Shown: positions 1-64,000 of the stretch, piece by piece
Layout of the letters: the number at the start of each line of letters is the position of its first letter
Numbering within the stretch: the first letter of the stretch is position 1
IMG/VR virus record: IMGVR_UViG_3300021387_000895
Location: 27,302-91,301 of that record
Direction: 5' to 3' (one strand)
Source of the DNA: a virus
Taxonomy: Duplodnaviria; Heunggongvirae; Uroviricota; Caudoviricetes
Length of the DNA: 64,000 nucleotides
Notes under the pieces: generated by a model
The model's database searches: none
The model's input: the letters and a program-made list of their open reading frames with translations, nothing else
What the model was told of the DNA's origin: nothing
Program-made: the position numbers and the translations under genes

Positions 1-16
1 AGAGGAGGTGCTGAAC

Positions 17-466
17 ATGCCTGCTGCATACGGTGCTTTAGCTGAGCAGACCATTCAGCCGGGTGCGTTTATGGTGTTTACATCTACGCTTATTCCCTGT
101 AAGCTCGGTCTTATTCAGCATGCGGATGAAACTCCTCTCTTTAATCTGGCTGGGAATCGTTTGAATAATAACATGTGTTGTTGCTGCAAACAGACTCCGG
201 CCACTTACATCACTTCGTTCAATGCAAATGTTGCACTTTCCCCTGAAGCTACCGTTGAACCGATTTCGGTTTCAATTACTGTTGATAGCGTTCCTTTTCC
301 TTTATCGGAGATGAACTCTACTCCAGCTGCGGTAAGTGAATTCAATCACATTGGTACTGAGATTCCGATTCCGATTCTTAATGGCTGTTGTCAAAACGTA
401 GCTATTGAGAATACCGGTACTCAGCCTATTGTGGTTAGGGCCGGCATTATTATGTTTGATCGATGA
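17..466 (+). CDS. hypothetical Cys-rich protein (possibly structural)
   Basis: ORF with AGGAGG 7 nt upstream of ATG at 17; poly-Cys (CCCC, GCC) segments; no recognisable family. Confidence 0.45.
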   Translation: MPAAYGALAEQTIQPGAFMVFTSTLIPCKLGLIQHADETPLFNLAGNRLNNNMCCCCKQTPATYITSFNANVALSPEATVEPISVSITVDSVPFPLSEMNSTPAAVSEFNHIGTEIPIPILNGCCQNVAIENTGTQPIVVRAGIIMFDR

Positions 467-484
467 TGAAAGGAGGAAATCAAA

Positions 485-964
485 ATGGCAGATATGATGA
501 AAGAAAACGAGTGCTTTCAGAAGGATTATCAGCGTCTTTATGATAAGGGTACTTGGAATAAAGACGAAATAGCCATGATGAAAGATCTCAAGAAGCTTAT
601 GTACTATAATCTGGTTATTGACGCTATGGAAAATGGCGGAAGTTACCCTGGTTCTGAGCATATGCCTGAAATGAGCTATATGCGTGGTCGTGATGCTGCT
701 ACTGGACGTTACATGTCTCGTACAATGAATAATGGTTCTGGTCTGTATTATCCTCCGTATATGGATGGTAATTCCTGGAATGGGAATAATATGAATTCCA
801 GTAATCATTATAACGATGGCATGAACATGTCTGGTCGTCGTTACTACGATAGCGAAAAGGAAAAGGCCATCCACAAGCTTCATCATATGATGGAGAATGA
901 GGATAATGCCGAAAAGAAGAATGCTCTAAAGCTAGCCGTTACGGTTCTTGAAGAGCAGAAGTAA
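485..964 (+). CDS. hypothetical protein, N/G/Y/M-rich low-complexity core
   Basis: ORF with GGAGG RBS; compositionally biased middle, charged C-terminus. Confidence 0.45.
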   Translation: MADMMKENECFQKDYQRLYDKGTWNKDEIAMMKDLKKLMYYNLVIDAMENGGSYPGSEHMPEMSYMRGRDAATGRYMSRTMNNGSGLYYPPYMDGNSWNGNNMNSSNHYNDGMNMSGRRYYDSEKEKAIHKLHHMMENEDNAEKKNALKLAVTVLEEQK

Positions 965-1034
965 GTAACTTTTGAGGGCTTGGCTCGTTGCTTATGTGAT
1001 GAGCCTGGTCCTCTATTTTTTAGAGGTGATTAGA

Positions 1035-1337
1035 ATGAACGACTCTGTTATTGTTGCGGTTCTATGCACTTTACTTGCTTCTGGCGGCTTTTGGGCACTG
1101 CTTACAAAGCTTCTTGACAAGAAAAGTGCGAAAACAAAGATGCTTCTTGGACTTGGCCATGATCGTATTATGAGCTTAGGAATGAAGTATATAAGTAATG
1201 GTCAAATCACACAGTCCGAGTATGAGAATCTTTATAAATACTTATATGAGCCTTACAAAAAGATGGGTGGAAACGGTTCTGCCGAGAGACTTATGCGCGA
1301 AGTCGATAAACTTAAGATTGTTAAGGATTCGTATTAA
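1035..1337 (+). CDS. small membrane protein, holin-like (BhlA/UviB-like topology)
   Basis: ATG at 1035 after GAGGTGA; one N-terminal TM helix then charged coiled region. Confidence 0.35.
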   Translation: MNDSVIVAVLCTLLASGGFWALLTKLLDKKSAKTKMLLGLGHDRIMSLGMKYISNGQITQSEYENLYKYLYEPYKKMGGNGSAERLMREVDKLKIVKDSY

Positions 1338-1360
1338 TAAAAATTGAGGAGGAAAGCAAT

Positions 1361-1588
1361 ATGGTATTTAGTAATACTGTTTATGATAAATTGAAGTGGA
1401 TTGCTCTTATTCTTCTCCCTGCTTTGGCAACACTGTATCTTGCATTGTCTAAGTTTTGGACTATACCTTATCCAGAGCAGATCGCTGGTACTATCATGGC
1501 CGTAGACGCATTCCTTGGCGCTATACTGCAGATCAGTACAAAGAATTATAATGATGATCAGAAGGTGCTTGAGAAAAAGGAGGGGTAA
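1361..1588 (+). CDS. putative holin (two TM helices, charged C-terminus)
   Basis: 75 aa, two hydrophobic helices then KKEG tail; GGAGGAAAG RBS. Confidence 0.45.
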   Translation: MVFSNTVYDKLKWIALILLPALATLYLALSKFWTIPYPEQIAGTIMAVDAFLGAILQISTKNYNDDQKVLEKKEG

Positions 1589-1591
1589 TCA

Positions 1592-2632
1592 ATGGCAAAT
1601 ATTGAAAATGAATTATCCCAAATGAGAACTGCCGTATATGGTGAAGACATGCGTAAAGCCATATACGATGCAATGAGAAAAATAAATGATGATATTAAAG
1701 ATGGAATAGTTAAAGAGAATCAAGGTGTTAATAACGCCGGGAAGGCACTGGTGGTGGGCGCAGACGGCAACGTGACCACCGGGGACGCGGGGATCCCGGA
1801 CGCGGTGAAGGTCTCACTGCTGGATCTGGTGCGGCATGTGGCCTACATCGACGACCAGGGGCAGAGCTACTACGACGCGCTGTATGCGGCGCTGTACTGC
1901 GGCAGCGGCGGTTATCCGAGGCTGGAGGCGGTCTACGCGCCCGGCGACCATGTGGTGTATACCGACGACGCGCTGGACACGCTGAGGCCCTATCTGACGG
2001 TCAAGCGGCGTGAGAGCGCCCAGGACAGCGGCACTGTGGTGACGGACTACACGCTGAGTGGCACACTGGTGGATGGCCTGAGCACGGTGCTGGTGCGGAA
2101 GGATGCGCTGGTGACGGCGGTGCAGGTGGAGGCGGTGGATTTCTACAATATTCCATTGCGTTCCATTGGAGATGGATCTATGTCTATGGTTGTCGCATCG
2201 GTCAACACAAACAAAGACAATGTATCGCTATATCCATCACGCTTAATGATGGATAATATTATAAATACGCGCAGAAACTTTTCTGTCACGCGAGGCAGAG
2301 CACCGTATTATTTGCGAGATCAAACGGCTGTGCCAGCACAGTATTATCCCATACCGATTCCATCTAATGCCACCAAAATAAGGATAACGATGAATCCTTC
2401 TGGATTGTACATCTTCATGCACACCGTGCCATATGATGAAACGACTGGAACATATGGCAACAATATTGCAGATAACAGAGTAACGTGGACGCAGTTGGAC
2501 AACGGTGTACTTGAAAAGGAAATTACGAATCCGGGCAATTTGTTCCTGATTCTAAATTCCAAATATGATGACGCTGGAGAATCCTACCCGACAAACCCAA
2601 ACAATGTGATCGTTGAGTTTTTGGAGGTGTGA
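1592..2632 (+). CDS. tail fiber / receptor-binding-like protein with GC-rich mosaic middle
   Basis: 346 aa; nt ~1740-2150 jump to ~65% GC inside an otherwise AT-rich gene; lies next to the tailspike gene. Confidence 0.45.
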   Translation: MANIENELSQMRTAVYGEDMRKAIYDAMRKINDDIKDGIVKENQGVNNAGKALVVGADGNVTTGDAGIPDAVKVSLLDLVRHVAYIDDQGQSYYDALYAALYCGSGGYPRLEAVYAPGDHVVYTDDALDTLRPYLTVKRRESAQDSGTVVTDYTLSGTLVDGLSTVLVRKDALVTAVQVEAVDFYNIPLRSIGDGSMSMVVASVNTNKDNVSLYPSRLMMDNIINTRRNFSVTRGRAPYYLRDQTAVPAQYYPIPIPSNATKIRITMNPSGLYIFMHTVPYDETTGTYGNNIADNRVTWTQLDNGVLEKEITNPGNLFLILNSKYDDAGESYPTNPNNVIVEFLEV

Positions 2633-2634
2633 GC

Positions 2635-3600
2635 ATGAAGGACGTCTACGATTACAGTGGTAGCAAGCTGAATATCAGCGGTTTCGCAACACCGGAAATG
2701 TATGGGGCTGTAGGTGACGGAGTGGCTGATGATACAGTAGCAATACAGAAGGCAGTACAAGATAAGCGGCTTCTATTTGGAGCCGGGAGAAAATATAAAA
2801 TTACGACGGTTGTGGTGGTTGACGAAGGCACTGTAATAGATATGAACGGTTCGACGCTAATATGTACATATAAACAGTCGTTTTTTAACTTTCATAATGG
2901 CGATAGCTACGGAGGTTATAACGGGAACGGGAATATTACAATCCGAAATGGAACCATCATCGGCGGGGCAATCGGATTTATCCATGGTAAACACATAAGG
3001 CTTGAGAACCTGATATTCCAAAACACGTTAAAAGATCACTTCATTGAAATATGTGCCTGTCGGGATTTTCGGGTGAAGGACTGTATGTTTATCGGAATGC
3101 AAAACATGACTGGACGAGCGTTGGAATACATCAACATTGACACAAACGCCAGCTATGCTGCTTTCCCACACAACAGCAGTCACCAGAGCGACGCCACATT
3201 TTACGATATGGCCACCAATGCAGACATCACAATCCAGGATTGTTATTTTGCTCCGGGAGATGGCGATTATGCATATGGATACAACGCGATCGGTGTCCAT
3301 AGCCGCAATGTGGACAACACTTATGCCGATGGGGTTGCGCTCATCAACAACACGATCAAAGGCTTTACCGGCTGCGGGCTGAGGATCAACGCCATGCGCA
3401 AGGCGTACATCGCAGGCAACAACATCATGGCCGACGGGGATGGCATCCGCGTGGGTGACGTGGCGGACTGCGACGACGTGGTAATCGTGAACAACTATGT
3501 CGAATCCGAGAACGGCCAGAAGCTGGCGGTCACCGACGGACAGTGCCCGAACTTGACGGTGGCCGGGAATGCGGCAAAGGGCGAGCGGCAGGAGTTTTAG
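2635..3600 (+). CDS. right-handed beta-helix (pectin-lyase fold) tailspike / depolymerase
   Basis: Repeated NGTIIGG / IQNT / NNTIKG / AGNNI beta-helix rungs; GC-rich 3' end (3300-3600). Confidence 0.5.
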   Translation: MKDVYDYSGSKLNISGFATPEMYGAVGDGVADDTVAIQKAVQDKRLLFGAGRKYKITTVVVVDEGTVIDMNGSTLICTYKQSFFNFHNGDSYGGYNGNGNITIRNGTIIGGAIGFIHGKHIRLENLIFQNTLKDHFIEICACRDFRVKDCMFIGMQNMTGRALEYINIDTNASYAAFPHNSSHQSDATFYDMATNADITIQDCYFAPGDGDYAYGYNAIGVHSRNVDNTYADGVALINNTIKGFTGCGLRINAMRKAYIAGNNIMADGDGIRVGDVADCDDVVIVNNYVESENGQKLAVTDGQCPNLTVAGNAAKGERQEF

Positions 3601-3644
3601 AGGTTGAACCTTTGCCCCGGAGCGTGTATAAGCGAGGTGAAAAC

Positions 3645-3737
3645 ATGATCGACTTTAACAAATACAAATTCTCGACCTCTACCCACTGGATTGCCAACAG
3701 CGGCAAGGACGAGGTCGAGGTTCACAATATGCAGTAG
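3645..3737 (+). pseudogene. remnant of an endolysin N-terminus (GC-rich donor)
   Basis: MIDFNKYKFSTSTHWIANSGKDE parallels the N-terminus of the 3809 endolysin (INFDEYLYSTGTHYISNSGKDE); ends after 30 aa. Confidence 0.4.
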
Positions 3738-3808
3738 AAGTTATGGCGTTTAACACCGTTAAGAACTAGTGTAAAATTCTAAGATGAATAGTTATAAGGA
3801 GATTAACG

Positions 3809-4831
3809 ATGAGTATAAAAATTAATTTTGATGAATATTTATATTCCACAGGCACTCACTACATCTCCAACTCTGGTAAGGATGAAAACGGCGCTTATCA
3901 TGGTGGTAAGGCTGGCGATCAGACTGGCCATGAGTGGGAATTGAAAGCTTGGTATAATCGGCCGTGGACTGTCGTTCTTAGGTATCCTGACTATGCTGTC
4001 GCCAGGAAGATTGCTAAACTTGCTATTGCCGCCGCTCTTAATAATAAGATTGGCTACGACCAGTATGAACGTACAAGCTATTGGACTCAGCTTAAGGCTG
4101 CGAAGTTTGATCCTTCCAAGATTACAACTCCTTGCGAAGACGATTGTACGGCCGGTGTCTCTGCTAATGTTCGAGCTGCTGGCTATATCTTCAATATTCA
4201 GGCTCTTAAAGACATTCCGATTTGTTCAAGTCGTGATATGAGGGCTAAGTTCACAAAGGCTGGTTTTAAGGCTCTGACAGCTTCGAAGTATTTGAGTGGC
4301 TATAATTATTTACTTCCCGGCGACATTCTCCTTTGCGAGAATCATCATGCAGCGACGAATATTACAATTGGCAGCAAAGTTGTCGAGCCTAAGATTGATG
4401 AGATCACAATCGATTTGAATGGCGAGATTCAGTCTGAAGTTGTACCAACTATCATGGGCTTTATTACCGTAAAAGGAAATTATAACGTCCGAACTGAAGC
4501 TAATAAGTCTGCTCGGTCAATCGGTGTTGCTAAGTCCGGCGAAAAGATCTCGTATCTCGGAGTAAATCAAAATGGTTGGAATGAGGTATGGTTTAGAGAA
4601 GAAGTAGGCTGGATTTCTTCTAAGGCTGGCGAAGTTAAAGAACTTAAAGGCTCACTTTTAGATGTTGTTCGTGGCAGCTGGAATGTGAGAGCCGAAGCAA
4701 ATGTTGAAAGTAAAAAGCTTGGTGTTGTCCATGCTGGAGATCAGTTGATGTCTACTGGTAAGCAAACCGATGGCTGGTACGAAGTTGAGTATAAAGACTC
4801 TACTGGCTGGGTATCCAAGAAGGCGTTTTAG
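3809..4831 (+). CDS. endolysin: cysteine-peptidase-like (NlpC/P60 or CHAP type) catalytic domain + two SH3b cell-wall-binding repeats
   Basis: Cys motif TPCEDDCTAGV and His motif LLCENHHAA; two C-terminal repeats GNYNVR..GW / GSWNVR..GW typical of SH3b. Confidence 0.55.
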   Translation: MSIKINFDEYLYSTGTHYISNSGKDENGAYHGGKAGDQTGHEWELKAWYNRPWTVVLRYPDYAVARKIAKLAIAAALNNKIGYDQYERTSYWTQLKAAKFDPSKITTPCEDDCTAGVSANVRAAGYIFNIQALKDIPICSSRDMRAKFTKAGFKALTASKYLSGYNYLLPGDILLCENHHAATNITIGSKVVEPKIDEITIDLNGEIQSEVVPTIMGFITVKGNYNVRTEANKSARSIGVAKSGEKISYLGVNQNGWNEVWFREEVGWISSKAGEVKELKGSLLDVVRGSWNVRAEANVESKKLGVVHAGDQLMSTGKQTDGWYEVEYKDSTGWVSKKAF

Positions 4832-4855
4832 TTTATCAAAGGTTGGTGGTTTCAA

Positions 4856-5101
4856 ATGATGCCAATTGATGCCAAATACTCGATTCATTCTCTTGGTAAG
4901 ACTGTAACTTTTTACGATTTGGAAGGAAACAAATTTGAAGCAACTCTCGTTGGAGTACACGTTGAATCTGAAGATATTCTCTATCAGATCCCAAGAAGTA
5001 TTGCAGATGATATTCCTCCAGGATCAATAGCGTTTACCACAGGAGGAGTCGATTCATGGCAAAAGAATTTCTCCGGAACATGGGAAGCGGTGGAAAACTA
5101 A
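4856..5101 (+). CDS. hypothetical protein
   Basis: ORF with GGTGG RBS. Confidence 0.35.
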   Translation: MMPIDAKYSIHSLGKTVTFYDLEGNKFEATLVGVHVESEDILYQIPRSIADDIPPGSIAFTTGGVDSWQKNFSGTWEAVEN

Positions 5102-5538
5102 TGGGATTAAGATCTTTAAAGAGACTTAAAGCCTTTTTTGTTGGAGATTTTTATGAGATAATACTAGGATCTAGATCAAATCGAAGTGTTGACTTTAGCG
5201 ATCCAGAGGTTTTAAAGCAAGAGTTCATTCGAGCATTTTCAAGATTCAAATATTGGAAGTGGGACCCTTTCAATTTTACAAATGAATATACATATAAAGA
5301 AATCGAAAAAGAATCTCCAAAACATGTTTTCTATAATCCTTCAATCGGAACCGAGTATCCAAATCCTTCGATAGTATTTTATAAAGATAGCGGATCGGTT
5401 TCTTATTCTGTTGAGATATACGACATTAAAAACCCAAGTGATATAGCAAAGTATTATGCCAAGAGGTTTAAGATGTCGATTAAATCAACAGAAAATATTG
5501 GTGATAACTATAAGTATTCTTATACCATGACAGTATAA
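5056..5538 (+). CDS. hypothetical protein (true start probably internal ATG ~5101)
   Basis: ORF overlapping previous; no family recognised. Confidence 0.35.
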   Translation: MAKEFLRNMGSGGKLMGLRSLKRLKAFFVGDFYEIILGSRSNRSVDFSDPEVLKQEFIRAFSRFKYWKWDPFNFTNEYTYKEIEKESPKHVFYNPSIGTEYPNPSIVFYKDSGSVSYSVEIYDIKNPSDIAKYYAKRFKMSIKSTENIGDNYKYSYTMTV

Positions 5539-5553
5539 AAGGAGGTATGTAAA

Positions 5554-5814
5554 ATGGCTAAGTACAATAGTATTAACGATGTCGTTGCTGGGCATATCAA
5601 TGCTCTGATTGAAAAGAAGGGCTATAATAAGGAAGATTATCCCTTCCAGAATGATATTAATAGCGCACTTGTCCAGCTGGCTGCGATCTATGCGAAGATT
5701 GCCGATAAGGAAGTTGCAGTGGCTGCTGATGCATTTACAATTGTTGGTGCTCTGGATGCTTTCCTGGATGTCACCGATGAAGTAATTGCTGGTGAAAATT
5801 CTTCTAATCCATAG
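5554..5814 (+). CDS. hypothetical protein
   Basis: AAGGAGG RBS before ATG at 5554. Confidence 0.4.
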   Translation: MAKYNSINDVVAGHINALIEKKGYNKEDYPFQNDINSALVQLAAIYAKIADKEVAVAADAFTIVGALDAFLDVTDEVIAGENSSNP

Positions 5815-5910
5815 CTGAATCCTGAAACCTGATAGCATTTGACTAATATGACGGGACCGTGGTATACTTGTACTGCGGTCTCGTCTTCTTATTCAAAATG
5901 GGAGGGTAGT

Positions 5911-6840
5911 ATGGAACAAGGAAGACTAGACAATTGTATTTTAGAATGGCTTGAGGATCATAAAAAGAATTCTGTAAAGGTCTTATCTTATGATAGGCTT
6001 TTGACGGCTTACAAGCTTATGCGATGTTATCCTGTTGCGAATTATCGAGTTTGCGACATGACATCAAAAGAGATTCAGAGATATTTGAATACTCTTGTTG
6101 ATGATGGGTACTCGATGTCTACGATCAAAAAGCAGTTTAATCTTATAACAGCTTATTGGAAGTGGGCAATGTCACAGGGGCTTGTTTCAAATCCATTATA
6201 TTTAGGAGTTAATTTACCGTTCGAGGAAGCCCTCCACAGCCCTTCAAAAGAGATTGAAGCTTACTCTCACAGTGAGCAAGAGAAGCTCTTAGAAAGGCTC
6301 ATAAGGCTTGAGAAAGACCAATACGGAGCTGCTGTACTAATGCTTGAAGCTGGACTTAGGGTAGGGGAGGCTTTGGCTCTAACTTGGGATGATGTCTTAT
6401 GGAACAGACGAGCTATAAGAATTCATCGTACTCTGATAAGGAAGTCTTCTGAACCTATTACTTACGTTCAAGACAGTCCGAAAAGTAAGAAGAGCAAACG
6501 AACGATCCCGCTTAGTGATACGGCTATGGAGGTTCTTTCGAAGTTAAAAGTTCGTAAAACCGGATGCCGATTCATCTTCTGCGAGGATCAACACAGCAAA
6601 ATGCCATACAGCTACTCGTCAGTCGAGTTTCATATAAGGCATTTGTGTAAAGATTTGGTTATTCCTTACAAAGGACTTCATGCTTTCAGGCATACGTTCG
6701 CGACGAACTGCTACGAGCGAGGTTGTGATGTTAAGATTTTGTCAAAACTGCTCGGGCACGCAAATGTTGCAATAACATACAACACATACATCCATTTATA
6801 CGGAGATGCTCTTGAAGAAATGCGAAAGGTGATTGGGTAA
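5911..6840 (+). CDS. int: tyrosine integrase / site-specific recombinase
   Basis: ATG at 5911 after GGGAGGG; C-terminal catalytic motifs LRVGEALAL..., HAFRHTFAT, LGHANVAITYNTYIH (R..HxxR..Y). Confidence 0.85.
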   Translation: MEQGRLDNCILEWLEDHKKNSVKVLSYDRLLTAYKLMRCYPVANYRVCDMTSKEIQRYLNTLVDDGYSMSTIKKQFNLITAYWKWAMSQGLVSNPLYLGVNLPFEEALHSPSKEIEAYSHSEQEKLLERLIRLEKDQYGAAVLMLEAGLRVGEALALTWDDVLWNRRAIRIHRTLIRKSSEPITYVQDSPKSKKSKRTIPLSDTAMEVLSKLKVRKTGCRFIFCEDQHSKMPYSYSSVEFHIRHLCKDLVIPYKGLHAFRHTFATNCYERGCDVKILSKLLGHANVAITYNTYIHLYGDALEEMRKVIG

Positions 6841-7042
6841 ATCCTACAAAAAGAATGAGGCCCACATTATGCAGACCTCATAAAATATGAAGGTGCCACC
6901 CGGATTCGGACCGGGGAATGAAGGTTTTGCAGACCTTTATTGTACAACATGTAGCATAATTCAAAATGGCAGTACACCATATATAGTGGATTAAGTACTT
7001 AAGACGAGACCGCATTGTTAAGATATATTTAATACATAATAT

Positions 7043-7120
7043 GCTAACGTAGTTCAAATGGTAGAACAGCCCTTTTCAGAGTCCAGGGTCGAGGTACTGG
7101 TTCGAGTCCAGTCGTTAGTA
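7043..7120 (+). tRNA. tRNA-like element with atypical (11-nt) anticodon loop
   Basis: Acceptor GCTAACG/CGTTAGT, D arm GTTC-AAATGGTA-GAAC, T arm ACTGG-TTCGAGT-CCAGT fold; anticodon stem GCCCT/AGGGT encloses 11 nt; 200 bp downstream of integrase. Confidence 0.4.
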
Positions 7121-7188
7121 ATGAAAACCAATCGATAGGCTGGATCGATTTGCCGCTAGGTTTTTGCTAAAATTTTAGAGGCGGCACA

Positions 7189-7228
7189 TTCGCGTTTCAA
7201 ACAGGCTCCTTAGTAGAAAGGAGTGTAA
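7189..7228 (+). promoter_or_regulatory. conserved early-cassette motif TTCGCGTTTCAAACA..CTCCTTAGTAGAAAGGAG (representative copy)
   Basis: Same motif recurs ~30 times upstream of small ORFs; contains the RBS of the downstream gene. Confidence 0.5.
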
Positions 7229-7231
7229 GGC

Positions 7232-7495
7232 ATGCTGGGTGATTATGGATACATTAATGTCAGGAGTATTACTTCACGAAAAGATTGTCGACAAATTAAG
7301 AACCGAATTAGAGACGAATTACTTTGGAGAGACCGGAAACTAAACGAAGAAATAATTCATAAGGTTTTCACGAAGTGCATAGACCAACTTGAAAAAGTCG
7401 GGTATCTAACAGAAACGACAATAAGAGATTTTGTTGATGAAGAAGTTCTTGGCAAAGATTCTAAGTATGCTTTTTGGTTTGAAACTCTATCTTAA
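7232..7495 (+). CDS. hypothetical small protein
   Basis: Preceded by early-cassette motif. Confidence 0.45.
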   Translation: MLGDYGYINVRSITSRKDCRQIKNRIRDELLWRDRKLNEEIIHKVFTKCIDQLEKVGYLTETTIRDFVDEEVLGKDSKYAFWFETLS

Positions 7496-7552
7496 CAAGA
7501 AAGCTCTGATTAATTTCAGGGCTTTAATTTTTTATTTAAGGAGGAATTAGAT

Positions 7553-8062
7553 GTGACTAATTTCAAGCTCGAGGCCCCGTGGTACACTTACAATAAGATG
7601 GTTACAGAACTATTTGAAAGCGATCAGAATGTGGAAGTCGGTGATATTGTCGATACTGGCGATGGTACTTTTTCTATGACCATCAGCGTTTCTGATCATG
7701 ACAAGTTTGTTGCTCTGGATCGTGTTATGCCCAATAAAGTTGAATTTGGTAATATTATCCTGAATATTATTGTTAAGTCTGCCGAGAGCAATGATGTGAT
7801 CGAAGATTATGTTGAACTTTACAAGACTATTTTTAAGAATAACCTGCTTGTCAAGGATTTCAAGGTTACCACTGACTTTGCAGGATCTACTCATTGCTTT
7901 GTTCGGTTTTGGCCGGAAGTTGTACAATTTTTTAACGACAATACTTCCGACTATGACGGTAATTGGTCTGGCCTTGCTCAGGATATTGCGAAGGAAATCT
8001 TTGCAGATTGTCCGGCTGGTATTCACTTCTGCACAGCTAGTATCAAGGAAAATGAAGCTTAA
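7553..8062 (+). CDS. hypothetical protein (GTG start)
   Basis: AGGAGG 7 nt upstream of GTG; preceded by hairpin + TTTAATTTTTT element shared with 59.3 kb. Confidence 0.45.
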   Translation: MTNFKLEAPWYTYNKMVTELFESDQNVEVGDIVDTGDGTFSMTISVSDHDKFVALDRVMPNKVEFGNIILNIIVKSAESNDVIEDYVELYKTIFKNNLLVKDFKVTTDFAGSTHCFVRFWPEVVQFFNDNTSDYDGNWSGLAQDIAKEIFADCPAGIHFCTASIKENEA

Positions 8063-8113
8063 GATTAAAAAGAAGTGATATTCAATAGGTAGTCTTTTAT
8101 GGCTACCTAATTT

Positions 8114-8187
8114 GCTCGATTAGCTCAGTAGGTTAGAGCAGCGGCCTTATAAGCCGTGTGTCCTGAGTTCGAGTCTCAGATCGAGTA
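8114..8187 (+). tRNA. tRNA-Ile (anticodon TAT/UAU), AUA-decoding
   Basis: Full cloverleaf: acceptor GCTCGAT/ATCGAGT, D stem GCTC/GAGC, anticodon stem GCGGC/GCCGT loop CTTATAA, T arm CTGAG-TTCGAGT-CTCAG. Confidence 0.6.
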
Positions 8188-8233
8188 TTATATTCGCATT
8201 TCAAACAGCCTCCTTAGTAGAAAGGAGTGATCT

Positions 8234-8455
8234 ATGATGTCTAAACTCATCGGAATGCTTTTTAAGGTTAAAACTGATGAGAAAGCTTTTGAAGAACTAA
8301 GAGATAGGACTAAAGACATGCCAAAGGAGTACCAAGATAGAGCTGAGTTTACTTTAGCTTGCTATGGTTTATTGAAATTCGGTATGGCGGCACTTATAAG
8401 TTCGGATTTGAAAAAGAAAAATGTTGAGGATTCCATGGAAAGTGCGGCATTATAG
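8234..8455 (+). CDS. hypothetical small protein
   Basis: Early-cassette motif upstream; terminator hairpin downstream. Confidence 0.45.
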   Translation: MMSKLIGMLFKVKTDEKAFEELRDRTKDMPKEYQDRAEFTLACYGLLKFGMAALISSDLKKKNVEDSMESAAL

Positions 8456-8576
8456 AAAATCTAATAAGCTGAGATAACACTCGGCTTATTTTTTTTCGCG
8501 ATTAAAACACATTTCTTAATAGATATAGGAGTCTTGATTTATTCAAGGCTCTATAGTTTTTAGGAGGTGTGATCCG

Positions 8577-8822
8577 ATGAATAATGTTAAGATTTCAACT
8601 AGCTGTCTTGAGGGATATTTGACTAAGGCTTGTCCGCATTGCGTGTTTTGGAGTGATGGAGACAACGAATTGCTCAACGAGGTCTATCCGATGGCATATG
8701 GAAGAGAATTAGGAGCTTCAGTAGGATGTTGCATTCCGGCTCCAATTGGCGACTGTCCTTTCTTCAGAGTATATGTCGAAGGTAAGAATGTACTCGCTCA
8801 ACTGGTTCAATCCCAGGAGTGA
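8577..8822 (+). CDS. hypothetical Cys-rich small protein
   Basis: GGAGG RBS; C..CPHC..CC motifs. Confidence 0.4.
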   Translation: MNNVKISTSCLEGYLTKACPHCVFWSDGDNELLNEVYPMAYGRELGASVGCCIPAPIGDCPFFRVYVEGKNVLAQLVQSQE

Positions 8823-8971
8823 GCAAAATCAAAATGGGATTAAATAGTGCTGTTTTCATTTGATTACCTCCTTTCTTGATATACGATATATAGAGGTTCC
8901 CATGATGCCGACCACATTGCACTAGCCTCTATACATATTAATAGTGATTGGATATCAGGAGGTTATTAACA

Positions 8972-9205
8972 ATGAATAATGAAGAATTAAAAGGCGATTC
9001 GAAGTGTTTTGTCATTTTTTATCGCTATGGATTAAGTTGCGGTGTAACAAAAGTCACAAGAAAATTAGATGATGCTATACGATTTATCTCTGAAATAACT
9101 GGAATTTCGCGTTTCGAAATAAATCAGAATTATGAAATGGGAAAGACTGAGGTGTTTGATAGATATAATACATTTTATTATATAGAAGAGCACCCATTAG
9201 ATTAA
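8972..9205 (+). CDS. hypothetical small protein
   Basis: AGGAGG RBS before ATG 8972. Confidence 0.4.
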   Translation: MNNEELKGDSKCFVIFYRYGLSCGVTKVTRKLDDAIRFISEITGISRFEINQNYEMGKTEVFDRYNTFYYIEEHPLD

Positions 9206-9272
9206 TCATAATTAAAGATTATTCGCGATTAAAACAAGCTGTATAATGATAAATTTAAAGGAGGGTTTTCTC

Positions 9273-9431
9273 ATGAAGAAATTCTTTGTTGAAGCTCGAA
9301 CCGATAATGGTATGAGGATTACGATGACTGTGCCTGCCGAAACCGCTATGGATGCGGAATTGGAAGCCGGTCGCAAGCTCATTTCCACCGGGTTCAAGAA
9401 CTCGAAGATTTCCATCGTGGAAGAGTGCTAA
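9273..9431 (+). CDS. hypothetical small protein (52 aa)
   Basis: AAAGGAGGG RBS; followed by strong terminator hairpin + T10. Confidence 0.4.
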   Translation: MKKFFVEARTDNGMRITMTVPAETAMDAELEAGRKLISTGFKNSKISIVEEC

Positions 9432-9480
9432 GGTTTATCGACCGATAATAAGGGATGCATAACGTGTCCCTTATTTTTTT
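9432..9480 (+). terminator. rho-independent terminator
   Basis: AAGGGATGCATAACGTGTCCCTTATTTTTTTTTT hairpin + T-run. Confidence 0.6.
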
Positions 9481-9483
9481 TTT

Positions 9484-9570
9484 GCCGGTATGGTGGAATG
9501 GCAGACACCTCAGACTTAAAATCTGATGTCCTTATTGGGCGTGCGGGTTCAAGTCCCGCTACCGGTACCA
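9484..9570 (+). tRNA. tRNA-Leu (anticodon TAA/UAA), class II with long variable arm, encoded CCA
   Basis: Acceptor GCCGGTA/TACCGGT + A + CCA; anticodon stem TCAGA/TCTGA loop CTTAAAA; T arm GCGGG-TTCAAGT-CCCGC. Confidence 0.75.
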
Positions 9571-9687
9571 GCTGTGTACACGGCTACAGACAAAACCTTA
9601 TGGGGCCGTTTGGTTTTTGCGAAGGTTTTTAGGGGCGGCCCTTTCGCATTTGAAACACACTCCTTAATAGAAAGGAGATGTATTTGA

Positions 9688-9948
9688 ATGTTTATTTCGA
9701 CTAAGGACTTTTATGAGGTTGGATGGTTCATATTTAAGCTGTTTGCTTTATATCGAATCATAAGTGCCGCATGCGCGATTGCGTTTTCTCTGATCAAGTT
9801 TAAACTTGATGAAAAGAAAGATCGCAAGACTGTATCGGCACCTGAGGTTCGTAAGGAAATACTCAATAAGATTGAGCCGCTTCACCTCGCATACAAACGT
9901 AGTGAGATTGGGTTCAAGACTGACACTATAAGGGATAAAGAGCCTTAA
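9688..9948 (+). CDS. hypothetical small membrane protein
   Basis: Early motif upstream; hydrophobic N-terminus. Confidence 0.4.
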   Translation: MFISTKDFYEVGWFIFKLFALYRIISAACAIAFSLIKFKLDEKKDRKTVSAPEVRKEILNKIEPLHLAYKRSEIGFKTDTIRDKEP

Positions 9949-10010
9949 TTACAAGGCTCTAATTATTTTCGCGTTTCAAACATACTCCTTAGTAGAAAGG
10001 AGGTGTTAGT

Positions 10011-10220
10011 ATGAAAAAGTGCATATTAATCGGTATAGGCATTGTGTCAGCAATAATAGGCTATTGCATCGCTGATGATCTTCCGTTCATAAAAAGATTG
10101 AATGAAGAAAACGAACGTCGTGAAAAAGATATTGATGAACAATTAAATCGAGTTATGGACGGCATTCATGACGATATGGTAAAACGCGCTCATGACGCTT
10201 TGAACCGGAATAATAAGTAG
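10011..10220 (+). CDS. hypothetical small membrane protein
   Basis: Early motif + GGAGG RBS. Confidence 0.4.
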   Translation: MKKCILIGIGIVSAIIGYCIADDLPFIKRLNEENERREKDIDEQLNRVMDGIHDDMVKRAHDALNRNNK

Positions 10221-10314
10221 TTTTGGATTGACAAAGACGATGATATTTATCAGTGGTTACATGCCACTGATTTTTTCGCGTTTCAAACATACTCCTTAGT
10301 AGAAAGGAGATGGT

Positions 10315-10650
10315 ATGATGTATACCGATTTTCAGAAGCACATAGTTAAGGCTTTGACCACGCTCTTTTATCAGGACACAGAAGGTATTGATTATTGGGA
10401 TGTAGACGGTAATAGTAGATGGATCGATATAACAGACAAAGAGGATGGCACTTTATATGAGCTTTCTCATAAGGTTATAGATAACCATGATTATATTGTC
10501 GTTAGAGCGATCGATTATGACGAATTTGGCGAAGCTGTAAGCGTGAAAGATATTTGCTATCTATTGGTATATAGAGAAAGAGCATGCTGGGATTTGATTA
10601 ACTACGCTGTGATGATCGAATGCATTATTACGAATCAAATTAGTTTGTGA
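10315..10650 (+). CDS. hypothetical protein
   Basis: Early motif upstream. Confidence 0.4.
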   Translation: MMYTDFQKHIVKALTTLFYQDTEGIDYWDVDGNSRWIDITDKEDGTLYELSHKVIDNHDYIVVRAIDYDEFGEAVSVKDICYLLVYRERACWDLINYAVMIECIITNQISL

Positions 10651-10732
10651 CTATATGAAATAAGCGGCAATTACAAGTCGCTTATTTTTTCGCGGTTGAA
10701 ACAGTCTATTTATTGAAAGGGGGATGCTTACT

Positions 10733-10996
10733 ATGATGAAGCAACCGTATTCAATAGAGGAGCTGAGATGGTTTCTCAAGATGCTTAATATTTCTATGGC
10801 TACACTTGGGCAATGGTGCGGATTAACCAGACAAGCCGTAAGTAATTTATTCAATGGACGTGCAAACGATAATTGTGTGTTTAAACACAGACTGCTGTTT
10901 ACCTACATAATCAATGATTATATTACTAATGATTTGAATGGGGATGTCGCATCGCTTTATGCTATAGTGAAAGCTAGGATGGATCAAAAATATTAA
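10733..10996 (+). CDS. hypothetical protein (possible HTH)
   Basis: Early motif variant upstream. Confidence 0.35.
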   Translation: MMKQPYSIEELRWFLKMLNISMATLGQWCGLTRQAVSNLFNGRANDNCVFKHRLLFTYIINDYITNDLNGDVASLYAIVKARMDQKY

Positions 10997-11066
10997 TGGA
11001 GAGTTTTCTACTCTCCTCTATTTTTCGCATTTGAAACAAGCATTTTCATGAAGGAGGTAAGTAAAA

Positions 11067-11411
11067 ATGTTTTGTGAAAACGTGTTAGATGAGATTTATG
11101 GTCCCGTCAATCTTAGTGAGTTCAACAAATTAGTTGAGCTTGTTAAAGCTGAAGGAATACCCTATGAAACTCGTTCACGACTTGGCGGAATGCAGATGAT
11201 GATTCCAACCATCGATGCTTACGTTAATGAGACCGATGAAAGAAGAATTTCCATCGTCTTGTTTAACGGATGCTATGGTGGTGAGAATGGTCTCATGAAG
11301 ATCTTTGCGCCAGGTCTTAATAAAGGGGTTGAGGGATTCTTGAATGCTGAGCAAGCTCTTGATTACATCAAGGACACTAGGGCTGGGATCTCAAGAGGAT
11401 CTATCGGATAA
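11067..11411 (+). CDS. hypothetical protein
   Basis: Early motif + AAGGAGG RBS. Confidence 0.4.
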   Translation: MFCENVLDEIYGPVNLSEFNKLVELVKAEGIPYETRSRLGGMQMMIPTIDAYVNETDERRISIVLFNGCYGGENGLMKIFAPGLNKGVEGFLNAEQALDYIKDTRAGISRGSIG

Positions 11412-11531
11412 AGATATAACGACCGATTTCAAAATGGCAGTTGAAACATACTGCTATTTTTTTTGTTTTTAATCATTGCGCTGATAGTGGTATTATGCTA
11501 TAATAAACAAAACTATAAAGGAGGTTCTTTT

Positions 11532-11780
11532 ATGGAACAAGAAGCAACTAAGAGGGTTCGCAGGAGCAAGGAAGAGATCGTATCTGACAAGATCAGTAAG
11601 CTAGAGGCGAAGATCGCTGAATATGAGAGTAAGATCGCTTCGGCAAAGAAAGAGATCGAGGAATTAAAGAACCCTGTTTCAACAGTTAAGATGAAAGATA
11701 TTAAGGATAAGATTACTGAATACGATCTTTCTCTTGATGACGTCATGAAGGCAATTGAGAAAATGGGTAATAAGAAGTGA
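11532..11780 (+). CDS. hypothetical coiled-coil protein
   Basis: AAGGAGG RBS; terminator downstream. Confidence 0.4.
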   Translation: MEQEATKRVRRSKEEIVSDKISKLEAKIAEYESKIASAKKEIEELKNPVSTVKMKDIKDKITEYDLSLDDVMKAIEKMGNKK

Positions 11781-11859
11781 TACTGAGCCTGTCCTAGTGA
11801 CAGGTTCTTTTTTTTTCGCGTCATAAACATTCTATTTAATAGAGAATAGAAAGGAGATT

Positions 11860-12135
11860 ATGACTATGAAACTGTTTGGAACTAAGAAAGTTAAGGTTTA
11901 TACGACCGACTTTGAATCTCTGTCGATATTCGATCATCTTTGTGTTGAAAGTGACATGTATGAAGATTATGTTACTTCCGCTTGGGACGAAGAAGAAGGA
12001 TATTACAAGATTTACCAGGTTAAGTGGAACATGCTTACTAAGTTTACCAAGGCTGTTGAGAAGTATAACAATCTGGCTAGGCTCGATCATGTGAAGGAAA
12101 GAATAAATAGGATTGAGATGAAAATACTGGGCTAA
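11860..12135 (+). CDS. hypothetical protein
   Basis: Early motif variant. Confidence 0.4.
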   Translation: MTMKLFGTKKVKVYTTDFESLSIFDHLCVESDMYEDYVTSAWDEEEGYYKIYQVKWNMLTKFTKAVEKYNNLARLDHVKERINRIEMKILG

Positions 12136-12201
12136 TCACAGCTCAGTATTTTTTTTTTCGCGTTATAAACATTCCTTATGATGAAAAGGAGGTTTATAAC
12201 T

Positions 12202-12399
12202 ATGAAGGAAGCTATTTTTGACTATGCGGTAATTGTTATACTCGTTGCGATGATGCTGGCTATGTTCGGATCGTGCGTGATGCTATTAATTAACTGGAAC
12301 ATCGAATGGTTCACAATAACAGCTGTTACAACTGCAATCGGTACCGTATTCTGTGTGCTTACTTCTGATAAGCAGCCAGACGAAGACGAAGAGCCTTGA
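12202..12399 (+). CDS. hypothetical small membrane protein
   Basis: AAAGGAGG RBS; two hydrophobic helices. Confidence 0.4.
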   Translation: MKEAIFDYAVIVILVAMMLAMFGSCVMLLINWNIEWFTITAVTTAIGTVFCVLTSDKQPDEDEEP

Positions 12400-12497
12400 T
12401 TAGTACAAGGCTCTAATTTTTCGCATTTGAAACAGACGGCTTAGTAGAAGTGAGAAGCATAATCTCATTTCTATATATTTTTAGGAGGTAGTTAATC

Positions 12498-12731
12498 ATG
12501 TCTAAGATCGGAGATGCTATTATTACTGGCGAAGAATTGTTCCAGAAGGCAAGAGAAAAGTATGAGATGTTTGATAACTTTGTAAGAAATGGTGTCAATA
12601 CTACGGAGAACGCATGCAAGAGGGCGTTCTGGCTTGGAGAACTTGTAGCTTATGCAAAGTATAATGAGAAGATATTCGGTGATGAAGAGCTTAGACGAAT
12701 TGTTGAACAAGAAATGAATATAGAACTATAA
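12498..12731 (+). CDS. hypothetical protein
   Basis: AGGAGG RBS. Confidence 0.4.
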   Translation: MSKIGDAIITGEELFQKAREKYEMFDNFVRNGVNTTENACKRAFWLGELVAYAKYNEKIFGDEELRRIVEQEMNIEL

Positions 12732-12858
12732 GTCTTATTAAGCTCGTGGTTAAAACTACGGGCTTATTTTTTTTTTCAAAATGGCATTAATTCTCGCATT
12801 CAAAACACGCTAGTTAATGAAGCTCATTGAGCTGTCAAATAATTGAAAGGAGTATATT

Positions 12859-13161
12859 ATGAGCAAAACATTTGCTTTGGGCAGAGTGGTTGCCACAAGG
12901 CGTGTTTGGGAATTAATTGAGTCTGATGAATACTTTTCTAGGTTTGTTTCGCTCTGTATGAGTCGTTATGTTACTAACGATTGGGGCGAGCTGCACCCAG
13001 ATGATTGGAAACTGAACGATGAGTCAGTAGATGGAGAAGGTAGGATATTAGCTTCTTATCCTCTTCCTGAAACAATAGAAGTAGAGTTTGAAGATAAATT
13101 ATGGATCATAACGGAATGGGATCGTTCGGTTACGACAATTCTATTCCCTGGAGATTATTAA
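12859..13161 (+). CDS. hypothetical protein
   Basis: AAGGAG RBS. Confidence 0.4.
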   Translation: MSKTFALGRVVATRRVWELIESDEYFSRFVSLCMSRYVTNDWGELHPDDWKLNDESVDGEGRILASYPLPETIEVEFEDKLWIITEWDRSVTTILFPGDY

Positions 13162-13267
13162 GCTGACTGACTAGTTTGTTGGCAGCTCAGTGGGTTTCGC
13201 CTTTGAAACAAATTATTATTTTTTTTTCGCATCATGAACATGCTATTATATGAAAGGAGTGTTTTAA

Positions 13268-13564
13268 ATGAAATGGATTAAGGATTTTTACGAACCGATT
13301 ACCAGAACATATTTCAAAGCTCCAATTTCGATTGTGAATTCACGTATCAATGAATTCAATAAACTGCTGAAGAATAAGTCTATAAGTATGAATGACGCGC
13401 TGGAGTTATGTGGACTTCCAAGGCTTGATGATAGCAGAGCAGACAAGAAACTGAACGTGAGCAGAGTGGAAGTTGGGCTACCTAAGATTGGTAAAGAAAG
13501 GGGGTACTATTATTATCCGATCGTTTATTACGACCGTGAGAACCAAGAGGTTAAGTTGGGTTGA
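13268..13564 (+). CDS. hypothetical protein
   Basis: Early motif variant (CGCATCATGAACA). Confidence 0.4.
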   Translation: MKWIKDFYEPITRTYFKAPISIVNSRINEFNKLLKNKSISMNDALELCGLPRLDDSRADKKLNVSRVEVGLPKIGKERGYYYYPIVYYDRENQEVKLG

Positions 13565-13628
13565 GCAATCAACCCTTCTTTTTTTTTTCGCATCATGAAC
13601 ATACTATTATATGAAAGGAGGTGCTGAC

Positions 13629-13985
13629 ATGGCACTGTTTGGAATAGCAATGAAGAAACGAGAAGAATCATTATCGGAGTACATCACTCGGATAACCAGA
13701 GACATTGTCTTAGCAGAGATTTCGGACGAGGAGTCGAAGAATAAGCATCCTGACGTTTATTGGGAAAAGGATGGACGCCACATTAAGTGGATGAAGCTCA
13801 TTAACGCAAAACGTCATATATTCTATAATACCCTAATCGAGAACGGTATCTGCGAAGAAGCTGCAAATGCTTTGGCGTATAGAGTGCATGGCTACGACGT
13901 GACGAAGAAGACTTATGGCATCTATTGCGAGAACAGTTGGTCGCATCAGAAAAAGAAAGAAGAACAACAAAAGGGCTCTGAGTAA
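13629..13985 (+). CDS. hypothetical protein
   Basis: Early motif variant nearly identical to the one before 13268. Confidence 0.4.
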   Translation: MALFGIAMKKREESLSEYITRITRDIVLAEISDEESKNKHPDVYWEKDGRHIKWMKLINAKRHIFYNTLIENGICEEAANALAYRVHGYDVTKKTYGIYCENSWSHQKKKEEQQKGSE

Positions 13986-14053
13986 TCAGGGCTCTATTTT
14001 TTTTCGCATTTGAAACAAATGATTTAATAGAAATAATTTGGAGGTATTTGATC

Positions 14054-14278
14054 ATGAAGAAGTATATTCTACTGGGTGCTTTTACTTTTGTGGCGTTGAT
14101 TGGACTTATGCTGATTAACGATTACGTGCTGTTTCCTGGAATCACAACAGAAAGTCTTTTGGAAAGTAAGACCTTCTTCTCTGTGATAAAGGTTGCATTT
14201 ATCGAGGCGGTTATTGGTACAACGGTAACGTGGGTAATAGGATGGTTATTCTTTTCGGAGAAGGATGCTGACAATTAG
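14054..14278 (+). CDS. hypothetical small membrane protein
   Basis: Two TM helices. Confidence 0.4.
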   Translation: MKKYILLGAFTFVALIGLMLINDYVLFPGITTESLLESKTFFSVIKVAFIEAVIGTTVTWVIGWLFFSEKDADN

Positions 14279-14396
14279 GTCGAGGTTATAAGCTCTTGAT
14301 TGCAACAAGGGCTTATATTTTTTCAGTATGAAATTCGCGTCCTAAACATTCCTCTTAATAGGAAACTATACTATTTACATTAGGAGGTATGGAACT

Positions 14397-14840
14397 ATGG
14401 CGAATAGGATTTCTGACGAAATTAAGGATAAGGTCGAAGAATTGTCTAAGACTGGAATGAGCAAGAGGAGAATTGCTGATGAGTGCAAGATCTCTGTAGG
14501 AAGTGTCACTCGCATTCAAAATGAGAGAGATATCGATGTCCCTTCAAGAGAAAAAGGAGGCAGGGTTTCGAGAAAAGTTGATCTTTCTGAGATTAATCTT
14601 GAAAAGGAAGAGGACGAGGAACCCAAGTTTACCATCTTGAAGCAGAAGACCATCGAACTTGTTGGTGTGAGAACGAACTACACCTACGAGGTAGCTTTGC
14701 ATGGCAAGGATCTCAGAATCAAGACCGGTTATTCTGAAGATATTGTCATCGACCTTAAGGATGCTGCTGGTTTTGCAGAAGAAATCGCAGAGGTTGTAAG
14801 GACTGTGCTGAAGATGAGACAGAATGTATGGGAACCGTGA
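14397..14840 (+). CDS. HTH DNA-binding protein (putative regulator)
   Basis: N-terminal SKTGMSKRRIADECKISVGSVTRIQNE helix-turn-helix. Confidence 0.45.
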   Translation: MANRISDEIKDKVEELSKTGMSKRRIADECKISVGSVTRIQNERDIDVPSREKGGRVSRKVDLSEINLEKEEDEEPKFTILKQKTIELVGVRTNYTYEVALHGKDLRIKTGYSEDIVIDLKDAAGFAEEIAEVVRTVLKMRQNVWEP

Positions 14841-14933
14841 TATTAGGTATACCGCTGTGGAGACATGGCGGTATTTTTTTTCTCGCGGGATAAACATTCT
14901 TTTTAATAGAGATTATACATGGAGGTGTTACTA

Positions 14934-15146
14934 ATGAAACTTGATACTTTAGAAAAGGACATACTCATGATGTTGATCGGCAACGCGACTTTTTTAGCCG
15001 TTAAAAAGCTCTGCCCGATTAAGCCCATTGTTATTGGTGCTGCTATTATTAACGGAGCCATTGCGGTTAAGGGTGTTGTTGACGTTGTGACTGACATTCG
15101 CGACTATTCGAAAGAAAGAAAGATGGTGATTGAAGAACGTGCATGA
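14934..15146 (+). CDS. hypothetical small membrane protein
   Basis: GGAGGTG RBS. Confidence 0.4.
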   Translation: MKLDTLEKDILMMLIGNATFLAVKKLCPIKPIVIGAAIINGAIAVKGVVDVVTDIRDYSKERKMVIEERA

Positions 15147-15250
15147 ACTCTGTACGATATAAGTAGGCTTAACAGTCTACTTATATTTTTCTCGCGGCAA
15201 CAACAAGTATTAAGATGAGGAAGACCGAAATAATAAGGAGGTATTGACTT

Positions 15251-15526
15251 ATGGATCTGAGGTATTTCAACATTATTCTTAGCAAGAATGGCTACGTGAA
15301 CAATGAGGAGATGCAAATCGGACTCCGATATACACTTCTGGCAAGCGGTATTGTGCCAATGGACGTTCATGAAGCGGACTTGGTAGAAGCTGCTACCGGA
15401 AAGCCCGTCGGATTTGAGGTGCTGATTCTAAACTGTGTCGAATCTATTCCCGGCGCTAAGGAACTGTTCAAGAAGGATCACAATATGACAGAAATTACGT
15501 ATGAGGGACTTCCCACAATTATGTAA
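15251..15526 (+). CDS. hypothetical protein
   Basis: AGGAGG RBS. Confidence 0.4.
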   Translation: MDLRYFNIILSKNGYVNNEEMQIGLRYTLLASGIVPMDVHEADLVEAATGKPVGFEVLILNCVESIPGAKELFKKDHNMTEITYEGLPTIM

Positions 15527-15622
15527 CGAATATGGCTCGTGGTATTAACTACGGGCCTTATTTCTTTTTCGCGATCAAAACTTGCTTCTTAATGAATATT
15601 AAAAAAGGAGGTGCAACACTAT

Positions 15623-16096
15623 ATGAGTGTCGCAAGTAAACTGATTAAGTTCGGCAAAGTCGAAACGCCAACACTGGACGAATTCCAATGTAAGCTCCAA
15701 GTTGATATGATGGAGCTCAAGGACAAGATCAAGAAAAAGACAAAAGAGATAATCGCGCAACGCAATAAGTTGAGTGACCAGAAGAAGCTGTTTGACGATG
15801 ACTTGATCAAAGCAGAGGAAGAGAAACTGAATGTTCTTAAGGAAGAGCGAGATGAATTACAGGCTGAATACAAAGATGATATTGAAGCCTATAAAACAAT
15901 TGAGCAAATCCTTAAGATACGTGAAGAGAAACGGACTGCAAAGGCAAGTCGTCTTTACGCAGGTCTGAGTGTACTCATTTGCGCTGGTGGTATTGGCCTG
16001 GCTTATGGGTCTGATACATGGGCTACTTTAGTGAACAGGCATACAATGGATGCTGTTAAATTGGCTATGACTCGACTAATGCCAAAGATAATCTAG
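15623..16096 (+). CDS. hypothetical coiled-coil / C-terminal membrane protein
   Basis: AAGGAGGTG RBS. Confidence 0.4.
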   Translation: MSVASKLIKFGKVETPTLDEFQCKLQVDMMELKDKIKKKTKEIIAQRNKLSDQKKLFDDDLIKAEEEKLNVLKEERDELQAEYKDDIEAYKTIEQILKIREEKRTAKASRLYAGLSVLICAGGIGLAYGSDTWATLVNRHTMDAVKLAMTRLMPKII

Positions 16097-16181
16097 GATA
16101 CAAGCGGGGCATGTCTAGTACATGCCCTTCTTTTTTTTTTCGCATTTCAAACATACCTCCTATTGAAAGGAGGTGAAAAGG

Positions 16182-16298
16182 ATGTTGTTCAAGATCATGA
16201 TAGCCTTAGCAGCCTATTACCTGGGGAAAGCTAATCTCGATATTAACGAGTTCCTCTCGGTATTAGCGGCATTAATGAGGCTTGACAATGATGAATGA
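16182..16298 (+). CDS. hypothetical 38-aa peptide
   Basis: Perfect early motif + AAAGGAGGTG RBS at correct spacing; below the ORF-track length cutoff. Confidence 0.3.
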   Translation: MLFKIMIALAAYYLGKANLDINEFLSVLAALMRLDNDE

Positions 16299-16426
16299 CA
16301 CCTATAAGCGACCTTTCGGAGGTATCCGGGGTCCGCCTTGGATACCTTTCTTATATTTTTTTCAAAATGGCATTAACGCGGCATAAACAAATGATATAGT
16401 AGAGAAATACAAAGGAGGAATTAGTT

Positions 16427-16687
16427 ATGTTGAATCTGATTTTGGGTTACCTTGGTATAGGACTGGTGGTCTATGTGATTGCCTGCACTTTGATCGTGAT
16501 TTTCTCGATGGAGCTGTATGGAATCGATCGCAAAGAGCTTTTGAAAAATGAAGCTCAGCGATTCAATTTCATATCCATCCTTGGGATATTGCTATTCTGT
16601 GCGGCTTACCCTTATTACATCGTCGTGTATGCTATTTTTGTATACCACAGGGTCAAGGACATCATGGCGAATGATAAGTTTGAATGA
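16427..16687 (+). CDS. hypothetical small membrane protein
   Basis: AAAGGAGG RBS; TM helices. Confidence 0.4.
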   Translation: MLNLILGYLGIGLVVYVIACTLIVIFSMELYGIDRKELLKNEAQRFNFISILGILLFCAAYPYYIVVYAIFVYHRVKDIMANDKFE

Positions 16688-16690
16688 CTC

Positions 16691-16730
16691 GACCAATAGG
16701 CTCGTAGTAAAAACTACGGGCTTATTTTTT
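16691..16730 (+). terminator. rho-independent terminator, member of repeated hairpin family
   Basis: GGCTCGTAGTAAAAACTACGGGCTTATTTTTT; near-identical copies at ~12733, ~15531, ~17160. Confidence 0.6.
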
Positions 16731-16774
16731 CTCGCGGGATAAACAAGTGTATTAATAGAAAGGAGTGGATTAGA

Positions 16775-16900
16775 ATGAAGGTACTTAATACTTTAGCTGC
16801 TATCGGTGTTATGACTCTGGTGTTCATTGGAGTAAAGACAGCAATGGCGGTGAACGAGATCGTCAACGGTCCGTTCCCTAAGGAGAAAAAGGGGTCTTAA
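16775..16900 (+). CDS. hypothetical 41-aa membrane peptide
   Basis: Early motif + AAAGGAG RBS; hydrophobic. Confidence 0.3.
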   Translation: MKVLNTLAAIGVMTLVFIGVKTAMAVNEIVNGPFPKEKKGS

Positions 16901-16965
16901 CAGGCCCCTAATTTTTTCGCGGCAAAAACAAGCGTCTTAATAGAAAGGAACAAGGAGGTATTCGT

Positions 16966-17151
16966 ATGAAAACTATAATTCGTATCGGAACTGCGTTGGT
17001 GATAGTAGCGGGGCTTGGCCTTCTGATCGACGGAATTGCCAATAATGTGGCAAATAAAGTCGTAGAGAAGCTGGCCACGCAGGATGCCAAACGTCCGAAA
17101 AGGATCGAACTCGATGACGACGAACCACTGGAACCAGACGAAATTGATTAA
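16966..17151 (+). CDS. hypothetical small membrane protein
   Basis: Early motif upstream. Confidence 0.4.
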   Translation: MKTIIRIGTALVIVAGLGLLIDGIANNVANKVVEKLATQDAKRPKRIELDDDEPLEPDEID

Positions 17152-17240
17152 CCGATCAATGGGCTCGTAGTGAAAACTACGGGCTTATTTTTTTTTCTCG
17201 CGTCGCAAACAAGCAGCTTAATAGAAAGGAGGGAAGTCAA

Positions 17241-17372
17241 ATGTTTTTAAGGTTTATCGCTACAATGACTGTTTACGGAATTCTTAAGACAAAAGATAAG
17301 ATGGAAACTCTTTGCGAGAAAATGGAAAAAGCAGTTAAGGATGAACTAAGCAAGAAAAAGGAAAAGACTTAA
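17241..17372 (+). CDS. hypothetical 43-aa peptide
   Basis: Early motif + AAAGGAGGG RBS. Confidence 0.3.
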   Translation: MFLRFIATMTVYGILKTKDKMETLCEKMEKAVKDELSKKKEKT

Positions 17373-17446
17373 CTATACGAGTGAGATGTCTTGGCAAAAC
17401 CACGGCATCTCGTTTTATCCATATTTCTTTTGCGGAGGACTCTAGA

Positions 17447-17725
17447 ATGTGTGTTTTAAGCATTACAGTAATAGGAAATGACTTATTCAAAATAGTAGCT
17501 GAAAAATTGGAGTTAGTAAAACTTAATCCGGTTAATCAAGTTAATTCCGGAATGTTTGGTAACTTAAAGATGTTAACCTATAGATTTGAACTTCAGGAAT
17601 CAGAAGTAATAGAAAAACGAAAAGAGCTTCTTAATGAACTGGCAAAAGATAATTTAAGATTACAGCCAATGTATGTCCATGGTGATTGGATGAGGATATT
17701 TGTCATGCGTCCAATAAAGACTTGA
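17447..17725 (+). CDS. hypothetical protein
   Basis: GGAGG RBS before internal ATG. Confidence 0.35.
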   Translation: MCVLSITVIGNDLFKIVAEKLELVKLNPVNQVNSGMFGNLKMLTYRFELQESEVIEKRKELLNELAKDNLRLQPMYVHGDWMRIFVMRPIKT

Positions 17726-17769
17726 TTTCGCGATCTAAACACGCTCCTTAGTAGAAAGGAGGATAGAAC

Positions 17770-18027
17770 ATGGACAAGAAAAAGACTGTTGTAGTCGATG
17801 GCCAGGAATACGTTTCTGTAGATCTTATGATCGAAGAAATGGTACGTGAGTGCGTTATCTGGACTAACGTCAATGACATTGAAGTTGGCGAAATTGAAAG
17901 TGATCGCATTGCCGCGTATCAGATTCTTCTTGAAGATATGCAGAAAGTCAGCTTTCCTGGACTTCAGAAGAAGTTTAAAGACATGTACATCAAGGAGAGA
18001 TTTATCGAAAGAACATTGGGGGTTTAA
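17770..18027 (+). CDS. hypothetical protein
   Basis: Early motif upstream. Confidence 0.4.
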   Translation: MDKKKTVVVDGQEYVSVDLMIEEMVRECVIWTNVNDIEVGEIESDRIAAYQILLEDMQKVSFPGLQKKFKDMYIKERFIERTLGV

Positions 18028-18079
18028 TCCCCCAATTTTGTTTTTTTTTTCTTATTTGATAGAATGGAGGTTAACGCTA

Positions 18080-18313
18080 GTGGCTACTACAATAACAGTC
18101 AATGATAATGGAACTATTGTTGGGTATCTTCCGGCTAGTGAGATCGCAAAAGAATGGGGAGTTGAGAACTCGACGATTAGAGTATGGATAAAACGAGGTA
18201 AATTAAAATCTCTTAAAATAGGGAACGAGCACTACATAAAGCAAAACACTGAGAAACCGGAACCTAAAAAGAGAGGTAAGAAGCCTCAAAATTATTACAG
18301 AAAACCGATTTAG
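18080..18313 (+). CDS. excisionase-like HTH DNA-binding protein (GTG start)
   Basis: IAKEWGVENSTIRVWIKRGKLKSLKIG is a typical Xis/HTH_17 helix-turn-helix. Confidence 0.45.
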   Translation: MATTITVNDNGTIVGYLPASEIAKEWGVENSTIRVWIKRGKLKSLKIGNEHYIKQNTEKPEPKKRGKKPQNYYRKPI

Positions 18314-18321
18314 GAGGAACT

Positions 18322-18513
18322 ATGAATAAGTATAAAGTGATATTTGAGATTCACGTTGACCGAAACCGTAAGGAATTCAAGGAAATAATCGTTGAAGCAG
18401 GAACTAAAAAGCTTGCGATGGTACGCGCTCTTTCAGAAATTAATAAAATTAAAGAATACGAAGGAATATTTAAAAATATTAAAGAAATTGAGGAGGTTTA
18501 TGATGGGCGATAA
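18322..18513 (+). CDS. hypothetical small protein
   Basis: GGAGG RBS. Confidence 0.4.
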   Translation: MNKYKVIFEIHVDRNRKEFKEIIVEAGTKKLAMVRALSEINKIKEYEGIFKNIKEIEEVYDGR

Positions 18514-18850
18514 AAACGATCTTTGCTTTGGTCAGTTGTTTTTAAAGGATGAAAAAGGTGATTATCAAAGAATTGCAGAAGGTGAGATTAAGACCGTCTC
18601 ATTAATTGATGATAATTCTATACACCCGAGTTTATTCGAACATACATTACATCCTTTTGATTGGCGAGGGGAAGTTACCGCTACGTTTACTCCTAAAACA
18701 AGCAAAAGAATGAATAAAAGGATAAAAGATCTTCTTAAATTTGGATGGATTAATGGCATTAGAACTGGAGCGCCTTTAAGGAAGAGGCTGTTACTCAAAA
18801 CGAATAGAGAAGTAAATAAGAAAAGGAGAGATATTCGTTATGGCAATTAA
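18500..18850 (+). CDS. hypothetical protein
   Basis: GAGGAGG RBS; overlaps previous stop. Confidence 0.4.
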   Translation: MMGDKNDLCFGQLFLKDEKGDYQRIAEGEIKTVSLIDDNSIHPSLFEHTLHPFDWRGEVTATFTPKTSKRMNKRIKDLLKFGWINGIRTGAPLRKRLLLKTNREVNKKRRDIRYGN

Positions 18851-19001
18851 GGAAGTTCGATTTGACGAGTATTGCAAGATTTGCAAATACTTCGAAAAGA
18901 GTGAAGCAGAAGATCCTTGCTATGACTGCCTTAATCAAGGATGGAATACTGATAGTCATAAGCCTATCATGTTTGAAGAAAAGGATGGTTCTAATGAGTA
19001 A
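18840..19001 (+). CDS. hypothetical 53-aa Cys-rich (CxxC..CxxC) peptide
   Basis: Overlapping start; zinc-ribbon-like cysteines. Confidence 0.3.
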   Translation: MAIKEVRFDEYCKICKYFEKSEAEDPCYDCLNQGWNTDSHKPIMFEEKDGSNE

Positions 19002-19224
19002 ACCTATTGCAGGATCTTCAAAATGTAAAGAGTTACTAGATAAATTCGAAGCTCTATTTCCATCCTATAAGGGGAAGATCGTTTATTATCAACCTTATGA
19101 TCGAGTTAGTTTAAGGCTGACAATTAATCACTTGACTTATATTTTCACATATGTGAACGAGAAAGTATGGGGATTTCAAACAGAAAAACACTTTATTGAC
19201 TCCTCACGATCGATTCGAAGATGA
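18994..19224 (+). CDS. hypothetical protein
   Basis: ATGAGTAA overlap with previous gene. Confidence 0.35.
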   Translation: MSKPIAGSSKCKELLDKFEALFPSYKGKIVYYQPYDRVSLRLTINHLTYIFTYVNEKVWGFQTEKHFIDSSRSIRR

Positions 19225-19299
19225 TTCGCGATTAAAACAAGCGATAAGATGAAGGATTGGAGGAGTGTAAAAACCGGCGGAGGCCCTATGGATAATCCC

Positions 19300-19390
19300 A
19301 AGTGTGTTAGCCGTCAGTAATAGTTCAATGGTAGAACGCCACTGAACTTAGGTTTGGTGGAGACGTCTGTTCGAAGCGGACAAATCCTTT
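19300..19390 (+). other. tRNA-like fragment (degenerate)
   Basis: D arm GTTCAATGGTAGAAC identical to the 7043 element and T arm GTCTG-TTCGAAG-CGGAC, but no acceptor stem can be paired. Confidence 0.25.
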
Positions 19391-19457
19391 ATTTTTTACA
19401 CTTCCTCAGTCCTTTGCATTTTTCAACAAGTCCTAAGATATTTAAGGAGGTTGTATT

Positions 19458-19904
19458 GTGGATCGCCAAGAGAAGTTTGATGCCTGCATGAAGTTCTTTG
19501 AGAGTCTGAGTGATATTCTCAAAGAGACCCACACAATGATCGGCAGCTGCAATCATGATAGTTCCGTGTATCTCGTTCCTAATGGAACTGAAGAGAGCAT
19601 AAGCTATTATGGGAAGCCTAAGAACTCGTTCAGGGTTTCAGATCATTGGAATTGGTATGCCAATACCAAGAAGTGCGAGAATGAGCATTATATTCAATGC
19701 TTATCTGTCGACATGCCGAGACCGAATGAACGACCGCTTCCATGGAAAGCATCTAAGCCTAAGTATGGCTCTCAAGTCGCCATTGTTGGTAAGGATGGTA
19801 AATACAGGTGTGTATATGGAGAGAAGTTCGATCGTAAGAAAAGGCAATGGACCTGGGTTGAATCAGATCCGTTCGAAGTGGCAAAGATGGTGATGGGATT
19901 ATGA
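19458..19904 (+). CDS. hypothetical protein (GTG start)
   Basis: AAGGAGG RBS. Confidence 0.4.
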   Translation: MDRQEKFDACMKFFESLSDILKETHTMIGSCNHDSSVYLVPNGTEESISYYGKPKNSFRVSDHWNWYANTKKCENEHYIQCLSVDMPRPNERPLPWKASKPKYGSQVAIVGKDGKYRCVYGEKFDRKKRQWTWVESDPFEVAKMVMGL

Positions 19905-20305
19905 GAGTAATCAATATTGAATCTGCCATCATCAATATAACAGCAATAGAGCATGTGAAGAATAATGAAGGAGCCTTATGCGATATTGTTATTCCTTTTA
20001 TAGGATTTCATGAAAGGATGAGAATACGAGAAAATGATTTCAAAGTAATTTTTAATGATGGAACAGCATTAACCTTTGATAAAGAATCTAAAGATGGACG
20101 AATGTTTTCTGAGATCGGCATTTCTGGAAATATTTATCGGATTTACAAAGAATTCTGTAGTTTTGAGAAAACAAAGAAAGAAGATGAAAATCTAAAGGGA
20201 CTTCTTCAAATAACATATCATAGACATCGAGTTACAGCTAAGCAGGATAACGGAATTAATTCGAGTTACCTTTTATATTTCCATAAATATGAAAAAGGAG
20301 AATAG
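19901..20305 (+). CDS. hypothetical protein
   Basis: ATGA overlap. Confidence 0.4.
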   Translation: MRVINIESAIINITAIEHVKNNEGALCDIVIPFIGFHERMRIRENDFKVIFNDGTALTFDKESKDGRMFSEIGISGNIYRIYKEFCSFEKTKKEDENLKGLLQITYHRHRVTAKQDNGINSSYLLYFHKYEKGE

Positions 20306-20307
20306 TC

Positions 20308-20718
20308 ATGAGAATCAACGAACGCAATGAACAAATCTATGAAGAATGGATGGCCGGAGCTTCTCAAAGATCTTTGTCAAAGAAATATAATCTTGCTTTG
20401 ACTGGCATATCGATGATCATCAAGAACGTTCGATATAGAAAGGAGAATCCCGATCACATTCGTGTTTACCTAGAAAAGCATTACACAGACGTTTCAAATA
20501 ATCTCATAAGCGGAGCCATCGGCCCAGTTCTTGAACAAAGGCATTCCTACAGGTGTCCCATCTCAAGAACAGAGATTCCAAGAGCGACTATCGACTATTT
20601 CTTCAGCATTCTCGATCCAATGACAGATAAAGATATTCTAAATCTCAGATGCGTTGGACCAAAGAAATTAGAGTTTCTTAAAAGGATCAAAGCTGATCGA
20701 GCAGCTGGAATCATATAA
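20308..20718 (+). CDS. hypothetical protein (possible HTH, SQRSLSKKYNLALTGISMIIKN)
   Basis: RBS AAAGGAG. Confidence 0.4.
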   Translation: MRINERNEQIYEEWMAGASQRSLSKKYNLALTGISMIIKNVRYRKENPDHIRVYLEKHYTDVSNNLISGAIGPVLEQRHSYRCPISRTEIPRATIDYFFSILDPMTDKDILNLRCVGPKKLEFLKRIKADRAAGII

Positions 20719-20752
20719 AAAGCAGGGATAATTAATAAGGAGGAAACTAAGA

Positions 20753-22855
20753 ATGGCTAATTCGGAAATCATGATCAAGAGAATGAAAGATAACTTTGTG
20801 CTCATAACGAATGATCCTGACATTAAGCTGTTTGTGGCCGACTGTGATAAGGATACTCTTTGGAATCTTTATCTTGATAGCTTTCCAGAAGGAACGAACC
20901 CCATTTACAGAGTAAGAAGAGAGTATGATTGCTCTTGCTGCAGGAGCTTCATTAAGACAATTGGTAGTGTCGTTTACATTGATGATGACTATGAGATTCA
21001 TTCTATCTTTGATTTCAACGTCGATGACGATACTTTCCAGCCTGTCATGGATGCTCTTGATCATTATGTTAAGAGCTGCCCAATAAAGTCTCAATTCTTT
21101 TCCAAGGAGGATCATGCCGGATACAGACTTTCTCATGAATTGAACAAAGAAACTGGGACGGTCATTGAATACAAGCATCTCTATCTGGATATTCCTTCGA
21201 AGTTTGTGTTCAAGAAAACTTTTGATGTCAAGACTCTTGAGACTGCCATCGGTAATTCCGTTGCAAACCATGATGTTTTCAAGCGTTCTCTTGAAGAGAT
21301 TTCTTTAGACGCTATTGAAACTGTCCTGGAGCTCATTGATTCCAATACGCTCTATAAGGGATCTGAATGGGAAGGCGTTCTATTAGGCTTCAAGATCTTC
21401 AAAGAAAAATATGACGTTCTTCCTGAAGAAAAAAAGGATGTATTTTGCTGGAAACATTCGGCAGCCGCTGGTCCTGTGCATACGAGAATCAAGAATCATT
21501 CTATCGGTGTCCTCCTTACCAACATTACGGATGGTATGAATCTCGATGAGGCTGTTCGCAAGTACGAAGCCATTGTTGCTCCGTCCAACTATAAACGACC
21601 GAAGCCCATCTTTACAAAGAAAATGCTTGAACAGGCGGAGAATGCGGTACGTGAACTTGGGTACTACGATTCTTTGGAGAGAAGGTTTGCCACACTCGAT
21701 GATATTCGTATCAATAACATCTTCTTTTCCAACAAAGATGCTGGAAGGAGGATGTCTGGTGGCAGTATCTTTGATGAAATGAAGGAGTCGGTAGATATTG
21801 TCGATCCAAGAAAGTTTTCCAAAGTCGATAGTATCGGAATCGACAAGTTCATTTCTGATGTTCTACCGCATGCAAATGAAGTTGAGGTGCTTTTCGAAAA
21901 TCGCCTTAGCAAGAATCTCGTTTCTTTGATCGCACCAGTTAATCCCGAATCCAAGTCTATGTTCAAGTGGAACAATTCGTTCAGCTGGGCATATACTGGA
22001 AACATAACCGACAGTGATATTCGTGAGAATGTCAAGAAAGCTGGCGGCAAAGTCGATGGATTCATGAGATTCAGTATCCAGTGGAATGATGAAGGAAACA
22101 ACAACTGGGATCAGAACGATCTTGACGCCCATTGCATTGAGAGACTTCGCCACATATGGGGATATGGAGATGGTGATCATATCATGTTCAACCACTTGAA
22201 GTCCTATTCAACTGAGGGTGAGCTGGATGTAGATATTATTCATCCAAATCAAGGGACTCCAGCTGTTGAGAACATCGTCTATGTCGATAAAAGAAATGTG
22301 AGGACAGGCGAATACGAGTTCTTTGTGCACTGCTATAGTAATCGAGGCGGTACGAGTGGCTTTAGGGCCGAACTTGAAGTTAACGGTGATATTTATAACT
22401 TTGATTATCGACAGCCAATACGCAATAATGAAGTAATTAAAGTTGCAACCGTTACGGCGAACACTGCGAATGATACCTATGAAGTTAAAACACATATCGA
22501 CAATAACAGATCGTCCAAAGAAATTTGGGGTATCAAGACTAACAAGTTTATTCCCGTAACTGTTATCATGAATTCTCCTAATTATTGGGATAATCAGATA
22601 GGAATTGGAAATAAGCATTACATGTTCATGCTGAAAGGATGTGTTAATCCGGAAAAACCCAATGGATTCTATAACGAGTTCCTCCGTAATGAATTGAATC
22701 CAAACCGAAAAGTATTTGAGGCTCTTGGATCGAGAATGGCTGTAAGAGATACTTCAGATCAGCTCTCTGGGCTTGGGTTCAGTTCTACAAAGAGAAACGA
22801 ACTTACAGTAAAGGTAAGAGGCTCTATCGAACGTGTTTTGAAGGTGATATTCTGA
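20753..22855 (+). CDS. large hypothetical protein (700 aa)
   Basis: AAGGAGG RBS; no recognisable motifs by eye. Confidence 0.5.
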   Translation: MANSEIMIKRMKDNFVLITNDPDIKLFVADCDKDTLWNLYLDSFPEGTNPIYRVRREYDCSCCRSFIKTIGSVVYIDDDYEIHSIFDFNVDDDTFQPVMDALDHYVKSCPIKSQFFSKEDHAGYRLSHELNKETGTVIEYKHLYLDIPSKFVFKKTFDVKTLETAIGNSVANHDVFKRSLEEISLDAIETVLELIDSNTLYKGSEWEGVLLGFKIFKEKYDVLPEEKKDVFCWKHSAAAGPVHTRIKNHSIGVLLTNITDGMNLDEAVRKYEAIVAPSNYKRPKPIFTKKMLEQAENAVRELGYYDSLERRFATLDDIRINNIFFSNKDAGRRMSGGSIFDEMKESVDIVDPRKFSKVDSIGIDKFISDVLPHANEVEVLFENRLSKNLVSLIAPVNPESKSMFKWNNSFSWAYTGNITDSDIRENVKKAGGKVDGFMRFSIQWNDEGNNNWDQNDLDAHCIERLRHIWGYGDGDHIMFNHLKSYSTEGELDVDIIHPNQGTPAVENIVYVDKRNVRTGEYEFFVHCYSNRGGTSGFRAELEVNGDIYNFDYRQPIRNNEVIKVATVTANTANDTYEVKTHIDNNRSSKEIWGIKTNKFIPVTVIMNSPNYWDNQIGIGNKHYMFMLKGCVNPEKPNGFYNEFLRNELNPNRKVFEALGSRMAVRDTSDQLSGLGFSSTKRNELTVKVRGSIERVLKVIF

Positions 22856-22989
22856 TGAAACAGATAGAGATATACTGGAATGATTTAACGGATAAAAAGA
22901 AGCAAGAGATAATCAAAGAATTCGGAGATAATAACAATTGGGATGTATATCCAATGTGCATAATCGACATTGAAGAGGAGGATCAATAA
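22855..22989 (+). CDS. hypothetical 44-aa acidic peptide
   Basis: ATGA/TAATG coupling on both sides. Confidence 0.3.
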   Translation: MKQIEIYWNDLTDKKKQEIIKEFGDNNNWDVYPMCIIDIEEEDQ

Positions 22990-23381
22990 TGGCTGGTGTT
23001 AATCTGTATCTGTTCGAAATCGCAACTCGAAAGAAGTATCGTTTCTCTTACAAAGGGTGGATCTCTGTTGAAGAACTCTGGGATATGAGTTTGTCAGAAC
23101 TGGATGATGTTTTCAAGTGGCTCAATAATCTTAAGAAGAGCCTTACAAGCGAAAGCCTTATTAAAGAGGATAAGGAAAATGAAGATCTCAACAACAAGAT
23201 TGAGATCGTCAAGTACATTTTCAACGTGAAGAAGGCTGAAGAAGATAATCGTAAGCATGAAGCTGAAAATGCTGAGAAGAAGCGTCGCATCCTGGATATT
23301 CTTGCAAAGAAACAGGATGAAGCACTTGAAAATTCCAGCGAGGAAGAACTCAAGAAAATGCTAGATGATCTCAGTAAGTAG
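22989..23381 (+). CDS. hypothetical charged coiled-coil protein
   Basis: K/E-rich. Confidence 0.4.
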   Translation: MAGVNLYLFEIATRKKYRFSYKGWISVEELWDMSLSELDDVFKWLNNLKKSLTSESLIKEDKENEDLNNKIEIVKYIFNVKKAEEDNRKHEAENAEKKRRILDILAKKQDEALENSSEEELKKMLDDLSK

Positions 23382-23444
23382 GCTTCGATTATAAACTAAG
23401 GGAGGGGACATAACACTCCTCTCCTTTTTTTCAGGAAGTGATAT

Positions 23445-23813
23445 TTGTTGAACGCTCGAGAAAAAATGATTGAATTTAGACTAAAAAATAAGCTTGACTA
23501 TAAAGGTTTGTCAAGACTATGTGGCGTAAGTTCAAGTTTAATCGGAATGGTTGAACACGGAGATGTTACTCATCCGAACATTGTGGAAAAACTAAAGAAG
23601 TTATATTCTTTGACTGACGAACAAGCTGAAGAATTATTACCAAAACATAGACGTCCTCATGATCCAGAGTACGAACCTGATAAATATGTGTCTGAAGCAG
23701 ATAAAGGAGTAGCGGTTAGAATAGAACCGTCAAGGCAAGGACTATATGAGAGATACAAAGGAGAAAGATATTCTAAAGAATTGAAAGATCATTCTAAAAG
23801 GAGTTCATACTGA
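23445..23813 (+). CDS. XRE-family HTH transcriptional regulator (TTG start per GGAAGTGATATTTG context; alternative ATG 23466)
   Basis: LDYKGLSRLCGVSSSLIGMVEHGD helix-turn-helix. Confidence 0.5.
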   Translation: MLNAREKMIEFRLKNKLDYKGLSRLCGVSSSLIGMVEHGDVTHPNIVEKLKKLYSLTDEQAEELLPKHRRPHDPEYEPDKYVSEADKGVAVRIEPSRQGLYERYKGERYSKELKDHSKRSSY

Positions 23814-23839
23814 TTAATAACAGATAAGGAGTGTATTGT

Positions 23840-24070
23840 ATGACTTATAGAGAAATGGCTGTTGAGTCTGTTAAGATAGCTGGTCAAGAGCTTATTGATC
23901 GAGCTGATGAACTTATTTGTAAAACGGATTGCATCAAAGATATTAATATTTGGATCACTATACCTTCTCTTACTGATGATCCTAATGTCATTCCAGAAAT
24001 AGAAGTGCAGACTAACGTGTATCCAAGACGAGAAACCATTTCAAAAATATTTGATATAAAGGGGACATGA
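23840..24070 (+). CDS. hypothetical protein
   Basis: AAGGAG RBS. Confidence 0.4.
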   Translation: MTYREMAVESVKIAGQELIDRADELICKTDCIKDINIWITIPSLTDDPNVIPEIEVQTNVYPRRETISKIFDIKGT

Positions 24071-24705
24071 TGATGGAAACTAAATTTAATTGGATTAATT
24101 GCGATTGGACAAGAGTAAAAAACCACTGTAGAACAACGGTAAATAAGAAGTTTACGGAGAAAGAGCCATCACTCGAATTCAAAAGAAAGCTTCTTATCTC
24201 AGAGCATTCACCGATAAGAATTATATTGTTTGACTGGTCATGGGAAGGAATGCCAAGCTGGGTATCCGTACACTTTGCAAGACATAAGTGGGAAAAGTTC
24301 ATTTCCACACAACGTGATGACCGCAAAGAGCATGAGATTTCCAGAGCCGATATGCCTCAGGGAACTCCTGTTGACTTCGATGGCTTCGCAAACATGCAAA
24401 ACATCATCGATAGCTGGCGTAAGAGGCTTTGCTTTCAAGCGAGTCCAGAGACCAGGGCGTATGCGGAGGATTTCAAGGTGATGCTGCATGAGGTGTTTCC
24501 GGAATTGGCAAATGTGCTTGTGCCAAATTGCATCTATCGTTGCGGATGTCCGGAAATGGAGATGTGTAAGCAGAGATATTTTGAACAATTTATGAAAATG
24601 TCTTATGGAAGAGTAGACCATTTAATTGACATTCAATATCGTTACGATGTTTATAACGAATGGTTCTATAAAATGCATCCGTTTAAGGAGGATTTGAATG
24701 CTTGA
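24067..24705 (+). CDS. possible divergent flavin-dependent thymidylate synthase (ThyX-like) or related nucleotide-modifying enzyme
   Basis: EHSPIRIILF and FARHKWEKFISTQR loosely resemble ThyX EHASFTF / RHRxxxxxxxSxRY; size 212 aa; sits in the nucleotide-metabolism block. Confidence 0.25.
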   Translation: MMMETKFNWINCDWTRVKNHCRTTVNKKFTEKEPSLEFKRKLLISEHSPIRIILFDWSWEGMPSWVSVHFARHKWEKFISTQRDDRKEHEISRADMPQGTPVDFDGFANMQNIIDSWRKRLCFQASPETRAYAEDFKVMLHEVFPELANVLVPNCIYRCGCPEMEMCKQRYFEQFMKMSYGRVDHLIDIQYRYDVYNEWFYKMHPFKEDLNA

Positions 24706-24931
24706 CAAATCTGCTCGTAGATTTTATGAAGAGCTTTGTAAAGATAATAATCTATTAGGAGAATACTGCGCATTTTCTTGTTATATTCAAGATACATTTA
24801 TCAGAAGCAGCTATGTGATAGATATTGGTAATTTTGAAAATGTTAATAAGGTATTGATAGACAGGTTTGAATGGGTAAGAAAGCATCATCCAATTCTTTG
24901 GAAAATCGCAACCTGGATTCTTAGTTTATAG
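24698..24931 (+). CDS. hypothetical protein
   Basis: Overlapping start. Confidence 0.35.
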   Translation: MLDKSARRFYEELCKDNNLLGEYCAFSCYIQDTFIRSSYVIDIGNFENVNKVLIDRFEWVRKHHPILWKIATWILSL

Positions 24932-24945
24932 AGGAGTGATATTTA

Positions 24946-25227
24946 ATGAAGTATAAGAAAAAGCCGATACCAGTAGAAGCCATCAAGATGGGAAAAGAGG
25001 GATTCGAAGAAACTCCAGAATGGTTTACTAAAGCTCTATCAACAAGCAAAGTATATTATAGAAATTATTTTGGATCAAATTGTATCAAATGTGGTTTCAG
25101 AGTACAAACGATTGAGGGAAATATGGATGGCAATATAGGCGACTATCTTGTACGAGGTGTAGATGGTGAGCTTTATCCTTGCAAGGGTGATATTTTCGAA
25201 AAAACTTATGATAGAATAGAGGAATAA
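24946..25227 (+). CDS. hypothetical protein
   Basis: GGAGTGATATTTAATG context. Confidence 0.4.
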   Translation: MKYKKKPIPVEAIKMGKEGFEETPEWFTKALSTSKVYYRNYFGSNCIKCGFRVQTIEGNMDGNIGDYLVRGVDGELYPCKGDIFEKTYDRIEE

Positions 25228-25229
25228 AA

Positions 25230-25655
25230 ATGTTTAAAGCTGTAATGATACTAATTGAAATGTATTTTCTTCATATATTTGCCGACTACCATCTTCAAGG
25301 CATCTTAGCTAATATGAAACAAAGAGACTGGTGGAAGAAAAAGTTTGTTAATGTAAGTGAGTTTAATCAAAGCAAGTATACAAATGATTATACTGCAGCA
25401 CTTATGTCTCATTCTTTTGAATGGACATTCGTTATGATGATTCCTGCTATGTATCATGTTAACTATAATAATTATATTTACTGGCATGTCATTCTTTATA
25501 TGATACTGTTTATTCTAAATCTTGTGATGCACTATGTCGTAGATGATATGAAAGCAAATAGTAAAAGAATCAATTTGATACAAGATCAGAAACTACACAT
25601 GATACAAATCGTTTTAACTTGGTTGTCATGGTATATTTTTACTGGATGGATTTGA
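25230..25655 (+). CDS. hypothetical multi-pass membrane protein
   Basis: Several hydrophobic helices. Confidence 0.4.
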   Translation: MFKAVMILIEMYFLHIFADYHLQGILANMKQRDWWKKKFVNVSEFNQSKYTNDYTAALMSHSFEWTFVMMIPAMYHVNYNNYIYWHVILYMILFILNLVMHYVVDDMKANSKRINLIQDQKLHMIQIVLTWLSWYIFTGWI

Positions 25656-25670
25656 GGAGGATAAAAGAAA

Positions 25671-26228
25671 ATGATATTTGGTGATACAATGCTTAAGCGA
25701 CTTGTAGATATGCGATTTATAAGAAATACATATGAAGGCGCTATTAATCCAGCTTCGATTAATTTAAGACTTGGTGATACGTTTTCTGTAATCAGCACTA
25801 CTCAGCCATGCCTTAAGCTTGGTGAAGAAGTAGAGTATGAAAATGTAGTTCCTTATGATGGCTATGTTATAATTCATTCTGGTGATTTCATGCTTGCAAC
25901 TACAAAAGAATGGATTGAAGTCCCGAAGGATGCTGCGGCTTTTGTACAAGGTCGTTCTTCCATAGGCAGAGCTGGACTATCCATTCAGAATGCTGGCTTT
26001 GTCGACCCAGGATTTCCAGGTCACATTACTCTTGAACTTAAGAATGACGGACCAAGACCTATCGTATTATACCCTGGTTATCCGGTAGCTCAGCTCGTCT
26101 TCATGGAAGCGAAAGATGTATCGAAGCCATATGATGGAAAATATGTAGGCCAGGTCGATGCTACTGGAAGCAGAATGCATCTCGATGTATTAAAGCCTGG
26201 TAATCAGAAAGAGATTAATGCAGACTAG
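25671..26228 (+). CDS. dcd: dCTP deaminase (dCTP deaminase/dUTPase family)
   Basis: GRSSIGRAGL and VDPGFPGHITLELKN motifs; 185 aa. Confidence 0.75.
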   Translation: MIFGDTMLKRLVDMRFIRNTYEGAINPASINLRLGDTFSVISTTQPCLKLGEEVEYENVVPYDGYVIIHSGDFMLATTKEWIEVPKDAAAFVQGRSSIGRAGLSIQNAGFVDPGFPGHITLELKNDGPRPIVLYPGYPVAQLVFMEAKDVSKPYDGKYVGQVDATGSRMHLDVLKPGNQKEINAD

Positions 26229-26312
26229 ATCGCGGTCAAAACAAGCAGTATTATGAAGGGGTTGAAAATTCAGCCTCTTATATTTTTCCCATTAGGGATA
26301 GGAGGTAATCCA

Positions 26313-26870
26313 ATGAACTATAGCGGATTGACTGGACTTGGGCCTGTCGGAATGATTATTGTCGGTGTCGTAGGAGTTGGTTGGTCTATCTATCAGACAA
26401 CTAAACTCAAAGAAACAAGTAACAAGATCGACATGACACTTGATGAGATCAACAAGAATGCACCTGTAGATATTCAGGAAGCGGTTGTAAATAAGGCAAT
26501 CGAAAGGGCTGTCGAACGGGAAGTACGGCTGTCTGTTGTAGATACAGCTAGAAGGGTTCGTGAAGATATTTACGAGCAGATTCGAAATGAAGTACGAAAA
26601 GAAGTTGAGAATCAATACAATAAAATTGCCGACGAGGTATCTGAGAAGATATCTGAACAAGTGGCTCAGATTGATGAGTATGCGCTCAAAGATCGAGTGA
26701 CGAAGAAAGCCGAAGAGAAGGTCATGAAGAAACTCGATGGTTGCCTCGATGGAGCACTCGGAATGTTTAATAACCAACTTGGGAATGTAAACAAGATCTA
26801 TCAGAATATTGCCGATACCATTAGTGGTAAGAGCAATAATGATAGAGGTGTAAATCTCAGGCTTAGTTAA
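26313..26870 (+). CDS. membrane-anchored coiled-coil protein
   Basis: N-terminal TM helix, long coiled region. Confidence 0.4.
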   Translation: MNYSGLTGLGPVGMIIVGVVGVGWSIYQTTKLKETSNKIDMTLDEINKNAPVDIQEAVVNKAIERAVEREVRLSVVDTARRVREDIYEQIRNEVRKEVENQYNKIADEVSEKISEQVAQIDEYALKDRVTKKAEEKVMKKLDGCLDGALGMFNNQLGNVNKIYQNIADTISGKSNNDRGVNLRLS

Positions 26871-26925
26871 ATGAATTAAGGAGGCTGTTATATTTAGCAG
26901 TCTCCTAATTTTTAGGAGATTAATA

Positions 26926-27162
26926 ATGAATGCATTAATGAATCTAAGTCTTACTCAATTCACAGCGTGGATTATAATGATGGTTCTACTTATTATACCA
27001 TTAATCGCTTTTTTATTCACATGGATGACAAATATTTGGTTTACAAAAAAGACTGAGTATACTGTAGATATTTTAAAGAGAATCGTAAACGTTATTGATG
27101 CTGCTAAAAGAGAATGGTTTGATAAAAAGAAGGAGGAGAACAAGGATGAGCAGGAACAATAA
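26926..27162 (+). CDS. hypothetical small membrane protein
   Basis: One TM helix. Confidence 0.4.
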   Translation: MNALMNLSLTQFTAWIIMMVLLIIPLIAFLFTWMTNIWFTKKTEYTVDILKRIVNVIDAAKREWFDKKKEENKDEQEQ

Positions 27163-27367
27163 TCTTGTTTGCGATGTATGCGGACGAGAAATCAGGAGAA
27201 ACTATGAACATTATATTTTTCCTTTGAGGTTCTATCTTGTAGTGCCGTCGCAATACGTTTATATAAGGGAAAAAGACGGAAAGAAACCTCGTGACATGTG
27301 CTTAAAATGTTTTGAAGATTTCAAGAAATTTGTAAAGGAAAAGAGGGAGGAAGCACAAAATGAATAA
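27146..27367 (+). CDS. hypothetical zinc-ribbon protein (CDVCG...CLKCF)
   Basis: AAGGAGG RBS. Confidence 0.4.
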   Translation: MSRNNNLVCDVCGREIRRNYEHYIFPLRFYLVVPSQYVYIREKDGKKPRDMCLKCFEDFKKFVKEKREEAQNE

Positions 27368-28166
27368 CGAACAAACAAATCGACCTTCGGATTTTGTAGA
27401 ATGGCTTGGAAAAGATAATGTCATTGGTCAATCTATAATGGAGCGAAAGTATAGACGGCGTGGAGAAAGTTTTGATGAGTTCTTAAATCGAGTAAGCGGT
27501 GGAGACGAAGATCTTAAGGAACTCATTCTCGAAAAGAAATTCCTGCTTGGCGGTAGGACTATGGCGAATCGAGGACTCGATACTTCGGCGACATATTTTA
27601 ACTGCTATTCGATTGGGTTCGTTCCGGATGACTTTGGAGAGATCATGGATGTGGCTAAGAAGATCGGACTTACCTTCAAAGCTCAGGGAGGTCAGGGTCT
27701 TTCTTTAAGCAAGCTGAGACCTAAGGGAACACCCATTGGCAAGGATTATGCTTCCGATGGCATTATTCCTTTTATGAAACTTTATAACGAAGTAACTGCC
27801 GCTACAAGTCAGGGTGGGGCTCGTAAGGGAGCTTTAATAATGTCTCTAGATGCTCATCATAAGGAAGCTATGGACTTTATTAAGATAAAGTCAGAGCCAG
27901 GACTTATTGAAAAGGCTAATCTTTCGCTTGAGATTGATAATTCTTTTATGTCGGCTGCATGCAAAGAAGAGCCTCTATTCGAATTCCATGAATACTCAGG
28001 TCATAAAGTAGATTACAAGATCAATCCTAAAGATATTCTGCATGAAGTAGCAAAGGTGGCCTGGGATTGGGGTGAACCAGGAGTACTTTTTGTGGATAAA
28101 CTTCGCAACTATAATCTAATGCAATACGACGATGAGTATCAGATCGAAACAACGAATCCGTGCGGT
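27360..28166 (+). CDS. ribonucleotide reductase, exon 1 (class II NrdJ-like), ends NPCG
   Basis: N-terminal ...FDEFLNRVSGG... and NPCG active-site motif; reading frame hits a stop 2 codons later unless spliced. Confidence 0.7.
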
Positions 28167-28792
28167 CTCTGAATGATAAGTTGGCCCCACGTAAAACATC
28201 CCGAAAAATCGGTGAAAGCTAAACCAAAGAGCTTTGGCATGCTAATACCGAGTTTCTACTACATCACAGAGAAATGTAACGCATAGATAGTGAGCGCTAA
28301 GAGAGCAATAAACTATCCACGAGTTCGGGACTTTTGACACGTAAAAAAAGGAGAATCATGATAATTTATAAAGCAACGAATTTGATAAATGGGAAAGTAT
28401 ATATTGGTGCAACATCATTGAAACTTAATGCAAGAATCAAATACCATATAAAAGATGCTTATAGACCTGATAGACCTAAGGGACGTTTTCAAGAAGCGAT
28501 AATTAAATACGGAATCGATTCATTTGATTTCGAGCAAATTGAATGATGTTACAAATCATTATAAACCATTAACAGACTTTATAAATAGAAAATACGGAAT
28601 CTCTGATTTGAGAAGTTTATTCTTATGTCTAGATGTTAAAACCAAAAAAGAATTTGCTTTATCTTTAATTAAAATCGTGTCAGAAGAAAATATATGCTGA
28701 GCCGGTCTGAATCGACAGACGTATCGTTTTATAAACGTATGAGGGAAACCTCCGGAAATATAGGATAAAAAGCCTATATGATAACAACACTG
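28167..28792 (+). mobile_element. group I intron interrupting the RNR gene
   Basis: 5' exon ends in T, intron ends in G; splicing restores NPCG|EQPLPKHGACCLSSLNL; contains a homing-endonuclease ORF. Confidence 0.6.
28334..28546 (+). pseudogene. GIY-YIG homing endonuclease, truncated/decayed (70 aa)
   Basis: IYKATNLINGKVYIGAT GIY-YIG core; ORF stops right after the catalytic domain, no DNA-binding domain follows. Confidence 0.55.
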
Positions 28793-30253
28793 GAACAACC
28801 TTTACCGAAGCATGGTGCGTGCTGCTTATCTTCTCTTAATTTGTCAGAATTTGTTCGTTTCCCATACACAGAGAAAGCATTCTTCGCAAGTGGAGAGTTC
28901 GTTTTAGCTGTAGAGAAAGCGGTTAAGGCGCTTGATAAGTTAATTGATGAGAATTATAATCGGCATCCTTTAAAAGAACAACAAGAAATGAGTTTTAATT
29001 ATAGGAACATTGGCCTTGGTGTATTTGGTTATGGAACAATGCTCATGAAGCTTGGAATGCGATACGGTTCTGAGGAAGCTCTTAAGTTTACTGATGATAT
29101 TTTCGGTTTACTTTTTAGGGCAGCCGTTCTTGCCAGCAACGATCTCGCAAAAGAGTTCGGACCCTATCCTAAATACAAAGAGTGCGTCCTAGACAGTGAT
29201 ATTATTAAAGCTCATTTCAGACAAGACGAAATTGACGAACTGAAGCAATGCGGTCTTCGAAATTGCTCATTAATTTCGATTGCTCCAACCGGAACACTTG
29301 CGACATTGCTTGGCGAAACTAGTGGATGTGAACCAGAATTTGCTATGAAGTATACTCGTAGAACTGTTGGTATGACTGATGGTGATAACACTTACTATGA
29401 AGTCGATTGCAAGGCTGCAAAAGAGTATAAGGAAATTAATCATACCGATATTCTTCCTGATTATTTCGTCGCATCTGATGATATTCCTTGGATGGATCGA
29501 ATTCGCACTCAAGCGGTGATGCAAAAACATGTCGATACAGGTATTAGTTCTACAGTCAATCTGCCATATGAAACTAAAGTCGAAGAGATAGAAGACCTTT
29601 ATATTGAGGCGTGGAAACATGGTCTCAAGGGTATTACTGTTTTCCGAAAAGGATGCAAGCGAATGCCCATTCTTTCGATTGATAAGAAAGAAGGCGAGAT
29701 CAAAAAGATTGGTAAGATGAGAAAACTTACTACTGGTTGTGGATCTCTGCATCTATGTGCTATGTTCAATTCGGTTACGGGAGAGCTCATGGAGATATTC
29801 TTGAACAAGGGATCTTCCGGCGGATGCAATAACTTCATGATCGGTCTTAGTAGGCAGATCTCCCTTAATTGCCAGAACGGAGCAAAGATTGATGATATTC
29901 TTGATCAGCTTGCTTCATCTGGCGTGTGCCCATCTTATGCCGTAAGAACTGCAACAAAGCATGACACTTCTCCTGGTTCATCTTGTCCTGTTGCAGTAGG
30001 AAAGGCACTTAAGGAGATGTGGGAGGAGATGCAAAGTGAGCTTCGAACCGTGGCAAAAGATACTGCTAAAAACAATGATTCTCAAACCAGAACTAGTAAA
30101 ACAAAACACTATCAGGATTCCAAGAAAGATGGGGAAATCTCAAATGGAGTTGAAGCATATGATGGAAAGAAGTGTCCAGTTTGCGGAAAAGCAATCGACC
30201 ACATCGGAGGATGTGACCAATGTACCAACTGCGGATGGAGTAAATGCGAGTGA
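28793..30253 (+). CDS. ribonucleotide reductase, exon 2 (C-terminal zinc-ribbon CPVCG..CDQCTNCG)
   Basis: EQPLPKHGACCLSSLNL active-site loop and further RNR barrel motifs. Confidence 0.7.
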   Translation, partial: EQPLPKHGACCLSSLNLSEFVRFPYTEKAFFASGEFVLAVEKAVKALDKLIDENYNRHPLKEQQEMSFNYRNIGLGVFGYGTMLMKLGMRYGSEEALKFTDDIFGLLFRAAVLASNDLAKEFGPYPKYKECVLDSDIIKAHFRQDEIDELKQCGLRNCSLISIAPTGTLATLLGETSGCEPEFAMKYTRRTVGMTDGDNTYYEVDCKAAKEYKEINHTDILPDYFVASDDIPWMDRIRTQAVMQKHVDTGISSTVNLPYETKVEEIEDLYIEAWKHGLKGITVFRKGCKRMPILSIDKKEGEIKKIGKMRKLTTGCGSLHLCAMFNSVTGELMEIFLNKGSSGGCNNFMIGLSRQISLNCQNGAKIDDILDQLASSGVCPSYAVRTATKHDTSPGSSCPVAVGKALKEMWEEMQSELRTVAKDTAKNNDSQTRTSKTKHYQDSKKDGEISNGVEAYDGKKCPVCGKAIDHIGGCDQCTNCGWSKCE

Positions 30254-30376
30254 TATTTACAGATTAAATACTATTTCTAATAAGTTTATACCTAAAGACG
30301 GAATAATTAGAATGCCTTATATTCTAACAAGAAAAGAATTCGAAGCAATATGCGAACGTAATAAGGAGAATAAGTA

Positions 30377-30580
30377 ATGAAAAGAGTAGGTATTTGCACT
30401 GGAAAAGTATATTCTGACGATGACTATAACGATCACAATATTAAAGAATGTGCCATCTGTGTCACTCCTTCTTTGCCGGAAGAGGATGGGATTCGAAATG
30501 CAAAGGAAAGAGCTCAGCTTCGAAGAACTATGATGGCTTGCGGAGTTGAATGCAAGGAATGTGAAGAGAGGCGAAAGTAA
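30377..30580 (+). CDS. hypothetical Cys-rich small protein
   Basis: AAGGAG RBS, ATGA coupling. Confidence 0.35.
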   Translation: MKRVGICTGKVYSDDDYNDHNIKECAICVTPSLPEEDGIRNAKERAQLRRTMMACGVECKECEERRK

Positions 30581-30748
30581 TATCTCGCGATCAAAACAAG
30601 CCGTATAGTGATAAGGAGTTGTGAAAAGCAGCCTCTTATATTTTTCTCTACTGATATGACGGACTTTATGGAGGTGAAATTATGTCTCGTTGGATTGGTG
30701 ACTAATTGGATTAACGTTGGTGATATTTGGTAATAAGGAGAGCAAGGA

Positions 30749-31519
30749 ATGAATGCTAAATTTGTAGTCAAAACTTTGTGGAGTTGGTGTAAACGTCATT
30801 CAACAAGGTTGTTGGCTGGAGGAGCTATTTTAGCAGAAGCATGGGGTTTTTACTTTATGCATAGAGAAGCTCCAGTTGTTAAGGAACGACTAGATAATCT
30901 CGATCCTGATGCAAAATGGTATGAAAAGGTCAAGACAAGTGTACCCGTATATTTACCAGCAATCGGTATGTTTATCGTGTCATCGGCATGTATTGTCGGA
31001 GGCTGTATTGCAGGGGAAGCCAAGACGGCAATGATGGCAGGATTATATTCCGCATCAGCAGCAGAACTTCAAAAGTATAAAGACAAGATGATCGAAACTG
31101 TAGGTGAAGACAAAGCTCAAGAAATCCATAATGATATTGCAAGAGATCTTGAAAAGAAATCTCCGTCTTCATTTGACGAATCGATGATTGAGTATACGAA
31201 TCATGGAGGTCAATTGTTCTATGATCCGAATACGGCAAGGTTCTTTACTTCGACTGAGAGTTATATTTTGAAGTGTGTTGAGAAGATTAACAGCAAGATT
31301 TATGGTGTAGACATGTGGGTAAGTGTTAACGAGTTTTACGATGAACTTGGGATTACTCACGCTAAGTTGGCCGATCCATTTGGTTGGAATATAGACCATA
31401 AATTGGATGTATCTTTCGCACCTGCCAAGACTGATGATGGAAGATATTATGGAGTTCTTGTCTATTTCAACGAGCCGAGACTCTATAATGGAGAACTTCC
31501 GAAAAATATTAACGATTAA
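30749..31519 (+). CDS. membrane protein, paralog family member A (2 TM + conserved C-domain)
   Basis: C-terminal ARFF..NEFYDELGI..GW block shared with the 32500, 35264 and 36896 products. Confidence 0.5.
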   Translation: MNAKFVVKTLWSWCKRHSTRLLAGGAILAEAWGFYFMHREAPVVKERLDNLDPDAKWYEKVKTSVPVYLPAIGMFIVSSACIVGGCIAGEAKTAMMAGLYSASAAELQKYKDKMIETVGEDKAQEIHNDIARDLEKKSPSSFDESMIEYTNHGGQLFYDPNTARFFTSTESYILKCVEKINSKIYGVDMWVSVNEFYDELGITHAKLADPFGWNIDHKLDVSFAPAKTDDGRYYGVLVYFNEPRLYNGELPKNIND

Positions 31520-31573
31520 TCTCATAGGGGCTACTTAAATGTAGCTCCTTATATTTTTGAGGAGGAAACTGGT

Positions 31574-32485
31574 ATGAAGAAGATAATCATTTCTGTTCTT
31601 TTGGCAATCTTTGTGTCTTTGCTTGTAATCGATCTCCTTAATCCTACTTATGGATTCTTTGCGAAAGTGGACGCAGGCTATGCAGGGGTAGTAGATTACT
31701 TCGGAGATGTTAAAGATACACCTCTCAAACCTGGTTTTCACGTTACAAGATATTTCGAGCATGTGCATCCTGTAAGTATTAGAACTCAAAAGACGACATA
31801 TATCATTGAGGCATTCTCGTCTGATATTCAGCAGGTAGTCATGACTGTATCGGTCAATGCAAACGTATCGGAGGAGAGCGCTGGTATTCTCTACAAAAGG
31901 GTTGGCATGCATTACCAGGACACCCTTATCGAGCCAAAGCTTCAAGAAAATGCCAAAGTCGTGGTAAGTAAGTATACAGCGGAAGCATTGATCGAGAATC
32001 GTGAAATCTTGTCCAGAGAGATTCTTGAAAAGATGCAGGATGACATCTCTCCTTATGGGATTAAGGTCACTGATGTTTCCATTGAAAATCTTGATTTCAC
32101 TGATGCTTTTGAAGCGGCTGTGGAAGCAAAGCAAGTAGCTACTCAGGAGAAGCAAAAGGCTAAGACACAGGAAGAACAGAAGACGATGGAAGCTCAGCAA
32201 GCAGCCGAACGAGAAAAGATCAAGGCTGAGACAGAGGCATCTGTTCGCAAGATTCAAGCAGATTCTGAAGCTTATGCGATCCAGGCAAAGGCAGAAGCTA
32301 ATGCTCAGGCAAATATGAAGATATCTGAAAGCCTCACCCAGGAGCTCATTGACTACACCAAAGCTCAGACATGGGACGGCAAGCTTCCGACGACTTATGT
32401 TGGCAATGATGGCTCAATTCCGATTATTCAGTCAACTCAAGAGCACCAGACTACAGATCCAATATTTGAAGAATTCTCTAAATAA
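31574..32485 (+). CDS. SPFH / band-7 (prohibitin-stomatin-HflK/C-like) membrane protein
   Basis: N-terminal TM helix, SPFH core (IRTQKTTYIIEAFSSD..., YGIKVTDVSIENLDF), EQ/A-rich coiled C-terminus. Confidence 0.7.
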   Translation: MKKIIISVLLAIFVSLLVIDLLNPTYGFFAKVDAGYAGVVDYFGDVKDTPLKPGFHVTRYFEHVHPVSIRTQKTTYIIEAFSSDIQQVVMTVSVNANVSEESAGILYKRVGMHYQDTLIEPKLQENAKVVVSKYTAEALIENREILSREILEKMQDDISPYGIKVTDVSIENLDFTDAFEAAVEAKQVATQEKQKAKTQEEQKTMEAQQAAEREKIKAETEASVRKIQADSEAYAIQAKAEANAQANMKISESLTQELIDYTKAQTWDGKLPTTYVGNDGSIPIIQSTQEHQTTDPIFEEFSK

Positions 32486-32499
32486 TTGGAGGATCAATT

Positions 32500-33204
32500 A
32501 TGGTCATCACAAAGAAAACCATAAGTCTTGCCTTAAGTCTTGTTTCGATACTCGGCGTAGGCATGACAAGTATTCTTTCGATCAAAGGTCACGAAAAGGC
32601 ATCTGCTGAAACTGATGAAAAAGCCAAGATAAAGCATTATATTCCTCCAATTGTAAGTGGAGTTGTCACAAGTGCATGTATTCTTGGGGCTTACGGAGCA
32701 TCAGCAAGTGAGATTGCAACTCTTACAGCGGCTTGCAGTTGTCTTACAGCTAATAAAAGTAAAATAGAACAAGTGATAAGTGATAAGTTGGGACCTGAAG
32801 AACTCAAAGATATTAAAAAGCAAGCACTTCCGGTAGTTCCAGTTCAAAGGACTGTAGAAGACACTGGATATGGAAGTCTGCTTTGCTTTGAAGAGTATTC
32901 TGCAAGATTTTTCTATTCTTCAATGGAAGCAGTAGAAGACGCAGAAAAGAAGTTGAGTTCTCGATATAGGAATGGTCATAGGATAAGTCTTAATGATTTT
33001 TATGATTACTTAGGCATACAGAGGACTACCTTTGGTAATAATTGGGGATGGGTTCCAGATCCAAGTACATTCAATCCAAGATATTACGACGATAATCCAC
33101 TATGCTTTGATGATCAGATTGTAGAAGATTCTATTACAAAGAAAGCGGTAAGACTTATCACTTTCTATAACTTCCCAACAAGTAATTGGATGTACGACGA
33201 ATAA
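32500..33204 (+). CDS. membrane protein, paralog family member B
   Basis: Two TM helices; ARFFYSS..NDFYDYLGI..NWGW. Confidence 0.5.
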   Translation: MVITKKTISLALSLVSILGVGMTSILSIKGHEKASAETDEKAKIKHYIPPIVSGVVTSACILGAYGASASEIATLTAACSCLTANKSKIEQVISDKLGPEELKDIKKQALPVVPVQRTVEDTGYGSLLCFEEYSARFFYSSMEAVEDAEKKLSSRYRNGHRISLNDFYDYLGIQRTTFGNNWGWVPDPSTFNPRYYDDNPLCFDDQIVEDSITKKAVRLITFYNFPTSNWMYDE

Positions 33205-33207
33205 GGA

Positions 33208-33528
33208 GTGATATTCATGTGGAGTAAAGGTGCTGTTGTGATCAAGAAACATGGTGACCAAAAGATAGCCGATGCTATTGCAGACGGAATGACTCTTCAA
33301 TTGGTATCTGCTGATGAATTCGAAGACATGAAGCGAGAAAACTTCTTTCTTAAAAAGAAGAACGAAGCCAGTATCCAAAAAGCCATTGATGATGCACAAC
33401 TTCAGTATGGCTATAATTGGGTTCCTCCAAAATGGGCTAATAAACTTGTTGGAGGAATTGCGTTAATCGTTTATGGCTTTTCCATATTCGTCGATAAATG
33501 CAGAAAACTGATAATCAGAGATTGGTAA
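33208..33528 (+). CDS. hypothetical protein (C-terminal TM)
   Basis: GGAGTGATATTCATG context. Confidence 0.4.
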   Translation: MIFMWSKGAVVIKKHGDQKIADAIADGMTLQLVSADEFEDMKRENFFLKKKNEASIQKAIDDAQLQYGYNWVPPKWANKLVGGIALIVYGFSIFVDKCRKLIIRDW

Positions 33529-33533
33529 TCACA

Positions 33534-33752
33534 ATGAAAAAGAAACACTGTTATATTTGCAACCGCGAAGTGGTTCCGGCATTTAAGTTCGGAGCCACTT
33601 TCTATACTCGAAAAAAGAAGCTAATTGGTAATGGGTACAAAATAGTGTCTCAATACAAACGGCTATATTTGTGTAGCAAATGCATTGAGACAGCAAAGGC
33701 TCTCATAAGTCACAATATCGCGGTCAAAACAAGCGACATAATAGACGAATAA
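33534..33752 (+). CDS. hypothetical zinc-ribbon protein
   Basis: CYICN..CSKC. Confidence 0.35.
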   Translation: MKKKHCYICNREVVPAFKFGATFYTRKKKLIGNGYKIVSQYKRLYLCSKCIETAKALISHNIAVKTSDIIDE

Positions 33753-33789
33753 ACTTTCGTCATATATTTTTTGTAAGGAGGAGACTAAA

Positions 33790-34089
33790 ATGGCTGACAC
33801 TAAGAACGACGTCAAGAAGGATTCCAAGGAGAAGAAAGGGTTTCTGAAGAAGACCGCTAAAGCAGCAAGTAGCGCAAGCGGCTGGGTCGTAGATAAGATC
33901 GTAAAGTATCCTAAGATGGCAGCGACTTTGCTGTTTGGTGTAGGTACGGCGGTTGGTTTTGCCGCCAGGATCATTTACGAAGGCGTTATGGCTGATGCAT
34001 CGTCTGTCGAGAACAATGTGATTGAGACTGAATTCGTTCCTACCGATGATGAAGTAGAGCAGACCGAAAATACTGTGACAGAAGATTAA
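33790..34089 (+). CDS. hypothetical membrane protein
   Basis: AAGGAGG RBS; terminator hairpin downstream. Confidence 0.4.
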   Translation: MADTKNDVKKDSKEKKGFLKKTAKAASSASGWVVDKIVKYPKMAATLLFGVGTAVGFAARIIYEGVMADASSVENNVIETEFVPTDDEVEQTENTVTED

Positions 34090-34162
34090 ATTGTAGTTTG
34101 GTGGGAGATGGATTTAGTGATTCAACTCCCACTTATTTTTTCTGATTATTGAGGTGAACTCA

Positions 34163-34441
34163 ATGAAGAATCCGTTTGACTCTTTGACTAAGAAGTTTGC
34201 TAAGACAGCTTCAGTCGAGGTTAAAAAGGAAGTCAAGAAAACAGTAATTGACTTACTTCCAGGAATTTTGACAATAGCCGGAACAATAATCGGCCTCGTT
34301 ATATTTCATAATGTTCATGATTCATATGACGATGAGCCTTGTTGCTTTCCAGCTCACAGCTCAACAACAATAACAACCAACAACTATTTCTTTCAGGATC
34401 TTTCAGAGGATATGATCAAAAAGATAATCGATGATGAATGA
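34163..34441 (+). CDS. hypothetical membrane protein
   Basis: GAGGTGA RBS. Confidence 0.4.
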   Translation: MKNPFDSLTKKFAKTASVEVKKEVKKTVIDLLPGILTIAGTIIGLVIFHNVHDSYDDEPCCFPAHSSTTITTNNYFFQDLSEDMIKKIIDDE

Positions 34442-34456
34442 GGAGGGCTCTGCCAA

Positions 34457-34720
34457 ATGGATGGTAATGAAAAGCTCAAGATTGTAAAGACTGTCGTCAA
34501 GTTTGTGGCGGCTGGTCTTGTAGAGCTTTTTACCGGAGCTGCTGTTGCAAATCTGGTAGATGGAGTAGATGGCGGTAAATTACCTAAAATTGGTGCGAAA
34601 GTAGGAGGTGCCTTAGTCGGACTAATGGTTGGTGATCAAGTAGGCGACTATCTCTGTGATGGGATAGACAGTATGCTTGAAGATATCGACGATCTTAAGA
34701 ACGCTATTGAGGAAGAATAA
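34457..34720 (+). CDS. hypothetical Gly-rich membrane protein
   Basis: RBS GAGGAGGG. Confidence 0.4.
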   Translation: MDGNEKLKIVKTVVKFVAAGLVELFTGAAVANLVDGVDGGKLPKIGAKVGGALVGLMVGDQVGDYLCDGIDSMLEDIDDLKNAIEEE

Positions 34721-34758
34721 TAAAGATAACTAATTAGAGTGCTGAAAGGGGAATAAAA

Positions 34759-35187
34759 ATGGAAATTATTAAGAAGATCGACGTTACTCTTACTGACGAA
34801 TTCATGTCTACTATTGCGTGTTTGGCAGGTACTATTATCGAAGATGATCAAGAGATGCGGATGATGGCTGTCCATCTTCTCATCGAAAGCATCATCAAAT
34901 ACAACATTGATTCAGAGTCTGCCGGTATTCTCCTGGAAGCTGCATCGGCTGCATGTTGCGGTGGTGAGACAGAAGAAAAACGTAAAAATGCAGCATCAAA
35001 CGTTATTGTAAAGACCTTAACTCCTAAGATTAAAAACCTGATTAATAATGGCACAAGAGAGGAGGGAGAGGCATTTGCTAATAAGCTCAAAGAAAAAATT
35101 AGCATAGTAAATGCTTCACCCGACGTCGATAAAACATTCGAAGATATTATGAATTCTTATTCGGTAAGCATCATCGAAGATGATTAA
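34759..35187 (+). CDS. hypothetical protein
   Basis: RBS GGGGAA. Confidence 0.4.
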   Translation: MEIIKKIDVTLTDEFMSTIACLAGTIIEDDQEMRMMAVHLLIESIIKYNIDSESAGILLEAASAACCGGETEEKRKNAASNVIVKTLTPKIKNLINNGTREEGEAFANKLKEKISIVNASPDVDKTFEDIMNSYSVSIIEDD

Positions 35188-35263
35188 AAAGGAAACTATT
35201 GTTGCCGTGTGTTTTAATGCATGCGGCAACACTTAACTATATTTATATCGGAGGTGATTTGGG

Positions 35264-35890
35264 TTGGAAGACCAGAACAAGGAAGAATTATATCCTGGTA
35301 ATTCTTACAGTGTCCAAAAACAGCCTTTAACAAAGCGATCTGAATCAGAAAAGAAAGAGCGAAGACAGAAACCTATTGCTCAAGCTAAAGAAAAGAAGAG
35401 GACCTTTGGTCAAAAATTTGCTGATAGATTTTTGTCTATAACAAAGGACGAAATACAGAATCGCTTGATTGATGAATGGTTATTTCCAGGAATTTGTAAT
35501 GCCATAGAAGATCTCGTTCACTTTATATTGTTTCAAGATCGTATTCGTCCTGGCTCCAGGCGTGATCGTGATGACGGTCGCATGAGGAGAATCGATTATA
35601 ATGGTCGTTATGACGAATCTCGAAGAGAGCCATATTTAAATCGAAGGACCAGACAACCGGAACTTGTATTTGATACACGAGACGAAGCAAACGAAGTCCT
35701 GGAGACTCTATACGAGTATCTTGACGATTATAGAAAGGTTACTGTGAAAGACCTTTACACGCTTGCTGACATGCCTACAGATTTTACGATGACAAATTGG
35801 GGATGGTACGATCTGTCAGACGCAATTGTTTTGAGATGTGATGAAGGTTTCTTACTTAGAATGCCAAAAATTCAAGAAATAAGGAGATAA
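35264..35890 (+). CDS. paralog family member C (basic N-terminus, conserved DLY..NWGW C-domain)
   Basis: VKDLYTLADMPTDFTMTNWGWYD. Confidence 0.45.
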   Translation: MEDQNKEELYPGNSYSVQKQPLTKRSESEKKERRQKPIAQAKEKKRTFGQKFADRFLSITKDEIQNRLIDEWLFPGICNAIEDLVHFILFQDRIRPGSRRDRDDGRMRRIDYNGRYDESRREPYLNRRTRQPELVFDTRDEANEVLETLYEYLDDYRKVTVKDLYTLADMPTDFTMTNWGWYDLSDAIVLRCDEGFLLRMPKIQEIRR

Positions 35891-35894
35891 TAAA

Positions 35895-36542
35895 ATGCTT
35901 AATCGTATGTCTGAAAAAGAAATTGAACTCGCAAATGATAATATTTACAAATTTGCACGGTGTATAGGAGCTACCGTTGAGAAAGAACTAAACAGTATAG
36001 ATGATCTTTGTGAAGTTACCATCAAAATGCCTTTCGACTACCTCTCCAGGTTTGGAATCAACATTCCTAGTCAAGAGCGAATGTCCGAAAAGAGAATTAA
36101 ATCGAGCTTCGAAGTCAAAGATGTTCGCGTCTATGGTGATCGTGTCGTGGTAATGTATTTTACTGACGGCACATATACCAAAGCGTGTTGTACAAAGAAT
36201 GATGCTGAAGATGGAAAGTTTGACATCGACATGGGCATCCTCATTTGCTTAGCTCGAAAAATGCTTGGTGATGATGGTAATAACCGAAAACTCAAAAAGA
36301 CGATTCGTTATATTCGTAAACTCATGAATGATAATGAAAAAGATCGAAGGAAGATTGAGGCAGAAAACAAAAAGAAGGAACAGGATAGGATCATAAAGAA
36401 TCTAAAGGCAGCCGAAGAGATTGCCAATGAGCGAAATAAGGACATTGATGATATTAAGAAAGCTATTATCGAAGCTCTGAAATACGTCAATGCATCTTCA
36501 AAAGATCCGATTCACGTAAATCCGGAGGATAACCATTCATGA
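35895..36542 (+). CDS. hypothetical protein
   Basis: AAGGAG RBS. Confidence 0.4.
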   Translation: MLNRMSEKEIELANDNIYKFARCIGATVEKELNSIDDLCEVTIKMPFDYLSRFGINIPSQERMSEKRIKSSFEVKDVRVYGDRVVVMYFTDGTYTKACCTKNDAEDGKFDIDMGILICLARKMLGDDGNNRKLKKTIRYIRKLMNDNEKDRRKIEAENKKKEQDRIIKNLKAAEEIANERNKDIDDIKKAIIEALKYVNASSKDPIHVNPEDNHS

Positions 36543-36793
36543 ATAGAGGCGGAAAAATCGTAACACCTATTCGAGAGGCCATGACCGATGATGGCATCGA
36601 TGGAGTGATATTTCATTGCAAAAACCGAAATGACGCTGAAAAAGTAAGGATCTCCTCAATAATCGTAAAGCACCGAAACGCATATGACTTCAAGACGCAT
36701 AGAATAGGCGCTGATCTTATCGTACATAAGCCCGAAGTAGATATTTTTGAAAATCCAACATATATTGATGCTGATATCGCATATGAAAAGTGA
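36539..36793 (+). CDS. hypothetical protein
   Basis: ATGA coupling. Confidence 0.4.
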   Translation: MNRGGKIVTPIREAMTDDGIDGVIFHCKNRNDAEKVRISSIIVKHRNAYDFKTHRIGADLIVHKPEVDIFENPTYIDADIAYEK

Positions 36794-36895
36794 TCGCGGT
36801 CAAAACAAGTTTGTTGGTGATAAAGGGCTCTAAATACAGGGCTCTTTATTTTTCTTTATAGGGAATGGACCAAATAAAAATCAGGAGGCAGGATT

Positions 36896-37939
36896 ATGAA
36901 ATTCCCAATCAAGATCAAAATTCCACCTAAACTCACAAACTTCTACATCAAAGCAATGACAAAAGTGAAGCATAAGTCACCAGAGATTTGTCTTGGAATT
37001 GGAATCGTAACCGGGGTTGGTGCTGTCATTCTTGTCGGTATAAAGACCTGGAAGAATAAGGATTTGCTCATGGATGATGCAGCAGAAATTGTAAGACTTA
37101 CTGACTACGATCCGGAAAATGATAACGATCCTAATAATCCTCTTTTAACTGAAGAAGAACGAATCATTGATCTTAAGAAAGCTAAGAAAGAAATGCGGAT
37201 GGATATCGTAAAGACGTATTGGATTCCAGTTGTATTGACTATAAGCTCTATCAGCTTTACAATTGGTGGATATCGAATTCTTCGCAAAGAACTTGCCACG
37301 ATGACTGCTGCATACGCTCTGTTGCTCGATTCTTATAAGCGTTATATTCAGAATGATATTAATCGCAACGGCATCGAGAGTTATCAGGACAACATGCATG
37401 GCATCAAGATGGTTGACACAATTGATGAGGAAACCGGAGAAGTCGTACAAAAAGCCATTGTGCAAAGGGAACTCAATTGTTCACGATATGCTCGCTGGTT
37501 TGATGAGGGTAATTATGACAGTGCTATTTGTAAGTGGATTTGGCGTAATCCTAATTGGCATCACAACAAAATTGAGTGCGCTCGTCGTGTCAAGATGATT
37601 CAAAGTTCTCTTAATGACACCCTTCATATGCGTGGATGGATGAAGCTCAACGAAGCTTACATGGCTTTCGGACTTCCTTGCAGTGAGGAAGGTGAACATG
37701 TTGGTTGGGTCCTTGGCTCTGGCCATGATGACTTTATCGATGTTGCCGTGTTCCCCGATTTCCAGAACGGTCGTCATCAGCTTCCTATTAATAAGAAGTT
37801 CCTTGATGAGCGAGATCCACAGAACAATTGCTTGCTCGACTTCAACGTCGATGGCTGCATCGATTACATCTTCAAAGATATTCTCGAATACGACAATCGG
37901 AGCTATATCAGTTATGACAAGCGTAAGGCTCTACAGTGA
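36896..37939 (+). CDS. membrane protein, paralog family member D
   Basis: Two TM helices; LNEAYMAFGL...VGW. Confidence 0.45.
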   Translation: MKFPIKIKIPPKLTNFYIKAMTKVKHKSPEICLGIGIVTGVGAVILVGIKTWKNKDLLMDDAAEIVRLTDYDPENDNDPNNPLLTEEERIIDLKKAKKEMRMDIVKTYWIPVVLTISSISFTIGGYRILRKELATMTAAYALLLDSYKRYIQNDINRNGIESYQDNMHGIKMVDTIDEETGEVVQKAIVQRELNCSRYARWFDEGNYDSAICKWIWRNPNWHHNKIECARRVKMIQSSLNDTLHMRGWMKLNEAYMAFGLPCSEEGEHVGWVLGSGHDDFIDVAVFPDFQNGRHQLPINKKFLDERDPQNNCLLDFNVDGCIDYIFKDILEYDNRSYISYDKRKALQ

Positions 37940-37968
37940 TATTTTGTGAAACGGAGGGTGTCGGATAA

Positions 37969-38787
37969 GTGAATACTAAGATTATTTATGGCGTTTCAGG
38001 TCTCTTAATCGGTAGTTTTCTTGGTGGAGGTACCATATCATTTGTTGCCACAAGAAGCCTTAGAAAGCGTATTAAAGAGCTTGAAATTCAGAACGAAGAT
38101 CTGATCGCCGAGAATCATAAAATCGCTCAGAGGGGCCTTAGAAGCCGCGAGAAGGGCCTTAAAACACAATCTTTACCAGAAGTTAAAAAAGACGACACAA
38201 TTAAGACTGAGGAAAAGGCTAAGAGTCGTCTTGAAAGCGAGCTTGAGCTACAGGAGAAGCAGGTAAAAACCGACTATGCAAAGCTCAGCAAAGAGTATGG
38301 AAGTGAGTCATTTGATGAGCATTTTGCCGATAGGGTTGGGCCTACTGATGAAGATGATCAGGAAGAAGATGGCGAAGAAGACGATGATTCTGACGACGAC
38401 CTAATCGACGATGACGAAGATGTTGTCGATGACACTTATAGAATCGTTGAATACACTGGAGATCCAAATGGAAGCATACATCAAATCACTTCTCAGGAAT
38501 TCAGGGATGACATTAACTACAGAGATAACGACACTTTCATCTATTATCAGGAAGATGATGTTCTGACTGATTCCAAAAACAATGTAATTCAGGATCATGA
38601 AAAGATAATTGGTTCTGAATGTATGGGAATCATTTGCGATACAGAAGAGGATTTCATCTATCTTGAAAATGAAATAGAGGATAAAATCTACGAGATAATC
38701 GTCAACCATAATGACAGCTTGTTCCGTGATATTATGGGCAATCCAATTTATTATGATGATAAAGATACAGAAGATGAGGTGGTCTAA
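37969..38787 (+). CDS. hypothetical membrane-anchored, highly acidic protein
   Basis: N-terminal TM helix; D/E-rich. Confidence 0.4.
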   Translation: MNTKIIYGVSGLLIGSFLGGGTISFVATRSLRKRIKELEIQNEDLIAENHKIAQRGLRSREKGLKTQSLPEVKKDDTIKTEEKAKSRLESELELQEKQVKTDYAKLSKEYGSESFDEHFADRVGPTDEDDQEEDGEEDDDSDDDLIDDDEDVVDDTYRIVEYTGDPNGSIHQITSQEFRDDINYRDNDTFIYYQEDDVLTDSKNNVIQDHEKIIGSECMGIICDTEEDFIYLENEIEDKIYEIIVNHNDSLFRDIMGNPIYYDDKDTEDEVV

Positions 38788-39038
38788 CGTGATCGCGCTG
38801 ATTATTGTAGTAGTCTTCATTATTTTTGTACTAGCAACCATGTGATTCACAATCAATTCGCATTTGAAACACGTTCTTTAGTAGAAAGGAGATGGTTGCT
38901 ATGAAGAAGGTTCTTTAACTAGAAATGTTGAATAGTAACTGGTGTCCATAATGCAAGTAAGGAAGGGTCTAAACAACTCTTCCTTATATTTTTACCTTAT
39001 CACTAGAACGACCAATGTAATTAAAGGAGGAAACTGGT

Positions 39039-39653
39039 ATGAACATTAACTTTGGCGGGATTATGAATGGAATATTTGGAAGGATCGATCCTGATATGTG
39101 CAGACTTACCATGAGTGGTAAGATTGCCATTTACACTTCCAACGGTTACAAGGCGTATGATATTAAGAAAAATCGATTGACCAACTGCGACAGTTTTGTT
39201 TTCAACGTTGGTCAGGACATGTTCTTTGTCATTCCCACAAACCATGTCGTTCGCGGCGATATTATTCTTGTGAATGGCAAGCCTCGTGTTGTCCTGGAAG
39301 TTGGTAAGAATGAGATCAAGACCTTCTGCTATGAGGACAGTACCATCTCCACAATCGTCCCTGAGCATCATATTTTCATGGGGAAGCAATATTTCTATGG
39401 CAAAATCGTTTCCATGTTCGGTAATCTCGATGGTGGTAAGTCAAAGGGTATGGACCGCATTGTCAAATACATGATGATGAGCGAAATGATGCGAGGAAAT
39501 GGTTTTGATCCCAGAATCAGGGAAACTGGCGGCATGGAAAATATTCTTCCCATGATGTTCATGATGTCTGGTGGGAACTTCTTCGACGGAATGTTCGACT
39601 TCGATTCTGATGACGATGACGAAGAGGAAGAAGAGGACGAGAGTGATGAATAA
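39039..39653 (+). CDS. hypothetical protein with poly-acidic C-terminal tail
   Basis: Hairpin+CTTATATTTT element and AAGGAGG upstream; ends DSDDDDEEEEEDESDE. Confidence 0.45.
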   Translation: MNINFGGIMNGIFGRIDPDMCRLTMSGKIAIYTSNGYKAYDIKKNRLTNCDSFVFNVGQDMFFVIPTNHVVRGDIILVNGKPRVVLEVGKNEIKTFCYEDSTISTIVPEHHIFMGKQYFYGKIVSMFGNLDGGKSKGMDRIVKYMMMSEMMRGNGFDPRIRETGGMENILPMMFMMSGGNFFDGMFDFDSDDDDEEEEEDESDE

Positions 39654-39936
39654 TATAGATAAAATAGGAAACGTTTGTGTGTTTTGTGGAGCAGCTACAG
39701 TACCATCATTTGAATTATGCGGTAGTCCTATACAAGGAAGGAGACCTAGATTCTTTATGACTTGTATAGAATGTGGTTACCGCTCTCCAAACGTTCCTTT
39801 TTCAAAAGAACTTATAAATAGACAGGCTTTAATTGATGCAGTAAACAAATACATCGAAGACTGTGACTATGATTATAACTATAGCATGTATGCAGACGAT
39901 GACGAAGAGGAAGAAAAGGACGAGAGTGAGGAATAG
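39646..39936 (+). CDS. hypothetical Cys-rich protein with the same poly-acidic tail
   Basis: Ends ADDDEEEEKDESEE; about 40-nt 3' end nearly repeats that of the previous gene. Confidence 0.4.
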   Translation: MNNIDKIGNVCVFCGAATVPSFELCGSPIQGRRPRFFMTCIECGYRSPNVPFSKELINRQALIDAVNKYIEDCDYDYNYSMYADDDEEEEKDESEE

Positions 39937-39938
39937 AA

Positions 39939-40163
39939 ATGTTTCTCTTGCCTAAGCGATCGACTTATATTGCTCCTTGTCCATTTTGTAATTCTGAAGG
40001 AGTAATAAGATGTGTTGGGGGAAGACTTTATATTAACCCCTATCATACGAAGCGTTGCGTAGCAAAACCTGACACATGGTTATATGCAGACTATCCGATA
40101 TGGCAACAAATAAGAATGTGGAATAAAAGTGTTGAAAAGACTAAGGAGGGCGTACTTAAATGA
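39939..40163 (+). CDS. hypothetical Cys-rich small protein
   Basis: ATG 2 nt after previous stop. Confidence 0.35.
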   Translation: MFLLPKRSTYIAPCPFCNSEGVIRCVGGRLYINPYHTKRCVAKPDTWLYADYPIWQQIRMWNKSVEKTKEGVLK

Positions 40164-40480
40164 ATACTATCTTGATCGAGAACATGATAATGAACAATGG
40201 CTATAAGATCACTCAGTTCAATGCTGATATCATCGTTAGAAAACGTGGTTCTTATTATAAGAATCGCTATACTTGGGAAGAAAATGATAATCCGGATGAA
40301 GAATATAATCGTAACCCTCGTGAAAGAGTAACCCGCAGGATTACTATGACCCTAGAATTGGAAAATGAAACAGTCACCTTCTTTGAAGACTATTACGAAG
40401 AAGATAGATATTCTGACACGCTGACAACGATCGGAGAAATCATGCAAAAGGTTGCAATGCGAAATAAGGAGGGTAAGTAG
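40160..40480 (+). CDS. hypothetical protein
   Basis: ATGA coupling. Confidence 0.4.
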   Translation: MNTILIENMIMNNGYKITQFNADIIVRKRGSYYKNRYTWEENDNPDEEYNRNPRERVTRRITMTLELENETVTFFEDYYEEDRYSDTLTTIGEIMQKVAMRNKEGK

Positions 40481-40482
40481 CA

Positions 40483-41361
40483 ATGGGTGGAGGATGCTGG
40501 ACGAAAGCTTCTTATGATGCTTCTATCTCGAGCCGAGGATTCAAAAACAAGAGTGATATTTCCAAATCGAATGTTCAGGCGTTCTATAAGTCAACAACAA
40601 TTCAACCAGAACTCAATCCATATAAAGTTATCCGAGAATGCAGGGACAGCGAAGAGCATCCTGAGACTCTTCCAATTATATTAGCTCTTGATGTCACCGG
40701 CTCTATGGGATCGGCTGCTAAAGCTTGTGCAGAGAAGCTTGACGAAATCATGGAAGAACTCTATAAGACAGTCAAAGATGTTGAGTTCCTTATGATGGGT
40801 ATCGGTGACATGGCATTTGATGAAGCTCCGGTCCAAGCTTCTCAGTTTGAGAGTGATATTCGCATTCTTGATCAAACCTCCAAGATTTGGTTTGAAGGTG
40901 GTGGAGGACCAAACAAGTGGGAATCATATACGGCTGCCTGGTATTTTGCTCTCTATCATACCAATCTTGATTGCTGGAAGAGAGATAAGAAAGGAATCGT
41001 TATCACAATGGGCGATGAAATGCTGAATCCTTATCTCAAGGTAGAACATGTGAACAAAGTGTTCGGAGATACAAATCAGCAGCAAAACCTTGACGATTAT
41101 ATTGAGAGCAAGAAGTTATATCCTCTCGTGTCTGAAAAATATGACGTATTCCATATCGGAATTGATGATCCACATAGCACATTCTGGTACAACAAAGATG
41201 ATATTCACGATACCTGGCAAAGGCTTCTTGGTAAAAACTATCTTGAGGGGAGTAGTAAAGATCTTCCTCAATTGATCTCTGCAATTGTCAATAAAGCAAG
41301 ATCAAATAGTGTTGCTGAGTCGACAGGAGTAACCGTTGGTGCTAATGGTATTAGATGGTGA
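40483..41361 (+). CDS. von Willebrand factor A (vWA) domain protein
   Basis: LALDVTGSMGS MIDAS-type motif followed by Rossmann-like alternation. Confidence 0.55.
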   Translation: MGGGCWTKASYDASISSRGFKNKSDISKSNVQAFYKSTTIQPELNPYKVIRECRDSEEHPETLPIILALDVTGSMGSAAKACAEKLDEIMEELYKTVKDVEFLMMGIGDMAFDEAPVQASQFESDIRILDQTSKIWFEGGGGPNKWESYTAAWYFALYHTNLDCWKRDKKGIVITMGDEMLNPYLKVEHVNKVFGDTNQQQNLDDYIESKKLYPLVSEKYDVFHIGIDDPHSTFWYNKDDIHDTWQRLLGKNYLEGSSKDLPQLISAIVNKARSNSVAESTGVTVGANGIRW

Positions 41362-41425
41362 TATTTTAGACTTGAGAAGGGGATGGTGTAAACTATCCTC
41401 TTCTTTTTATAAGGAGGAGTTGGAT

Positions 41426-41746
41426 ATGAACTTGGTCATTGCAGGACGTGGAAAAGGAAAAACGACTGAACTAATACGGCTTTCCAATGGGCTGAATAAA
41501 CCGATTGTCGTAAGCGGATATTCAAAAGTGACACACATAAAGAAAATGGCAAAAGAAATGGGTCTTGAAATCCCAGAGCCATTGACTGTTTCAGAATGGT
41601 TGAGTCATAAAAGTGTTAGGGGAATCAATCAATCCTGTCTAGTTGACGATCTTGATATTGTACTTCATGATCTCGGTCTTAATGTTGAATACGCCTCTAT
41701 AGACACACCTTGCACAATTTTAGAAAATTCTGAAAAACCATGGTAA
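41426..41746 (+). CDS. small P-loop NTPase
   Basis: Walker A IAGRGKGKTT; 106 aa. Confidence 0.45.
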   Translation: MNLVIAGRGKGKTTELIRLSNGLNKPIVVSGYSKVTHIKKMAKEMGLEIPEPLTVSEWLSHKSVRGINQSCLVDDLDIVLHDLGLNVEYASIDTPCTILENSEKPW

Positions 41747-41757
41747 GGAGTGATATT

Positions 41758-42036
41758 ATGGCTTTTGGGCTTAGAGTTAAAGATGTAGAGAACAGATTAA
41801 ACGAAATAGACTATGCGCTTGACGATCTTAGAGTCGATATTGACCGTGCTGAGAATAATTCAGAACATGAAACTACAGTTCAACTTGAAAGCCTAATCAG
41901 GTATAAATCTCTGATTAAGGGGTATAAAGCTCAATTGGAGAGCCTTTTAGTTCCAGATTATGTGACTAAAGATATTCACAGCGAAACAGTTTATAAAACT
42001 AATGACGGGAGGATTATTAAGTATGCTAAAAATTGA
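41758..42036 (+). CDS. hypothetical coiled-coil protein
   Basis: GGAGTGATATTATG context. Confidence 0.4.
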   Translation: MAFGLRVKDVENRLNEIDYALDDLRVDIDRAENNSEHETTVQLESLIRYKSLIKGYKAQLESLLVPDYVTKDIHSETVYKTNDGRIIKYAKN

Positions 42037-42280
42037 CATTGAGAAGAAGCATGGGGTCATAGGCTATTATACAAGAATGGCTAAAGATGTTTTGGCGGAT
42101 TCTACTATTCTCTCAGATCATTATGTAAGAATAGGAAAAACAGAAGAAGAATATGGACGTGTCGATAATGCTGAGTGGTTATGTGAGATTCATATCAACT
42201 CTATTGAGCAAGCTCTTGATTATGCCGCGATTTTTCAAAAGATTGCTAATAGAATGAGAGAAGAAAAAGGAGAACAATAA
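42023..42280 (+). CDS. hypothetical protein
   Basis: Overlapping start. Confidence 0.4.
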   Translation: MLKIDIEKKHGVIGYYTRMAKDVLADSTILSDHYVRIGKTEEEYGRVDNAEWLCEIHINSIEQALDYAAIFQKIANRMREEKGEQ

Positions 42281-43368
42281 TGGATAAGCAAGTCAAAGTA
42301 GTTATCGGAGCAAATTATGGGGACGAGTGTAAAGGTCTCGTCTCCTATTGCTTAGCTAAAGAGGCCAACGCACAAGGAAGAAAGATATTAACGGTTCTTT
42401 TTAATGGCGGCGCACAAAGAGCTCATACCGCTGATGGCAAGATATTCCACTGTACTGGAACCGGAGCTGCCGTTGGATCTGATACTTACTATGATCAGAA
42501 ATTCATGGTAGATCCGGTAGCTCTTTGGCTTGATAAGGCTAAGGTATACATCAATCCTTATTGCAGAGTTGTCCTTCCGTGTGATATAACGAATAATCAG
42601 CAAAGAGAACTTCGTTTAAGAAATAGCAGCTCTGGACATGGAACCTGTGGAATGGGGATATTTGAGGCATGTAAAAGGAGTAAGATCGAAAAGTATTGCG
42701 TATATGCTAAAGAGCTATTTATGGGATGGCGGCAACTCTATGATAAGCTCATAGAAATTGAAAAGGAGTATGGGTATCCTAGAGATCTTGTATACAACAA
42801 TGATAATTTCATGAGAGCTGTAAAGTATGTAACGGACAAGTGCTCTATTTGTGATCTCGATGAACTGAAATACAAATATGATACGATTATATTTGAAGGT
42901 GGTCAGGGTCTAATGCTCGACCAGGATAATACTGGTGACTTTCCTTATCTTACTCCATCTTCAACCGGTGTTCAAAACATTACTCAACGATTATTGGATC
43001 TCGAAGTTAATCCAGAATTATATTATGTGTCCAGATCATATTTAACAAGGCATGGTAAAGGTCCTTTGCCGAGGGAATGCGAAAAGAGTGATATTAATCC
43101 AGAAATCGTTGACGAAACAAATAAACCTAATCCATGGCAAGAAGAGATACGGTATGGATTTTTGGATAACGAAGCCATGCTTAAAAGGGTGTGGAAAAAT
43201 GCATGCCCGATAGGTGGCGCTAAGATAAATCTTGTCTACACTCATCTTAACTACACTAACGATAAACTTGCAGTGGGAAGAAACAGCTTTGAAACGATCA
43301 AGAAACCTAGCTTTGTGAATCATGTTTATGGTTCGGATAGTAAAGATGCTATGGGAGTGATATTGTAG
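42280..43368 (+). CDS. adenylosuccinate synthetase homolog, PurZ-like (candidate 2-aminoadenine/dZ-monophosphate synthetase)
   Basis: VVIGANYGDECKG (cf. PurA GDEGKGK), GGAQRAHT, IIFEGGQGLMLDQDNTGDFPYLTPSST, YLTRHGKGPLP align to PurA motifs; 362 aa, i.e. truncated relative to cellular PurA as phage PurZ is. Confidence 0.6.
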   Translation: MDKQVKVVIGANYGDECKGLVSYCLAKEANAQGRKILTVLFNGGAQRAHTADGKIFHCTGTGAAVGSDTYYDQKFMVDPVALWLDKAKVYINPYCRVVLPCDITNNQQRELRLRNSSSGHGTCGMGIFEACKRSKIEKYCVYAKELFMGWRQLYDKLIEIEKEYGYPRDLVYNNDNFMRAVKYVTDKCSICDLDELKYKYDTIIFEGGQGLMLDQDNTGDFPYLTPSSTGVQNITQRLLDLEVNPELYYVSRSYLTRHGKGPLPRECEKSDINPEIVDETNKPNPWQEEIRYGFLDNEAMLKRVWKNACPIGGAKINLVYTHLNYTNDKLAVGRNSFETIKKPSFVNHVYGSDSKDAMGVIL

Positions 43369-43790
43369 TGTTTAAAAGATTAAAAAGACTTCTAAATGCC
43401 GAAAAAGAAGTAGAAGAATTAAAGAAGCAAATAAGCGGTCTTAAAGCAAAGAACGACATGCTTAGCAATGAAAAGTATGCAATGGCTGATAAGTATGTTA
43501 ATGAATACAAGGAATACCAGAATACAATAACCAAATTAAACGACAAGATAGAAGAGCTAGAAAAAGAAAGGGATATTCTATACGAACACTTTGACTTGAA
43601 CGAGGAGCCATCTCAAGAGATTAAGACAAAAGTACGAATAGATAAAAGAGTATACGAGCTTGAAGTGGAAAATGCAGAATTGAAAGCCAGAGTTCATTAC
43701 GCCGATATTCTTTCTCTTGGAATGACTTTCGAAAGGCAGAGAATATATTTGCAACAATCCGCTATGAATAATTATCGCTTGTATCCATAA
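43368..43790 (+). CDS. hypothetical coiled-coil protein
   Basis: GTGATATTGTAGTG context. Confidence 0.4.
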   Translation: MFKRLKRLLNAEKEVEELKKQISGLKAKNDMLSNEKYAMADKYVNEYKEYQNTITKLNDKIEELEKERDILYEHFDLNEEPSQEIKTKVRIDKRVYELEVENAELKARVHYADILSLGMTFERQRIYLQQSAMNNYRLYP

Positions 43791-43809
43791 AGTAAGGAGG
43801 ATTAATAAA

Positions 43810-43998
43810 ATGGCCAGACCTTGTAATAAGGACTATTATATTAAGCAAAGGGCAGTTAAGAAAGAAAAGATGACGTTAGAAGCATTCAGGGACTGGGAAA
43901 ACAAGACTTGCAAGAATTGTCCGCATCACTTAGTGCTATGCACAAAGGATGACTTATATTTGAAAATAGCAGCGAAGAAGGTGACTGACAATGGATAA
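43810..43998 (+). CDS. hypothetical small Cys protein
   Basis: AAGGAGG RBS. Confidence 0.35.
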   Translation: MARPCNKDYYIKQRAVKKEKMTLEAFRDWENKTCKNCPHHLVLCTKDDLYLKIAAKKVTDNG

Positions 43999-44482
43999 CG
44001 GTAAAGAAGTAAGGCAACGAACACTAAATAATGGAGAAACAATAACGCAGAGACTTCTTCGAATAGAACCGGGTTTTGCTATATGGGCACCAGAGAGGTC
44101 ATGCTGCTTTTGCAAGAACTGTAGCGACTATGTATGGGACTACACAAATGGACCTTATATGTTCTTTTGTGATATTGCGAATGACGGCAAGGACCGTGAT
44201 CAAATAACTCTTACTGAAAAAGGATGTATAGGCAAATGCGAGTTCTTTGAAGAGGATGATAAAGTAGAAGAGAACAATAAAGAAATAGTGGAATCAGAGA
44301 AAAGAATCAATGAGATGCGATCAGATCCCAATATGAAGCCTTTACTCGATGACTTCTCAAAAGCTTTTGGAGAATACGTGGTCGATCGGCTACTTTACGG
44401 AGATATTATCGCTGAAAAGAATTTCAAAGAGAAGATGGATAAGTATGTGAAGGAGAAAGACAATAAAGATGAAAATGCATAG
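43991..44482 (+). CDS. hypothetical Cys-rich protein
   Basis: ATGGATAA overlap. Confidence 0.4.
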   Translation: MDNGKEVRQRTLNNGETITQRLLRIEPGFAIWAPERSCCFCKNCSDYVWDYTNGPYMFFCDIANDGKDRDQITLTEKGCIGKCEFFEEDDKVEENNKEIVESEKRINEMRSDPNMKPLLDDFSKAFGEYVVDRLLYGDIIAEKNFKEKMDKYVKEKDNKDENA

Positions 44483-44726
44483 AATGGACTCTTTAGATAA
44501 AATAATCATTTCGATTTTCGTGACAGTAGGAGTGATATTTGTTTTGGCGATAGTATCCGCTATTGGTCTTACTATTCAAGAAACAAAGCACTATAATAAT
44601 GGAGTTTGCATAGAATGTGGAGGAAGATATTCCTTTTACCAAGCAATAGGACATAAAGATTGTACTACATATTTGTATAGATGCAATAAATGCGGAGATA
44701 TGGTAGAAATGCAGAAAATAATGTAA
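44469..44726 (+). CDS. hypothetical membrane + zinc-ribbon protein
   Basis: TM helix then CIECGG..CNKCG. Confidence 0.4.
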   Translation: MKMHRMDSLDKIIISIFVTVGVIFVLAIVSAIGLTIQETKHYNNGVCIECGGRYSFYQAIGHKDCTTYLYRCNKCGDMVEMQKIM

Positions 44727-44747
44727 GAACAGTTAATTGATAAGGGA

Positions 44748-45194
44748 GTGATATTCATAGAATACGTATTAAAGGATTGGAAGAAAGGTATTCATATAAG
44801 CAATCTTAAGAAAGTAGGTGTGAAAAAGGAAATGAAAGCTAAGGAATACTTTGCAAAATTCGGAAAAGCGGTTTATGAAGAAGCTATCGCCTGGTCGGAA
44901 TCAAAGGAAGAAGATACTGGAGAACAGTCAGCTCTGCGTGATCTGTTCTTCGCCTTTACAAAAGAGTGCCGTGATATTTTAGCATCCAGGCATACGAAAA
45001 AGGATGAAGCGGTATATGCAGTGATACGTGAACAAAACCAAAAGTGGAATGTCCTTTGCAGGCTATTTAAAGAAGAATATGGACAGGATATTCTTAAAGA
45101 GAATGCTGTTCTTGACTTCTTTGTTGAGAAGATCCCTGAGCTTAGGATTGTTATGGAGAGAAGCAAAGCTAAGAAGCTTGGAGTGAGAGTATGA
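44748..45194 (+). CDS. hypothetical protein (start codon unclear: GTG abutting RBS, or non-canonical ATA at the expected spacing)
   Basis: GGGAGTGATATTCATAG where other genes have ...ATTnATG. Confidence 0.3.
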   Translation: MIFIEYVLKDWKKGIHISNLKKVGVKKEMKAKEYFAKFGKAVYEEAIAWSESKEEDTGEQSALRDLFFAFTKECRDILASRHTKKDEAVYAVIREQNQKWNVLCRLFKEEYGQDILKENAVLDFFVEKIPELRIVMERSKAKKLGVRV

Positions 45195-45490
45195 TATTCA
45201 GAAAGCCCAGAGTTCATTACTATGACTTTGAAATGAACGGCAAAACAGAAAAGGTCGAATATTATATTACAAGATTTATAAGACCTTTAAGCAATAAGCT
45301 GATCGAGGGATATTGGGCCCATAACGAAACAGTTATTAGATCATATTGGGGTTGCGATGGTCCTAAAAGATTTAAGCAAATAGAGAAAGTAATGATAAGA
45401 CTTAAATTCGGACAAAAACATAAGATGTGTAAAAAATTACTGTACGTCTATTCTGGGCATATGGTAAGCGCTGTTTTAAGAAACAAATAA
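45191..45490 (+). CDS. hypothetical protein
   Basis: ATGA coupling. Confidence 0.4.
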   Translation: MIFRKPRVHYYDFEMNGKTEKVEYYITRFIRPLSNKLIEGYWAHNETVIRSYWGCDGPKRFKQIEKVMIRLKFGQKHKMCKKLLYVYSGHMVSAVLRNK

Positions 45491-45505
45491 TAAGGAGTGA
45501 TATTT

Positions 45506-45721
45506 ATGACAGAAAACGAGAACAAGAATGAACTCAACAACTTTGAAAAACTCTTTGATGAAGAGATGATGAGGGTCGACAAGAAAGCTATGACAAATAC
45601 GGCTGAGTCGTTATATTCTTTCTATGAGTCACTTATTGGCGCTGGATTTGGGTCAGATCAAGCATTTGCACTCGTAACTTCAGTGGTTCTGTCCACAGTT
45701 GGAGGAATCAGGAGCAAGTGA
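45506..45721 (+). CDS. hypothetical protein
   Basis: GGAGTGATATTTATG context. Confidence 0.4.
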   Translation: MTENENKNELNNFEKLFDEEMMRVDKKAMTNTAESLYSFYESLIGAGFGSDQAFALVTSVVLSTVGGIRSK

Positions 45722-45960
45722 AAAAGAAGACTGATGATTATGAGACTGCATGGCTTTGCAATGGCAAAGATCCAAAGTGCGCTGGTAAGGTAGGATGCTA
45801 TTACAATCTATATAACGGAAGAAGAGGCGCATGCTCGCATACGACCGATAATCGATATGCGCTTCATAAGAGATTAGATCCTAAGAAGAATCCTGAGATG
45901 TTTGACAAATTCAAACTTCCGGATCAGACAAGATATTATGAAAGGGAGAAACCAAAATGA
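45718..45960 (+). CDS. hypothetical Cys-rich protein (GTG start)
   Basis: Overlaps previous stop. Confidence 0.35.
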   Translation: MKKKTDDYETAWLCNGKDPKCAGKVGCYYNLYNGRRGACSHTTDNRYALHKRLDPKKNPEMFDKFKLPDQTRYYEREKPK

Positions 45961-46496
45961 GTGAAAAGTATAATGAATACTTGAAGAATCATATAGAAGG
46001 CGTGAAGAAAGCCTACATATGGCTGGAAGACCACTTTGAAGATATTCCCAGAAACATGGGAACTCACGCGATTTGGATGATCGCCGATCACGATGCTTCG
46101 AAGTATGGACCGGAAGAGTATGATGCCTATGACGAATACTTTTATGGTAAAAACAAGTCATACAAGGTCGTAAGTGACTTTAACTACGCCTGGCTTCATC
46201 ATATTCATCACAATCCTCATCACTGGCAGTATTGGGTGCTCAAGCATGACGACGAGCCTGAAGAGGCGCTTGAGATGCCATACTGGTATGTAATTGAGAT
46301 GATCTGCGATTGGTGGAGCTTCTCATTTAATAAGGGCAATCTTATGGAGATATTTGATTGGTACGAAAAGCATAAGGACATGGTGCTCCATGAGAAGACC
46401 CGGAAACTTGTTGAAGATATTCTTGATAGGATTAAGAAAGAATTAGAAAAAGAAAAGGAGGAGAGTGAAGAAAATGAAGTACCCGATAAGCTTTGA
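45957..46496 (+). CDS. HD-domain phosphohydrolase (DatZ-like dNTP triphosphohydrolase candidate)
   Basis: H...HD...H...H...D pattern: THAIWMIADHDASKY, LHHIHHNPHH, ICDWW; 179 aa. Confidence 0.5.
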   Translation: MSEKYNEYLKNHIEGVKKAYIWLEDHFEDIPRNMGTHAIWMIADHDASKYGPEEYDAYDEYFYGKNKSYKVVSDFNYAWLHHIHHNPHHWQYWVLKHDDEPEEALEMPYWYVIEMICDWWSFSFNKGNLMEIFDWYEKHKDMVLHEKTRKLVEDILDRIKKELEKEKEESEENEVPDKL

Positions 46497-46833
46497 AATT
46501 GATATTAACGAAAAAATGGTTCGTGACAATGTTGCAAAAGAAGCAAAGGAAGTGCTTATAAGGAAGATAGTCAATGACGCCGAGGCTATTATATTTACAC
46601 ACAAATCAAGTTTGTATCATCCTTATGGATACGGACTCAGTAAAATTGAAAATCCAGACGAACGAAATGGAATTAGCGAAGAAATAAAATCAGAAATTGT
46701 CAACTTCATGGAAAATAATAAAGAAGTGATAATTGAAAAAGCAGCTGAAAATCTTGCAAAACGCCTTGCTATGTCTAAACAAGGGAAGGAGCTTTTAAAT
46801 GGGCTTAGTTCGAAAATGCGATCGATGTCTTAA
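46474..46833 (+). CDS. hypothetical protein (alternative GTG start at 46465)
   Basis: AAAGGAGG upstream. Confidence 0.35.
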   Translation: MKYPISFEIDINEKMVRDNVAKEAKEVLIRKIVNDAEAIIFTHKSSLYHPYGYGLSKIENPDERNGISEEIKSEIVNFMENNKEVIIEKAAENLAKRLAMSKQGKELLNGLSSKMRSMS

Positions 46834-47026
46834 ACAAATAGATCCGTATAGTGGAATAGGATATTTTAAACATAAAATTCTGTATTCTGAAGTTGTGATC
46901 GATCATTTAATGGATTTTGATCATATAGTATTAAAAGATTATGACCTTTGTCCGGAATGTAGTAAAGAGCTAATAAAATTCTTAAATGCAAACGAGAAAA
47001 ATGATGGTAAGACTAAACAGAAGTGA
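46799..47026 (+). CDS. hypothetical zinc-ribbon protein
   Basis: CDRC...CPEC. Confidence 0.35.
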   Translation: MGLVRKCDRCLKQIDPYSGIGYFKHKILYSEVVIDHLMDFDHIVLKDYDLCPECSKELIKFLNANEKNDGKTKQK

Positions 47027-47075
47027 TATTCTCGCGGTTAAAACAAGTAGTGTAATGATGAGAGGAGGTGAGACT

Positions 47076-47234
47076 ATGGTAGGTAAGCTCGTTCAGATCG
47101 GTAAGCTTGCCCTGGGTATTGCTGCGGCTGGCATCGGAGTTGTGTGCACTTTGATGGGAGCCTCTATGGCAATCACCAATATGGGTGATAGTGAAACCGG
47201 TTCGACCGAAAAGGCTACTGGTTCCGAAGAGTGA
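47076..47234 (+). CDS. hypothetical 52-aa membrane peptide
   Basis: Early motif variant (CTCGCGGTTAAAACAAG) + GAGGAGG RBS. Confidence 0.3.
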   Translation: MVGKLVQIGKLALGIAAAGIGVVCTLMGASMAITNMGDSETGSTEKATGSEE

Positions 47235-47327
47235 CCAGTTCCCTTATCAAGAGAGTGAGAGTTCTTTTACAGGGCTCTTACTCTTTTTGCTTTCATTGGA
47301 CTAATTATATTCAGGAGGTAATCAATA

Positions 47328-47729
47328 ATGTCTACTGCTGTCGAGACCAACAAGATGTATGCCATGAAAGTTGAGTGTGAATTCATCGACAATAAAGATT
47401 CTAGCTTGTTTCCTTTCCCTCTGTCCTCGACCTTTGGTATCGCCACCACCAAGGAAGATGCCAAACGGATGATCAAAGAAATGGCAGATGACCTGGTCAA
47501 GTCCTGCACTGAGAGCGGGGAGAAAACCAGAGTCGAAGACAAGCAAGACGGATGGGTCGTTAAGGTTGAAGTCTATGATATTAAGGACGACAGTTTAAAT
47601 GGCCTTTGCGATAGGGTAGTGCTTAAATTCGGTTGCCTTGAGTATGAGCCGAACGTTATCGATGATCCTGAAGATATTACGAAATACGCACAGGTCGAGC
47701 AGGAAAATGATACGGGGGAAGAGTCCTAG
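47328..47729 (+). CDS. hypothetical acidic protein
   Basis: AGGAGG RBS. Confidence 0.45.
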   Translation: MSTAVETNKMYAMKVECEFIDNKDSSLFPFPLSSTFGIATTKEDAKRMIKEMADDLVKSCTESGEKTRVEDKQDGWVVKVEVYDIKDDSLNGLCDRVVLKFGCLEYEPNVIDDPEDITKYAQVEQENDTGEES

Positions 47730-47785
47730 TGACTCCTCCTCTTATATTTTGAACCGAAGATAAGAATAAGCTGGAGGGCAATACA

Positions 47786-48448
47786 ATGAGTACCAATGAG
47801 ATATGTAAGTATCAAATTAAGGACATGTTCAAACCATATATGATCACCAAAAAGGAACAAAAAGAATTGGTTGACCGATATTTTAATGGAGAATACGGTC
47901 TTCGTGATAGAATTATTGCAAGCTATATACCTTTGGTGATCGGCGTAATTAACAAGAAATTCATGTATGTAGATGAGCGATACGCTGACGATTGCTTTTC
48001 TCTGGGATGTATAGGACTTGTAAAAGCTTTCGATACCTTTAAGAACGATAAAGGAGCAAGCTTTTCTACGTATGCCTATACTTGCATCTGGAATTCCATC
48101 GCGCACTTCTTTAGGAAGATCAAAAGGACTCCGATTACGGTGTCCCTTGATGCCCCTTTAGCTTCTGAAGATTGTAGCGAAGAACTATGCGTAAAAGATA
48201 TTATCGAGGATGATCACGAAGAATCTCAACCAGAAAATGTTTTATTTGATTCTTGTTTCATAAGCGAAGTCGAATCTAAACTCAATCTTCTTAAAGAAGT
48301 AGAACGTGAAGTAATTAAAATCAGATATTTCAATGAGAAATGCTATAACCAAGAAGAAACAGCCAGAATTTTGGAGATGTCACAAGCAGGAGTATCAAGA
48401 GCAGAAAAAAGAGGCATAACTAAGATTAAGGAGGCTTTGTTTTCATGA
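47786..48448 (+). CDS. phage-encoded sigma-70-family RNA polymerase sigma factor (group 3, SigF/SigG-like size)
   Basis: Region 2 (YIPLVIGVINKKF...DDCFSLGCIGLVKAFDTF...STYAYTCIWNSIAHFFRK) and region 4 HTH (REVIKIRYFNEKCYNQEETARILEMSQAGVSRAEKRG). Confidence 0.75.
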   Translation: MSTNEICKYQIKDMFKPYMITKKEQKELVDRYFNGEYGLRDRIIASYIPLVIGVINKKFMYVDERYADDCFSLGCIGLVKAFDTFKNDKGASFSTYAYTCIWNSIAHFFRKIKRTPITVSLDAPLASEDCSEELCVKDIIEDDHEESQPENVLFDSCFISEVESKLNLLKEVEREVIKIRYFNEKCYNQEETARILEMSQAGVSRAEKRGITKIKEALFS

Positions 48449-49047
48449 ATACGATTGATGTTAGTGAGATGCTTGATATTATTGAGAAAGAACTTCATAT
48501 AAGGGAAAAATTACTTAGGCTTAAAGAATTATATTCTAAAGGAGCACAGAATACTAACGCCTGGAGTCTTGAGTGTGATCTTCGAGATAGAATCTGGTAT
48601 TGCAAAACATGTTACGAAGAGAAAGTCTACGAAGAAATCAATAAGATGTATGAGGAAATATTTCCTTTAAGGTGTCCTAAGGAAGGTTCTTTTATTGGGT
48701 ATAAGAAGGCTCTTATATTTCCAACTCCATATTCAACTGCAGAAGCTCTGGTTACTCTCGAAATACCAGAGGATGCTAAAAGGTCCAGTGCATTTGAAGG
48801 GAAATGCAGGTGCAGCAAAGCGAAGGTGCTGTCAATCGAAAATATTCACGTTGAAGGACTTTCTCATGACTATGCATATTCGGCATATGTGGATAAGCAT
48901 AGACTATGCTTCGATAAACAAGAGCCCGATTACTACGTAGGCGATATGGTTTATCCAGATTCCTTCGATGAATTCAGATGGAATGAATGTTCCAACGGTA
49001 TTCATTTCTTCATGACAAAAGAAGAAGCTTTGGAGTATAAGATTTGA
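48445..49047 (+). CDS. paralog 1 of tandem triplicated family (CPKEGSF..RSSAF..KCRCSKA..NECSNGIHFFMTKEEA)
   Basis: Shares >40% identical blocks with the next two genes. Confidence 0.5.
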   Translation: MNTIDVSEMLDIIEKELHIREKLLRLKELYSKGAQNTNAWSLECDLRDRIWYCKTCYEEKVYEEINKMYEEIFPLRCPKEGSFIGYKKALIFPTPYSTAEALVTLEIPEDAKRSSAFEGKCRCSKAKVLSIENIHVEGLSHDYAYSAYVDKHRLCFDKQEPDYYVGDMVYPDSFDEFRWNECSNGIHFFMTKEEALEYKI

Positions 49048-49072
49048 GTGATATTCTGAAAGGAGTGAGTAT

Positions 49073-49777
49073 ATGGAGTTCTCGATCAGTGATATCTTTG
49101 TGGAGAATCCAGGGTCCATACATTGTAGGTATAAGGATGAGAAGGACATATTCAAGTACGTGCAGTCAAAGGTAGAAGTCATTAGAAAGTTTGTAAATGA
49201 GCTTAATGAAGAGTATATTGACATTGTATATGCAATATACCCCATAGAATTTGCTGCTAACCAATTGCTAAAATATGCTAATGTGCTCAGTTGGGAACAC
49301 TTCGAGTATGTACTTCAAAGCTTTGAAGAGATTTTCCCGATGCGATGCCCGAAGGAAGGCTCGTTTGTCGCTTACAAATCTGCCGAGGTATGGGAGGTAG
49401 GAGGAAAAATACCTTTAGATGTTTTGGTCACGTTGGAAGTACCAGAAGATGCCAAAAGGTCGAGCGCTTTCACTAACAAATGCCGATGCAGTAAGGCGAG
49501 AGTGCTGTCCATTAATGGTTTGAGATACCCTAACACGAGAAGTAAGTACGATCAAGCTTATTCGAACTATCATTTACATCTAAAGTATAAGAAAGGAGAA
49601 ATGATATATCCTGACAAGTTTGACGAGAATAGATGGAATGAATGCTCAAATGGTATTCATTTCTTTATGACAAAAGAAGAGGCGATACAATACGCCAATC
49701 GACGGAAACCATTCACAAGACAACTAATTAAAGCACAATCTGAAATCGATAATGCCAGAGAGGAGAACAAGCAATAA
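49073..49777 (+). CDS. paralog 2 of tandem triplicated family
   Basis: FPMRCPKEGSFVAYK...EDAKRSSAFTNKCRCSKARVLSI...NRWNECSNGIHFFMTKEEA. Confidence 0.5.
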   Translation: MEFSISDIFVENPGSIHCRYKDEKDIFKYVQSKVEVIRKFVNELNEEYIDIVYAIYPIEFAANQLLKYANVLSWEHFEYVLQSFEEIFPMRCPKEGSFVAYKSAEVWEVGGKIPLDVLVTLEVPEDAKRSSAFTNKCRCSKARVLSINGLRYPNTRSKYDQAYSNYHLHLKYKKGEMIYPDKFDENRWNECSNGIHFFMTKEEAIQYANRRKPFTRQLIKAQSEIDNAREENKQ

Positions 49778-50451
49778 TGAATACAAATGATATCTGGGTC
49801 GATAAACATGAAAAGATCGAAGATGATGAGCTTGAGAATAAGGTCTTCGATAGATATATGGCGTGGTTTAAAGATAAAATAATTCTCGTCAAGTATATGC
49901 GAGCAAAACCTCATGGACATGGTACATATGGGGCATTTGTTCACGAACAAGAAATAGCCGACAACATCGATAATGCAAAAAGCATGTTTACCAAAGAGCA
50001 CTATGATATACTGAAAGAGATGCTTGAAAAAGAGTTTCCTTTGAAGTGCCCTGAGAAAGGATCATTTGTTGGATACAAGAAGTGTGTAGTGCTTGATAAG
50101 TCTGAGCAATGCGGATTTTTTGGGTCAGATTGTGATTTAAATGCCAACCATGTTCTCGTTACTCTTGAGATCCCAAGCACTTCCAGAAGATCCAGCGCAT
50201 TTGGAAATAAGTGCCGATGTGAATCAGCAAAGGTGATTGATATTATCGGCATTAACGCTGATCCATATGATAGAACAATCATTCATTATGAATCGGCTAT
50301 TTCCGGATTCGTTCCGCATGGTCCTCAACTTCTCCATTATATTAAGAATGGAATTGTAGTTGCTGACTCCTTTGATGATAATCGCTGGCGGGAGTGCTCT
50401 CATGGAATACACTTCTTTATGGAACCTGAAGAAGCAATAAACTACTGGTAA
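49777..50451 (+). CDS. paralog 3 of tandem triplicated family
   Basis: FPLKCPEKGSFVGYKK...RRSSAFGNKCRCESAKV...NRWRECSHGIHFFMEPEEA. Confidence 0.5.
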   Translation: MNTNDIWVDKHEKIEDDELENKVFDRYMAWFKDKIILVKYMRAKPHGHGTYGAFVHEQEIADNIDNAKSMFTKEHYDILKEMLEKEFPLKCPEKGSFVGYKKCVVLDKSEQCGFFGSDCDLNANHVLVTLEIPSTSRRSSAFGNKCRCESAKVIDIIGINADPYDRTIIHYESAISGFVPHGPQLLHYIKNGIVVADSFDDNRWRECSHGIHFFMEPEEAINYW

Positions 50452-50468
50452 GAAAGGAGATCAAGTAT

Positions 50469-50954
50469 ATGATTATATCGTGTTACCCTGGAGTTGGAAA
50501 ATCTACCATCGCAAACAAGCGAATTGATATAATAGATCTCGACTCTAGACTGTTCAATGACGATTCCGTTATATCAGTTGACTTCTTCAAGAGGTATGTG
50601 AGTGTTGCAAAGTACTTGAGCAAGCAGGGGAAAATAGTACTTGTATCATCTCATTCTAATGTAAGGAAACAGCTTCTTGACAGTCATGATGAGAAGATAG
50701 CCGAGATATTCCCTTCAGAGAAATTGGAAGACGAATGGATCGAGCGTCTAAGATTAAGATGGGAAACCAGCGGAAATAAGAGCGATTACTATGCTTACTG
50801 GAGAAGCAAGATCAACTATGTTGAAGATATTAAAGACATGAAGGACGACTTTAATAAGGAGAAGTCATGCCTATGGTTCAGACAAAGTGAACTGTGTGAC
50901 ATGGATTATGACCTTGAAGAAGTCATAGAAGGACTTACATATGAGTATCAGTAA
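50469..50954 (+). CDS. P-loop nucleotide kinase-like protein (possible (d)NMP kinase)
   Basis: N-terminal CYPGVGKST Walker A right after Met; 161 aa. Confidence 0.45.
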   Translation: MIISCYPGVGKSTIANKRIDIIDLDSRLFNDDSVISVDFFKRYVSVAKYLSKQGKIVLVSSHSNVRKQLLDSHDEKIAEIFPSEKLEDEWIERLRLRWETSGNKSDYYAYWRSKINYVEDIKDMKDDFNKEKSCLWFRQSELCDMDYDLEEVIEGLTYEYQ

Positions 50955-50966
50955 GAGGAATAAGAA

Positions 50967-51338
50967 ATGAGATATGCTAATATAGATAGAAATACCCATT
51001 ACTTTATCTTGACAAGACCTCTTGATTATATTCCGATTCTCAATCTATACATTGGTAAAACTTATGGTTATGGTCACCCTGAAGTTTGGGCTGAATTTGA
51101 AGTAATTGAGGATCAATATAAAATTGAAGACGGCTATAAAATTGAACTAAAAGCCATTGATCCTATTTATGGGAGAGAAACTTTTTATCAAATGGATTTC
51201 GACTCTATGGTAGAATCTGGAATAAATATTATAAAAAAGACAAATGATAATCAACATGTAGAAGAAATTACTTGGATGGAACCACTATGTTGTGGTTTAA
51301 AACTAGTACATACCGCAAGTATATTGGTTAATGACTGA
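50967..51338 (+). CDS. hypothetical protein
   Basis: RBS GAGGAATAAG. Confidence 0.4.
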   Translation: MRYANIDRNTHYFILTRPLDYIPILNLYIGKTYGYGHPEVWAEFEVIEDQYKIEDGYKIELKAIDPIYGRETFYQMDFDSMVESGINIIKKTNDNQHVEEITWMEPLCCGLKLVHTASILVND

Positions 51339-51475
51339 ATAAATGATATATTTTCTCGCGCTGAAAACACGCAGGAGAATGAAGAGGGATTTGTATTGAA
51401 TCTCTCTTCTTTATTTTTACGAATGGAATTTGAATCGAAGACTTATATTTGAAATACGAAATTTGGAGGTGAAGG

Positions 51476-52048
51476 ATGGTGATGTACGCAGTCAATTACG
51501 GATTTGATATTGATCAGGATTACTTTGCTTGGCTTTGTGAAATGGTGCACATCGATCAGATGGATAGGAGCTATATGAACTTAGCAAAGGATCTGCATCA
51601 CCGGAAGTTTTACTCGTTGGTATCCCACGATGAGAACCGAGCGAGCGATGGACAGGAATTAAGAGAGTATTATATGAGAGAGATCAACTATCCAAAGTAT
51701 TTGGAGCTTGAAGGAGAATGCTCTGTACTTGAGATGCTGATCGGCCTTGCGAGAAGGATGGATTTTGAGACCAACAACCCGTATGATATTAACGGTCCAA
51801 AGGACAAAACGACTTATTGGTTCTGGGAAATGATTGATAATTTGGGGCTTATGAAGTTCTCAGATGACGTCTATTATCAAAACGGTGGAGCCAATAAGGT
51901 TGATAAGATCCTCGATAGATTCTTGAACAGGAGATATTCCAAGGATGGAACTGGCGGTCTGTTTCCGCTTGATAATCCAAGGCGGGATCAACGAGAAGTT
52001 GAGATTTGGTATCAGATGAACAGCTATCTTGCGGAGAGAGAAATGTGA
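51476..52048 (+). CDS. hypothetical protein
   Basis: Early motif variant (CTCGCGCTGAAAACACG) upstream; GGAGGTG RBS. Confidence 0.45.
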   Translation: MVMYAVNYGFDIDQDYFAWLCEMVHIDQMDRSYMNLAKDLHHRKFYSLVSHDENRASDGQELREYYMREINYPKYLELEGECSVLEMLIGLARRMDFETNNPYDINGPKDKTTYWFWEMIDNLGLMKFSDDVYYQNGGANKVDKILDRFLNRRYSKDGTGGLFPLDNPRRDQREVEIWYQMNSYLAEREM

Positions 52049-52099
52049 TATTCTTTGATGTGGATTTGTTAGATTTGGTAGTATTGACGGAGGTACAGT

Positions 52100-52351
52100 A
52101 TGGGTAATATGACTGGGATTGATATTGCTCTGATGGTCGTTGCAATACTCTTCGTTGGGTTCTTTGGGCTGCTTGCAGTAATGGGAGCAGCCTTTGCAAT
52201 TTTTGTTTCGGTGAAGGACTTAATATTCATTATGAAACGTAAAAAGGCCAACAGAACGATTGGAAAAATGGATCGGCGCGGCCGAGTCTATGGTCATTAT
52301 ATTTGCCAAAAAGGCAGGTTGAGAGGGCGATCAGACAGGGGTGAAAGTTAG
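52100..52351 (+). CDS. hypothetical small membrane protein
   Basis: Two TM helices. Confidence 0.4.
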   Translation: MGNMTGIDIALMVVAILFVGFFGLLAVMGAAFAIFVSVKDLIFIMKRKKANRTIGKMDRRGRVYGHYICQKGRLRGRSDRGES

Positions 52352-52353
52352 TC

Positions 52354-52548
52354 ATGGAAGCGTCTAATATCGAGTTTTTGAAGGTTCAAATCAAGAGAGA
52401 AATGACCGAACTTTTGAGGGTAAAAGAGCAACTAAAAATGTCAAATGAGGCCGGCAGTTTACCAGGAGATAAGGCCGATTGGTGCGTTGAAAAATTGTCG
52501 GATGTGGTGAACGATTTAGGGCATATTTTAGACGTATTTTTAGGGTAA
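52354..52548 (+). CDS. hypothetical small protein
   Basis: Coupled start. Confidence 0.35.
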   Translation: MEASNIEFLKVQIKREMTELLRVKEQLKMSNEAGSLPGDKADWCVEKLSDVVNDLGHILDVFLG

Positions 52549-52925
52549 AAACGCTGTTACGTTTTTTACGTTTTGTGACGTTTTTGTGACAAAAATTTTT
52601 GAAGAATTTGGAATTTTTCGAAGCAAATGATATACTTTTTCATTACATTTGGAAATTTTGTGACAAAAAAGTGTCACAATGTTACGTTTTTTGTGCAAAA
52701 CTGAAACCTGAAAACCCTTGATTTTATTGGGTTTGTGACGTTTGTTACGTTTTTTTGGCACTTTTTTAATTAGCTAAAGAAAAAAATTTTTTATAAAGTA
52801 ATAAAAAAGCCTAAATTTTTGTCACAAACGTAACAAGACCTATTTTTGCGAAGAAAAATGTGATGCTGAAAATGAGGTCAAAAATGGTGCTGAAAGAGTG
52901 ATATTTTTGAGGAGGAAACTGGCAA
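52549..52925. repeat. AT-rich iteron/palindrome-dense non-coding region (putative origin of replication or replicase control region)
   Basis: Multiple copies of GTTACGTTTTT, GTGACGTTT and TGTGACA / TGTCACA in direct and inverted orientation, including the palindrome TTGTGACAAAAAAGTGTCACAA; immediately upstream of the replicase gene. Confidence 0.55.
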
Positions 52926-55900
52926 ATGGACTTCTATAAAATCAGGGAAAGGAGTCGCAAAGGTGGGGTTGAAATTTACCCTGATTTTCGAGTCGATGAT
53001 CTCGAGGATCTCCTTGTTCGAGGCGGTAAGTTTTATGCGGTGTGGGATGACGACAAAGGTCTGTGGTCACAGAATCCATTAACAGCACGAAGGATAGTCG
53101 ATAAGGATCTTTGGGAGTATGCTGATAAATTCAGAGACAAGTTTCACTTTGATGGTCCGATCAATGTAATGACCATGGAATCGGATTCGAGTGGTTCATG
53201 GAATCGCTTCGTTGCATATTTGAAACGCTCTCCTGATTCCAATGTTCAGCTCGACAACAAGCTTACGTTTCTGAACAGTAAAGTGACGAAGAAGGACTAT
53301 ATTTCGAAGCGGCTTGACTATGCGCTTGAAGAGGGTGACTATTCAGCATGGGATAAAATTGTAGGGACTTTGTACGATGAGAAAGAGAGGGAAAAGATTG
53401 AATGGTCTATTGGTGCAATTATATCTGGAGACAGCAAGACCATTCAGAAGTTCTGTGTGTTCTATGGTGAACCCGGAACTGGTAAGGGAACTATTCTGGA
53501 AATCGTACAGAGATTGTTCAAAGGATATTTTACCGTATTTGATGCGAAAGCTCTTGCTTCTGCTTCCAATCAGTTCTCGACAGAGATGTTTGCTTCAAAT
53601 CCTTTGGTTGCTATGCAGACCGAGGGTGACCTTTCCAGAATCGAAGATAATACAAAGCTGAACGCGATCGTATCTCACGAGCCTATTGTGATAAATGAGA
53701 AGAACAAATCACAGTATATGGGAAAGGCGAATTGCTTCTTGATGCTGGCTACAAATACTCCTGTCAAGATAACCGATGCGAGAAGTGGTATCATTCGAAG
53801 GCTGATTGATATTAATCCGAGCGGAAGGACGATCCCTTCGAATGAGTATGAGGCACTCATGAGTCAGATTGATTTTCAGCTCGGGGGTATTGCATGGCAT
53901 TGCCTTCAGGTGTATCGAGAACTCGGCAAGAATTACTATAAGACTTACAAGCCTACACAGATGATTATGAAGACCGACGTCTTTTATAATTTTGTAGAGG
54001 CTAATCTTGAGACATTTGAAGGGCAGGATGGGATATCTCTCAAACAAGCTTATGCGATGTATAAGGATTACTGTGATGAGGCTCTTGTAGAATACAAGTT
54101 GCCTAGACATCGTTTCAGGGAGGAGCTTAGAGCTTATTATGATCGGTTTGATGAGGTAACGAGAGATCCTGATGGGAAGCAGATCAGGAGCTGGTTCTCG
54201 GGATTTAAGAAAGATAAATTTGAACCGCCCGTTTTAAAGAAAACTCAAAAACCATTGGCGATGGTTCTCGAGTGTACTGAAAGTCTACTGGATGATATTT
54301 TGGCTGATTGTAAGGCTCAGTATGCGAACGAGGATGAAAAGCCAAGTATTGCGTGGAGCAAGGTTGAGACGAGACTTAAGGATCTCGATACGACCAGGCT
54401 CCATTATATTTTGCCCAAGAATCCGGAATGGAAGTACAAGTTGATCATGATCGACTTTGATATTAAGAATGCCGATGGTGAAAAAGACATGCTTCTTAAT
54501 CTGGAAGCTGCAAGTAAATGGACAAAGACTTATGCTGAGTTTTCAAAAGGTGGCGGAGGAATACACCTGATATATTGGTACGACGGGGATATTGACAAGT
54601 TGTCTTCTGTGTATGCTCCAGGAATTGAAGTGAAAGTGTTTAGAGGCAATTCGTCAATGCGAAGGAGATTGTCGAAGTGCAATAACATTCCAATTGCCGT
54701 TCTGACTTCAGGACTTCCTATGAAGGAGGAAAAGATGATTGACGTAAAAGCTGTTAAATCTCAGAAGAAGCTGGTTGAAATTGTTAAGGACTGTTTGAAT
54801 AAAAAGCATCATGGAGCTACAAAGCCTGAGATTGATTTTTTAGTAAAGATATTGGATGATGCATACAACAGCGGATTGGTATATGACATAAGCGATTTGG
54901 AGCATGATATTCTCATGTTCGCTATCAATTCGAGTCATAACGCCCTTTATTGCAAGAATCAAGTCAAGAAGATGAAGTTCAAGTCTGATCAGCCGATCGA
55001 AGAGGTTTCTCAGAGAAAAGATCCTGTTACAGATGAACTTGTGTTCTTTGATATTGAGGTATTCCCCAATCTGTTGCTGGTGAATTGGAAAATTGCCGGA
55101 GATGGTAATCCTGTAATGAGAATGATAAATCCGTCTCCACAGGATATTGAGAATCTGTTTAAGTTTAAGCTGGTTGGATTCAATTGCAGAAAGTACGACA
55201 ATCATATTTTATACGGAAGATACCTTGGTCTCAGTGTTGAGGAATTATACGATCTGTCACAAAGGATAATTGTTGAACAGGCTCGTGATGCTTTTTATCC
55301 TGAAGCATACAACATCAGTTATACAGATGTTTATGATTTTTCAAGTAAAAAACAGAGCCTTAAGAAATTTGAGATCGAACTTGGCATTCATCATCAGGAG
55401 CTTGGTCTACCATGGGATAAACCTGTTCCGGAAGAGATGTGGAACCAGGTTGCAGAGTACTGTGACAACGATGTTATAGCGACTGAGGCTACTTTTAATG
55501 CCCGTAAAGCTGATTTCACAGCAAGACAAATTCTGGCGGCTGTTGCTGGTCTTACGGTCAATGATACTACAAATACACTTACAACAAGAATTATATTTGG
55601 TGGTGAACGTAAACCTCAGCATGAGTTTAACTATCGCGATATGGGGGATGAATCCGATGCCCATATGAGTACGGATGATATTTTAACCGATAAGCGATGG
55701 ACGGTATTTGACAGTAAAGGTCGTCCAATCTTTCCTGGATATCGGTATGAGTTTGGTAAATCGACTTACCGAGGGGAAGAAGTTGGTGAGGGAGGCTATG
55801 TGTATGCAGAGCCAGGAATACATTGCCATGTCGCTCTTCTTGATATTGCATCAATGCATCCATCATCCATTGTCGCTGAAGATCTGTTCGGACCTACATA

Positions 55901-57146
55901 CACTCAGCGGTTCCATGATATTCTGAATGCTCGAATTGCTATAAAGCATGGCGATTTTGATACAGCAAGGAAACTGCTGGATGGTAAATTGGCCCCGTTC
56001 CTCGATGATGAGAAAGCTGCAAAGGATCTTGCTCAGGCTCTGAAGATAGCTATCAATTCAGTTTACGGATTGACAAGCGCCAGGTTCGAGAATCCGTTCA
56101 GGGATAAGAGAAATAAGGATAATATTGTTGCAAAGCGTGGAGCTCTGTTTATGGTTAATCTTAAGCATGAAGTTCAGGCTCGCGGATTTACTGTTGCACA
56201 TATTAAGACTGACTCAATCAAGATACCCAATGCTACACCTGATATTATTCAGTTCGTTATGGAATACGGAAAGCTTTACGGATACAATTTCGAGCACGAA
56301 GCTACGTATGATCGTATGTGCCTTGTTAATGACGCAGTTTATATTGCAAGGTTTGCCACTTCTGAATGGTGTGAGAATGAGTATGGATATTCTCCAAAAG
56401 AGAATTATGAGGATGGCGGACAATGGACTGCTACCGGCGCTCAATTTCAGCAGCCATACGTGTTCAAGACTTTGTTCTCGGGCGATGAATTGATGTTTAG
56501 CGATTTCTGCGAGACAAAGAGCGTTACCGGAGGAGCTATCTATTTGGACATGAATGAATCGCTTCCTGATATTTCAGACACTGAGGCAACACTTGAGAAG
56601 GCTATGAAGAAAAGTGGCATCACATTGGATGATATTCTAAGATGTGAAGCCGATCCTTATGCGATTGAAGGTATGAATTCTGATCAAGGCAGCGTGATGC
56701 ACTATTTACTAGAGCTTAGAAAGGATATTTCAGCATGCCATGATTATCACTTTGTCGGAAGGGCTGGATTATTTACACCAATAAAGCCTGGAGCCGGAGG
56801 CGGTGTAATGTACCGAGAAAAGAACGGAAAGTATTACGCTGTCGGTGGAACAAAGGGCTATAGGTGGCTTGAAGCCGAGGTGGTGATGTCGCTTCACAAA
56901 GAGAATGATATTGACAAAAGGTATCATGAGGATCTTGCAAACGAGGCAATCAAAGCTATCTCTGAGTATGGAGATTTTGAAGCATTCGTTTCTTCTGAGC
57001 CTTATATTTCATATGATGATAGTAAACCTCCGTTTGATCTGGTTCCATGTGGAGATGGCAAATACAACACATGCATGGAATGTCCAGCCTGTAAAGGAGA
57101 TCAATGCCTTAATGGGTATAGCTTATCTACTTATGTGAATGGGTGA
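52926..57146 (+). CDS. fused replicase: P-loop NTPase + AEP primase-polymerase domain + family B DNA polymerase with 3'-5' exonuclease
   Basis: Walker A GEPGTGKGT (aa ~183); AEP motifs MIDFDIKNADGEKD and SKGGGGIHLIYWY; Exo I FFDIEVFPN, Exo II FNCRKYDNHIL, Exo III YCDNDV; Pol A LDIASMHPSSIVA, Pol B KIAINSVYG, Pol C HIKTDSI. Confidence 0.75.
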   Translation: MDFYKIRERSRKGGVEIYPDFRVDDLEDLLVRGGKFYAVWDDDKGLWSQNPLTARRIVDKDLWEYADKFRDKFHFDGPINVMTMESDSSGSWNRFVAYLKRSPDSNVQLDNKLTFLNSKVTKKDYISKRLDYALEEGDYSAWDKIVGTLYDEKEREKIEWSIGAIISGDSKTIQKFCVFYGEPGTGKGTILEIVQRLFKGYFTVFDAKALASASNQFSTEMFASNPLVAMQTEGDLSRIEDNTKLNAIVSHEPIVINEKNKSQYMGKANCFLMLATNTPVKITDARSGIIRRLIDINPSGRTIPSNEYEALMSQIDFQLGGIAWHCLQVYRELGKNYYKTYKPTQMIMKTDVFYNFVEANLETFEGQDGISLKQAYAMYKDYCDEALVEYKLPRHRFREELRAYYDRFDEVTRDPDGKQIRSWFSGFKKDKFEPPVLKKTQKPLAMVLECTESLLDDILADCKAQYANEDEKPSIAWSKVETRLKDLDTTRLHYILPKNPEWKYKLIMIDFDIKNADGEKDMLLNLEAASKWTKTYAEFSKGGGGIHLIYWYDGDIDKLSSVYAPGIEVKVFRGNSSMRRRLSKCNNIPIAVLTSGLPMKEEKMIDVKAVKSQKKLVEIVKDCLNKKHHGATKPEIDFLVKILDDAYNSGLVYDISDLEHDILMFAINSSHNALYCKNQVKKMKFKSDQPIEEVSQRKDPVTDELVFFDIEVFPNLLLVNWKIAGDGNPVMRMINPSPQDIENLFKFKLVGFNCRKYDNHILYGRYLGLSVEELYDLSQRIIVEQARDAFYPEAYNISYTDVYDFSSKKQSLKKFEIELGIHHQELGLPWDKPVPEEMWNQVAEYCDNDVIATEATFNARKADFTARQILAAVAGLTVNDTTNTLTTRIIFGGERKPQHEFNYRDMGDESDAHMSTDDILTDKRWTVFDSKGRPIFPGYRYEFGKSTYRGEEVGEGGYVYAEPGIHCHVALLDIASMHPSSIVAEDLFGPTYTQRFHDILNARIAIKHGDFDTARKLLDGKLAPFLDDEKAAKDLAQALKIAINSVYGLTSARFENPFRDKRNKDNIVAKRGALFMVNLKHEVQARGFTVAHIKTDSIKIPNATPDIIQFVMEYGKLYGYNFEHEATYDRMCLVNDAVYIARFATSEWCENEYGYSPKENYEDGGQWTATGAQFQQPYVFKTLFSGDELMFSDFCETKSVTGGAIYLDMNESLPDISDTEATLEKAMKKSGITLDDILRCEADPYAIEGMNSDQGSVMHYLLELRKDISACHDYHFVGRAGLFTPIKPGAGGGVMYREKNGKYYAVGGTKGYRWLEAEVVMSLHKENDIDKRYHEDLANEAIKAISEYGDFEAFVSSEPYISYDDSKPPFDLVPCGDGKYNTCMECPACKGDQCLNGYSLSTYVNG

Positions 57147-57447
57147 GGTGAAATTGATATTGAAGATTCAGGATTGTATTAATGGCGTTGGGCCTATCAA
57201 TAAGATTATGATAATGCTTCCGAGCGAAGAAATGCTCATGTATGAGAATGTGGAGTACATCGAATACGATGAAGACGCCGATGCATTGATAATTAAGGTT
57301 GATGGTGCTTTGGCGGTTTATTCGATTGGAACCATCATCAATTTTACGATCGAAGAGAAGAAGGAAGAAAACGATGAAACTGAAATCATCTCCATCCTTG
57401 ATAAGAACTCAGATCAGGAGGAGAAGATCATAAAGCTTAAGACTTAA
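57139..57447 (+). CDS. hypothetical acidic protein
   Basis: Overlaps replicase stop. Confidence 0.4.
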   Translation: MGEVKLILKIQDCINGVGPINKIMIMLPSEEMLMYENVEYIEYDEDADALIIKVDGALAVYSIGTIINFTIEEKKEENDETEIISILDKNSDQEEKIIKLKT

Positions 57448-57473
57448 CAGTTCTTGATATTTGAAGGGAGGTG

Positions 57474-57665
57474 ATGGAGATGACGCCTGACGAACGTTCG
57501 AAGTTGATGGAAGCCGCTTCATTGGTTGCCAAAGTAAGGAACGAAATGGTGGACAACAGAAATTACCATGATATTCGAATACTGGAAAGGGTAATCAATG
57601 AGATAGCGGTTGTTCTTGAGAATGATCAAGACAGAAAGGACAAGGAGGAAACAGATAATGGTTAG
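57474..57665 (+). CDS. hypothetical small protein
   Basis: GGGAGGTG RBS. Confidence 0.4.
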   Translation: MEMTPDERSKLMEAASLVAKVRNEMVDNRNYHDIRILERVINEIAVVLENDQDRKDKEETDNG

Positions 57666-58059
57666 CAGAAAGGATATTCTTGATCAGGCTTTAAAGTGTG
57701 TAAATGGAGATCGGGATGAACAGTACGGCAATCCTGAAGATTCCTTCAAGTTGATTGCTGATTTTTGGATGAGCTATCTTAACAATTGTGGCGCATCGCG
57801 TTCCGAGATTTATATTCGGTCAAAGGATGTAGCGGCAATGCTTGCTTTGCTCAAGGTCGCAAGAATTTCGGGAGGTCAGTCGAAGCTTGATAATTGGATT
57901 GATCTTGCTGGGTATGCAGCTTGTGGCGGAGAGATTGAAAGCACTTATATTTCTGAGGAAACTGATTCTGAGATTGATGAAGATGCTAAAATGGCGTTTG
58001 ATGGATTCAAGAAAGCGGTTTCTGATATTTTTAGTTCCGAAGGTGTAGTAAAGGAATAA
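57658..58059 (+). CDS. phage nucleotide-pyrophosphohydrolase-like protein (MazG-like / dATP-dGTP diphosphohydrolase family candidate)
   Basis: GDRDEQYGNPEDSFKLIADFWMSYL...DVAAMLALLKVAR pattern; family assignment from memory, not verified. Confidence 0.3.
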   Translation: MVSRKDILDQALKCVNGDRDEQYGNPEDSFKLIADFWMSYLNNCGASRSEIYIRSKDVAAMLALLKVARISGGQSKLDNWIDLAGYAACGGEIESTYISEETDSEIDEDAKMAFDGFKKAVSDIFSSEGVVKE

Positions 58060-58096
58060 TTCTAAAATATTGATATTTTTTGGGAGGATTAAAATT

Positions 58097-58615
58097 ATGA
58101 ATAGTAACTATAGCTGCATGTATGATGAAGAGACTGGCCATTATATTGTCAAGGGCGCGACAGTCATGTTCCCAAATTTTGCAGGTGATGAGCAGGATTT
58201 CAACCCCGCAGGTAAGCGTAACTTCAAGCTTCTGCTCGACCAGGGTCTTGCGGATGAGCTTAAGAGCCGTGGTGTGAACGTTCGTGAACGTCCGCCTCGC
58301 GATGAAGATGATGAGCCCACCTATCAGGTTAAGATCGGTGTTTATGGCGATGCTGATATTCGTTTCCTCAGCGGTAAGGCTATGACTTCTATGACTATTG
58401 ATAATCATGACGAGTCCAATGACGACGGTCCTATGATTGATCGTGAGTTCCGTAAGGGTCATGTGATTAACGGTGAAATCAATATTGAATTCCATGTGTC
58501 TAAGAATACGAAGATTACTTCTTCTGCTCCATATCTGCGTCTTGATGGAGCTGTCATTCCGGTCCGCAAGAGCAGGCTGATGGAAGAGTACGAGGATTAC
58601 GAGATGCGTCGTTGA
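58097..58615 (+). CDS. hypothetical protein (possibly ssDNA-binding)
   Basis: GGGAGG RBS; strong terminator hairpin GGCCGGTC..GGCCGGTCC downstream. Confidence 0.35.
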   Translation: MNSNYSCMYDEETGHYIVKGATVMFPNFAGDEQDFNPAGKRNFKLLLDQGLADELKSRGVNVRERPPRDEDDEPTYQVKIGVYGDADIRFLSGKAMTSMTIDNHDESNDDGPMIDREFRKGHVINGEINIEFHVSKNTKITSSAPYLRLDGAVIPVRKSRLMEEYEDYEMRR

Positions 58616-58619
58616 TATT

Positions 58620-58668
58620 TTGATCAGCAATGCTGGGCCGGTCTTTAATAGGCCGGTCCTTTTCTTTT
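58620..58668 (+). terminator. rho-independent terminator
   Basis: GGGCCGGTCTTTAATAGGCCGGTCCTTTTCTTTT. Confidence 0.55.
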
Positions 58669-58786
58669 AACCGCTTATGGATATTTTATGTCTTAATATG
58701 GGTTTGATTCCCATTCAAGGCTTATACTAATTTTTAATAGGATTCGCGGTTTAAACATGCTCCTTAATAGAAAGGAGATGTGGTAA

Positions 58787-59026
58787 ATGCTGTATGTTTT
58801 GTGGTATTTTGCCATCGGAGCACTTGTTGTCACCATCGAAATGATGGCTATGAAGAAGATCGACCCCAAAGAGTTCAAAAAGTTCTGTGACTCTTTTGAA
58901 CGAAATGGGAAGTTCTTTGTGGTGCTGTTTATATTTCTGGGAATGACAGCTTGGCCGCTCCTGGCGTTGGAGACGTATACGAATGTTACTTTATACCTTG
59001 AAGAACGAAAGAAGAAAAAGTCCTGA
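58787..59026 (+). CDS. hypothetical small membrane protein
   Basis: Early motif (TTCGCGGTTTAAACATGCTCCTTAATAGAAAGGAG) upstream. Confidence 0.45.
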   Translation: MLYVLWYFAIGALVVTIEMMAMKKIDPKEFKKFCDSFERNGKFFVVLFIFLGMTAWPLLALETYTNVTLYLEERKKKKS

Positions 59027-59066
59027 GGATTTCTCAGGGCTTTAATCTTTTCTGTGGAGGTATCGT

Positions 59067-59318
59067 ATGAACATCATACTCTTTATCGATGGATATTTGA
59101 TTGTTGGTATTCTGATCACCGGTCTTGCCTTACTGTGGGCAAAGTACATAAGAAAATCGGATGTTGATTGTTGGATTCATGAGAATCCCGGGCTGATTCG
59201 TAAGCTTGTAGATATTCTCGAATGCGCTTTGGCATGGCCGCTTATTATGGTTGGTCTTGTTCTTGTAAGCGTGTTTGACATAATAAGGTATTGTAGAGGT
59301 AATAATGGCTCTGATTAA
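59067..59318 (+). CDS. hypothetical small membrane protein
   Basis: GGAGG RBS. Confidence 0.4.
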   Translation: MNIILFIDGYLIVGILITGLALLWAKYIRKSDVDCWIHENPGLIRKLVDILECALAWPLIMVGLVLVSVFDIIRYCRGNNGSD

Positions 59319-59355
59319 TTTCAGGGCCTTTATATTTTGATTTAGGAGGCTTACT

Positions 59356-61035
59356 GTGATGGGCGATTTGCCAAAACAGGTATACGACTTCAGCAAGCCT
59401 CCTGCTTCTGGCTGGAGTAACGCTGAAAAGATTGGATATTTGCAAAGGCGCGTTATCATACACTCAATAATCTATTATATGTTTGGGACGAGTGTAATAA
59501 GTGACCAGAAGTTTGATAGTCTGGGTCGACAACTTGTAGATCTAATGAATTCGTCTACAAAGGAAGAATGCGAGCAGAGCCAATATTGGTATGCGATGAG
59601 TACTTTTGATGCGACAACAGGCTTTGATATTTTCAGTAAGCTTAATCCTGAGGATCAGCATTACCTTCTTGATCTTGCTATGCTAATCATGGATAAAGCT
59701 GGCGTTGAGTATCAGCCTCTTAAAGTGGATGGCAAAGGCACTGATATTAAAAAAGAGAAAGTTCTTAGTTTAATGCCGCATCAGCAGGAAGCCATTGATA
59801 AATTGAATTCGGGATCTATTCTATGCGGCGGAACCGGAACTGGGAAGTCGATAACCGCGATAGCTTTTTACTATACGAAGATTTGTAATGGTGTGATCTG
59901 GGAAGACGGGCATACCGGACCTATGCTTAATCCGAAGCCGCTTTATATTATTACAACGGCTCAGAAGAGGGACAAGAAGGAATGGGACAGCGATCTTGGA
60001 TATTTTGATCTGACCCAGGTAATCATTCTGGTCGACAGCTGGAATAACCTACACAAGTATACCGATGTGTCTGGTGCTTTCTTTATATTGGATGAACAGC
60101 GAATAAGTGGAAATGGACAGTGGGTTGATTCGTTCTATGAGATAGCCAAAAAGAATGAATGGATATTATTGTCCGCAACACCTGGAGACAGGTGGACCGA
60201 TTACATTCCAGTGTTTGTGGCCAATGGATTTTACAAGAATAAGACCGCATTCTATAGACGACATGTGATATTTGATCCGTATGTTACAAAGTTCCCAAAG
60301 ATAAAAGGGTATATGGAGAAGGGCTTTCTTGAGTTTTTAAGAAGGAAGATAACGGTGCTTATGACTTATGAGAAGAATACGATTCCACATTGGAATGATA
60401 TTCAAATGGATTACGATAAAGAACTCTACAGAAAAGTCACGGTCGATCGTTGGGATCCATGGAATGATATTCCGATCGAGAACATTTCAGGAGCCTGCTA
60501 TTTGATGCGAAAGGCTGTTGCGATGACGACGATTGATGGATATTCAAATCACAAGCCTTTCACATGTAATGCAAGAGCTTTGAAGCTCTATCAGTTATGC
60601 GCTGAGAAACATCAAAAGCTTATAGTTTTTTATAATTTTGACTATGAGCTTGAGGCGATAAAGGAAACGATAAGAATCTGCAATGAAGAGATTGATTTAT
60701 ATTCTGGCGAATGTAGTTTTACGGTTGCTGAATGGAATGGTCATAAGCATGAACCGGTTCCGGATACAAAGAGGTGGATGTACCTTGTTCAGTATGCGGC
60801 TGGATGCGAAGGATGGAATTGCGTAGAGACAAACGCGATTGCCTTCTTCAGTATGAGTTATTCATACAAGCAGATGACCCAGGCAGCTGGACGGATCGAT
60901 CGCTTAAATACATCTTACCGCGATTTATATTATTATGTGTTTCAATCTGATGCGCCTATCGACAAAGCAATTCGAAAAGCGCTTAAAGGTAAAAAGGATT
61001 TCAATGAGAGTATATTCTGGAGTAAGGAGATGTAG
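59356..61035 (+). CDS. superfamily-2 helicase (SNF2/DEAD-like)
   Basis: Motif I GGTGTGKS, II ILDEQR, III LLSATP, VI QAAGRIDR. Confidence 0.7.
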   Translation: MMGDLPKQVYDFSKPPASGWSNAEKIGYLQRRVIIHSIIYYMFGTSVISDQKFDSLGRQLVDLMNSSTKEECEQSQYWYAMSTFDATTGFDIFSKLNPEDQHYLLDLAMLIMDKAGVEYQPLKVDGKGTDIKKEKVLSLMPHQQEAIDKLNSGSILCGGTGTGKSITAIAFYYTKICNGVIWEDGHTGPMLNPKPLYIITTAQKRDKKEWDSDLGYFDLTQVIILVDSWNNLHKYTDVSGAFFILDEQRISGNGQWVDSFYEIAKKNEWILLSATPGDRWTDYIPVFVANGFYKNKTAFYRRHVIFDPYVTKFPKIKGYMEKGFLEFLRRKITVLMTYEKNTIPHWNDIQMDYDKELYRKVTVDRWDPWNDIPIENISGACYLMRKAVAMTTIDGYSNHKPFTCNARALKLYQLCAEKHQKLIVFYNFDYELEAIKETIRICNEEIDLYSGECSFTVAEWNGHKHEPVPDTKRWMYLVQYAAGCEGWNCVETNAIAFFSMSYSYKQMTQAAGRIDRLNTSYRDLYYYVFQSDAPIDKAIRKALKGKKDFNESIFWSKEM

Positions 61036-61037
61036 AC

Positions 61038-61295
61038 ATGGAAGGTAAGAAGAGGACTGTCAGGATTCCGAGAAAGGGAGAAGTGTACGAGCATTTCAAA
61101 GGCAATCTTTATATTGTTGTCGGTCACGCACATGATACGGAGACCGGCGATATTCTGATCTTATACAAGCATTATGATCAGAAGAACAATCGCCATGCTT
61201 TTCTTTGGGCAAGACCTTTAGATATTTGGCGGAAGCCCAAAAAGATGGGAGATACAGAAATTGAGCGATTTAAGCTTCGGGAGGATTTGACATGA
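61038..61295 (+). CDS. small conserved phage protein (DUF1653-like)
   Basis: GEVYEHFKGNLYIVVGHAHDTETGDILILYK. Confidence 0.4.
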   Translation: MEGKKRTVRIPRKGEVYEHFKGNLYIVVGHAHDTETGDILILYKHYDQKNNRHAFLWARPLDIWRKPKKMGDTEIERFKLREDLT

Positions 61296-61819
61296 ATGAT
61301 AAGTTGTTGGTGGTCGTTGATATGCAGAACGACTTTATAGATGGTGAACTCGGATCAAAGCGAGCTCTTGATATTGTAGATCGGGTTGTTGAGAAGATAA
61401 AGAATTGGGATGGATCGATCATTGTTACAATGGACAGTCATGAGTCTGACAGCTATGATACGACTGAAGAAGGTAAGACGATCCCTGAGCATTGCATTTA
61501 TGGATCCAAAGGTTGGAGACTGAACAGCAAGGTGAATGAAGCCCTTGAAGCAAAAGGCGACTATTATATTTGCCAGAAGATCGATCGTTTTGCTACTCCG
61601 GAAATCGGAAGCTATGCAAGTACCAATCAGAAGGATTATGTAGAGTTTGTTGGTCTGTGCACGGATATTTGTGTAGTCAGCAATGTGCTCATGCTTAGAT
61701 CTATGAATCCGACGATTGATATTGCTGTGGACAGCACTTGCTGTGCTGGTTTGACTGAAAGGTCTCATGAAGCAGCACTTATGGTAATGGAAAATTGTTG
61801 TGTGGATATTCTTCGATGA
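61292..61819 (+). CDS. isochorismatase-family cysteine hydrolase (nicotinamidase/PncA-like)
   Basis: LLVVVDMQNDF, catalytic GLCTDICV, 175 aa. Confidence 0.65.
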   Translation: MNDKLLVVVDMQNDFIDGELGSKRALDIVDRVVEKIKNWDGSIIVTMDSHESDSYDTTEEGKTIPEHCIYGSKGWRLNSKVNEALEAKGDYYICQKIDRFATPEIGSYASTNQKDYVEFVGLCTDICVVSNVLMLRSMNPTIDIAVDSTCCAGLTERSHEAALMVMENCCVDILR

Positions 61820-62117
61820 GCTTTGAGGGGCTTCGGTCCCTCAGCTCTATTTTTTTCTGTTTCTTCTAGTGATAAGTTTTTTCGCACCCGAAACACGCAT
61901 TATAGTAGAGGGAAGACAGAGAGTGTGCCATTGAGTTCGTGGCAGACTCTTTATATTTTGTTTTTCATCGGCGGACACTCCTTTAAAGTTTTTCCCTGCT
62001 AACCATACCGAACAAGTTTCCTCGACATGCCGGTGGCCTTTCGTCAGGTCGGACAAAGTCTTCCCTCGTTTGAGGAAAACAGCTTATTGATATTTTGCAT
62101 AAGAGGCGATCCCACAT

Positions 62118-62414
62118 ATGAAAGAGAGCAAATTCCAAAGAGATTTGAAGCAGGAGCTCAGAGAAAGATTTCCTGGCTGTATCGTATTAAAGAATGATCC
62201 AAACTATTTGCAGGGTGTTCCGGATCTATTGATATTGCATGGGAAGCATTGGGCGAGTCTTGAATGCAAGCGTGACGCAAATGCGTCGCATCAACCTAAC
62301 CAGGATTACTATGTGGACAAAATGGATGGGATGAGCTATTCGAGATTTATATTTCCTGAGAACAGGGAAGAAGTGCTCAACGAATTAGAGTCATTCTTTG
62401 GCGATAGAAAGTGA
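62118..62414 (+). CDS. VRR-NUC domain nuclease
   Basis: QGVPDLLIL...ASLECKR PD-(D/E)xK core in a ~100 aa protein. Confidence 0.55.
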   Translation: MKESKFQRDLKQELRERFPGCIVLKNDPNYLQGVPDLLILHGKHWASLECKRDANASHQPNQDYYVDKMDGMSYSRFIFPENREEVLNELESFFGDRK

Positions 62415-62432
62415 AAGGGTAATTGATATTTT

Positions 62433-63050
62433 ATGAATTGGAACAGGCATAACAATCTTGTCGGAAGTCATGCCATTCTCAGTGCAAGCAAGGCTGACTG
62501 GCTTGAGAAGGATGACGACGAATTGATATCTTCCGTAGTTAATTCCTATGCACCTACGATTGGAACTATTCTACATAAGTATGCCGCGGACAGGATATTC
62601 TATCGGGAGAAGATGAAGAAATCGGACATCAGTGGTGTAAAGTTTGATCTGCTCAGGAATGGGATACCTGAATACGCGATTGAACTTCAAATGATATTCC
62701 CAACGCTGATGAGCTATGTAAATGATGCCATAGGTTTTCAGATGGATTCAGAGATCCTTTTATATTACTCTGACTATTGCTTTGGGACCGCCGATGCCAT
62801 ACAGGTTGAAGGCGATACTTTGAGGATACACGATCTTAAGACAGGCGTTCGTCAGGCAAAGATGCGGCAGCTCATGGTTTATGCCGCACTTTTTTATTTG
62901 GAATACGGCATTAAACCGGAAAAAATGCGCACCGAGCTGCGTATATATCAGATGGACGAGATGCTCGTCTGCGAACCCGATAGCGTTGATATTCGGGAGG
63001 TGATGAAAAAGATCGTCGATAAGGATCGGGTTCTTCAGAAATTGAAGTAG
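62433..63050 (+). CDS. PD-(D/E)xK family nuclease (RecB/Cas4-like exonuclease fold)
   Basis: GTADAIQVEGDTLRIHDLKTG motif. Confidence 0.5.
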   Translation: MNWNRHNNLVGSHAILSASKADWLEKDDDELISSVVNSYAPTIGTILHKYAADRIFYREKMKKSDISGVKFDLLRNGIPEYAIELQMIFPTLMSYVNDAIGFQMDSEILLYYSDYCFGTADAIQVEGDTLRIHDLKTGVRQAKMRQLMVYAALFYLEYGIKPEKMRTELRIYQMDEMLVCEPDSVDIREVMKKIVDKDRVLQKLK

Positions 63051-63063
63051 GAGGTTAAAGACC

Positions 63064-64000
63064 ATGCTTTATGACGAATACGGGATTTACAAAGGAATGA
63101 TATCCGACAATGCTAAATCTCGACTGTCACACTACGGCACTCCAAGACACTCTGGCAGATATCCTTGGGGATCTGGTGAGAATCCGTATCAGCGCAATGC
63201 GGATTTTTTGGGTCAGATCGAAAAGATGCGAAAGCAGGGTGTCAGCGAAAAAGATATTGCCGCTTCAATGGGTATCAACACCAGCGAGCTGAGAAAGCGC
63301 AAGTCCCTGGCCAGGGCTGAGAATCGCGCATATTTATCAGCCGAAGCAAAGCGGCTCAAGGAAAAGGGAATGTCTACGTCCGCGATTGCAAGGCGGATGG
63401 AGATGAATGAATCGTCTGTTCGTTTGCTCCTTGACGAAGGCGTGAATGAACGCATGAGTTCCACCGCAAAGAATGCTGCTGTTCTCAAGAGCCGTGTCAA
63501 TGAGTATGACTACATTGACGTCGGCAAGGGATCTGAGGAGTATCTCGGGATATCTTCAACGAGCATGAATAATGCGCTTAAGATATTGGAGAATGAAGGC
63601 TATACGATTCACGAGGTTCCTGTGGAGCAGATGGGTACCGGCAAGATCACCAAGATCAAGGTGCTTGCCAAGCCCGGTGTAGAATGGCGAGAGGTTGCCC
63701 AGCATAAGGGTGACATTAAACCGGTTCAGGATCTCGGTTTATATTCTGAGGATGGCGGAGAGACGATAAGAAAGATCGAAAAGCCGGTGAGCATCGATCC
63801 TAAGCGGGTTGATATTTGCTATGCTGAAGATGGCGGCGAAGATAAGGATGGACTGATCGAGCTCAGGCGCGGCGTGGATGATATTTCACTCGGCAATGCC
63901 AGGTATGCTCAGGTTCGAATTCTTGTTGACGACAGCCATTATATTAAAGGTATGGCTGCCTATTCTGACGACCTGCCTCCGGGAATTGATATTCGGTTCA
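63064..64000 (+). CDS. HTH-containing protein, 3' end outside window (GC-richer than neighbours)
   Basis: Open frame from ATG 63064 to window end; two HTH-like segments (ASMGINTSELRKRKSLA, STSAIARRMEMNESSVRLLL); not in ORF track because no stop reached. Confidence 0.45.
   Translation, partial: MLYDEYGIYKGMISDNAKSRLSHYGTPRHSGRYPWGSGENPYQRNADFLGQIEKMRKQGVSEKDIAASMGINTSELRKRKSLARAENRAYLSAEAKRLKEKGMSTSAIARRMEMNESSVRLLLDEGVNERMSSTAKNAAVLKSRVNEYDYIDVGKGSEEYLGISSTSMNNALKILENEGYTIHEVPVEQMGTGKITKIKVLAKPGVEWREVAQHKGDIKPVQDLGLYSEDGGETIRKIEKPVSIDPKRVDICYAEDGGEDKDGLIELRRGVDDISLGNARYAQVRILVDDSHYIKGMAAYSDDLPPGIDIRF

Follow-up and report, generated by a model that had tools for sequence, protein, structure and literature searches.

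The tail-fibre cassette of a ~94.5-kb temperate rumen phage (40% GC) is a mosaic with an endolysin scar. In the window, the whole stretch of 64,000 nucleotides analysed (positions 27,302 to 91,301 of IMG/VR record IMGVR_UViG_3300021387_000895), the genes of the locus follow the order holin, 346-aa fibre, 321-aa beta-helix protein, 30-codon endolysin stub, and resident ELLD endolysin (Table 1). Everything distal in the locus, from 1733 to 3713, is probably a foreign two-gene cassette that was acquired from high-GC rumen phages and occupies an exchangeable slot. The composition of the cassette, its collinearity with relatives, the positions of its junctions (J1 to J4), and the divergence of its individual segments are direct observations. 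Megablast of positions 1–8000 of the window against 50,697 GenBank phages returns zero matches. The loci fetched for comparison carry L numbers.

Table 1 Features of the fibre locus (positions are those of the window).
Feature	Position	Strand	Evidence
Dp-1-type holin, resident backbone, left neighbour of the variable locus	1361..1588	+	PF16938 E=2.3e-24; phrog_881
Fibre N-terminal anchor, resident, aa 1-47, low GC	1592..1732	+	Composition; identity to L092/L093 and L012
GC-rich patch 1, conserved fibre "stem" module, aa 48-184	1733..2143	+	AGKALVVGADGNVTTG at start, VQVEAVDFYN at end
Fibre distal C-terminal domain, aa 185-346, predicted beta-sandwich, native-like composition	2144..2632	+	Composition, AF2
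Beta-helix protein, first ~235 of 321 codons, predicted right-handed, "tailspike-like", native-like composition	2635..3340	+	phrog_2234, AF2
GC-rich patch 2a, final coils of the same beta-helix	3341..3600	+	GC3; identity to L003/L006
32-nt conserved intergenic element GGTTGAACCTTTGCCCCGGAGCGTGTATAAG	3600..3631	+	Identity to L009/L010 and L095
Donor RBS and first 23 codons of donor ELLD endolysin; stub ORF 3645-3737	3632..3713	+	Identity to L003
Low-GC spacer: last 7 stub codons and stop, RBS (AAGGAG) of resident endolysin	3714..3808	+	GC 24-39%
Resident endolysin, ELLD domain and two SH3_3, right neighbour of the variable locus	3809..4831	+	PF25309 E=5.5e-60; PF08239 E=3e-18

Composition of the GC-rich patches

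A preliminary description of this DNA reported two GC-rich patches with abrupt boundaries in a genome of about 36% GC. Sliding GC and comparison with size-matched windows of the 64 kb confirm the elevation. Patch 1 (1734–2143) has a GC content of 66.8% (z=8.1), and patch 2 (3291–3725) has one of 56.8% (z=5.3), with a core (3340–3600) of 60.2%. The mean for windows of the same length in the rest of the 64 kb is 39.3% (sd 3.4%), and none exceeds 51%. The background had been set too low and is 39.7% on recomputation. The composition is also non-uniform at third codon positions: GC3 is 0.87 in patch 1, 0.82 in patch 2 (3289–3597), and 0.78 in the stub, against 0.39 ± 0.07 (maximum 0.55) in 64 other ORFs.

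The claim of abrupt boundaries holds for patch 1, both edges of which are sharp to within ~10 nt. It does not hold for the left edge of patch 2, where GC climbs gradually over ~3200–3400, with a step increase in identity to high-GC relatives at ~3330–3350. The right edge of patch 2 lies at ~3650 by composition, but homology of the donor type extends to 3713.

Anchor, stem, and head of the fibre

The anchor (GC 31%, GC3 0.21) is 93.6% identical in amino acid sequence to the N-terminus of P0029 (L092/L093) and 54% identical to the N-terminus of a 575-aa fibre in L012. The preliminary description proposed a comparison with related phages for alternative fibre alleles, and such alleles exist: L092 has a different distal part, and the fibre of L012 is unrelated. 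Among these close backbone relatives, the lineage-specific anchor is retained and the distal parts are unrelated. The holin (GC 40%, GC3 0.40) is likewise kept in L012 (79% amino acid identity), L009 (62%), and L092.

The first junction, J1, lies at 1732/1733, right after the native anchor and at the conserved motif AGKALVVGxDGxVTTG. L092 and L093, with the same anchor, keep a low-GC copy of the motif, whereas the window switches to a high-GC copy at the first codon of the motif.

The stem shares 86% nucleotide and 91% amino acid identity with L003, and 85% and 88%, respectively, with L095 (exactly over 1733–2141), with dS of 0.43–0.45. Its GC3 fits the backgrounds of L003, L095, and L006 (0.82–0.95), not that of the window. 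The stem domain is common to dozens of fibre proteins with differing distal domains. Substitutions assigned to the window lineage within the stem comprise 9 from GC to AT and 10 from AT to GC. The stem ends at J2 (~2143–2150), a domain boundary; in L003, L095, L009, and L006 alike, similarity breaks off after VDFYN.

The head has a GC content of 42% and a GC3 of 0.44, a value reached by 23% of background chunks. It is 64–65% identical in amino acid sequence to its counterparts in L003 and L006, with dS of ~1.1–1.2. The AF2 model of the fibre has a pLDDT of 93–98 in the head and 86 for the full-length protein. Foldseek comparison of the whole model with the PDB gives weak matches only (TM 0.12–0.23), to beta-sandwich and carbohydrate-binding modules. 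Receptor contact is probably made by the head; as the fold matches are weak, glycan binding by it is putative. Pfam assigns no family to the fibre protein, and an IMG/VR search with this single protein finds no relative.

The beta-helix protein

The second gene of the cassette starts at ATG 2635 and encodes P0071, which matches phrog_2234 (E=1e-30) over profile positions 170–518 of 757. AF2 predicts a single continuous parallel beta-helix (pLDDT 92, pTM 0.90). Foldseek matches of the model are PfbA (E=1e-12) and the tailspikes of Geobacillus virus E2 (ORF18), CBA120, Det7, and HK620. P0071 is predicted to bind or degrade polysaccharide. It scores below the Pfam cut-offs (PF12708, 19.9 bits against 27; PF12218, 20 against 26.3). 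In the AF2 model and the profile match, P0071 has no N-terminal virion-binding domain, and the helix starts at about residue 28. Therefore, the name "tailspike" is provisional.

The helix body has a GC3 of 0.47 and is 65% identical in amino acid sequence to L003 and L006, with saturated synonymous sites (pS 0.82–0.87). The terminal coils (3346–3597) share 90% nucleotide identity with L003 and 88.5% with L006, with dS of 0.39–0.49. The junction between them, J3 (~3330–3350), falls within the continuous fold and not at a module boundary. Such a position fits ordinary homologous recombination between alleles and is compatible with more than one order of events.

The GC-rich patches had been called receptor-binding modules. 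The analysis does not support the label: they are the conserved proximal stem and the last helix coils, which are unlikely to be the receptor-binding parts, and the head and the first two-thirds of the helix are native-like in composition.

The endolysin stub and the sequences around it

The preliminary description noted a 30-aa ORF that resembles the endolysin N-terminus in GC-rich codons, and placed a recombination junction inside a donor endolysin gene. Both observations are borne out. The ORF (3645–3737) is identical to the resident endolysin at 14 of 22 positions, and its stop lies 71 nt ahead of the resident ATG at 3809. Its codons 1–23 match the start of the L003 ELLD endolysin at 22 of 23 residues, and 78 nt of the region are 89.7% identical to L003 6095–6172, which contains the RBS and the start of the endolysin gene. 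The intact L003 gene carries PF25309 and SH3_3. In the window, homology to the donor endolysin ends after codon 23, at J4 (3713/3714), and the ORF stops after 30 codons without a catalytic domain. The stub is a gene fragment, not an endolysin.

Upstream of the stub, the element GGTTGAACCTTTGCCCCGGAGCGTGTATAAG reads TTGAAC, 17 nt, TATAAG. It is 94% identical to the stretch directly after the stop codon of the GDPD gene in L009/L010, and 91% identical to its counterpart in L095. Its exact 27-nt degenerate pattern is absent from IMG/VR. A sigma-70 promoter scan does not call the element, since its second hexamer ends in G. No terminators are found in 1200–4200. Downstream of J4, the spacer has no match in the fetched loci except the identical assemblies L001/L002. 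The resident endolysin has a GC3 of 0.39 and is 62% identical in amino acid sequence to the L012 endolysin downstream of the fibre gene.

Collinearity with high-GC rumen phages

Positions 1733–3713 align as one 1985-bp block with the contigs L003-5, in which a fibre precedes a 321-aa protein and, 13 nt later, an ELLD endolysin; the aligned rumen phage DNA has 59% GC. L169–L172 likewise have a fibre, a beta-helix protein, and an endolysin. Both patches are 85–92% identical in nucleotide sequence to the homologous segments in rumen phage contigs of 59–66% GC. This identity, together with the high-GC codon composition, upholds the earlier claim of transfer from a higher-GC phage. The earlier picture of two foreign islands in resident genes is not upheld, as the whole of 1733–3713 is collinear with the donor-type arrangement.

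At this slot L012 shares the holin and the anchor motif, after which come the unrelated fibre and, 20 nt later, an ELLD endolysin. In the siblings L092/L093 and L009-11, GC also jumps from low to high at the same motif or domain, with different cargo, indicating repeated import at a recombination hotspot. The preliminary description held that related phages with the same GC profile would speak against transfer. The jumps recur with different cargo, which does not refute transfer, and the fibre of L012 is wholly different.

Divergence from the same contigs (L003/L006) is discordant among segments: the stem and last coils have a dS of ~0.4 and the head one of 1.1–1.2, and the helix body is saturated. 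No donor closer than dS ~0.4 is found among the relatives searched; therefore, the actual parent is unsampled. The exact mosaic occurs only in assemblies from one sheep-rumen biosample series (SAMN02144230, SRR873601), and the three assemblies are therefore not independent samples. The host search gives six genome matches, all to rumen MAG contigs at 43–57% identity and none close (Clostridiales, Lachnospiraceae, Blautia, Ructibacterium, and one Paludibacteraceae bin).

Proposed origin of the cassette

From these comparisons we infer the direction, recency, and order of the exchanges, as well as the roles of the proteins. The slot between holin and endolysin would be the site where this phage lineage carries its host-recognition gene or genes. 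The first ~47 fibre codons would serve as a lineage-specific anchor, with all distal sequence exchangeable. The imported cassette would comprise the fibre stem and head and the 321-aa beta-helix protein, and its source would be of the type seen in the 59–66% GC rumen phages with the order fibre, beta-helix protein, endolysin. J1 probably arose by homeologous crossover at AGKALVVGxDGxVTTG, and J4 by an illegitimate join 69 nt into the donor endolysin gene. The remnants of the latter, ahead of the intact resident endolysin, would be the 23-codon stub, the donor RBS, and the 32-nt donor intergenic element. Donor GC3 (0.82–0.87) persists in the stem and last coils without AT-biased drift, which argues that the import is recent.

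The interior of the cassette, i.e. the head and helix body, has low GC3. Of the explanations for this, prior presence in the donor cassette is the most likely, although our confidence in it is evenly balanced. It is suggested by the low-GC3 interiors of relatives in high-GC phages (L003, L006, L095, L009, L113, L125, and L132). Cassettes with a high-GC stem and a low-GC head are the norm in high-GC carriers, and in L171 GC3 is 0.38–0.62 for the distal fibre and the entire helix, beside an endolysin at 0.80–0.92. Alternatively, a second double crossover, with joints at J2 and J3, may have introduced the interior.

Alternative explanations

A different history, for which we see a smaller but real chance, is that of two separate conversions. 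A resident low-GC fibre and beta-helix pair would have had its stem replaced by a double crossover at J1 and J2, and a second event, homologous at J3 and illegitimate at J4, would have replaced the stretch from the last coils to the endolysin start. The interior GC3 of 0.44–0.47 is within the resident range, and the synonymous divergence of the interior from all high-GC relatives is saturated, as this history would have it. In addition, J3 is in-fold and in register, as expected of a crossover between two alleles, and fibre and helix pairs of native composition are known in low-GC phages (L094 and L096). However, in L012 and L092, both backbone relatives, the slot contains one fibre gene and lacks a beta-helix gene. 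The interior is also closer to the L003/L006 alleles (65% amino acid identity) than to low-GC prophage alleles (46–49%), and the prevalence of the high-stem, low-head arrangement in high-GC carriers means that J2 may predate this lineage. The number of crossovers is the same as for import of the cassette as one block.

Assembly chimerism, in which reads of a low-GC phage were joined to those of a co-occurring high-GC phage at shared words, is very unlikely. The three assemblies share one biosample series, phages with related cassettes (L003-5, L007-8, and L092) co-occur in the same study, and exact words of 29–51 nt in the stem and terminal coils are common to co-occurring phages. But a chimera needs four switches in 2 kb, all in frame, and the models of both proteins are confident over their full length across J2 and J3 (pLDDT 86 and 92). 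Neither J1 nor J4 is spanned by a shared word, and neither parent type matches the 12 nt at J1 or the 95 nt that follow J4. The sequences from three different assembly pipelines are 100% identical over 7–8 kb, and in two other samples (L092 and L093) a comparable low-to-high GC joint was independently assembled at the J1 motif. Furthermore, no relative of the interior above 66% amino acid identity is found, so none of the sampled co-occurring phages is its source.

It is highly improbable that GC richness is required by the protein domains or by a function at the nucleic-acid level (homology handles, RNA structure) rather than being of foreign origin. GC-rich stems occur in backgrounds of 38%, 51%, 59%, 63%, and 66% GC, but in patch 1 GC2 is 0.42 and GC3 is 0.87, indicating that the excess lies at synonymous positions. 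Stem homologues of low GC exist elsewhere (46% in L094 and 39% in L096), and therefore the protein does not dictate a GC-rich composition. Over 39 loci, the GC content of the stem equals that of its background on average (difference 0.00), and the window phage is the extreme outlier at +0.27. Synonymous sites are not conserved among carriers (dS ~0.4). We reject intrinsic constraint on the basis of the low-GC homologues, this dS, and the 39-locus mean.

A diversity-generating retroelement target or other templated hypervariation has the fibre-gene location in its favour and nothing further, and is rejected with near certainty, as the patches are the conserved and not the variable parts of the genes, and neither has a second copy (template repeat) in the 64 kb.

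Discussion

The process is ordinary, well-known phage mosaicism that is unusually legible here, and it involves no new mechanism. Mosaicism of tail-fibre genes between unrelated phages (P2, Mu, P1, lambda, and T-even) was reportedly described by Haggard-Ljungquist et al. (1992), Sandmeier (1994), and Tetart et al. (1998). As in that classical mosaicism, fibre segments are discordant, crossovers cluster at short conserved motifs, and the virion-attaching N-terminal part is lineage-specific while distal parts are exchanged. In contrast to it, the partners here are 20–28 genome-GC points apart, so that the provenance of each segment can be read from codon composition, and the exchanged unit extends over a second gene into the first codons of a lysis gene. 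Lawrence and Ochman (1997) are said to have detected horizontally acquired DNA by its composition and to have described its amelioration. Our reasoning follows theirs in taking atypical GC3 as a sign of recent import and the absence of AT-biased drift as an argument for recency, but is applied at sub-gene scale in a phage genome.

The available portion of a report by Gonzalez-Serrano et al. 2023 (PMC10579305) describes a host-recognition module common to distantly related Alteromonas phages. There, as here, a fibre and a partner gene move as a unit between otherwise unrelated phages, and both homologous and illegitimate recombination are invoked. Those phages share one host genus and resemble one another in composition, and that portion mentions no gene fragment left as a scar; the module of the rumen phage, in contrast, is internally mosaic and preserves its illegitimate joint. 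A further comparison is with the architecture of an anchor and an exchangeable depolymerase or receptor-binding protein, of which Klebsiella phages with branched receptor-binding proteins (PMC13579863) are an example. In this kind of architecture, too, a conserved N-terminal anchor is followed by a swappable distal domain, and a beta-helix enzyme adjoins the fibre. Unlike in that architecture, the 321-aa beta-helix protein here lacks an anchor domain of its own, and its attachment to the virion is putative.

More speculatively, and in our view somewhat doubtfully, the cassette may be a shared "plug-in" recognition unit that circulates both ways among rumen phages of 38–66% GC, with AGKALVVG, VDFYN, and the endolysin start as recurrent joints. 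If so, compositionally distant phage lineages, perhaps of different host families, would regularly recombine in one cell. As a corollary, the distal fibre domain would have low GC3 in every background owing to continual re-import from a low-GC pool. It may further be that the anchor-less beta-helix protein docks on the fibre stem and that the two GC-rich patches form a co-adapted contact pair.

The locus provides a base-resolved record of a temperate rumen phage rebuilding its host-recognition locus: the part kept (the 47-aa anchor), the joints used, and the residue of an illegitimate joint. One pool of fibre and beta-helix segments serves rumen phages up to 28 GC points apart. These findings are relevant to the prediction of host range from metagenomes, and to the design of chimeric receptor-binding proteins at natural joints.

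Gene content and composition of the locus

In the gene order (see table), both compositionally odd genes are flanked by the holin on the left and the endolysin on the right. For the 346-aa product of the first, neither Pfam nor PHROG has a matching family; related proteins are fibre-like and modular. The second, P0071, is modeled as a single continuous right-handed β-helix (pLDDT 92), with PfbA and phage tailspikes as Foldseek matches. An N-terminal virion-anchor domain is absent, and the name "tailspike" is therefore provisional. More than 100 homologues keep the ~320-aa format, and at the loci examined the β-helix gene lies directly 3' of a fibre gene.

In the 100-nt sliding profile, GC reaches 58-69% at ~1701-2200 and 52-64% at ~3251-3650. 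The z scores are relative to windows of equal length from the rest of the 64 kb (mean GC 39.3%, sd 3.4%, none above 51%) and confirm the two GC-rich patches of the preliminary description, which had set the background at ~36% GC (computed for the whole window, 39.7%) and described both patches as abruptly bounded; patch 1 has two sharp edges, but the left edge of patch 2 is gradual. The GC excess is located at synonymous positions, GC at third codon positions (GC3) being 0.39 ± 0.07 (maximum 0.55) in 64 other ORFs. Apart from the patches, GC peaks at 48-51% (~63100-63700, at the right end of the window, and 1-100), far under both of them.

Features of the locus, with junctions J1-J4 and the distal fibre domain in relatives
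Feature	Coordinates	Identity; dS	GC (z) or GC1/GC2/GC3	Remark
Dp-1-type holin	1361-1588
346-aa fibre-like protein	1592-2632
J1	1732/1733			start of motif AGKALVVGADGNVTTG
Stem	1733-2143	86% (L003); 0.45
Patch 1	1734-2143		66.8% (8.1); 0.71/0.42/0.87
J2	~2143-2150			after VQVEAVDFYN
Fibre head	2144-2629	71% (L003), 70% (L006); 1.1-1.2
321-aa P0071	2635-3600			tailspike PHROG 2234, E=1e-30
Helix body	2635-3288	65%; saturated (pS 0.82-0.87)
Helix 3' part	3289-3597		0.58/0.39/0.82
Patch 2	3291-3725		56.8% (5.3)
J3	~3330-3350			within β-helix
Last coils	3346-3597	88.5-90%; 0.39-0.49
32-nt element	3600-3631			TTGAAC-N17-TATAAG, between β-helix stop and stub
Endolysin stub, 30 codons	3645-3737		GC3 0.78	MIDFNKYKFSTSTHWIANSGKDEVEVHNMQ
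Stub plus RBS		90%
J4	3713/3714			after codon 23 of donor-type endolysin
Resident endolysin	3809-4831			ELLD plus SH3_3
Integrase	5839-6840			downstream of endolysin
tRNA genes	7042-7121, 8113-8188, 9484-9570			among early genes
Distal fibre domain, L003	4635-5120
Distal fibre domain, L006	7519-8004
Distal fibre domain, L095	5442-5924
Distal fibre domain, L009	8481-8996

At least 14 copies of a ~45-nt intergenic element, TTTTCGCGTTTCAAACAnnCTCCTTAGTAGAAAGGAG, lie at 7187-13620, each stopping short of a + strand start codon by a few bases. Its CTCCTT...AAGGAG inverted repeat would let the Shine-Dalgarno pair with an anti-SD, and a role as a repeated control element of early genes is therefore possible. 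Two of the tRNA genes are tRNA-Ile(TAT) and tRNA-Leu(TAA), and the third is an odd call whose anticodon has 2 nt; the AT-rich codons read by the first two fit a low-GC host.

Similarity to high-GC phages

Positions 1733-3713 align to L003-5 (59% GC contigs; order 570-aa fibre, 321-aa protein, 13 nt, ELLD endolysin) as a single 1985-bp block of 74.6% identity. Identity to relatives is strongly segmental, and L095, a 63% GC rumen MAG contig, matches at 85% over exactly 1733-2141 and nothing beyond. The collinear block, the 85-90% nucleotide identity of the patches, and their donor-like GC3 support the earlier proposal of transfer from a high-GC phage. The GC-rich pieces are, however, the stem and the last helix coils, and the supposition that they are receptor-binding modules is not supported. 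Stem substitutions on the window lineage (9 GC-to-AT, 10 AT-to-GC) have no AT bias, which points to a short stay in a 40% GC genome.

Junctions

To the left of J1, the window tracks its sibling L092 until ...GTTAAAGAGAATCAA; from the first codon of AGKALVVGADGNVTTG, it tracks the high-GC L003 and L095 versions. L092 retains a low-GC copy of the motif. At J2, all carriers are near-identical through VQVEAVDFYN and diverge immediately after. At J3, identity to L003/L006 jumps from ~65% to >90%. The β-helix gene of L169/L170 (5001-5966, 49% GC contig) has the opposite step, GC3 falling from 0.58-0.68 in the first 200 codons to 0.44-0.32 in the last 100, which suggests recurrent crossovers within the helix. 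At J4, homology to the L003 endolysin stops after GGCAAGGACGAG, followed by seven unrelated codons and a stop, which supports the previously proposed junction inside a donor endolysin gene. Between the stub and the resident endolysin lie 71 nt.

The 32-nt element recurs directly after the GDPD gene stop in L009 (10082-10113), L010 (6122-6153), and L095 (7020-7051); with the β-helix gene here, three phage backgrounds have it behind the stops of genes that are unrelated. As an exact pattern it has no match in IMG/VR. Possible roles are promoter and recombination linker.

A variable slot between holin and endolysin

Three backbone relatives show that the slot between holin and endolysin is a variable locus. 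L012 (IMG/VR, 44% GC) matches the window in its upstream genes, holin (79% aa), and fibre N-terminal motif, after which come an unrelated 575-aa fibre and, 20 nt on, an ELLD endolysin. In L092/L093 (from two further assemblies of sheep-rumen samples), the holin and a 94%-identical 47-aa anchor are likewise present; the DNA then changes to 54-68% GC and encodes another distal part, next to a neighbor that is not ELLD. Their fibre seems to result from an independent import at the joint used in the window phage; the product P0029 (L092 537-1601; also L093) carries AGKAL(V/I)(V/I)GxDGxVTxG twice, a low-GC copy then a high-GC copy, before a different high-GC distal part. In L009-11 (51% GC), synteny of holin and integrase is kept and the slot holds several other genes. 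All relatives found come from sheep or cattle rumen.

Order of events

GC3 of the fibre head (0.44) and helix body (0.47) is within the resident range. The head is at 0.39-0.54 in L003, L006, L095, and L009, against backgrounds of 0.82-0.95, and at 0.34-0.36 in L113, L125, and L132 (56-60% GC contigs); in L171, the distal fibre and whole helix are at 0.38-0.62 and the adjoining endolysin at 0.80-0.92. The distal fibre domain has low GC3 (0.2-0.55) in every background surveyed, 56-68% GC phages included. Given these low-GC3 interiors in high-GC relatives, a high-GC stem with a low-GC interior is normal for donor cassettes of this fibre/β-helix family. We therefore prefer a single import, via J1 plus J4, of a cassette that would already have been mosaic. 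Two conversions of a resident low-GC fibre and helix gene pair require the same total of four crossovers, and we regard this course as the less likely of the two.

An assembly chimera is highly improbable. The three assemblies all come from one biosample series, but the sequence is identical from three pipelines, and a chimera would require four in-frame switches within 2 kb, with no shared word across J1 or J4; in addition, both proteins are confidently modeled across J2 and J3, and an analogous joint was independently assembled in other samples.

Intrinsic constraint on GC is rejected: low-GC contigs L094 and L096 hold homologous stems at 39-46% GC, and over the 39 loci with enough flanking sequence the mean difference between stem and background GC is 0.00, the window phage being the extreme outlier (+0.27). 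Synonymous sites of the stem vary between carriers (dS ~0.4) and so give no hint of constraint at the nucleotide level; patch composition is not forced by the encoded protein. A diversity-generating retroelement as source of the patches is also rejected, since neither patch has a second copy (template repeat) in the 64 kb.

It is classical phage biology (P2, Mu, P1, and T-even phages) that distal fibre modules are swapped at conserved motifs while lineage-specific anchors stay in place. Sharing of multi-gene recognition modules by unrelated phages is documented (PMC10579305). In contrast to classical fibre mosaicism, the partners here differ by 20-28 points in GC, which labels each segment, and the illegitimate right joint survives as the endolysin stub. 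What sets this cassette apart is its legibility.

Follow-up and report, generated by a model that had tools for sequence, protein, structure and literature searches.

Within the window, by which we mean the whole 64-kb stretch of phage DNA that was analysed, a ribonucleotide reductase (RNR) gene, nrdJ, is divided into two exons by an insert of 626 nt. With a probability of roughly 0.92, we read this insert as a group I intron able to splice itself out, whose endonuclease gene was wrecked by an internal deletion, and both splicing and past homing are what we infer from its sequence. The reading builds on the anatomy of the insert, its homology to a wider intron family, the covariation of its helices, the continuity of the exons, and the loss of the endonuclease's catalytic residues. 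A preliminary description had already placed a 626-nt group I intron between NPCG and E of the RNR; its coordinates were verified, and P1 and P3-P9 covary in a homologous family.

The interrupted nrdJ gene

The phage in question is an uncultured, temperate gut phage of ~94 kb. Its nrdJ gene is laid out as follows:

27360-28166, plus strand: nrdJ exon 1, 807 nt (269 codons), in frame and ending ...IETTNPCG
28167-28792, plus strand: IA-like group I intron of 626 nt that has P7.1 but lacks P2 and carries an ORF in loop L8; based on covariation, the intron family and same-site relatives
28793-30253, plus strand: nrdJ exon 2, 486 codons plus stop, beginning GAA CAA CCT (EQPLPKHGACCLSSLNL), translated EQPLPKHGACC

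Exon 1 closes with the codons AAT CCG TGC GGT (NPCG), after which CTC TGA is read, the stop codon beginning 4 nt past the exon end. The insert starts CTCTGAATG, ends ...CACTG (terminal base G28792), is closed in all three reading frames, and sits exactly between the catalytic cysteine loop NPCG and the glutamate codon. The RNR barrel profile PF02867 (Pfam) matches exon 1 over model positions 8-213 (E 4e-32) and exon 2 over positions 219-522 (E 1e-55), and the two pieces are thus adjacent halves of a single domain. Exon 2 also carries the TSCPD domain PF12637 and a Cys-rich C-terminus. Once joined (...AAUCCGUGCGGU followed by GAACAACCUUUACC; as a 26-mer, AATCCGTGCGGTGAACAACCTTTACC), they give a predicted spliced NrdJ of 755 aa, which scores 418.3 bits against TIGR02504 NrdJ_Z (NCBIfam; cut-off 399.95). 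Its active-site loop Asn-x-Cys-x-Glu is intact, and TTNPCGEQPL is the same as in intron-less relatives. Judging by these profiles, the host gene is a class II (adenosylcobalamin) ribonucleotide reductase, NrdJ.

Hundreds of contiguous homologues of ~756 aa (60-80% identity) cross the junction without a gap, so the split arrangement is not due to chance. These uninterrupted genes are also the intron-less alleles that the preliminary description had proposed to look for by aligning relatives. Its observations on the exons stand: exon 1 does end in TTNPCG and then meets a stop, and exon 2 restores the active-site loop in a joined protein that is collinear with intron-less relatives. The insertion site, which it had called the most conserved of the gene, is indeed highly conserved and is, moreover, recurrently targeted, as the same-site introns discussed below illustrate.

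Fold and anatomy of the intron

The elements of the intron, with the exon bases that it pairs with, are given below.

28159-28191, plus strand: P1, exon CGUGCGGU (28159-66) paired with the guide sequence GCCCCACG (28184-91); direct reading
28199-28330, plus strand: ribozyme core, 5' half; covariation, RNAalifold and direct reading
28199-205 (5' strand) and 28324-30 (3' strand), plus strand: P3; covariation
28209-13/28247-51, plus strand: P4; covariation
28217-19/28241-43, plus strand: P5; covariation
28224-29/28232-37, plus strand: P5a, listed in the 5' core half
28252-57/28270-75, plus strand: P6; covariation
28279-85 (5' strand, C28280 bulged) and 28693-98 (3' strand), plus strand: P7; covariation
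28286-90/28313-17, plus strand: P7.1; all 5 pairs covary
28331-28686, plus strand: P8, CUUUUGACACG (28331-41) paired with CGUGUCAGAAG (28676-86), 11 perfect bp, the first 6 of which covary in the family
28693-28792, plus strand: ribozyme core, 3' half; covariation, family 3' motif and direct reading
28702-03 plus 28741-44 paired with 28749-55, plus strand: P9 with a GAAA loop and two inserted hairpins (28705-20 and 28725-37)
28758-64/28773-79, plus strand: distal hairpin, then the tail GAUAACAACACUG up to the terminal G28792

In P1, seven of the eight positions are paired, with a single C x C mismatch at -4; the final U of exon 1 pairs with the guide sequence as a U28166.G28184 wobble at the 5' splice site, and the in-frame stop UGA (28170-72) sits in the P1 loop. 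In the window, all listed pairs of the 5' core are either Watson-Crick or G.U. P8 closes a 334-nt loop, L8, which holds the endonuclease remnants, and P10 is weak in this copy (AAC/GUU alone, shifted one base). Neither a distinct P7.2 nor a P2 was found; P7.1 is present. Introns of subgroup IA2 (T4 td / Twort type) have additional helices, P7.1/P7.2, between P7 and the 3' strand of P3, as well as an enlarged P9 periphery. The 3' architecture (P9 with its GAAA loop, the distal hairpin and GAUAACA...G) presumably resembles that of Twort and td, and we describe the intron as IA-like, with a probable Twort/T4-td-like architecture.

The fold was weighed against the intron's relatives. A MAFFT alignment of all 90 non-redundant family members came to 569 columns and was very gappy because their 5' halves differ; the covariation set consists of the 27 members, chosen from these 90, that share the window's P3-P6 module. 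Across this set, whose members were picked for likeness to the window and whose helices were laid out along the window's own sequence (choices that somewhat favour the model), the P3-P9 model of 48 pairs in 10 helices is paired in 97.4% of 1296 cells. Slid controls reach 32-41% and shuffled ones 75.8%, with none of 500 shuffles attaining the observed value. Compensatory changes on both sides occur in 35 of the 48 pairs, including the P3/P7 pseudoknot (7 of 7 pairs covary in P3, 2 of 6 in P7), and the covariation score is 0.633 as opposed to 0.07-0.13 in the slid controls. RNAalifold independently finds P3, P4, P5, P6, P7.1, P8, P9 and the distal hairpin; this run and the slid controls argue against the signal being an artefact. 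The 27 sequences (window included) agree throughout in 63 columns, and in each of these the window has the family base. One G-C pair of P7 (columns 126:224; G28281:C28697 in the window) is invariant in 27 of 27 and adjoins the bulged column 125; we take it to be the guanosine-binding site, by analogy with G264-C311 of Tetrahymena.

The Rfam group I model RF00028 (cmscan) gave no match in 27000-30600 at E<=1, nor in the whole window at the gathering score. It likewise gave none at the intron loci of AR9 gyrA, CBP1 and CB452P1, and the negative result is therefore uninformative rather than disqualifying: the model appears insensitive to this intron clade.

Endonuclease remnants and same-site relatives

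Two open reading frames remain in L8:

28358-28546, plus strand: ORF1, GIY-YIG N-terminal stub, 62 aa plus stop from ATG, with a GGAG Shine-Dalgarno at 28350-53
28524-28700, plus strand: ORF2, endonuclease C-terminal remnant, 58 aa, in another frame than ORF1

ORF1 (70 aa if started at the alternative TTG at 28334) matches PF01541 over model positions 3-40 of 78 (E 1e-4) with 22.9 bits, the cut-off being 22.6, which bears out the GIY-YIG core noticed earlier; a profile built from its homologues matches it at E 2e-24. It shares 45-52% identity with residues 1-61 of the intact endonuclease found in a same-site intron. The stub keeps the motifs GIY, YIG, Arg and His and is without the catalytic Glu and Asn. 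In the alignment it ends at about I-TevI residue 63, short of the near-invariant E and N columns (I-TevI Glu75 and Asn90). ORF2, whose UGA stop falls within the 3' strand of P7, shares 40% identity, along a 35-aa stretch, with residues 218-252 of the intact endonuclease L136/L106 (E 1e-6 in the pairwise comparison; phmmer E 1.4e-4 over all window ORFs).

The intact orthologue L136 has 271 aa, a two-domain layout and a Cys4 zinc finger, and it occupies the same loop of a same-site intron; by this comparison, ~156 codons have been deleted from the window copy. Since an out-of-frame C-terminal remnant survives, the damage is an internal deletion with a frame change rather than a simple truncation. 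The preliminary description was thus right that the endonuclease is degenerating, as ORF1 stops before the Glu75/Asn90 equivalents, and needs refining on the DNA-binding part, of which a 58-aa remnant is left at 28524-28700. We regard the window's homing endonuclease as decayed and predict it to be non-functional. The deletion itself is confined to L8. Searches of the 64-kb window with nhmmer, hmmsearch and phmmer found neither a further GIY-YIG, HNH or NUMOD-type endonuclease nor a second intron of the family.

It is improbable, in our view, that the stub is retained as a small functional protein or that the intron is mobilised in trans by the endonuclease of a co-infecting relative. The former idea has its basis in the open frame and strong GGAG Shine-Dalgarno of ORF1; such a protein could interfere with related endonucleases of co-infecting phages or help in intron folding. 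T4 MobE mobilises the defunct I-TevIII intron in trans.

The intron family, defined by the 3' motif AGGATAAAAAGCCTNNNNGATAACAA, is present on at least 120 IMG/VR contigs, and the 3' ~100 nt of the intron are 77-90% identical to the introns of Caldibacillus CBP1 and Bacillus AR9/PBS1 gyrA (the latter gene annotated as a 3-piece join). At the identical codon boundary, a family intron also interrupts the RNR genes of other phages, at least 10 distinct genes in all besides that of the window. The same-site pattern comprises 15 IMG/VR loci, in 11 of which the 5' boundary could be placed (9 distinct introns), and Clostridioides phage pCD1602_4 provides one more. These introns hold an intact GIY-YIG gene, an HNH gene, another ORF, or no ORF at all. 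When the wobble base of the Pro codon changes, the guide sequence changes with it. Among the 9 distinct introns, the pair at exon position -7 is U-A, C-G, A-U or G-C, and that at -2 is G-C or C-G. Every exon ends in U and every intron in G, which extends to the same-site introns the exon-terminal T and intron-terminal G first noted in the window alone. An intron-less allele, in L126, reads ...ACGAATCCATGTGGGGAACAACCTTTGCC.... One further locus, L110, was dropped as an RNR-site intron as its flanks are not RNR. Megablast with the entire locus as query found nothing in the phage collection.

Splicing, rival explanations and known systems

The splicing steps follow standard group I chemistry. In the transcript, the last 8 exon bases and the guide sequence would form P1, with the U.G wobble at the splice site, while the P3-P8 and P4-P6 domains would fold about the P3/P7 pseudoknot. 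The first attack, after U28166, would come from a guanosine bound in P7; the freed 3'-OH of the exon would attack after the terminal G28792, and ligation of the exons would yield the 755-aa NrdJ. The intron may originally have spread by homing through an I-TevI-like GIY-YIG endonuclease encoded in L8. Because this gene lost ~156 internal codons and changed frame, the intron is now presumably an immobile passenger, with a core that is probably still under selection because RNR depends on the ribozyme.

Two other readings deny splicing. One could think of genes in pieces, where the insert is kept in the RNA and the separately translated halves assemble into an active RNR. Gene callers do give two genes, one of 270 aa and one of 491 aa; translation from the ATG at 28778 would yield MITTL followed by EQPL...; and functional split RNRs have precedent in Aeh1 NrdA-a/NrdA-b (split by mobE) and NrdJa/NrdJb (PMC3045599, PMC4520616). 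However, this ATG falls in a conserved hairpin of the intron, on its 3' strand, and is absent from most family members; the sole AGGA, 12 nt upstream, is base-paired, and no Shine-Dalgarno stands at a working distance. Assembly tails of the Aeh1 style are absent, as the exon 1 product gains one Leu, and the catalytic Cys and Glu, which are two residues apart, would end up on different fragments. Genes in pieces would also leave an intact, covarying ribozyme with an exon-matched guide sequence unexplained, all of which makes this arrangement extremely unlikely. Loss of splicing (e.g., through the endonuclease deletion), with nrdJ as a decaying pseudogene, we deem very unlikely. The large deletion is clear, the weak P10 counts in favour of a dead intron, and the phage could in principle use the host RNR. 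Yet the reading frame is open throughout both exons, which are conserved (75-80% identity with intact homologues), all core pairs are intact, the 11-bp perfect P8 closes exactly round the deleted region, the deletion lies wholly in L8, and the window matches the family at all 63 invariant columns.

There is a negligible chance that we are dealing with an intein or with a group II intron. RNR genes often host inteins, and the homologue P0014 has one, but the in-frame stop 4 nt into the insert and the closure of all its frames make an intein impossible. Neither a reverse transcriptase nor a domain V/VI match in Rfam was found, and an ORF-bearing group II intron would not fit into 626 nt. The intein of P0014 was set aside as a same-site element, its site lying between SQGG and C and not between NPCG and E.

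As a kind of mobile element, the self-splicing group I intron is well known, and this one opens no new mechanistic question. What it offers is a snapshot of the homing cycle, with one RNR codon boundary found empty, filled by an ORF-less intron, or filled by introns with GIY-YIG, HNH or other ORFs; in the window phage, the endonuclease has just decayed while the ribozyme is still intact. Introns of this clade are widespread among gut and Firmicutes phages, with at least 120 IMG/VR contigs carrying one. As the Rfam group I model misses the clade, gene callers list RNR, tape-measure and other genes in broken form, each piece as an ORF of its own, and many such gene calls would be mended by a covariance model based on the family.

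Known RNR introns of phages and prophages are group I, mostly IA, and lie in frame beside conserved residues that are critical for function; a stop codon comes early in the intron, a homing endonuclease may be present or absent, and in some cases the endonuclease is degenerate, as is T4 I-TevIII (PMC3653736, PMC2504315, PMC2790892, PMC3984707). An early stop and an endonuclease ORF running into core elements are likewise known from published phage group I introns (PMC2504315, PMC3984707). The window differs in that its host gene is the class II nrdJ instead of a class I or class III gene, and in the literature searched we found no description of an insertion between NPCG/A and E. Its ribozyme is directly homologous to those in the Caldibacillus CBP1 tape-measure gene, Bacillus AR9/PBS1 gyrA and the B. 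cereus prophage TMP gene. With the IA-type introns of Gram-positive phages it has the helix set in common, with compensatory changes, and the guide sequences are unlike because the host genes differ. Most of these relatives are ORF-less with a simple P9, whereas the window has two extra P9 hairpins and the ORF remnant in L8.

As for the endonuclease, a profile of ORF1 together with its homologues matches the catalytic domain of I-TevI from the T4 td intron (PDB 1MK0 and 1LN0; E 2e-21), a match for which the profile was needed, since a PDB search with a single full-length homologue returned none. Compared with I-TevI, ORF1 has the GIY, YIG, Arg27-like and His motifs and lacks Glu75, Asn90, the linker and the zinc finger; with these parts missing and the C-terminal remnant out of frame, the window copy is unlikely to be a functional GIY-YIG member. 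In Aeh1 nrdA-a/mobE/nrdA-b, a mobile endonuclease element also interrupts the gene of the RNR large subunit, no more than a few residues away from the catalytic Cys/Glu loop, there with no ribozyme and with fragments that bear assembly tails and their own translation signals (PMC3045599). In the window, by contrast, these tails and signals are absent, and a complete ribozyme is present.

The split nrdJ gene

In the window, nrdJ lies in two pieces on either side of a 626-nt insert (28167-28792).

27360-28166, + strand: nrdJ exon 1, ending ...YQIETTNPCG (last codon GGT, 28164-28166) and then running into CTC TGA
28793-30253, + strand: nrdJ exon 2, 626 nt past exon 1, opening GAA CAA CCT..., translated EQPLPKHGACCLSSLNL

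At the protein level the two pieces are complementary. In Pfam, exon 1 covers model positions 8-213 of the ribonucleotide reductase (RNR) barrel (PF02867), and exon 2 covers positions 219-522, with a TSCPD domain after them. Joined, they encode 755 aa scoring 418 bits (cut-off 400) on NCBIfam TIGR02504 (NrdJ_Z, adenosylcobalamin-dependent RNR). Coordinates, Pfam halves, and TIGR02504 score thus bear out the preliminary description of a split RNR, in which exon 1 meets a stop after NPCG and exon 2 restores the active-site loop. The intron-less alleles that it proposed to seek by aligning related phages are indeed present. More than 100 uninterrupted homologues of ~756 aa span 98-99% of the joined NrdJ at 60-80% identity, and in the closest of them (the protein P0001 and L126, a syntenic relative of 89 kb) TTNPCGEQPL runs unbroken through a gap-free alignment. 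On metagenome contigs identical to the window, gene callers give three genes of 270, 62, and 491 aa.

In another close homologue (P0014, 1127 aa), an intein that includes a LAGLIDADG/Hom_end domain lies at TSQGG↓C...SN↓SRKGAL (↓, insertion point), a second conserved nrdJ site distinct from that of the intron. For the insert in the window, an intein is ruled out by in-frame stops, and a group II intron by size, no reverse transcriptase, and no Rfam match.

A predicted group I ribozyme and its relatives

By blastn against annotated phages, the last ~100 nt of the insert have matches in Caldibacillus phage CBP1, where they lie within the tape-measure gene, and likewise in Clostridium phage CB452P1 and the Bacillus phages AR9 and PBS1. 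The AR9 match falls in gyrA, whose annotation as a join of three pieces marks it as intron-containing. The window has a single copy of the 3' motif AGGATAAAAAGCCTNNNNGATAACAA (0.01 expected by chance). The intron family that this motif defines extends to at least 120 IMG/VR contigs; most members are ORF-less and 230-300 nt long, and a few hold ORFs. On one further IMG/VR contig (L110, ~3425-3470) a copy of the family 3' motif precedes ...CTCTTTTGGTTGAACAACCATTG; on the motif strand, neither a 5' core nor a host gene can be recognised upstream, and this copy may be a truncated or rearranged intron.

We drew the fold by setting the window first against the CBP1 intron, which has no ORF, and next against 26 non-redundant relatives that have the window's P3-P6 module. 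As predicted from this 27-sequence alignment, the insert adopts a canonical group I structure with the following elements (all + strand).

28199-205 with 28324-330: P3
28209-13 with 28247-51: P4
between the P4 strands: P5 and P5a
28252-57 with 28270-75: P6
28279-85 with 28693-98: P7, with C28280 bulged beside an invariant G-C pair
28286-90 with 28313-17: P7.1
28331-41 with 28676-86: P8, 11 perfect pairs closing the ORF-bearing loop
P9, which has a GAAA loop and is enlarged by two inserted hairpins
28758-64 with 28773-79: distal hairpin
3' tail, with terminal G28792

Standard pairs fill 97.4% of the 1296 cells in the covariation test, against 75.8% in shuffled controls, and none of 500 shuffles attains the observed value. 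Both sides change in 35 of the 48 pairs, including, in the pseudoknot strands, all seven pairs of P3 and two of P7. Members entered the alignment because they resemble the window, whose row was also the one from which the structure was projected. Two results argue against circularity: sliding the 3' partners by 1-3 columns lowers pairing to 32-41%, and RNAalifold, given no structure, returns the same P3, P4, P5, P6, P7.1, P8, tip of P9, and distal hairpin, 38 of its 47 pairs being compensatory (the program is unable to draw the P7 pseudoknot).

The covariance-model search suggested earlier, run with Rfam, gave no match of group I model RF00028 to 28167-28792 even at E<=1. The same holds at this threshold for the annotated-phage loci that match the insert (L001, L003, and AR9 gyrA, L002). 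Since Rfam also misses the AR9, CBP1, and CB452P1 loci, its negative carries no weight, and the assignment to group I is upheld by fold and family-wide covariation despite it. The Rfam model looks systematically blind to this clade, so that split genes persist in catalogues of phages.

Predicted splice sites, recurrent insertion, and endonuclease decay

In P1, exon CGUGCGGU (28159-66) pairs with GCCCCACG (28184-91) at seven of eight positions, with U.G at the splice site; P10 is weak in this copy (AAC/GUU, one-base offset). A second scan of viral contigs (3' motif, then GGARSARCC) matched 15, and in all 11 where the 5' boundary could be placed (nine distinct introns) a family intron lies at the same RNR codon boundary, NPC(G/A)↓E(E/Q)PL. 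Across these copies, exon bases U/C/A/G at -7 (the Pro-codon wobble) face guide bases A/G/U/C, respectively, and exon -2 (Gly GGU or Ala GCU) faces C or G. Every exon ends in U and every intron in G. Taken together, these regularities of guide and ends fix both splice sites without recourse to the protein argument.

The introns at this boundary (L127, L131/L132, L136/L106, L101, L129, L133-L135, L137, L138) are either ORF-less, at 253-302 nt, or hold one of three unrelated ORFs in different loops: HNH_3 in L127 and in Clostridioides phage pCD1602_4, an ORF of 317 aa that weakly matches NUMOD3 in L131, and an intact GIY-YIG protein in L136. At the pCD1602_4 locus (L140, CP069348.1 88015-90881) the intron, at NPCA↓EEPL, is unannotated in GenBank and contains a 139-aa HNH ORF; the RNR gene of the related phage LIBA6276 is uninterrupted.

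The window copy holds endonuclease remnants. ORF1 (ATG 28358, preceded by GGAG) retains the GIY, YIG, Arg, and His motifs and ends after FDFEQIE, just short of Glu and Asn columns that are near-invariant when it is aligned with nine full-length homologues taken from the loci collected here. Used as a profile, this alignment hits the catalytic domain of I-TevI (PDB 1MK0 and 1LN0, E 2e-21), the two columns falling on Glu75 and Asn90. In the L136 intron (1114 nt; L106 is of the same type) the same loop encodes an intact 271-aa protein whose PF01541 domain is complete (positions 3-75 of 78) and which also has a CxxC...CxxxC finger. Its residues 1-61 are 45% identical to ORF1, and residues 218-252 are 40% identical to a second window ORF in a different frame (28524-28700). 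From these separate matches we infer that the window endonuclease lost ~156 codons and changed frame, consistent with the 488-nt difference in intron length. The deletion is confined to L8, and the enclosing P8 stem is perfect. The preliminary description holds as an observation, and its reading as a group I intron with a decayed GIY-YIG enzyme is supported; its statement that no DNA-binding domain is present needs refinement, as a frame-shifted C-terminal remnant persists.

Could the halves instead be translated separately, as genes in pieces like those of Aeh1 (PMC3045599)? This is unlikely, as the ATG at 28778 belongs to a conserved intron stem, is absent from most relatives, and lacks a usable Shine-Dalgarno sequence; moreover, assembly tails are missing and the exon-matched guide would be purposeless. 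That the intron fails to splice, leaving nrdJ a pseudogene, is also unlikely: both exons are open and conserved, and all core pairs are intact in the window. A splicing group I intron remains the preferred reading.

The phage and comparison with known introns

This DNA probably comes from a temperate phage that infects a Gram-positive bacterium of the gut. Three tRNA genes (7043-7120, 8114-8187, 9484-9567) adjoin a tyrosine integrase and an ELLD+SH3 endolysin (5836-6837 and 3788-4828), and the nearest cultured RNR relatives, from Bacteroides and Clostridioides phages, share only 36-40% identity. An ORF at 36878-37936 (+) matches DUF6353, and two neighbouring DUF6353 genes lie ~2 kb downstream of nrdJ in the intron-less L126 (8154-9651). 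A 371-aa ORF (42253-43365, +) aligns to positions 1-281 of the 416-position Pfam model Adenylsucc_synt (E 7e-21); its PDB matches are weak and to cellular PurA only (best E 1e-9), with no PurZ structure among them. In a phage, so short a PurA homologue prompts one to ask whether there may be a 2-aminoadenine (Z-base) pathway of the PurZ type.

Group I introns interrupt RNR more often than any other phage gene (PMC3653736), with examples in T4 nrdB, Twort nrdE, SPbeta nrdE/nrdF, and Brochothrix A9 (PMC3653736 and reviews) and a survey of nrdE/nrdF introns in the B. cereus group (PMC2504315). The tape-measure genes of prophages also hold related introns, of types IA1/IA2 (PMC2504315). Likewise known are introns inserted beside catalytic residues, stops that come early in P1/P2, overlap of endonuclease ORF and core, and defunct endonucleases (PMC2504315, PMC3984707, PMC2790892). 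The nrdJ site NPCG↓E was not found in the literature searched; it is a detail rather than a new principle. What matters most in practice is that Rfam misses a widespread clade of phage introns, resulting in fragmented gene calls.

Follow-up and report, generated by a model that had tools for sequence, protein, structure and literature searches.

A conserved phage gene array of DUF6353 paralogues and a phrog_4079 protein, with an SPFH gene as a clade-restricted insertion

If a phage encodes an SPFH protein in the midst of other putative membrane proteins, then the question arises of whether all of them act as one functional unit. In the window (the entire 64,000-nucleotide stretch analysed here, from IMG/VR record IMGVR_UViG_3300021387_000895), the initial annotation described an SPFH gene surrounded by four paralogues with a common C-terminal block, and proposed a membrane-microdomain, superinfection-exclusion, or anti-defence module. 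The five ORFs concerned (A, SPFH, B, C, and D) were confirmed on the plus strand at the coordinates given in Table 1, and the ribosome-binding sites of all five are of the Shine-Dalgarno, GGAG type.

Table 1. Array genes and surrounding features in the window.
Feature	Coordinates	Strand	Description and matches
Endolysin	3809-4831		
Integrase	5839-6840		
A	30749..31519	+	Short DUF6353, A-type clade, 256 aa; PF19880 E 6.8e-35, phrog_2152 E 1.2e-33
Terminator-like hairpin	31526..31549	+	9-bp stem then T-run, between A and SPFH; consensus scan only
SPFH / Band-7, prohibitin-like	31574..32485	+	303 aa; PF01145 E 1.3e-27, phrog_200 E 6.7e-45
B	32500..33204	+	Short DUF6353, B-type clade, 234 aa; PF19880 E 5.2e-30
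Small-ORF block	33208..34720	+	33208-33528, 33498-33752, 33790-34089, 34154-34441, 34457-34720
142-aa ORF	34759..35187	+	Between small-ORF block and C; kept in L004 and L008
C (Cfam)	35264..35890	+	208 aa, TTG start; phrog_4079 E 7.5e-36, profile positions 4-213 of 214
Two ORFs between C and D	35895..36793	+	35895-36542 (215 aa), 36539-36793 (84 aa)
Terminator-like hairpin	36819..36850	+	13-bp stem, upstream of D; consensus scan, tentative
D	36896..37939	+	Long DUF6353, D-type clade, 347 aa; PF19880 E 2.5e-32, model positions 2-252
TM-anchored acidic protein	37969..38787	+	272 aa, N-terminal TM, remainder very acidic (net charge -43); phrog_4695 E 3e-9
phrog_4678-family protein	51476..52048	+	190 aa; phrog_4678 E 1.9e-54
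Giant primase-polymerase	52926..57146	+	1406 aa; phrog_4210 E 0 over 1-1363, plus primase PHROGs and DUF5906

A, B, and D score 121.2, 105.2, and 112.8 bits, respectively, against PF19880 (gathering threshold, 25 bits), all three match phrog_2152, and A finds B directly by BLASTP (1e-15); none of them matches phrog_4079 in a PHROG profile search. Judged by these profile matches, they are true paralogues within the uncharacterised phage membrane family DUF6353, which is the answer to the earlier suggestion that a profile search might reveal a known DUF. A has a basic N-terminus, two hydrophobic helices, and an acidic C-terminal alpha/beta domain. The N-termini of A, B, and D carry +5, +2, and +8 charges and their C-domains have pI values of 4.3-5.9, while in D an acidic loop of ~55 aa separates the two hydrophobic helices. 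The two N-terminal TM helices previously attributed to each of these proteins are borne out by the family-averaged hydropathy profile, which has two N-terminal hydrophobic peaks, and by the AF2 model of B (pLDDT 80), in which a helical hairpin (residues 5-36 and 40-84) is followed by helices at 86-108 and a beta-beta-beta-alpha-alpha-alpha-beta-beta-beta domain at 119-222. Taken as single sequences, however, A misses a simple Kyte-Doolittle threshold at TM1, and D does so at TM2. The common C-terminal block was likewise only partly as described: Y and GW recur in all four proteins, and N..Y and GW are the conserved C-domain columns in A, B, and D, but ARFF is present in A and B only, and N[ED]FYDxLGI is exact in A and B, whereas D reads NEAYMAFGL and C reads KDLYTLADM. 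In an NJ tree, A clusters with Gob34, Lew44, and Oen18; the D-type clade was found in all lineages examined. A literature search returned no paper with the DUF6353 name or accession and no experiment on the family or the array.

By its profile match, C is a member of a separate, very large, unnamed family, phrog_4079, and has only a short core in common with DUF6353. This family comprises 7075 cluster representatives at 50% identity (E<=1e-3), is without a Pfam or NCBIfam model, and is annotated as hypothetical in all records examined. C carries every conserved phrog_4079 position (PxNS, P75, Y112, A142, G180-W181, and P201). Its N-terminal part consists of the PxNS motif, a basic stretch at residues 1-60 (pI 9.8), as had been reported for its N-terminus, and a hydrophobic helix at 61-92; an Arg-rich linker (93-131, pI 11.5) and an acidic C-domain (132-208) with VKDLY...GW follow. 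Hydropathy and charge layout give no N-terminal hairpin of the DUF6353 type.

C might resemble the C-domain of DUF6353 by convergence or through a shared short motif, in which case the locus would hold three paralogues and an unrelated neighbour. For instance, hmmscan found no DUF6353 match in C, pairwise BLASTP of C against A and against B was not significant, and hhalign probabilities were just 41-68% across 37-59 columns, with a poor model of C. However, hhalign aligned the C family with DUF6353 at E 2.8e-4 over 59 columns, and deeper profiles did so at E 4.9e-5 (probability 68%, 37 columns). The score of 39.7 is ~9 sd above those of 30 column shuffles (mean 14.1, sd 2.9, maximum 20.0). Cross-family HMM matches are weak, reciprocal, and colinear: the phrog_4079-family HMM matches the C-domain of B (E 4.4e-4), and Pfam DUF6353 is weakly matched, always in the same region, by 7 of 79 phrog_4079-family members and by stand-alone domain ORFs. 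Foldseek with the B model gave local structural matches to viral proteins of ~208-235 aa and ~91-111 aa (probability 0.9-0.98), and secondary-structure order agrees between the AF2 models of B and C, the latter being of low confidence (pLDDT 51). These results, together with the strict co-occurrence and fixed order of the two families, make convergence unlikely. A likeness well above chance is supported for a common core of about 40-60 aa (37-59 columns) with the pattern V-x-[DE]-x-Y...GW. The proposed four-way paralogy therefore holds for A, B, and D by HMM, and for C at the level of the short core only, by profile-profile comparison.

The genes belong to a recurrent order: one or two short DUF6353 genes (the number differs by lineage), phrog_4079, a long DUF6353 gene, often the TM-anchored acidic protein, phrog_4678, and the giant primase-polymerase. 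This order is identical in 12 of 12 independent loci with enough sequence to test (GoblinVoyage, Lewando, FP_oengus, ReqiPepy6, L004, L007, and six IMG/VR contigs), and two truncated loci, L008 and L015 (a near-duplicate of L014), are consistent with it. Homologues of the acidic protein directly follow the long DUF6353 gene in L004, L007, L010, L013, L016, and ReqiPepy6, and phrog_4678 lies close upstream of the polymerase in all 11 polymerase-containing loci (10 with the array, and L021). A DUF6353 query and a phrog_4079 query return exactly the same number of phage records in each genus (95 Arthrobacter, 55 Gordonia, 7 Curtobacterium, 4 Rhodococcus, 4 Microbacterium, 2 Faecalibacterium, and 12 'Siphovirus'). 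The window holds one copy of this array, whose synteny is a signature of the Lactococcus-1706 / Streptomyces-BI / ReqiPepy6 / FP_oengus phage supercluster.

Other genes are interspersed in the window. Four of the five products of the small-ORF block have one hydrophobic segment in a hydropathy scan, and that of 33498-33752 has none; L004, L007, and L008 carry orthologues of these ORFs in unchanged order, and two of the products, those of 34154 and 34457, have matches among the ORFs of the more distant L010 as well (E 3e-7 and 5e-7, respectively). No Pfam family was matched by the 33790, 34154, and 34457 products, and neither a Pfam nor an NCBIfam model by the 142-aa product. The two ORFs between C and D are conserved in close relatives only (L004, L007, and L008) and gave no significant family match in Pfam, PHROG, or NCBIfam. 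A further ~15 kb of other genes lies between D and the polymerase, which is the anchor gene of the conserved synteny.

The prohibitin-like call on the SPFH gene proved sound. The product scores 97.4 bits against Band_7 (gathering threshold, 23.6) and consists of an N-terminal signal-anchor (residues 4-22), the SPFH domain (31-202), and a charged Ala/Glu/Gln/Lys-rich helical region. Among solved structures, it is closest to prohibitin-1 and -2 (E ~1e-17 to 1e-16), followed by QmcA and HflK (HflK 4e-5); it is below the NCBIfam equivalog cut-offs for hflK (26.9 vs 159.4 bits) and hflC (23.0 vs 134.4 bits), and no partner subunit gene is nearby. Such genes are less uncommon in phages than was initially supposed, as 315 of 50,697 phage records match the SPFH query and PHROG has an established family for them, phrog_200.

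An SPFH gene is present at the array only in the window's nearest relatives, and its position varies among them. In the window, L007, and L008, it sits between A and B, and L008 has an additional 285-aa gene between A and SPFH. In L004 and L005, the SPFH orthologue (E 5e-144) precedes a ribonucleotide reductase gene and is separated by ~4 kb from the DUF6353 pair downstream, and the two short DUF6353 genes adjoin each other with no SPFH between them. Other array lineages have no SPFH gene within the ~12.6-20.7 kb examined. The only named genus common to the SPFH and DUF6353 match lists is Faecalibacterium, via different phages: SPFH is found in Toutatis and Lelie, and DUF6353 in FP_oengus. The closest cultured-phage SPFH, that of Toutatis (37% identity), is without a DUF6353 neighbour. 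The SPFH gene is thus a clade-restricted insertion of variable position, an accessory independent of the array. Even in the window, only A and B surround it; C is 2.8 kb and D 4.4 kb downstream.

SPFH proteins such as HflK/C and flotillins are scaffolds of membrane complexes. This role, and the solved HflK/C and prohibitin cages among the relatives of the phage protein, would suit a single module of SPFH and the four other proteins, acting as a membrane microdomain for the exclusion of superinfecting phages or against a host defence. All of the partners are membrane proteins, many small TM genes are nearby, and the start codon of B is 14 nt past the SPFH stop codon, an arrangement common to the window, L007, and L008. 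However, the displaced gene in L004 and L005, the extra gene in L008, the lineages without SPFH, and the different Faecalibacterium phages all argue against such a module. A terminator-like hairpin also lies between A and SPFH, although it is tentative because the region has no more sites of this kind than chance would give. In addition, the predicted topology places the SPFH domain outside and the DUF6353 C-domains inside the membrane, which argues against direct domain-domain contact. No PADLOC defence model was matched convincingly, the sole hit being that of SPFH to PbeC (E 0.0099, 12.5 bits). With the array conserved in lineages without SPFH and the position of SPFH shifting, the module originally centred on this gene is very unlikely.

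The array could instead act late on the envelope, with DUF6353 and phrog_4079 proteins as holin-associated, lysis-timing, or membrane-remodelling factors of a lysis region. In actinophages, it comes directly after the holin and a run of many small membrane-protein genes, and D weakly matches the holin model Phage_holin_5_2, although at the first TM segment only and under the cut-off (19.3 vs 29.2 bits, E 0.0014). To our knowledge, DUF6353 proteins, with 230-350 aa and a large conserved domain predicted to be cytoplasmic, do not resemble known holins. Moreover, the integrase parts the endolysin from the array both in the window and in FP_oengus, where the array is placed between integrase and polymerase, and the array keeps to the polymerase side. 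In the window, endolysin and integrase are 26 kb upstream of the array, and ~25 kb of further genes also lie between endolysin and array. A lysis-related role is therefore quite unlikely.

The phage is probably temperate, given its integrase, and a temperate phage might use DUF6353 proteins, without SPFH, for superinfection exclusion or injection blocking in the manner of T4 Imm, Sp, or lactococcal Sie, with duplication under an arms race. Membrane anchoring, several paralogues, and one or two short copies per lineage would be in keeping with this. However, exclusion and anti-defence genes tend to be patchy, and core conservation is atypical for them. The three DUF6353 clades are old, their order is fixed across phages of Actinobacteria and Firmicutes, and they are always accompanied by phrog_4079; core genes behave in this way, and exclusion genes with their fast turnover do not. 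Prediction also places the conserved domain in the cytoplasm, and an exclusion function appears highly improbable.

Overall, the identification of the two families, their shared core, the conserved array, and SPFH as an independent insertion is, taken jointly, very probable. As to function, DUF6353 members may be N-in/C-in helical-hairpin membrane proteins whose acidic alpha/beta domain is borne by a helical stalk on the cytoplasmic side of the membrane, where the phrog_4079 protein would place a domain of this kind via its basic stretch and hydrophobic helix. As a hetero-oligomeric docking platform at the inner membrane face, they could together organise an early or middle process of the phage inside the cell. 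The likeliest such process would be the genome replication or transcription that the primase-polymerase module nearby carries out, as for phi29 p1 and p16.7; gene order alone suggests this link to replication, and the acidic C-domain has no sign of DNA binding. The SPFH protein, with a predicted HflK/C-like topology and its SPFH domain outside the membrane, would most likely be a separate accessory membrane scaffold, which could, for example, corral a membrane protease of the host, such as FtsH, or modulate it. The docking platform of DUF6353 and phrog_4079 proteins is a tentative and rather doubtful proposal, and the whole explanation, in which the identification is blended with this mechanism, is nearly balanced but leans slightly towards doubt.

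In comparison to known systems, A, B, and D share the architecture of Pfam DUF6353 (PF19880) and phrog_2152, in which two hydrophobic helices at the N-terminus precede a C-domain with conserved N..Y and GW. On sequence evidence, they differ in nothing of substance from known DUF6353 proteins and are further members; what is added here is that the family consists of three old clades in fixed gene order. C matches full-length the phrog_4079 family, which includes ReqiPepy6 gp067 (record note: similar to Lactococcus phage 1706 gp43). The SPFH protein resembles prohibitin and HflK-HflC in its Band_7 domain, single N-terminal TM anchor, and subsequent charged helical region, but differs in being phage-encoded, in having no nearby partner gene, and in missing the HflK/HflC cut-offs. 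Its phage homologues (phrog_200) are 27-37% identical over 83-94% of its length and are carried by Staphylococcus (most records), Rhizobium, Fusobacterium, and Alteromonas phages, Faecalibacterium phage Toutatis, and Burkholderia phage CSP3. Phage SPFH genes have been regarded as accessory 'moron' genes whose role is not established (PMC10269572), and are listed in T4-like phages (PMC1524935). Insertion inside a DUF6353 pair is a context not seen in the listed phrog_200 phages (Toutatis neighbourhood checked).

The phi29 proteins p16.7 and p1 are small, membrane-anchored proteins with cytoplasmic domains that are encoded with replication genes and organise replication at the membrane. The array is similar to these in architecture and gene neighbourhood only, by analogy: its proteins have no structural or sequence match to p16.7 or any solved protein, and the C-domain here is acidic, not DNA-binding. 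The polymerase here carries a primase domain, and thus protein priming, as in phi29, is not expected. The supercluster of Koert et al. (bioRxiv 10.1101/842583) has conserved blocks of structural genes and late replication genes, and its traits include a YonO-like single-subunit RNA polymerase and shared terminase, portal, and protease genes; the membrane-protein array is unmentioned there. The source of the window (94.5 kb) is larger than these phages and has many insertions, SPFH included. It shares with them the giant primase-polymerase (phrog_4210) and a unidirectional layout, searches with its DUF6353 and phrog_4079 genes lead to the same phage genera, and it has the 1706 / BI supercluster trait of phrog_4678 before phrog_4210, with the DUF6353 / phrog_4079 array upstream.

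Coding across the 64-kb window (GC ~39%) lies entirely on the + strand, and the five open reading frames named in the initial annotation are all present, each preceded by a GGAG-type ribosome-binding site (see table). Three of the products, here called A, B, and D, match the Pfam family DUF6353 (PF19880; cut-off 25 bits) with E values of 6.8e-35, 5.2e-30, and 2.5e-32, respectively, and all three match phrog_2152. Direct BLASTP comparison of A and B gives 28% identity over 169 residues (1e-15); pairwise similarity between A and D is weak (E 0.023), though one model, DUF6353, matches both. In a neighbour-joining tree, DUF6353 splits into three old clades: an A-type clade found in nearly all lineages examined, a B-type clade represented in FP_oengus, a number of IMG/VR contigs, and the clade of the window, and a long, D-type clade found in all lineages examined, with three divergent short copies outside the named clades. 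Neither NCBIfam nor PADLOC gave a match for any of A, B, C, and D or for adjacent genes, no phage record matched the 7.2-kb region at the nucleotide level, and a literature search on DUF6353 or PF19880 found no paper.

Positions and properties of features in the window
Feature	Position	Strand	Description
Tail-spike-like gene	2629-3600	+	
Endolysin	3809-4831	+	ELLD and SH3_3 domains
Tyrosine integrase	5839-6840	+	
Ribonucleotide reductase, first part	27360-28172	+	
GIY-YIG ORF	28334-28546	+	short; E 1.3e-4, exactly at Pfam cut-off
Ribonucleotide reductase, second part	28778-30253	+	
A	30749-31519	+	256 aa
Terminator-like hairpin (tentative)	31526-31549		between A and SPFH
SPFH	31574-32485	+	303 aa
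B	32500-33204	+	234 aa
C	35264-35890	+	208 aa, TTG start
D	36896-37939	+	347 aa
phrog_4695 protein	37969-38787	+	TM-anchored, extremely acidic, net charge -43, pI 4.2
phrog_2971 protein	40483-41361	+	292 aa, no Pfam match
Adenylosuccinate-synthetase-like gene	42280-43368	+	PF00709, E 6e-21
Sigma-70-type factor gene	47786-48448	+	
Three tandem DUF5758 paralogues	48445-50451	+	phrog_9562; E 3e-28, 3.5e-33, 4e-24
phrog_4678 gene	51476-52048	+	
Giant primase-polymerase	52926-57146	+	1406 aa

Protein C showed no DUF6353 membership in hmmscan and no significant BLASTP similarity to A or B; it is a full-length match to phrog_4079 (E 7.5e-36), a family without a Pfam or NCBIfam model. A profile built from C and its relatives matched 7075 proteins at E<=1e-3 (5081 at E<=1e-10) among 1.84 billion cluster representatives, and the family is thus very large; nearly all matches are 195-228 aa long. 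C has an N-terminal PxNS motif and is made up of a basic stretch (residues 1-60, pI 9.8), a hydrophobic helix (61-92), an Arg-rich linker (93-131, pI 11.5), and an acidic C-domain (132-208) that holds V-x-D-L-Y and an invariant GW. In FP_oengus (9364-9630, E 2e-15) and in an IMG/VR contig (L014; 10901-11272 and 11369-11791, E 4e-22 and 3e-12), stand-alone copies of this C-domain (88-140 aa) follow directly after the full-length gene, so the domain is modular and undergoes local duplication. The first helix of the domain also resembles Pfam RepB_C over ~29 residues (consensus 144-172, ~141-169 in C), which is curious in view of the replication neighbourhood; with matches in 7 of 79 family members, a best E of 3.3e-4, and scores of 13-15 bits (cut-off 27.3), this similarity is sub-threshold and too weak to rely on.

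The evidence indicates that C and DUF6353 have a C-terminal block in common beyond chance, confined to a short core. Comparison of the two families by hhalign gave E 2.8e-4 over 59 columns with shallow profiles, and E 4.9e-5 (probability 68%, 37 columns) with deeper profiles of 157 and 29 sequences; the score was 39.7, as opposed to 14.1 +/- 2.9 (maximum 20.0) in 30 column-shuffled controls and 13.0 with a reversed profile. Similarly, the phrog_4079-family HMM matches B (E 4.4e-4), weak Pfam DUF6353 matches occur in 7 of 79 phrog_4079-family members, and the DUF6353 HMM reaches E 0.15-0.3 on the stand-alone domains adjoining the phrog_4079 gene in FP_oengus and L014; the cross-matches are colinear in every case. 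In AlphaFold2 (AF2) models of B and C, the order of elements in the core is identical: a strand, a 16-residue helix, a short strand, an 8-residue helix, the GW strand, and two further strands. The model of C is of low confidence (pLDDT 51), too poor for the fold search, and was therefore left out of it. A Foldseek search of BFVD with the B model aligned 88-95 columns locally (probability 0.9-0.98) with viral proteins of ~208-235 aa and ~91-111 aa, which, judged by their sizes, are likely phrog_4079-type and stand-alone forms. Fold and sequence searches with queries other than the C-domain alone found no relative of solved structure, and PDB profile searches with DUF6353 and phrog_4079 gave nothing beyond one chance-level match (E 0.54). 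Therefore, of the four paralogues initially proposed to surround the SPFH gene, A, B, and D are true paralogues, united by the DUF6353 model, whereas C is probably a distant relative with one sub-domain in common; the C-terminal motifs listed for all four are complete in A and B only, and only the Y and the GW are common to all.

The charge distribution of the DUF6353 proteins (N-termini of +5 in A, +2 in B, and +8 in D; in D, an acidic loop between two hydrophobic helices and basic sequence past the second) predicts, by the positive-inside rule, that both termini are inside. The acidic C-domains (pI 4.6-5.9) would thus be at the cytoplasmic side of the membrane. The AF2 model of B (pLDDT 80) comprises a long helical hairpin, two more helices, and a compact alpha/beta domain. 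The SPFH protein opens with MKK, followed by a single TM helix (residues 4-22) and then acidic sequence, which predicts that its SPFH domain is outside the membrane, as it is in HflK/C and prohibitins.

In tblastn searches of 50,697 phage records, DUF6353 was found in 232 (query A) and phrog_4079 in 185 (query C) or 250 (query Lewando gp55). The two families have the same genus counts (95 Arthrobacter, 55 Gordonia, 7 Curtobacterium, 4 Rhodococcus, 4 Microbacterium, 2 Faecalibacterium, and 12 'Siphovirus'). With the Lactococcus 1706-type phages, they make up an Actinobacteria-Firmicutes supercluster, in the description of which neither gene family is mentioned (Koert et al., bioRxiv 10.1101/842583). 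Local HMM mapping showed identical gene order in 12 of 12 independent loci long enough to test, namely those of GoblinVoyage, Lewando, FP_oengus, and ReqiPepy6, two related metagenomic contigs (L004 and L007, which stop before the phrog_4678 and polymerase genes), and six IMG/VR contigs. Two further loci, L008 and L015 (the latter a near-duplicate of the IMG/VR locus L014), are truncated yet consistent. The array begins with one or two DUF6353 genes of the short kind (250-300 aa), followed by a phrog_4079 gene (199-228 aa) and a long DUF6353 gene (292-378 aa); in many cases a homologue of the acidic phrog_4695 protein comes next, and then a phrog_4678 gene (170-200 aa) and a giant primase-polymerase (1233-1406 aa). 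Every part is present in the window, with extra genes inserted in between. In six loci of distant lineages, including ReqiPepy6, the gene for the acidic protein comes immediately after the long DUF6353 gene, and the protein may belong to the same module. Additionally, phrog_4678 is a second invariant partner, close upstream of the primase-polymerase at every locus that includes the polymerase.

Scans of species-representative genome contigs with phrog_4079 patterns found nothing, and a primase-polymerase scan of these genomes gave one match only (64% identity), on a 21.7-kb contig (CALEPS010000111.1) that ends before reaching the array and is part of a MAG binned as Bacteroidales, an uncertain host assignment. 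Proteins of the window itself are present on metagenomic contigs in Logan (SRR873601), ENA, and NCBI (GCA_001684375.1).

The SPFH identity proposed for the 31574 product was confirmed (Band_7, 97.4 bits against a cut-off of 23.6; phrog_200, E 6.7e-45). Among solved structures, its closest relatives are prohibitin-1 and -2 (E ~1e-17 to 1e-16), with QmcA and HflK next, and it falls short of both the HflK and the HflC equivalog cut-offs of NCBIfam. A module centred on this protein has some support, as the gene lies between A and B in the window and in L007, and between the same genes in L008 with an extra 285-aa gene after A. However, it is confined to the window's nearest relatives, and in L004/L005 two short DUF6353 genes are side by side while the SPFH orthologue (E 5e-144) lies ~4 kb upstream, before the ribonucleotide reductase gene; in other array lineages, no SPFH gene was found within the ~12.6-20.7 kb examined. 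The predicted placement on opposite sides of the membrane also makes it unlikely that the SPFH domain touches the DUF6353 C-domains directly. Of the 315 phage records that the SPFH query matched, 274 are Staphylococcus, and the others include Rhizobium, Fusobacterium, and Alteromonas; the only named genus in both this and the DUF6353 list is Faecalibacterium, via different phages; the closest cultured homologue, in FP_Toutatis, is 37% identical and has no DUF6353 gene near it. SPFH genes of phages were already described as accessory in earlier papers (PMC10269572, PMC1524935). The hairpin between A and SPFH is tentative because such sites in the region do not exceed the number expected by chance. 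The SPFH gene is thus outside the conserved core, an ordinary and positionally mobile accessory gene whose placement inside the array is probably incidental.

Several other genes of the window were characterised. Given its integrase, the phage is probably temperate. The ribonucleotide reductase gene, intact in L004 (759 aa), is split by ~600 bp at barrel-domain position 213/216; the insert, with its GIY-YIG ORF, resembles an intron whose homing endonuclease is decaying, and it matched no Rfam intron family. The adenylosuccinate-synthetase-like product matches phrog_1211, labelled a PurZ-type enzyme, and may be either PurA-like or PurZ-like (2-aminoadenine genome). Among phages, its closest homologues come from large Vibrio and Rhizobium phages and one gut phage rather than from DUF6353-bearing actinophages, and a lineage defined by a PurZ-type Z-genome pathway was therefore rejected. 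The DUF5758 trio lies directly downstream of the sigma-70-type factor gene, and a DUF5758 gene is present in L004 too. The phrog_2971 protein contains LALDVTGSMG, which by eye resembles a von Willebrand A MIDAS motif.

Overall, A, B, C, and D are new members of catalogued, uncharacterised families beside an ordinary phage SPFH gene. As far as the literature searched shows, the DUF6353-phrog_4079 domain link, the three-clade structure of DUF6353, and the invariant array upstream of the primase-polymerase are new. We are highly confident in this identification, comprising the families, the shared core, the conserved array, and the independence of SPFH; we count family membership, the common core, strict co-occurrence, and fixed gene order as established. 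Two families without assigned function are core genes of a lineage spanning Actinobacteria and Firmicutes hosts, and phrog_4079 by itself accounts for over 7000 metagenomic cluster representatives. The observations serve annotation and the choice of experiments and reveal no new kind of system. Starting points for such experiments are the common domain, which probably faces the cytoplasm, and the fixed-order co-occurrence upstream of the primase-polymerase; tractable relatives include Lactococcus 1706-type phages and SEA-PHAGES Gordonia, Arthrobacter, and Streptomyces phages.

As to function, a lysis or envelope role has some support, as does a role in exclusion. Against lysis, the endolysin lies 26 kb from the array, and D scores under the cut-off of the holin model, for which reason a holin identity was rejected. 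The array stays on the polymerase side though a lysogeny module and many genes part it from the lysis genes, and FP_oengus is arranged alike. Tentatively, several copies of one acidic interaction domain could be set on the inner membrane face, the DUF6353 proteins by a TM hairpin and phrog_4079 by its basic stretch and hydrophobic helix. They might form a hetero-oligomeric docking platform serving an intracellular phage process, which is the likeliest of the mechanisms considered, although our confidence in it is low. By analogy with phi29 p1 and p16.7, which are membrane organisers of phage DNA replication, the process would most likely be replication or transcription by the adjacent module. 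More doubtful still is the fuller picture, in which DUF6353 paralogues, phrog_4079, and the TM-anchored acidic protein would be a hitherto unrecognised, lineage-defining inner-face platform tethering the replication or transcription machinery of 1706/BI-supercluster phages to the host membrane, to which the window's clade would add an outer-face SPFH cage built by the phage. Such a tethering platform would be a second solution, unrelated to that of phi29, to the task performed there by p1 and p16.7.
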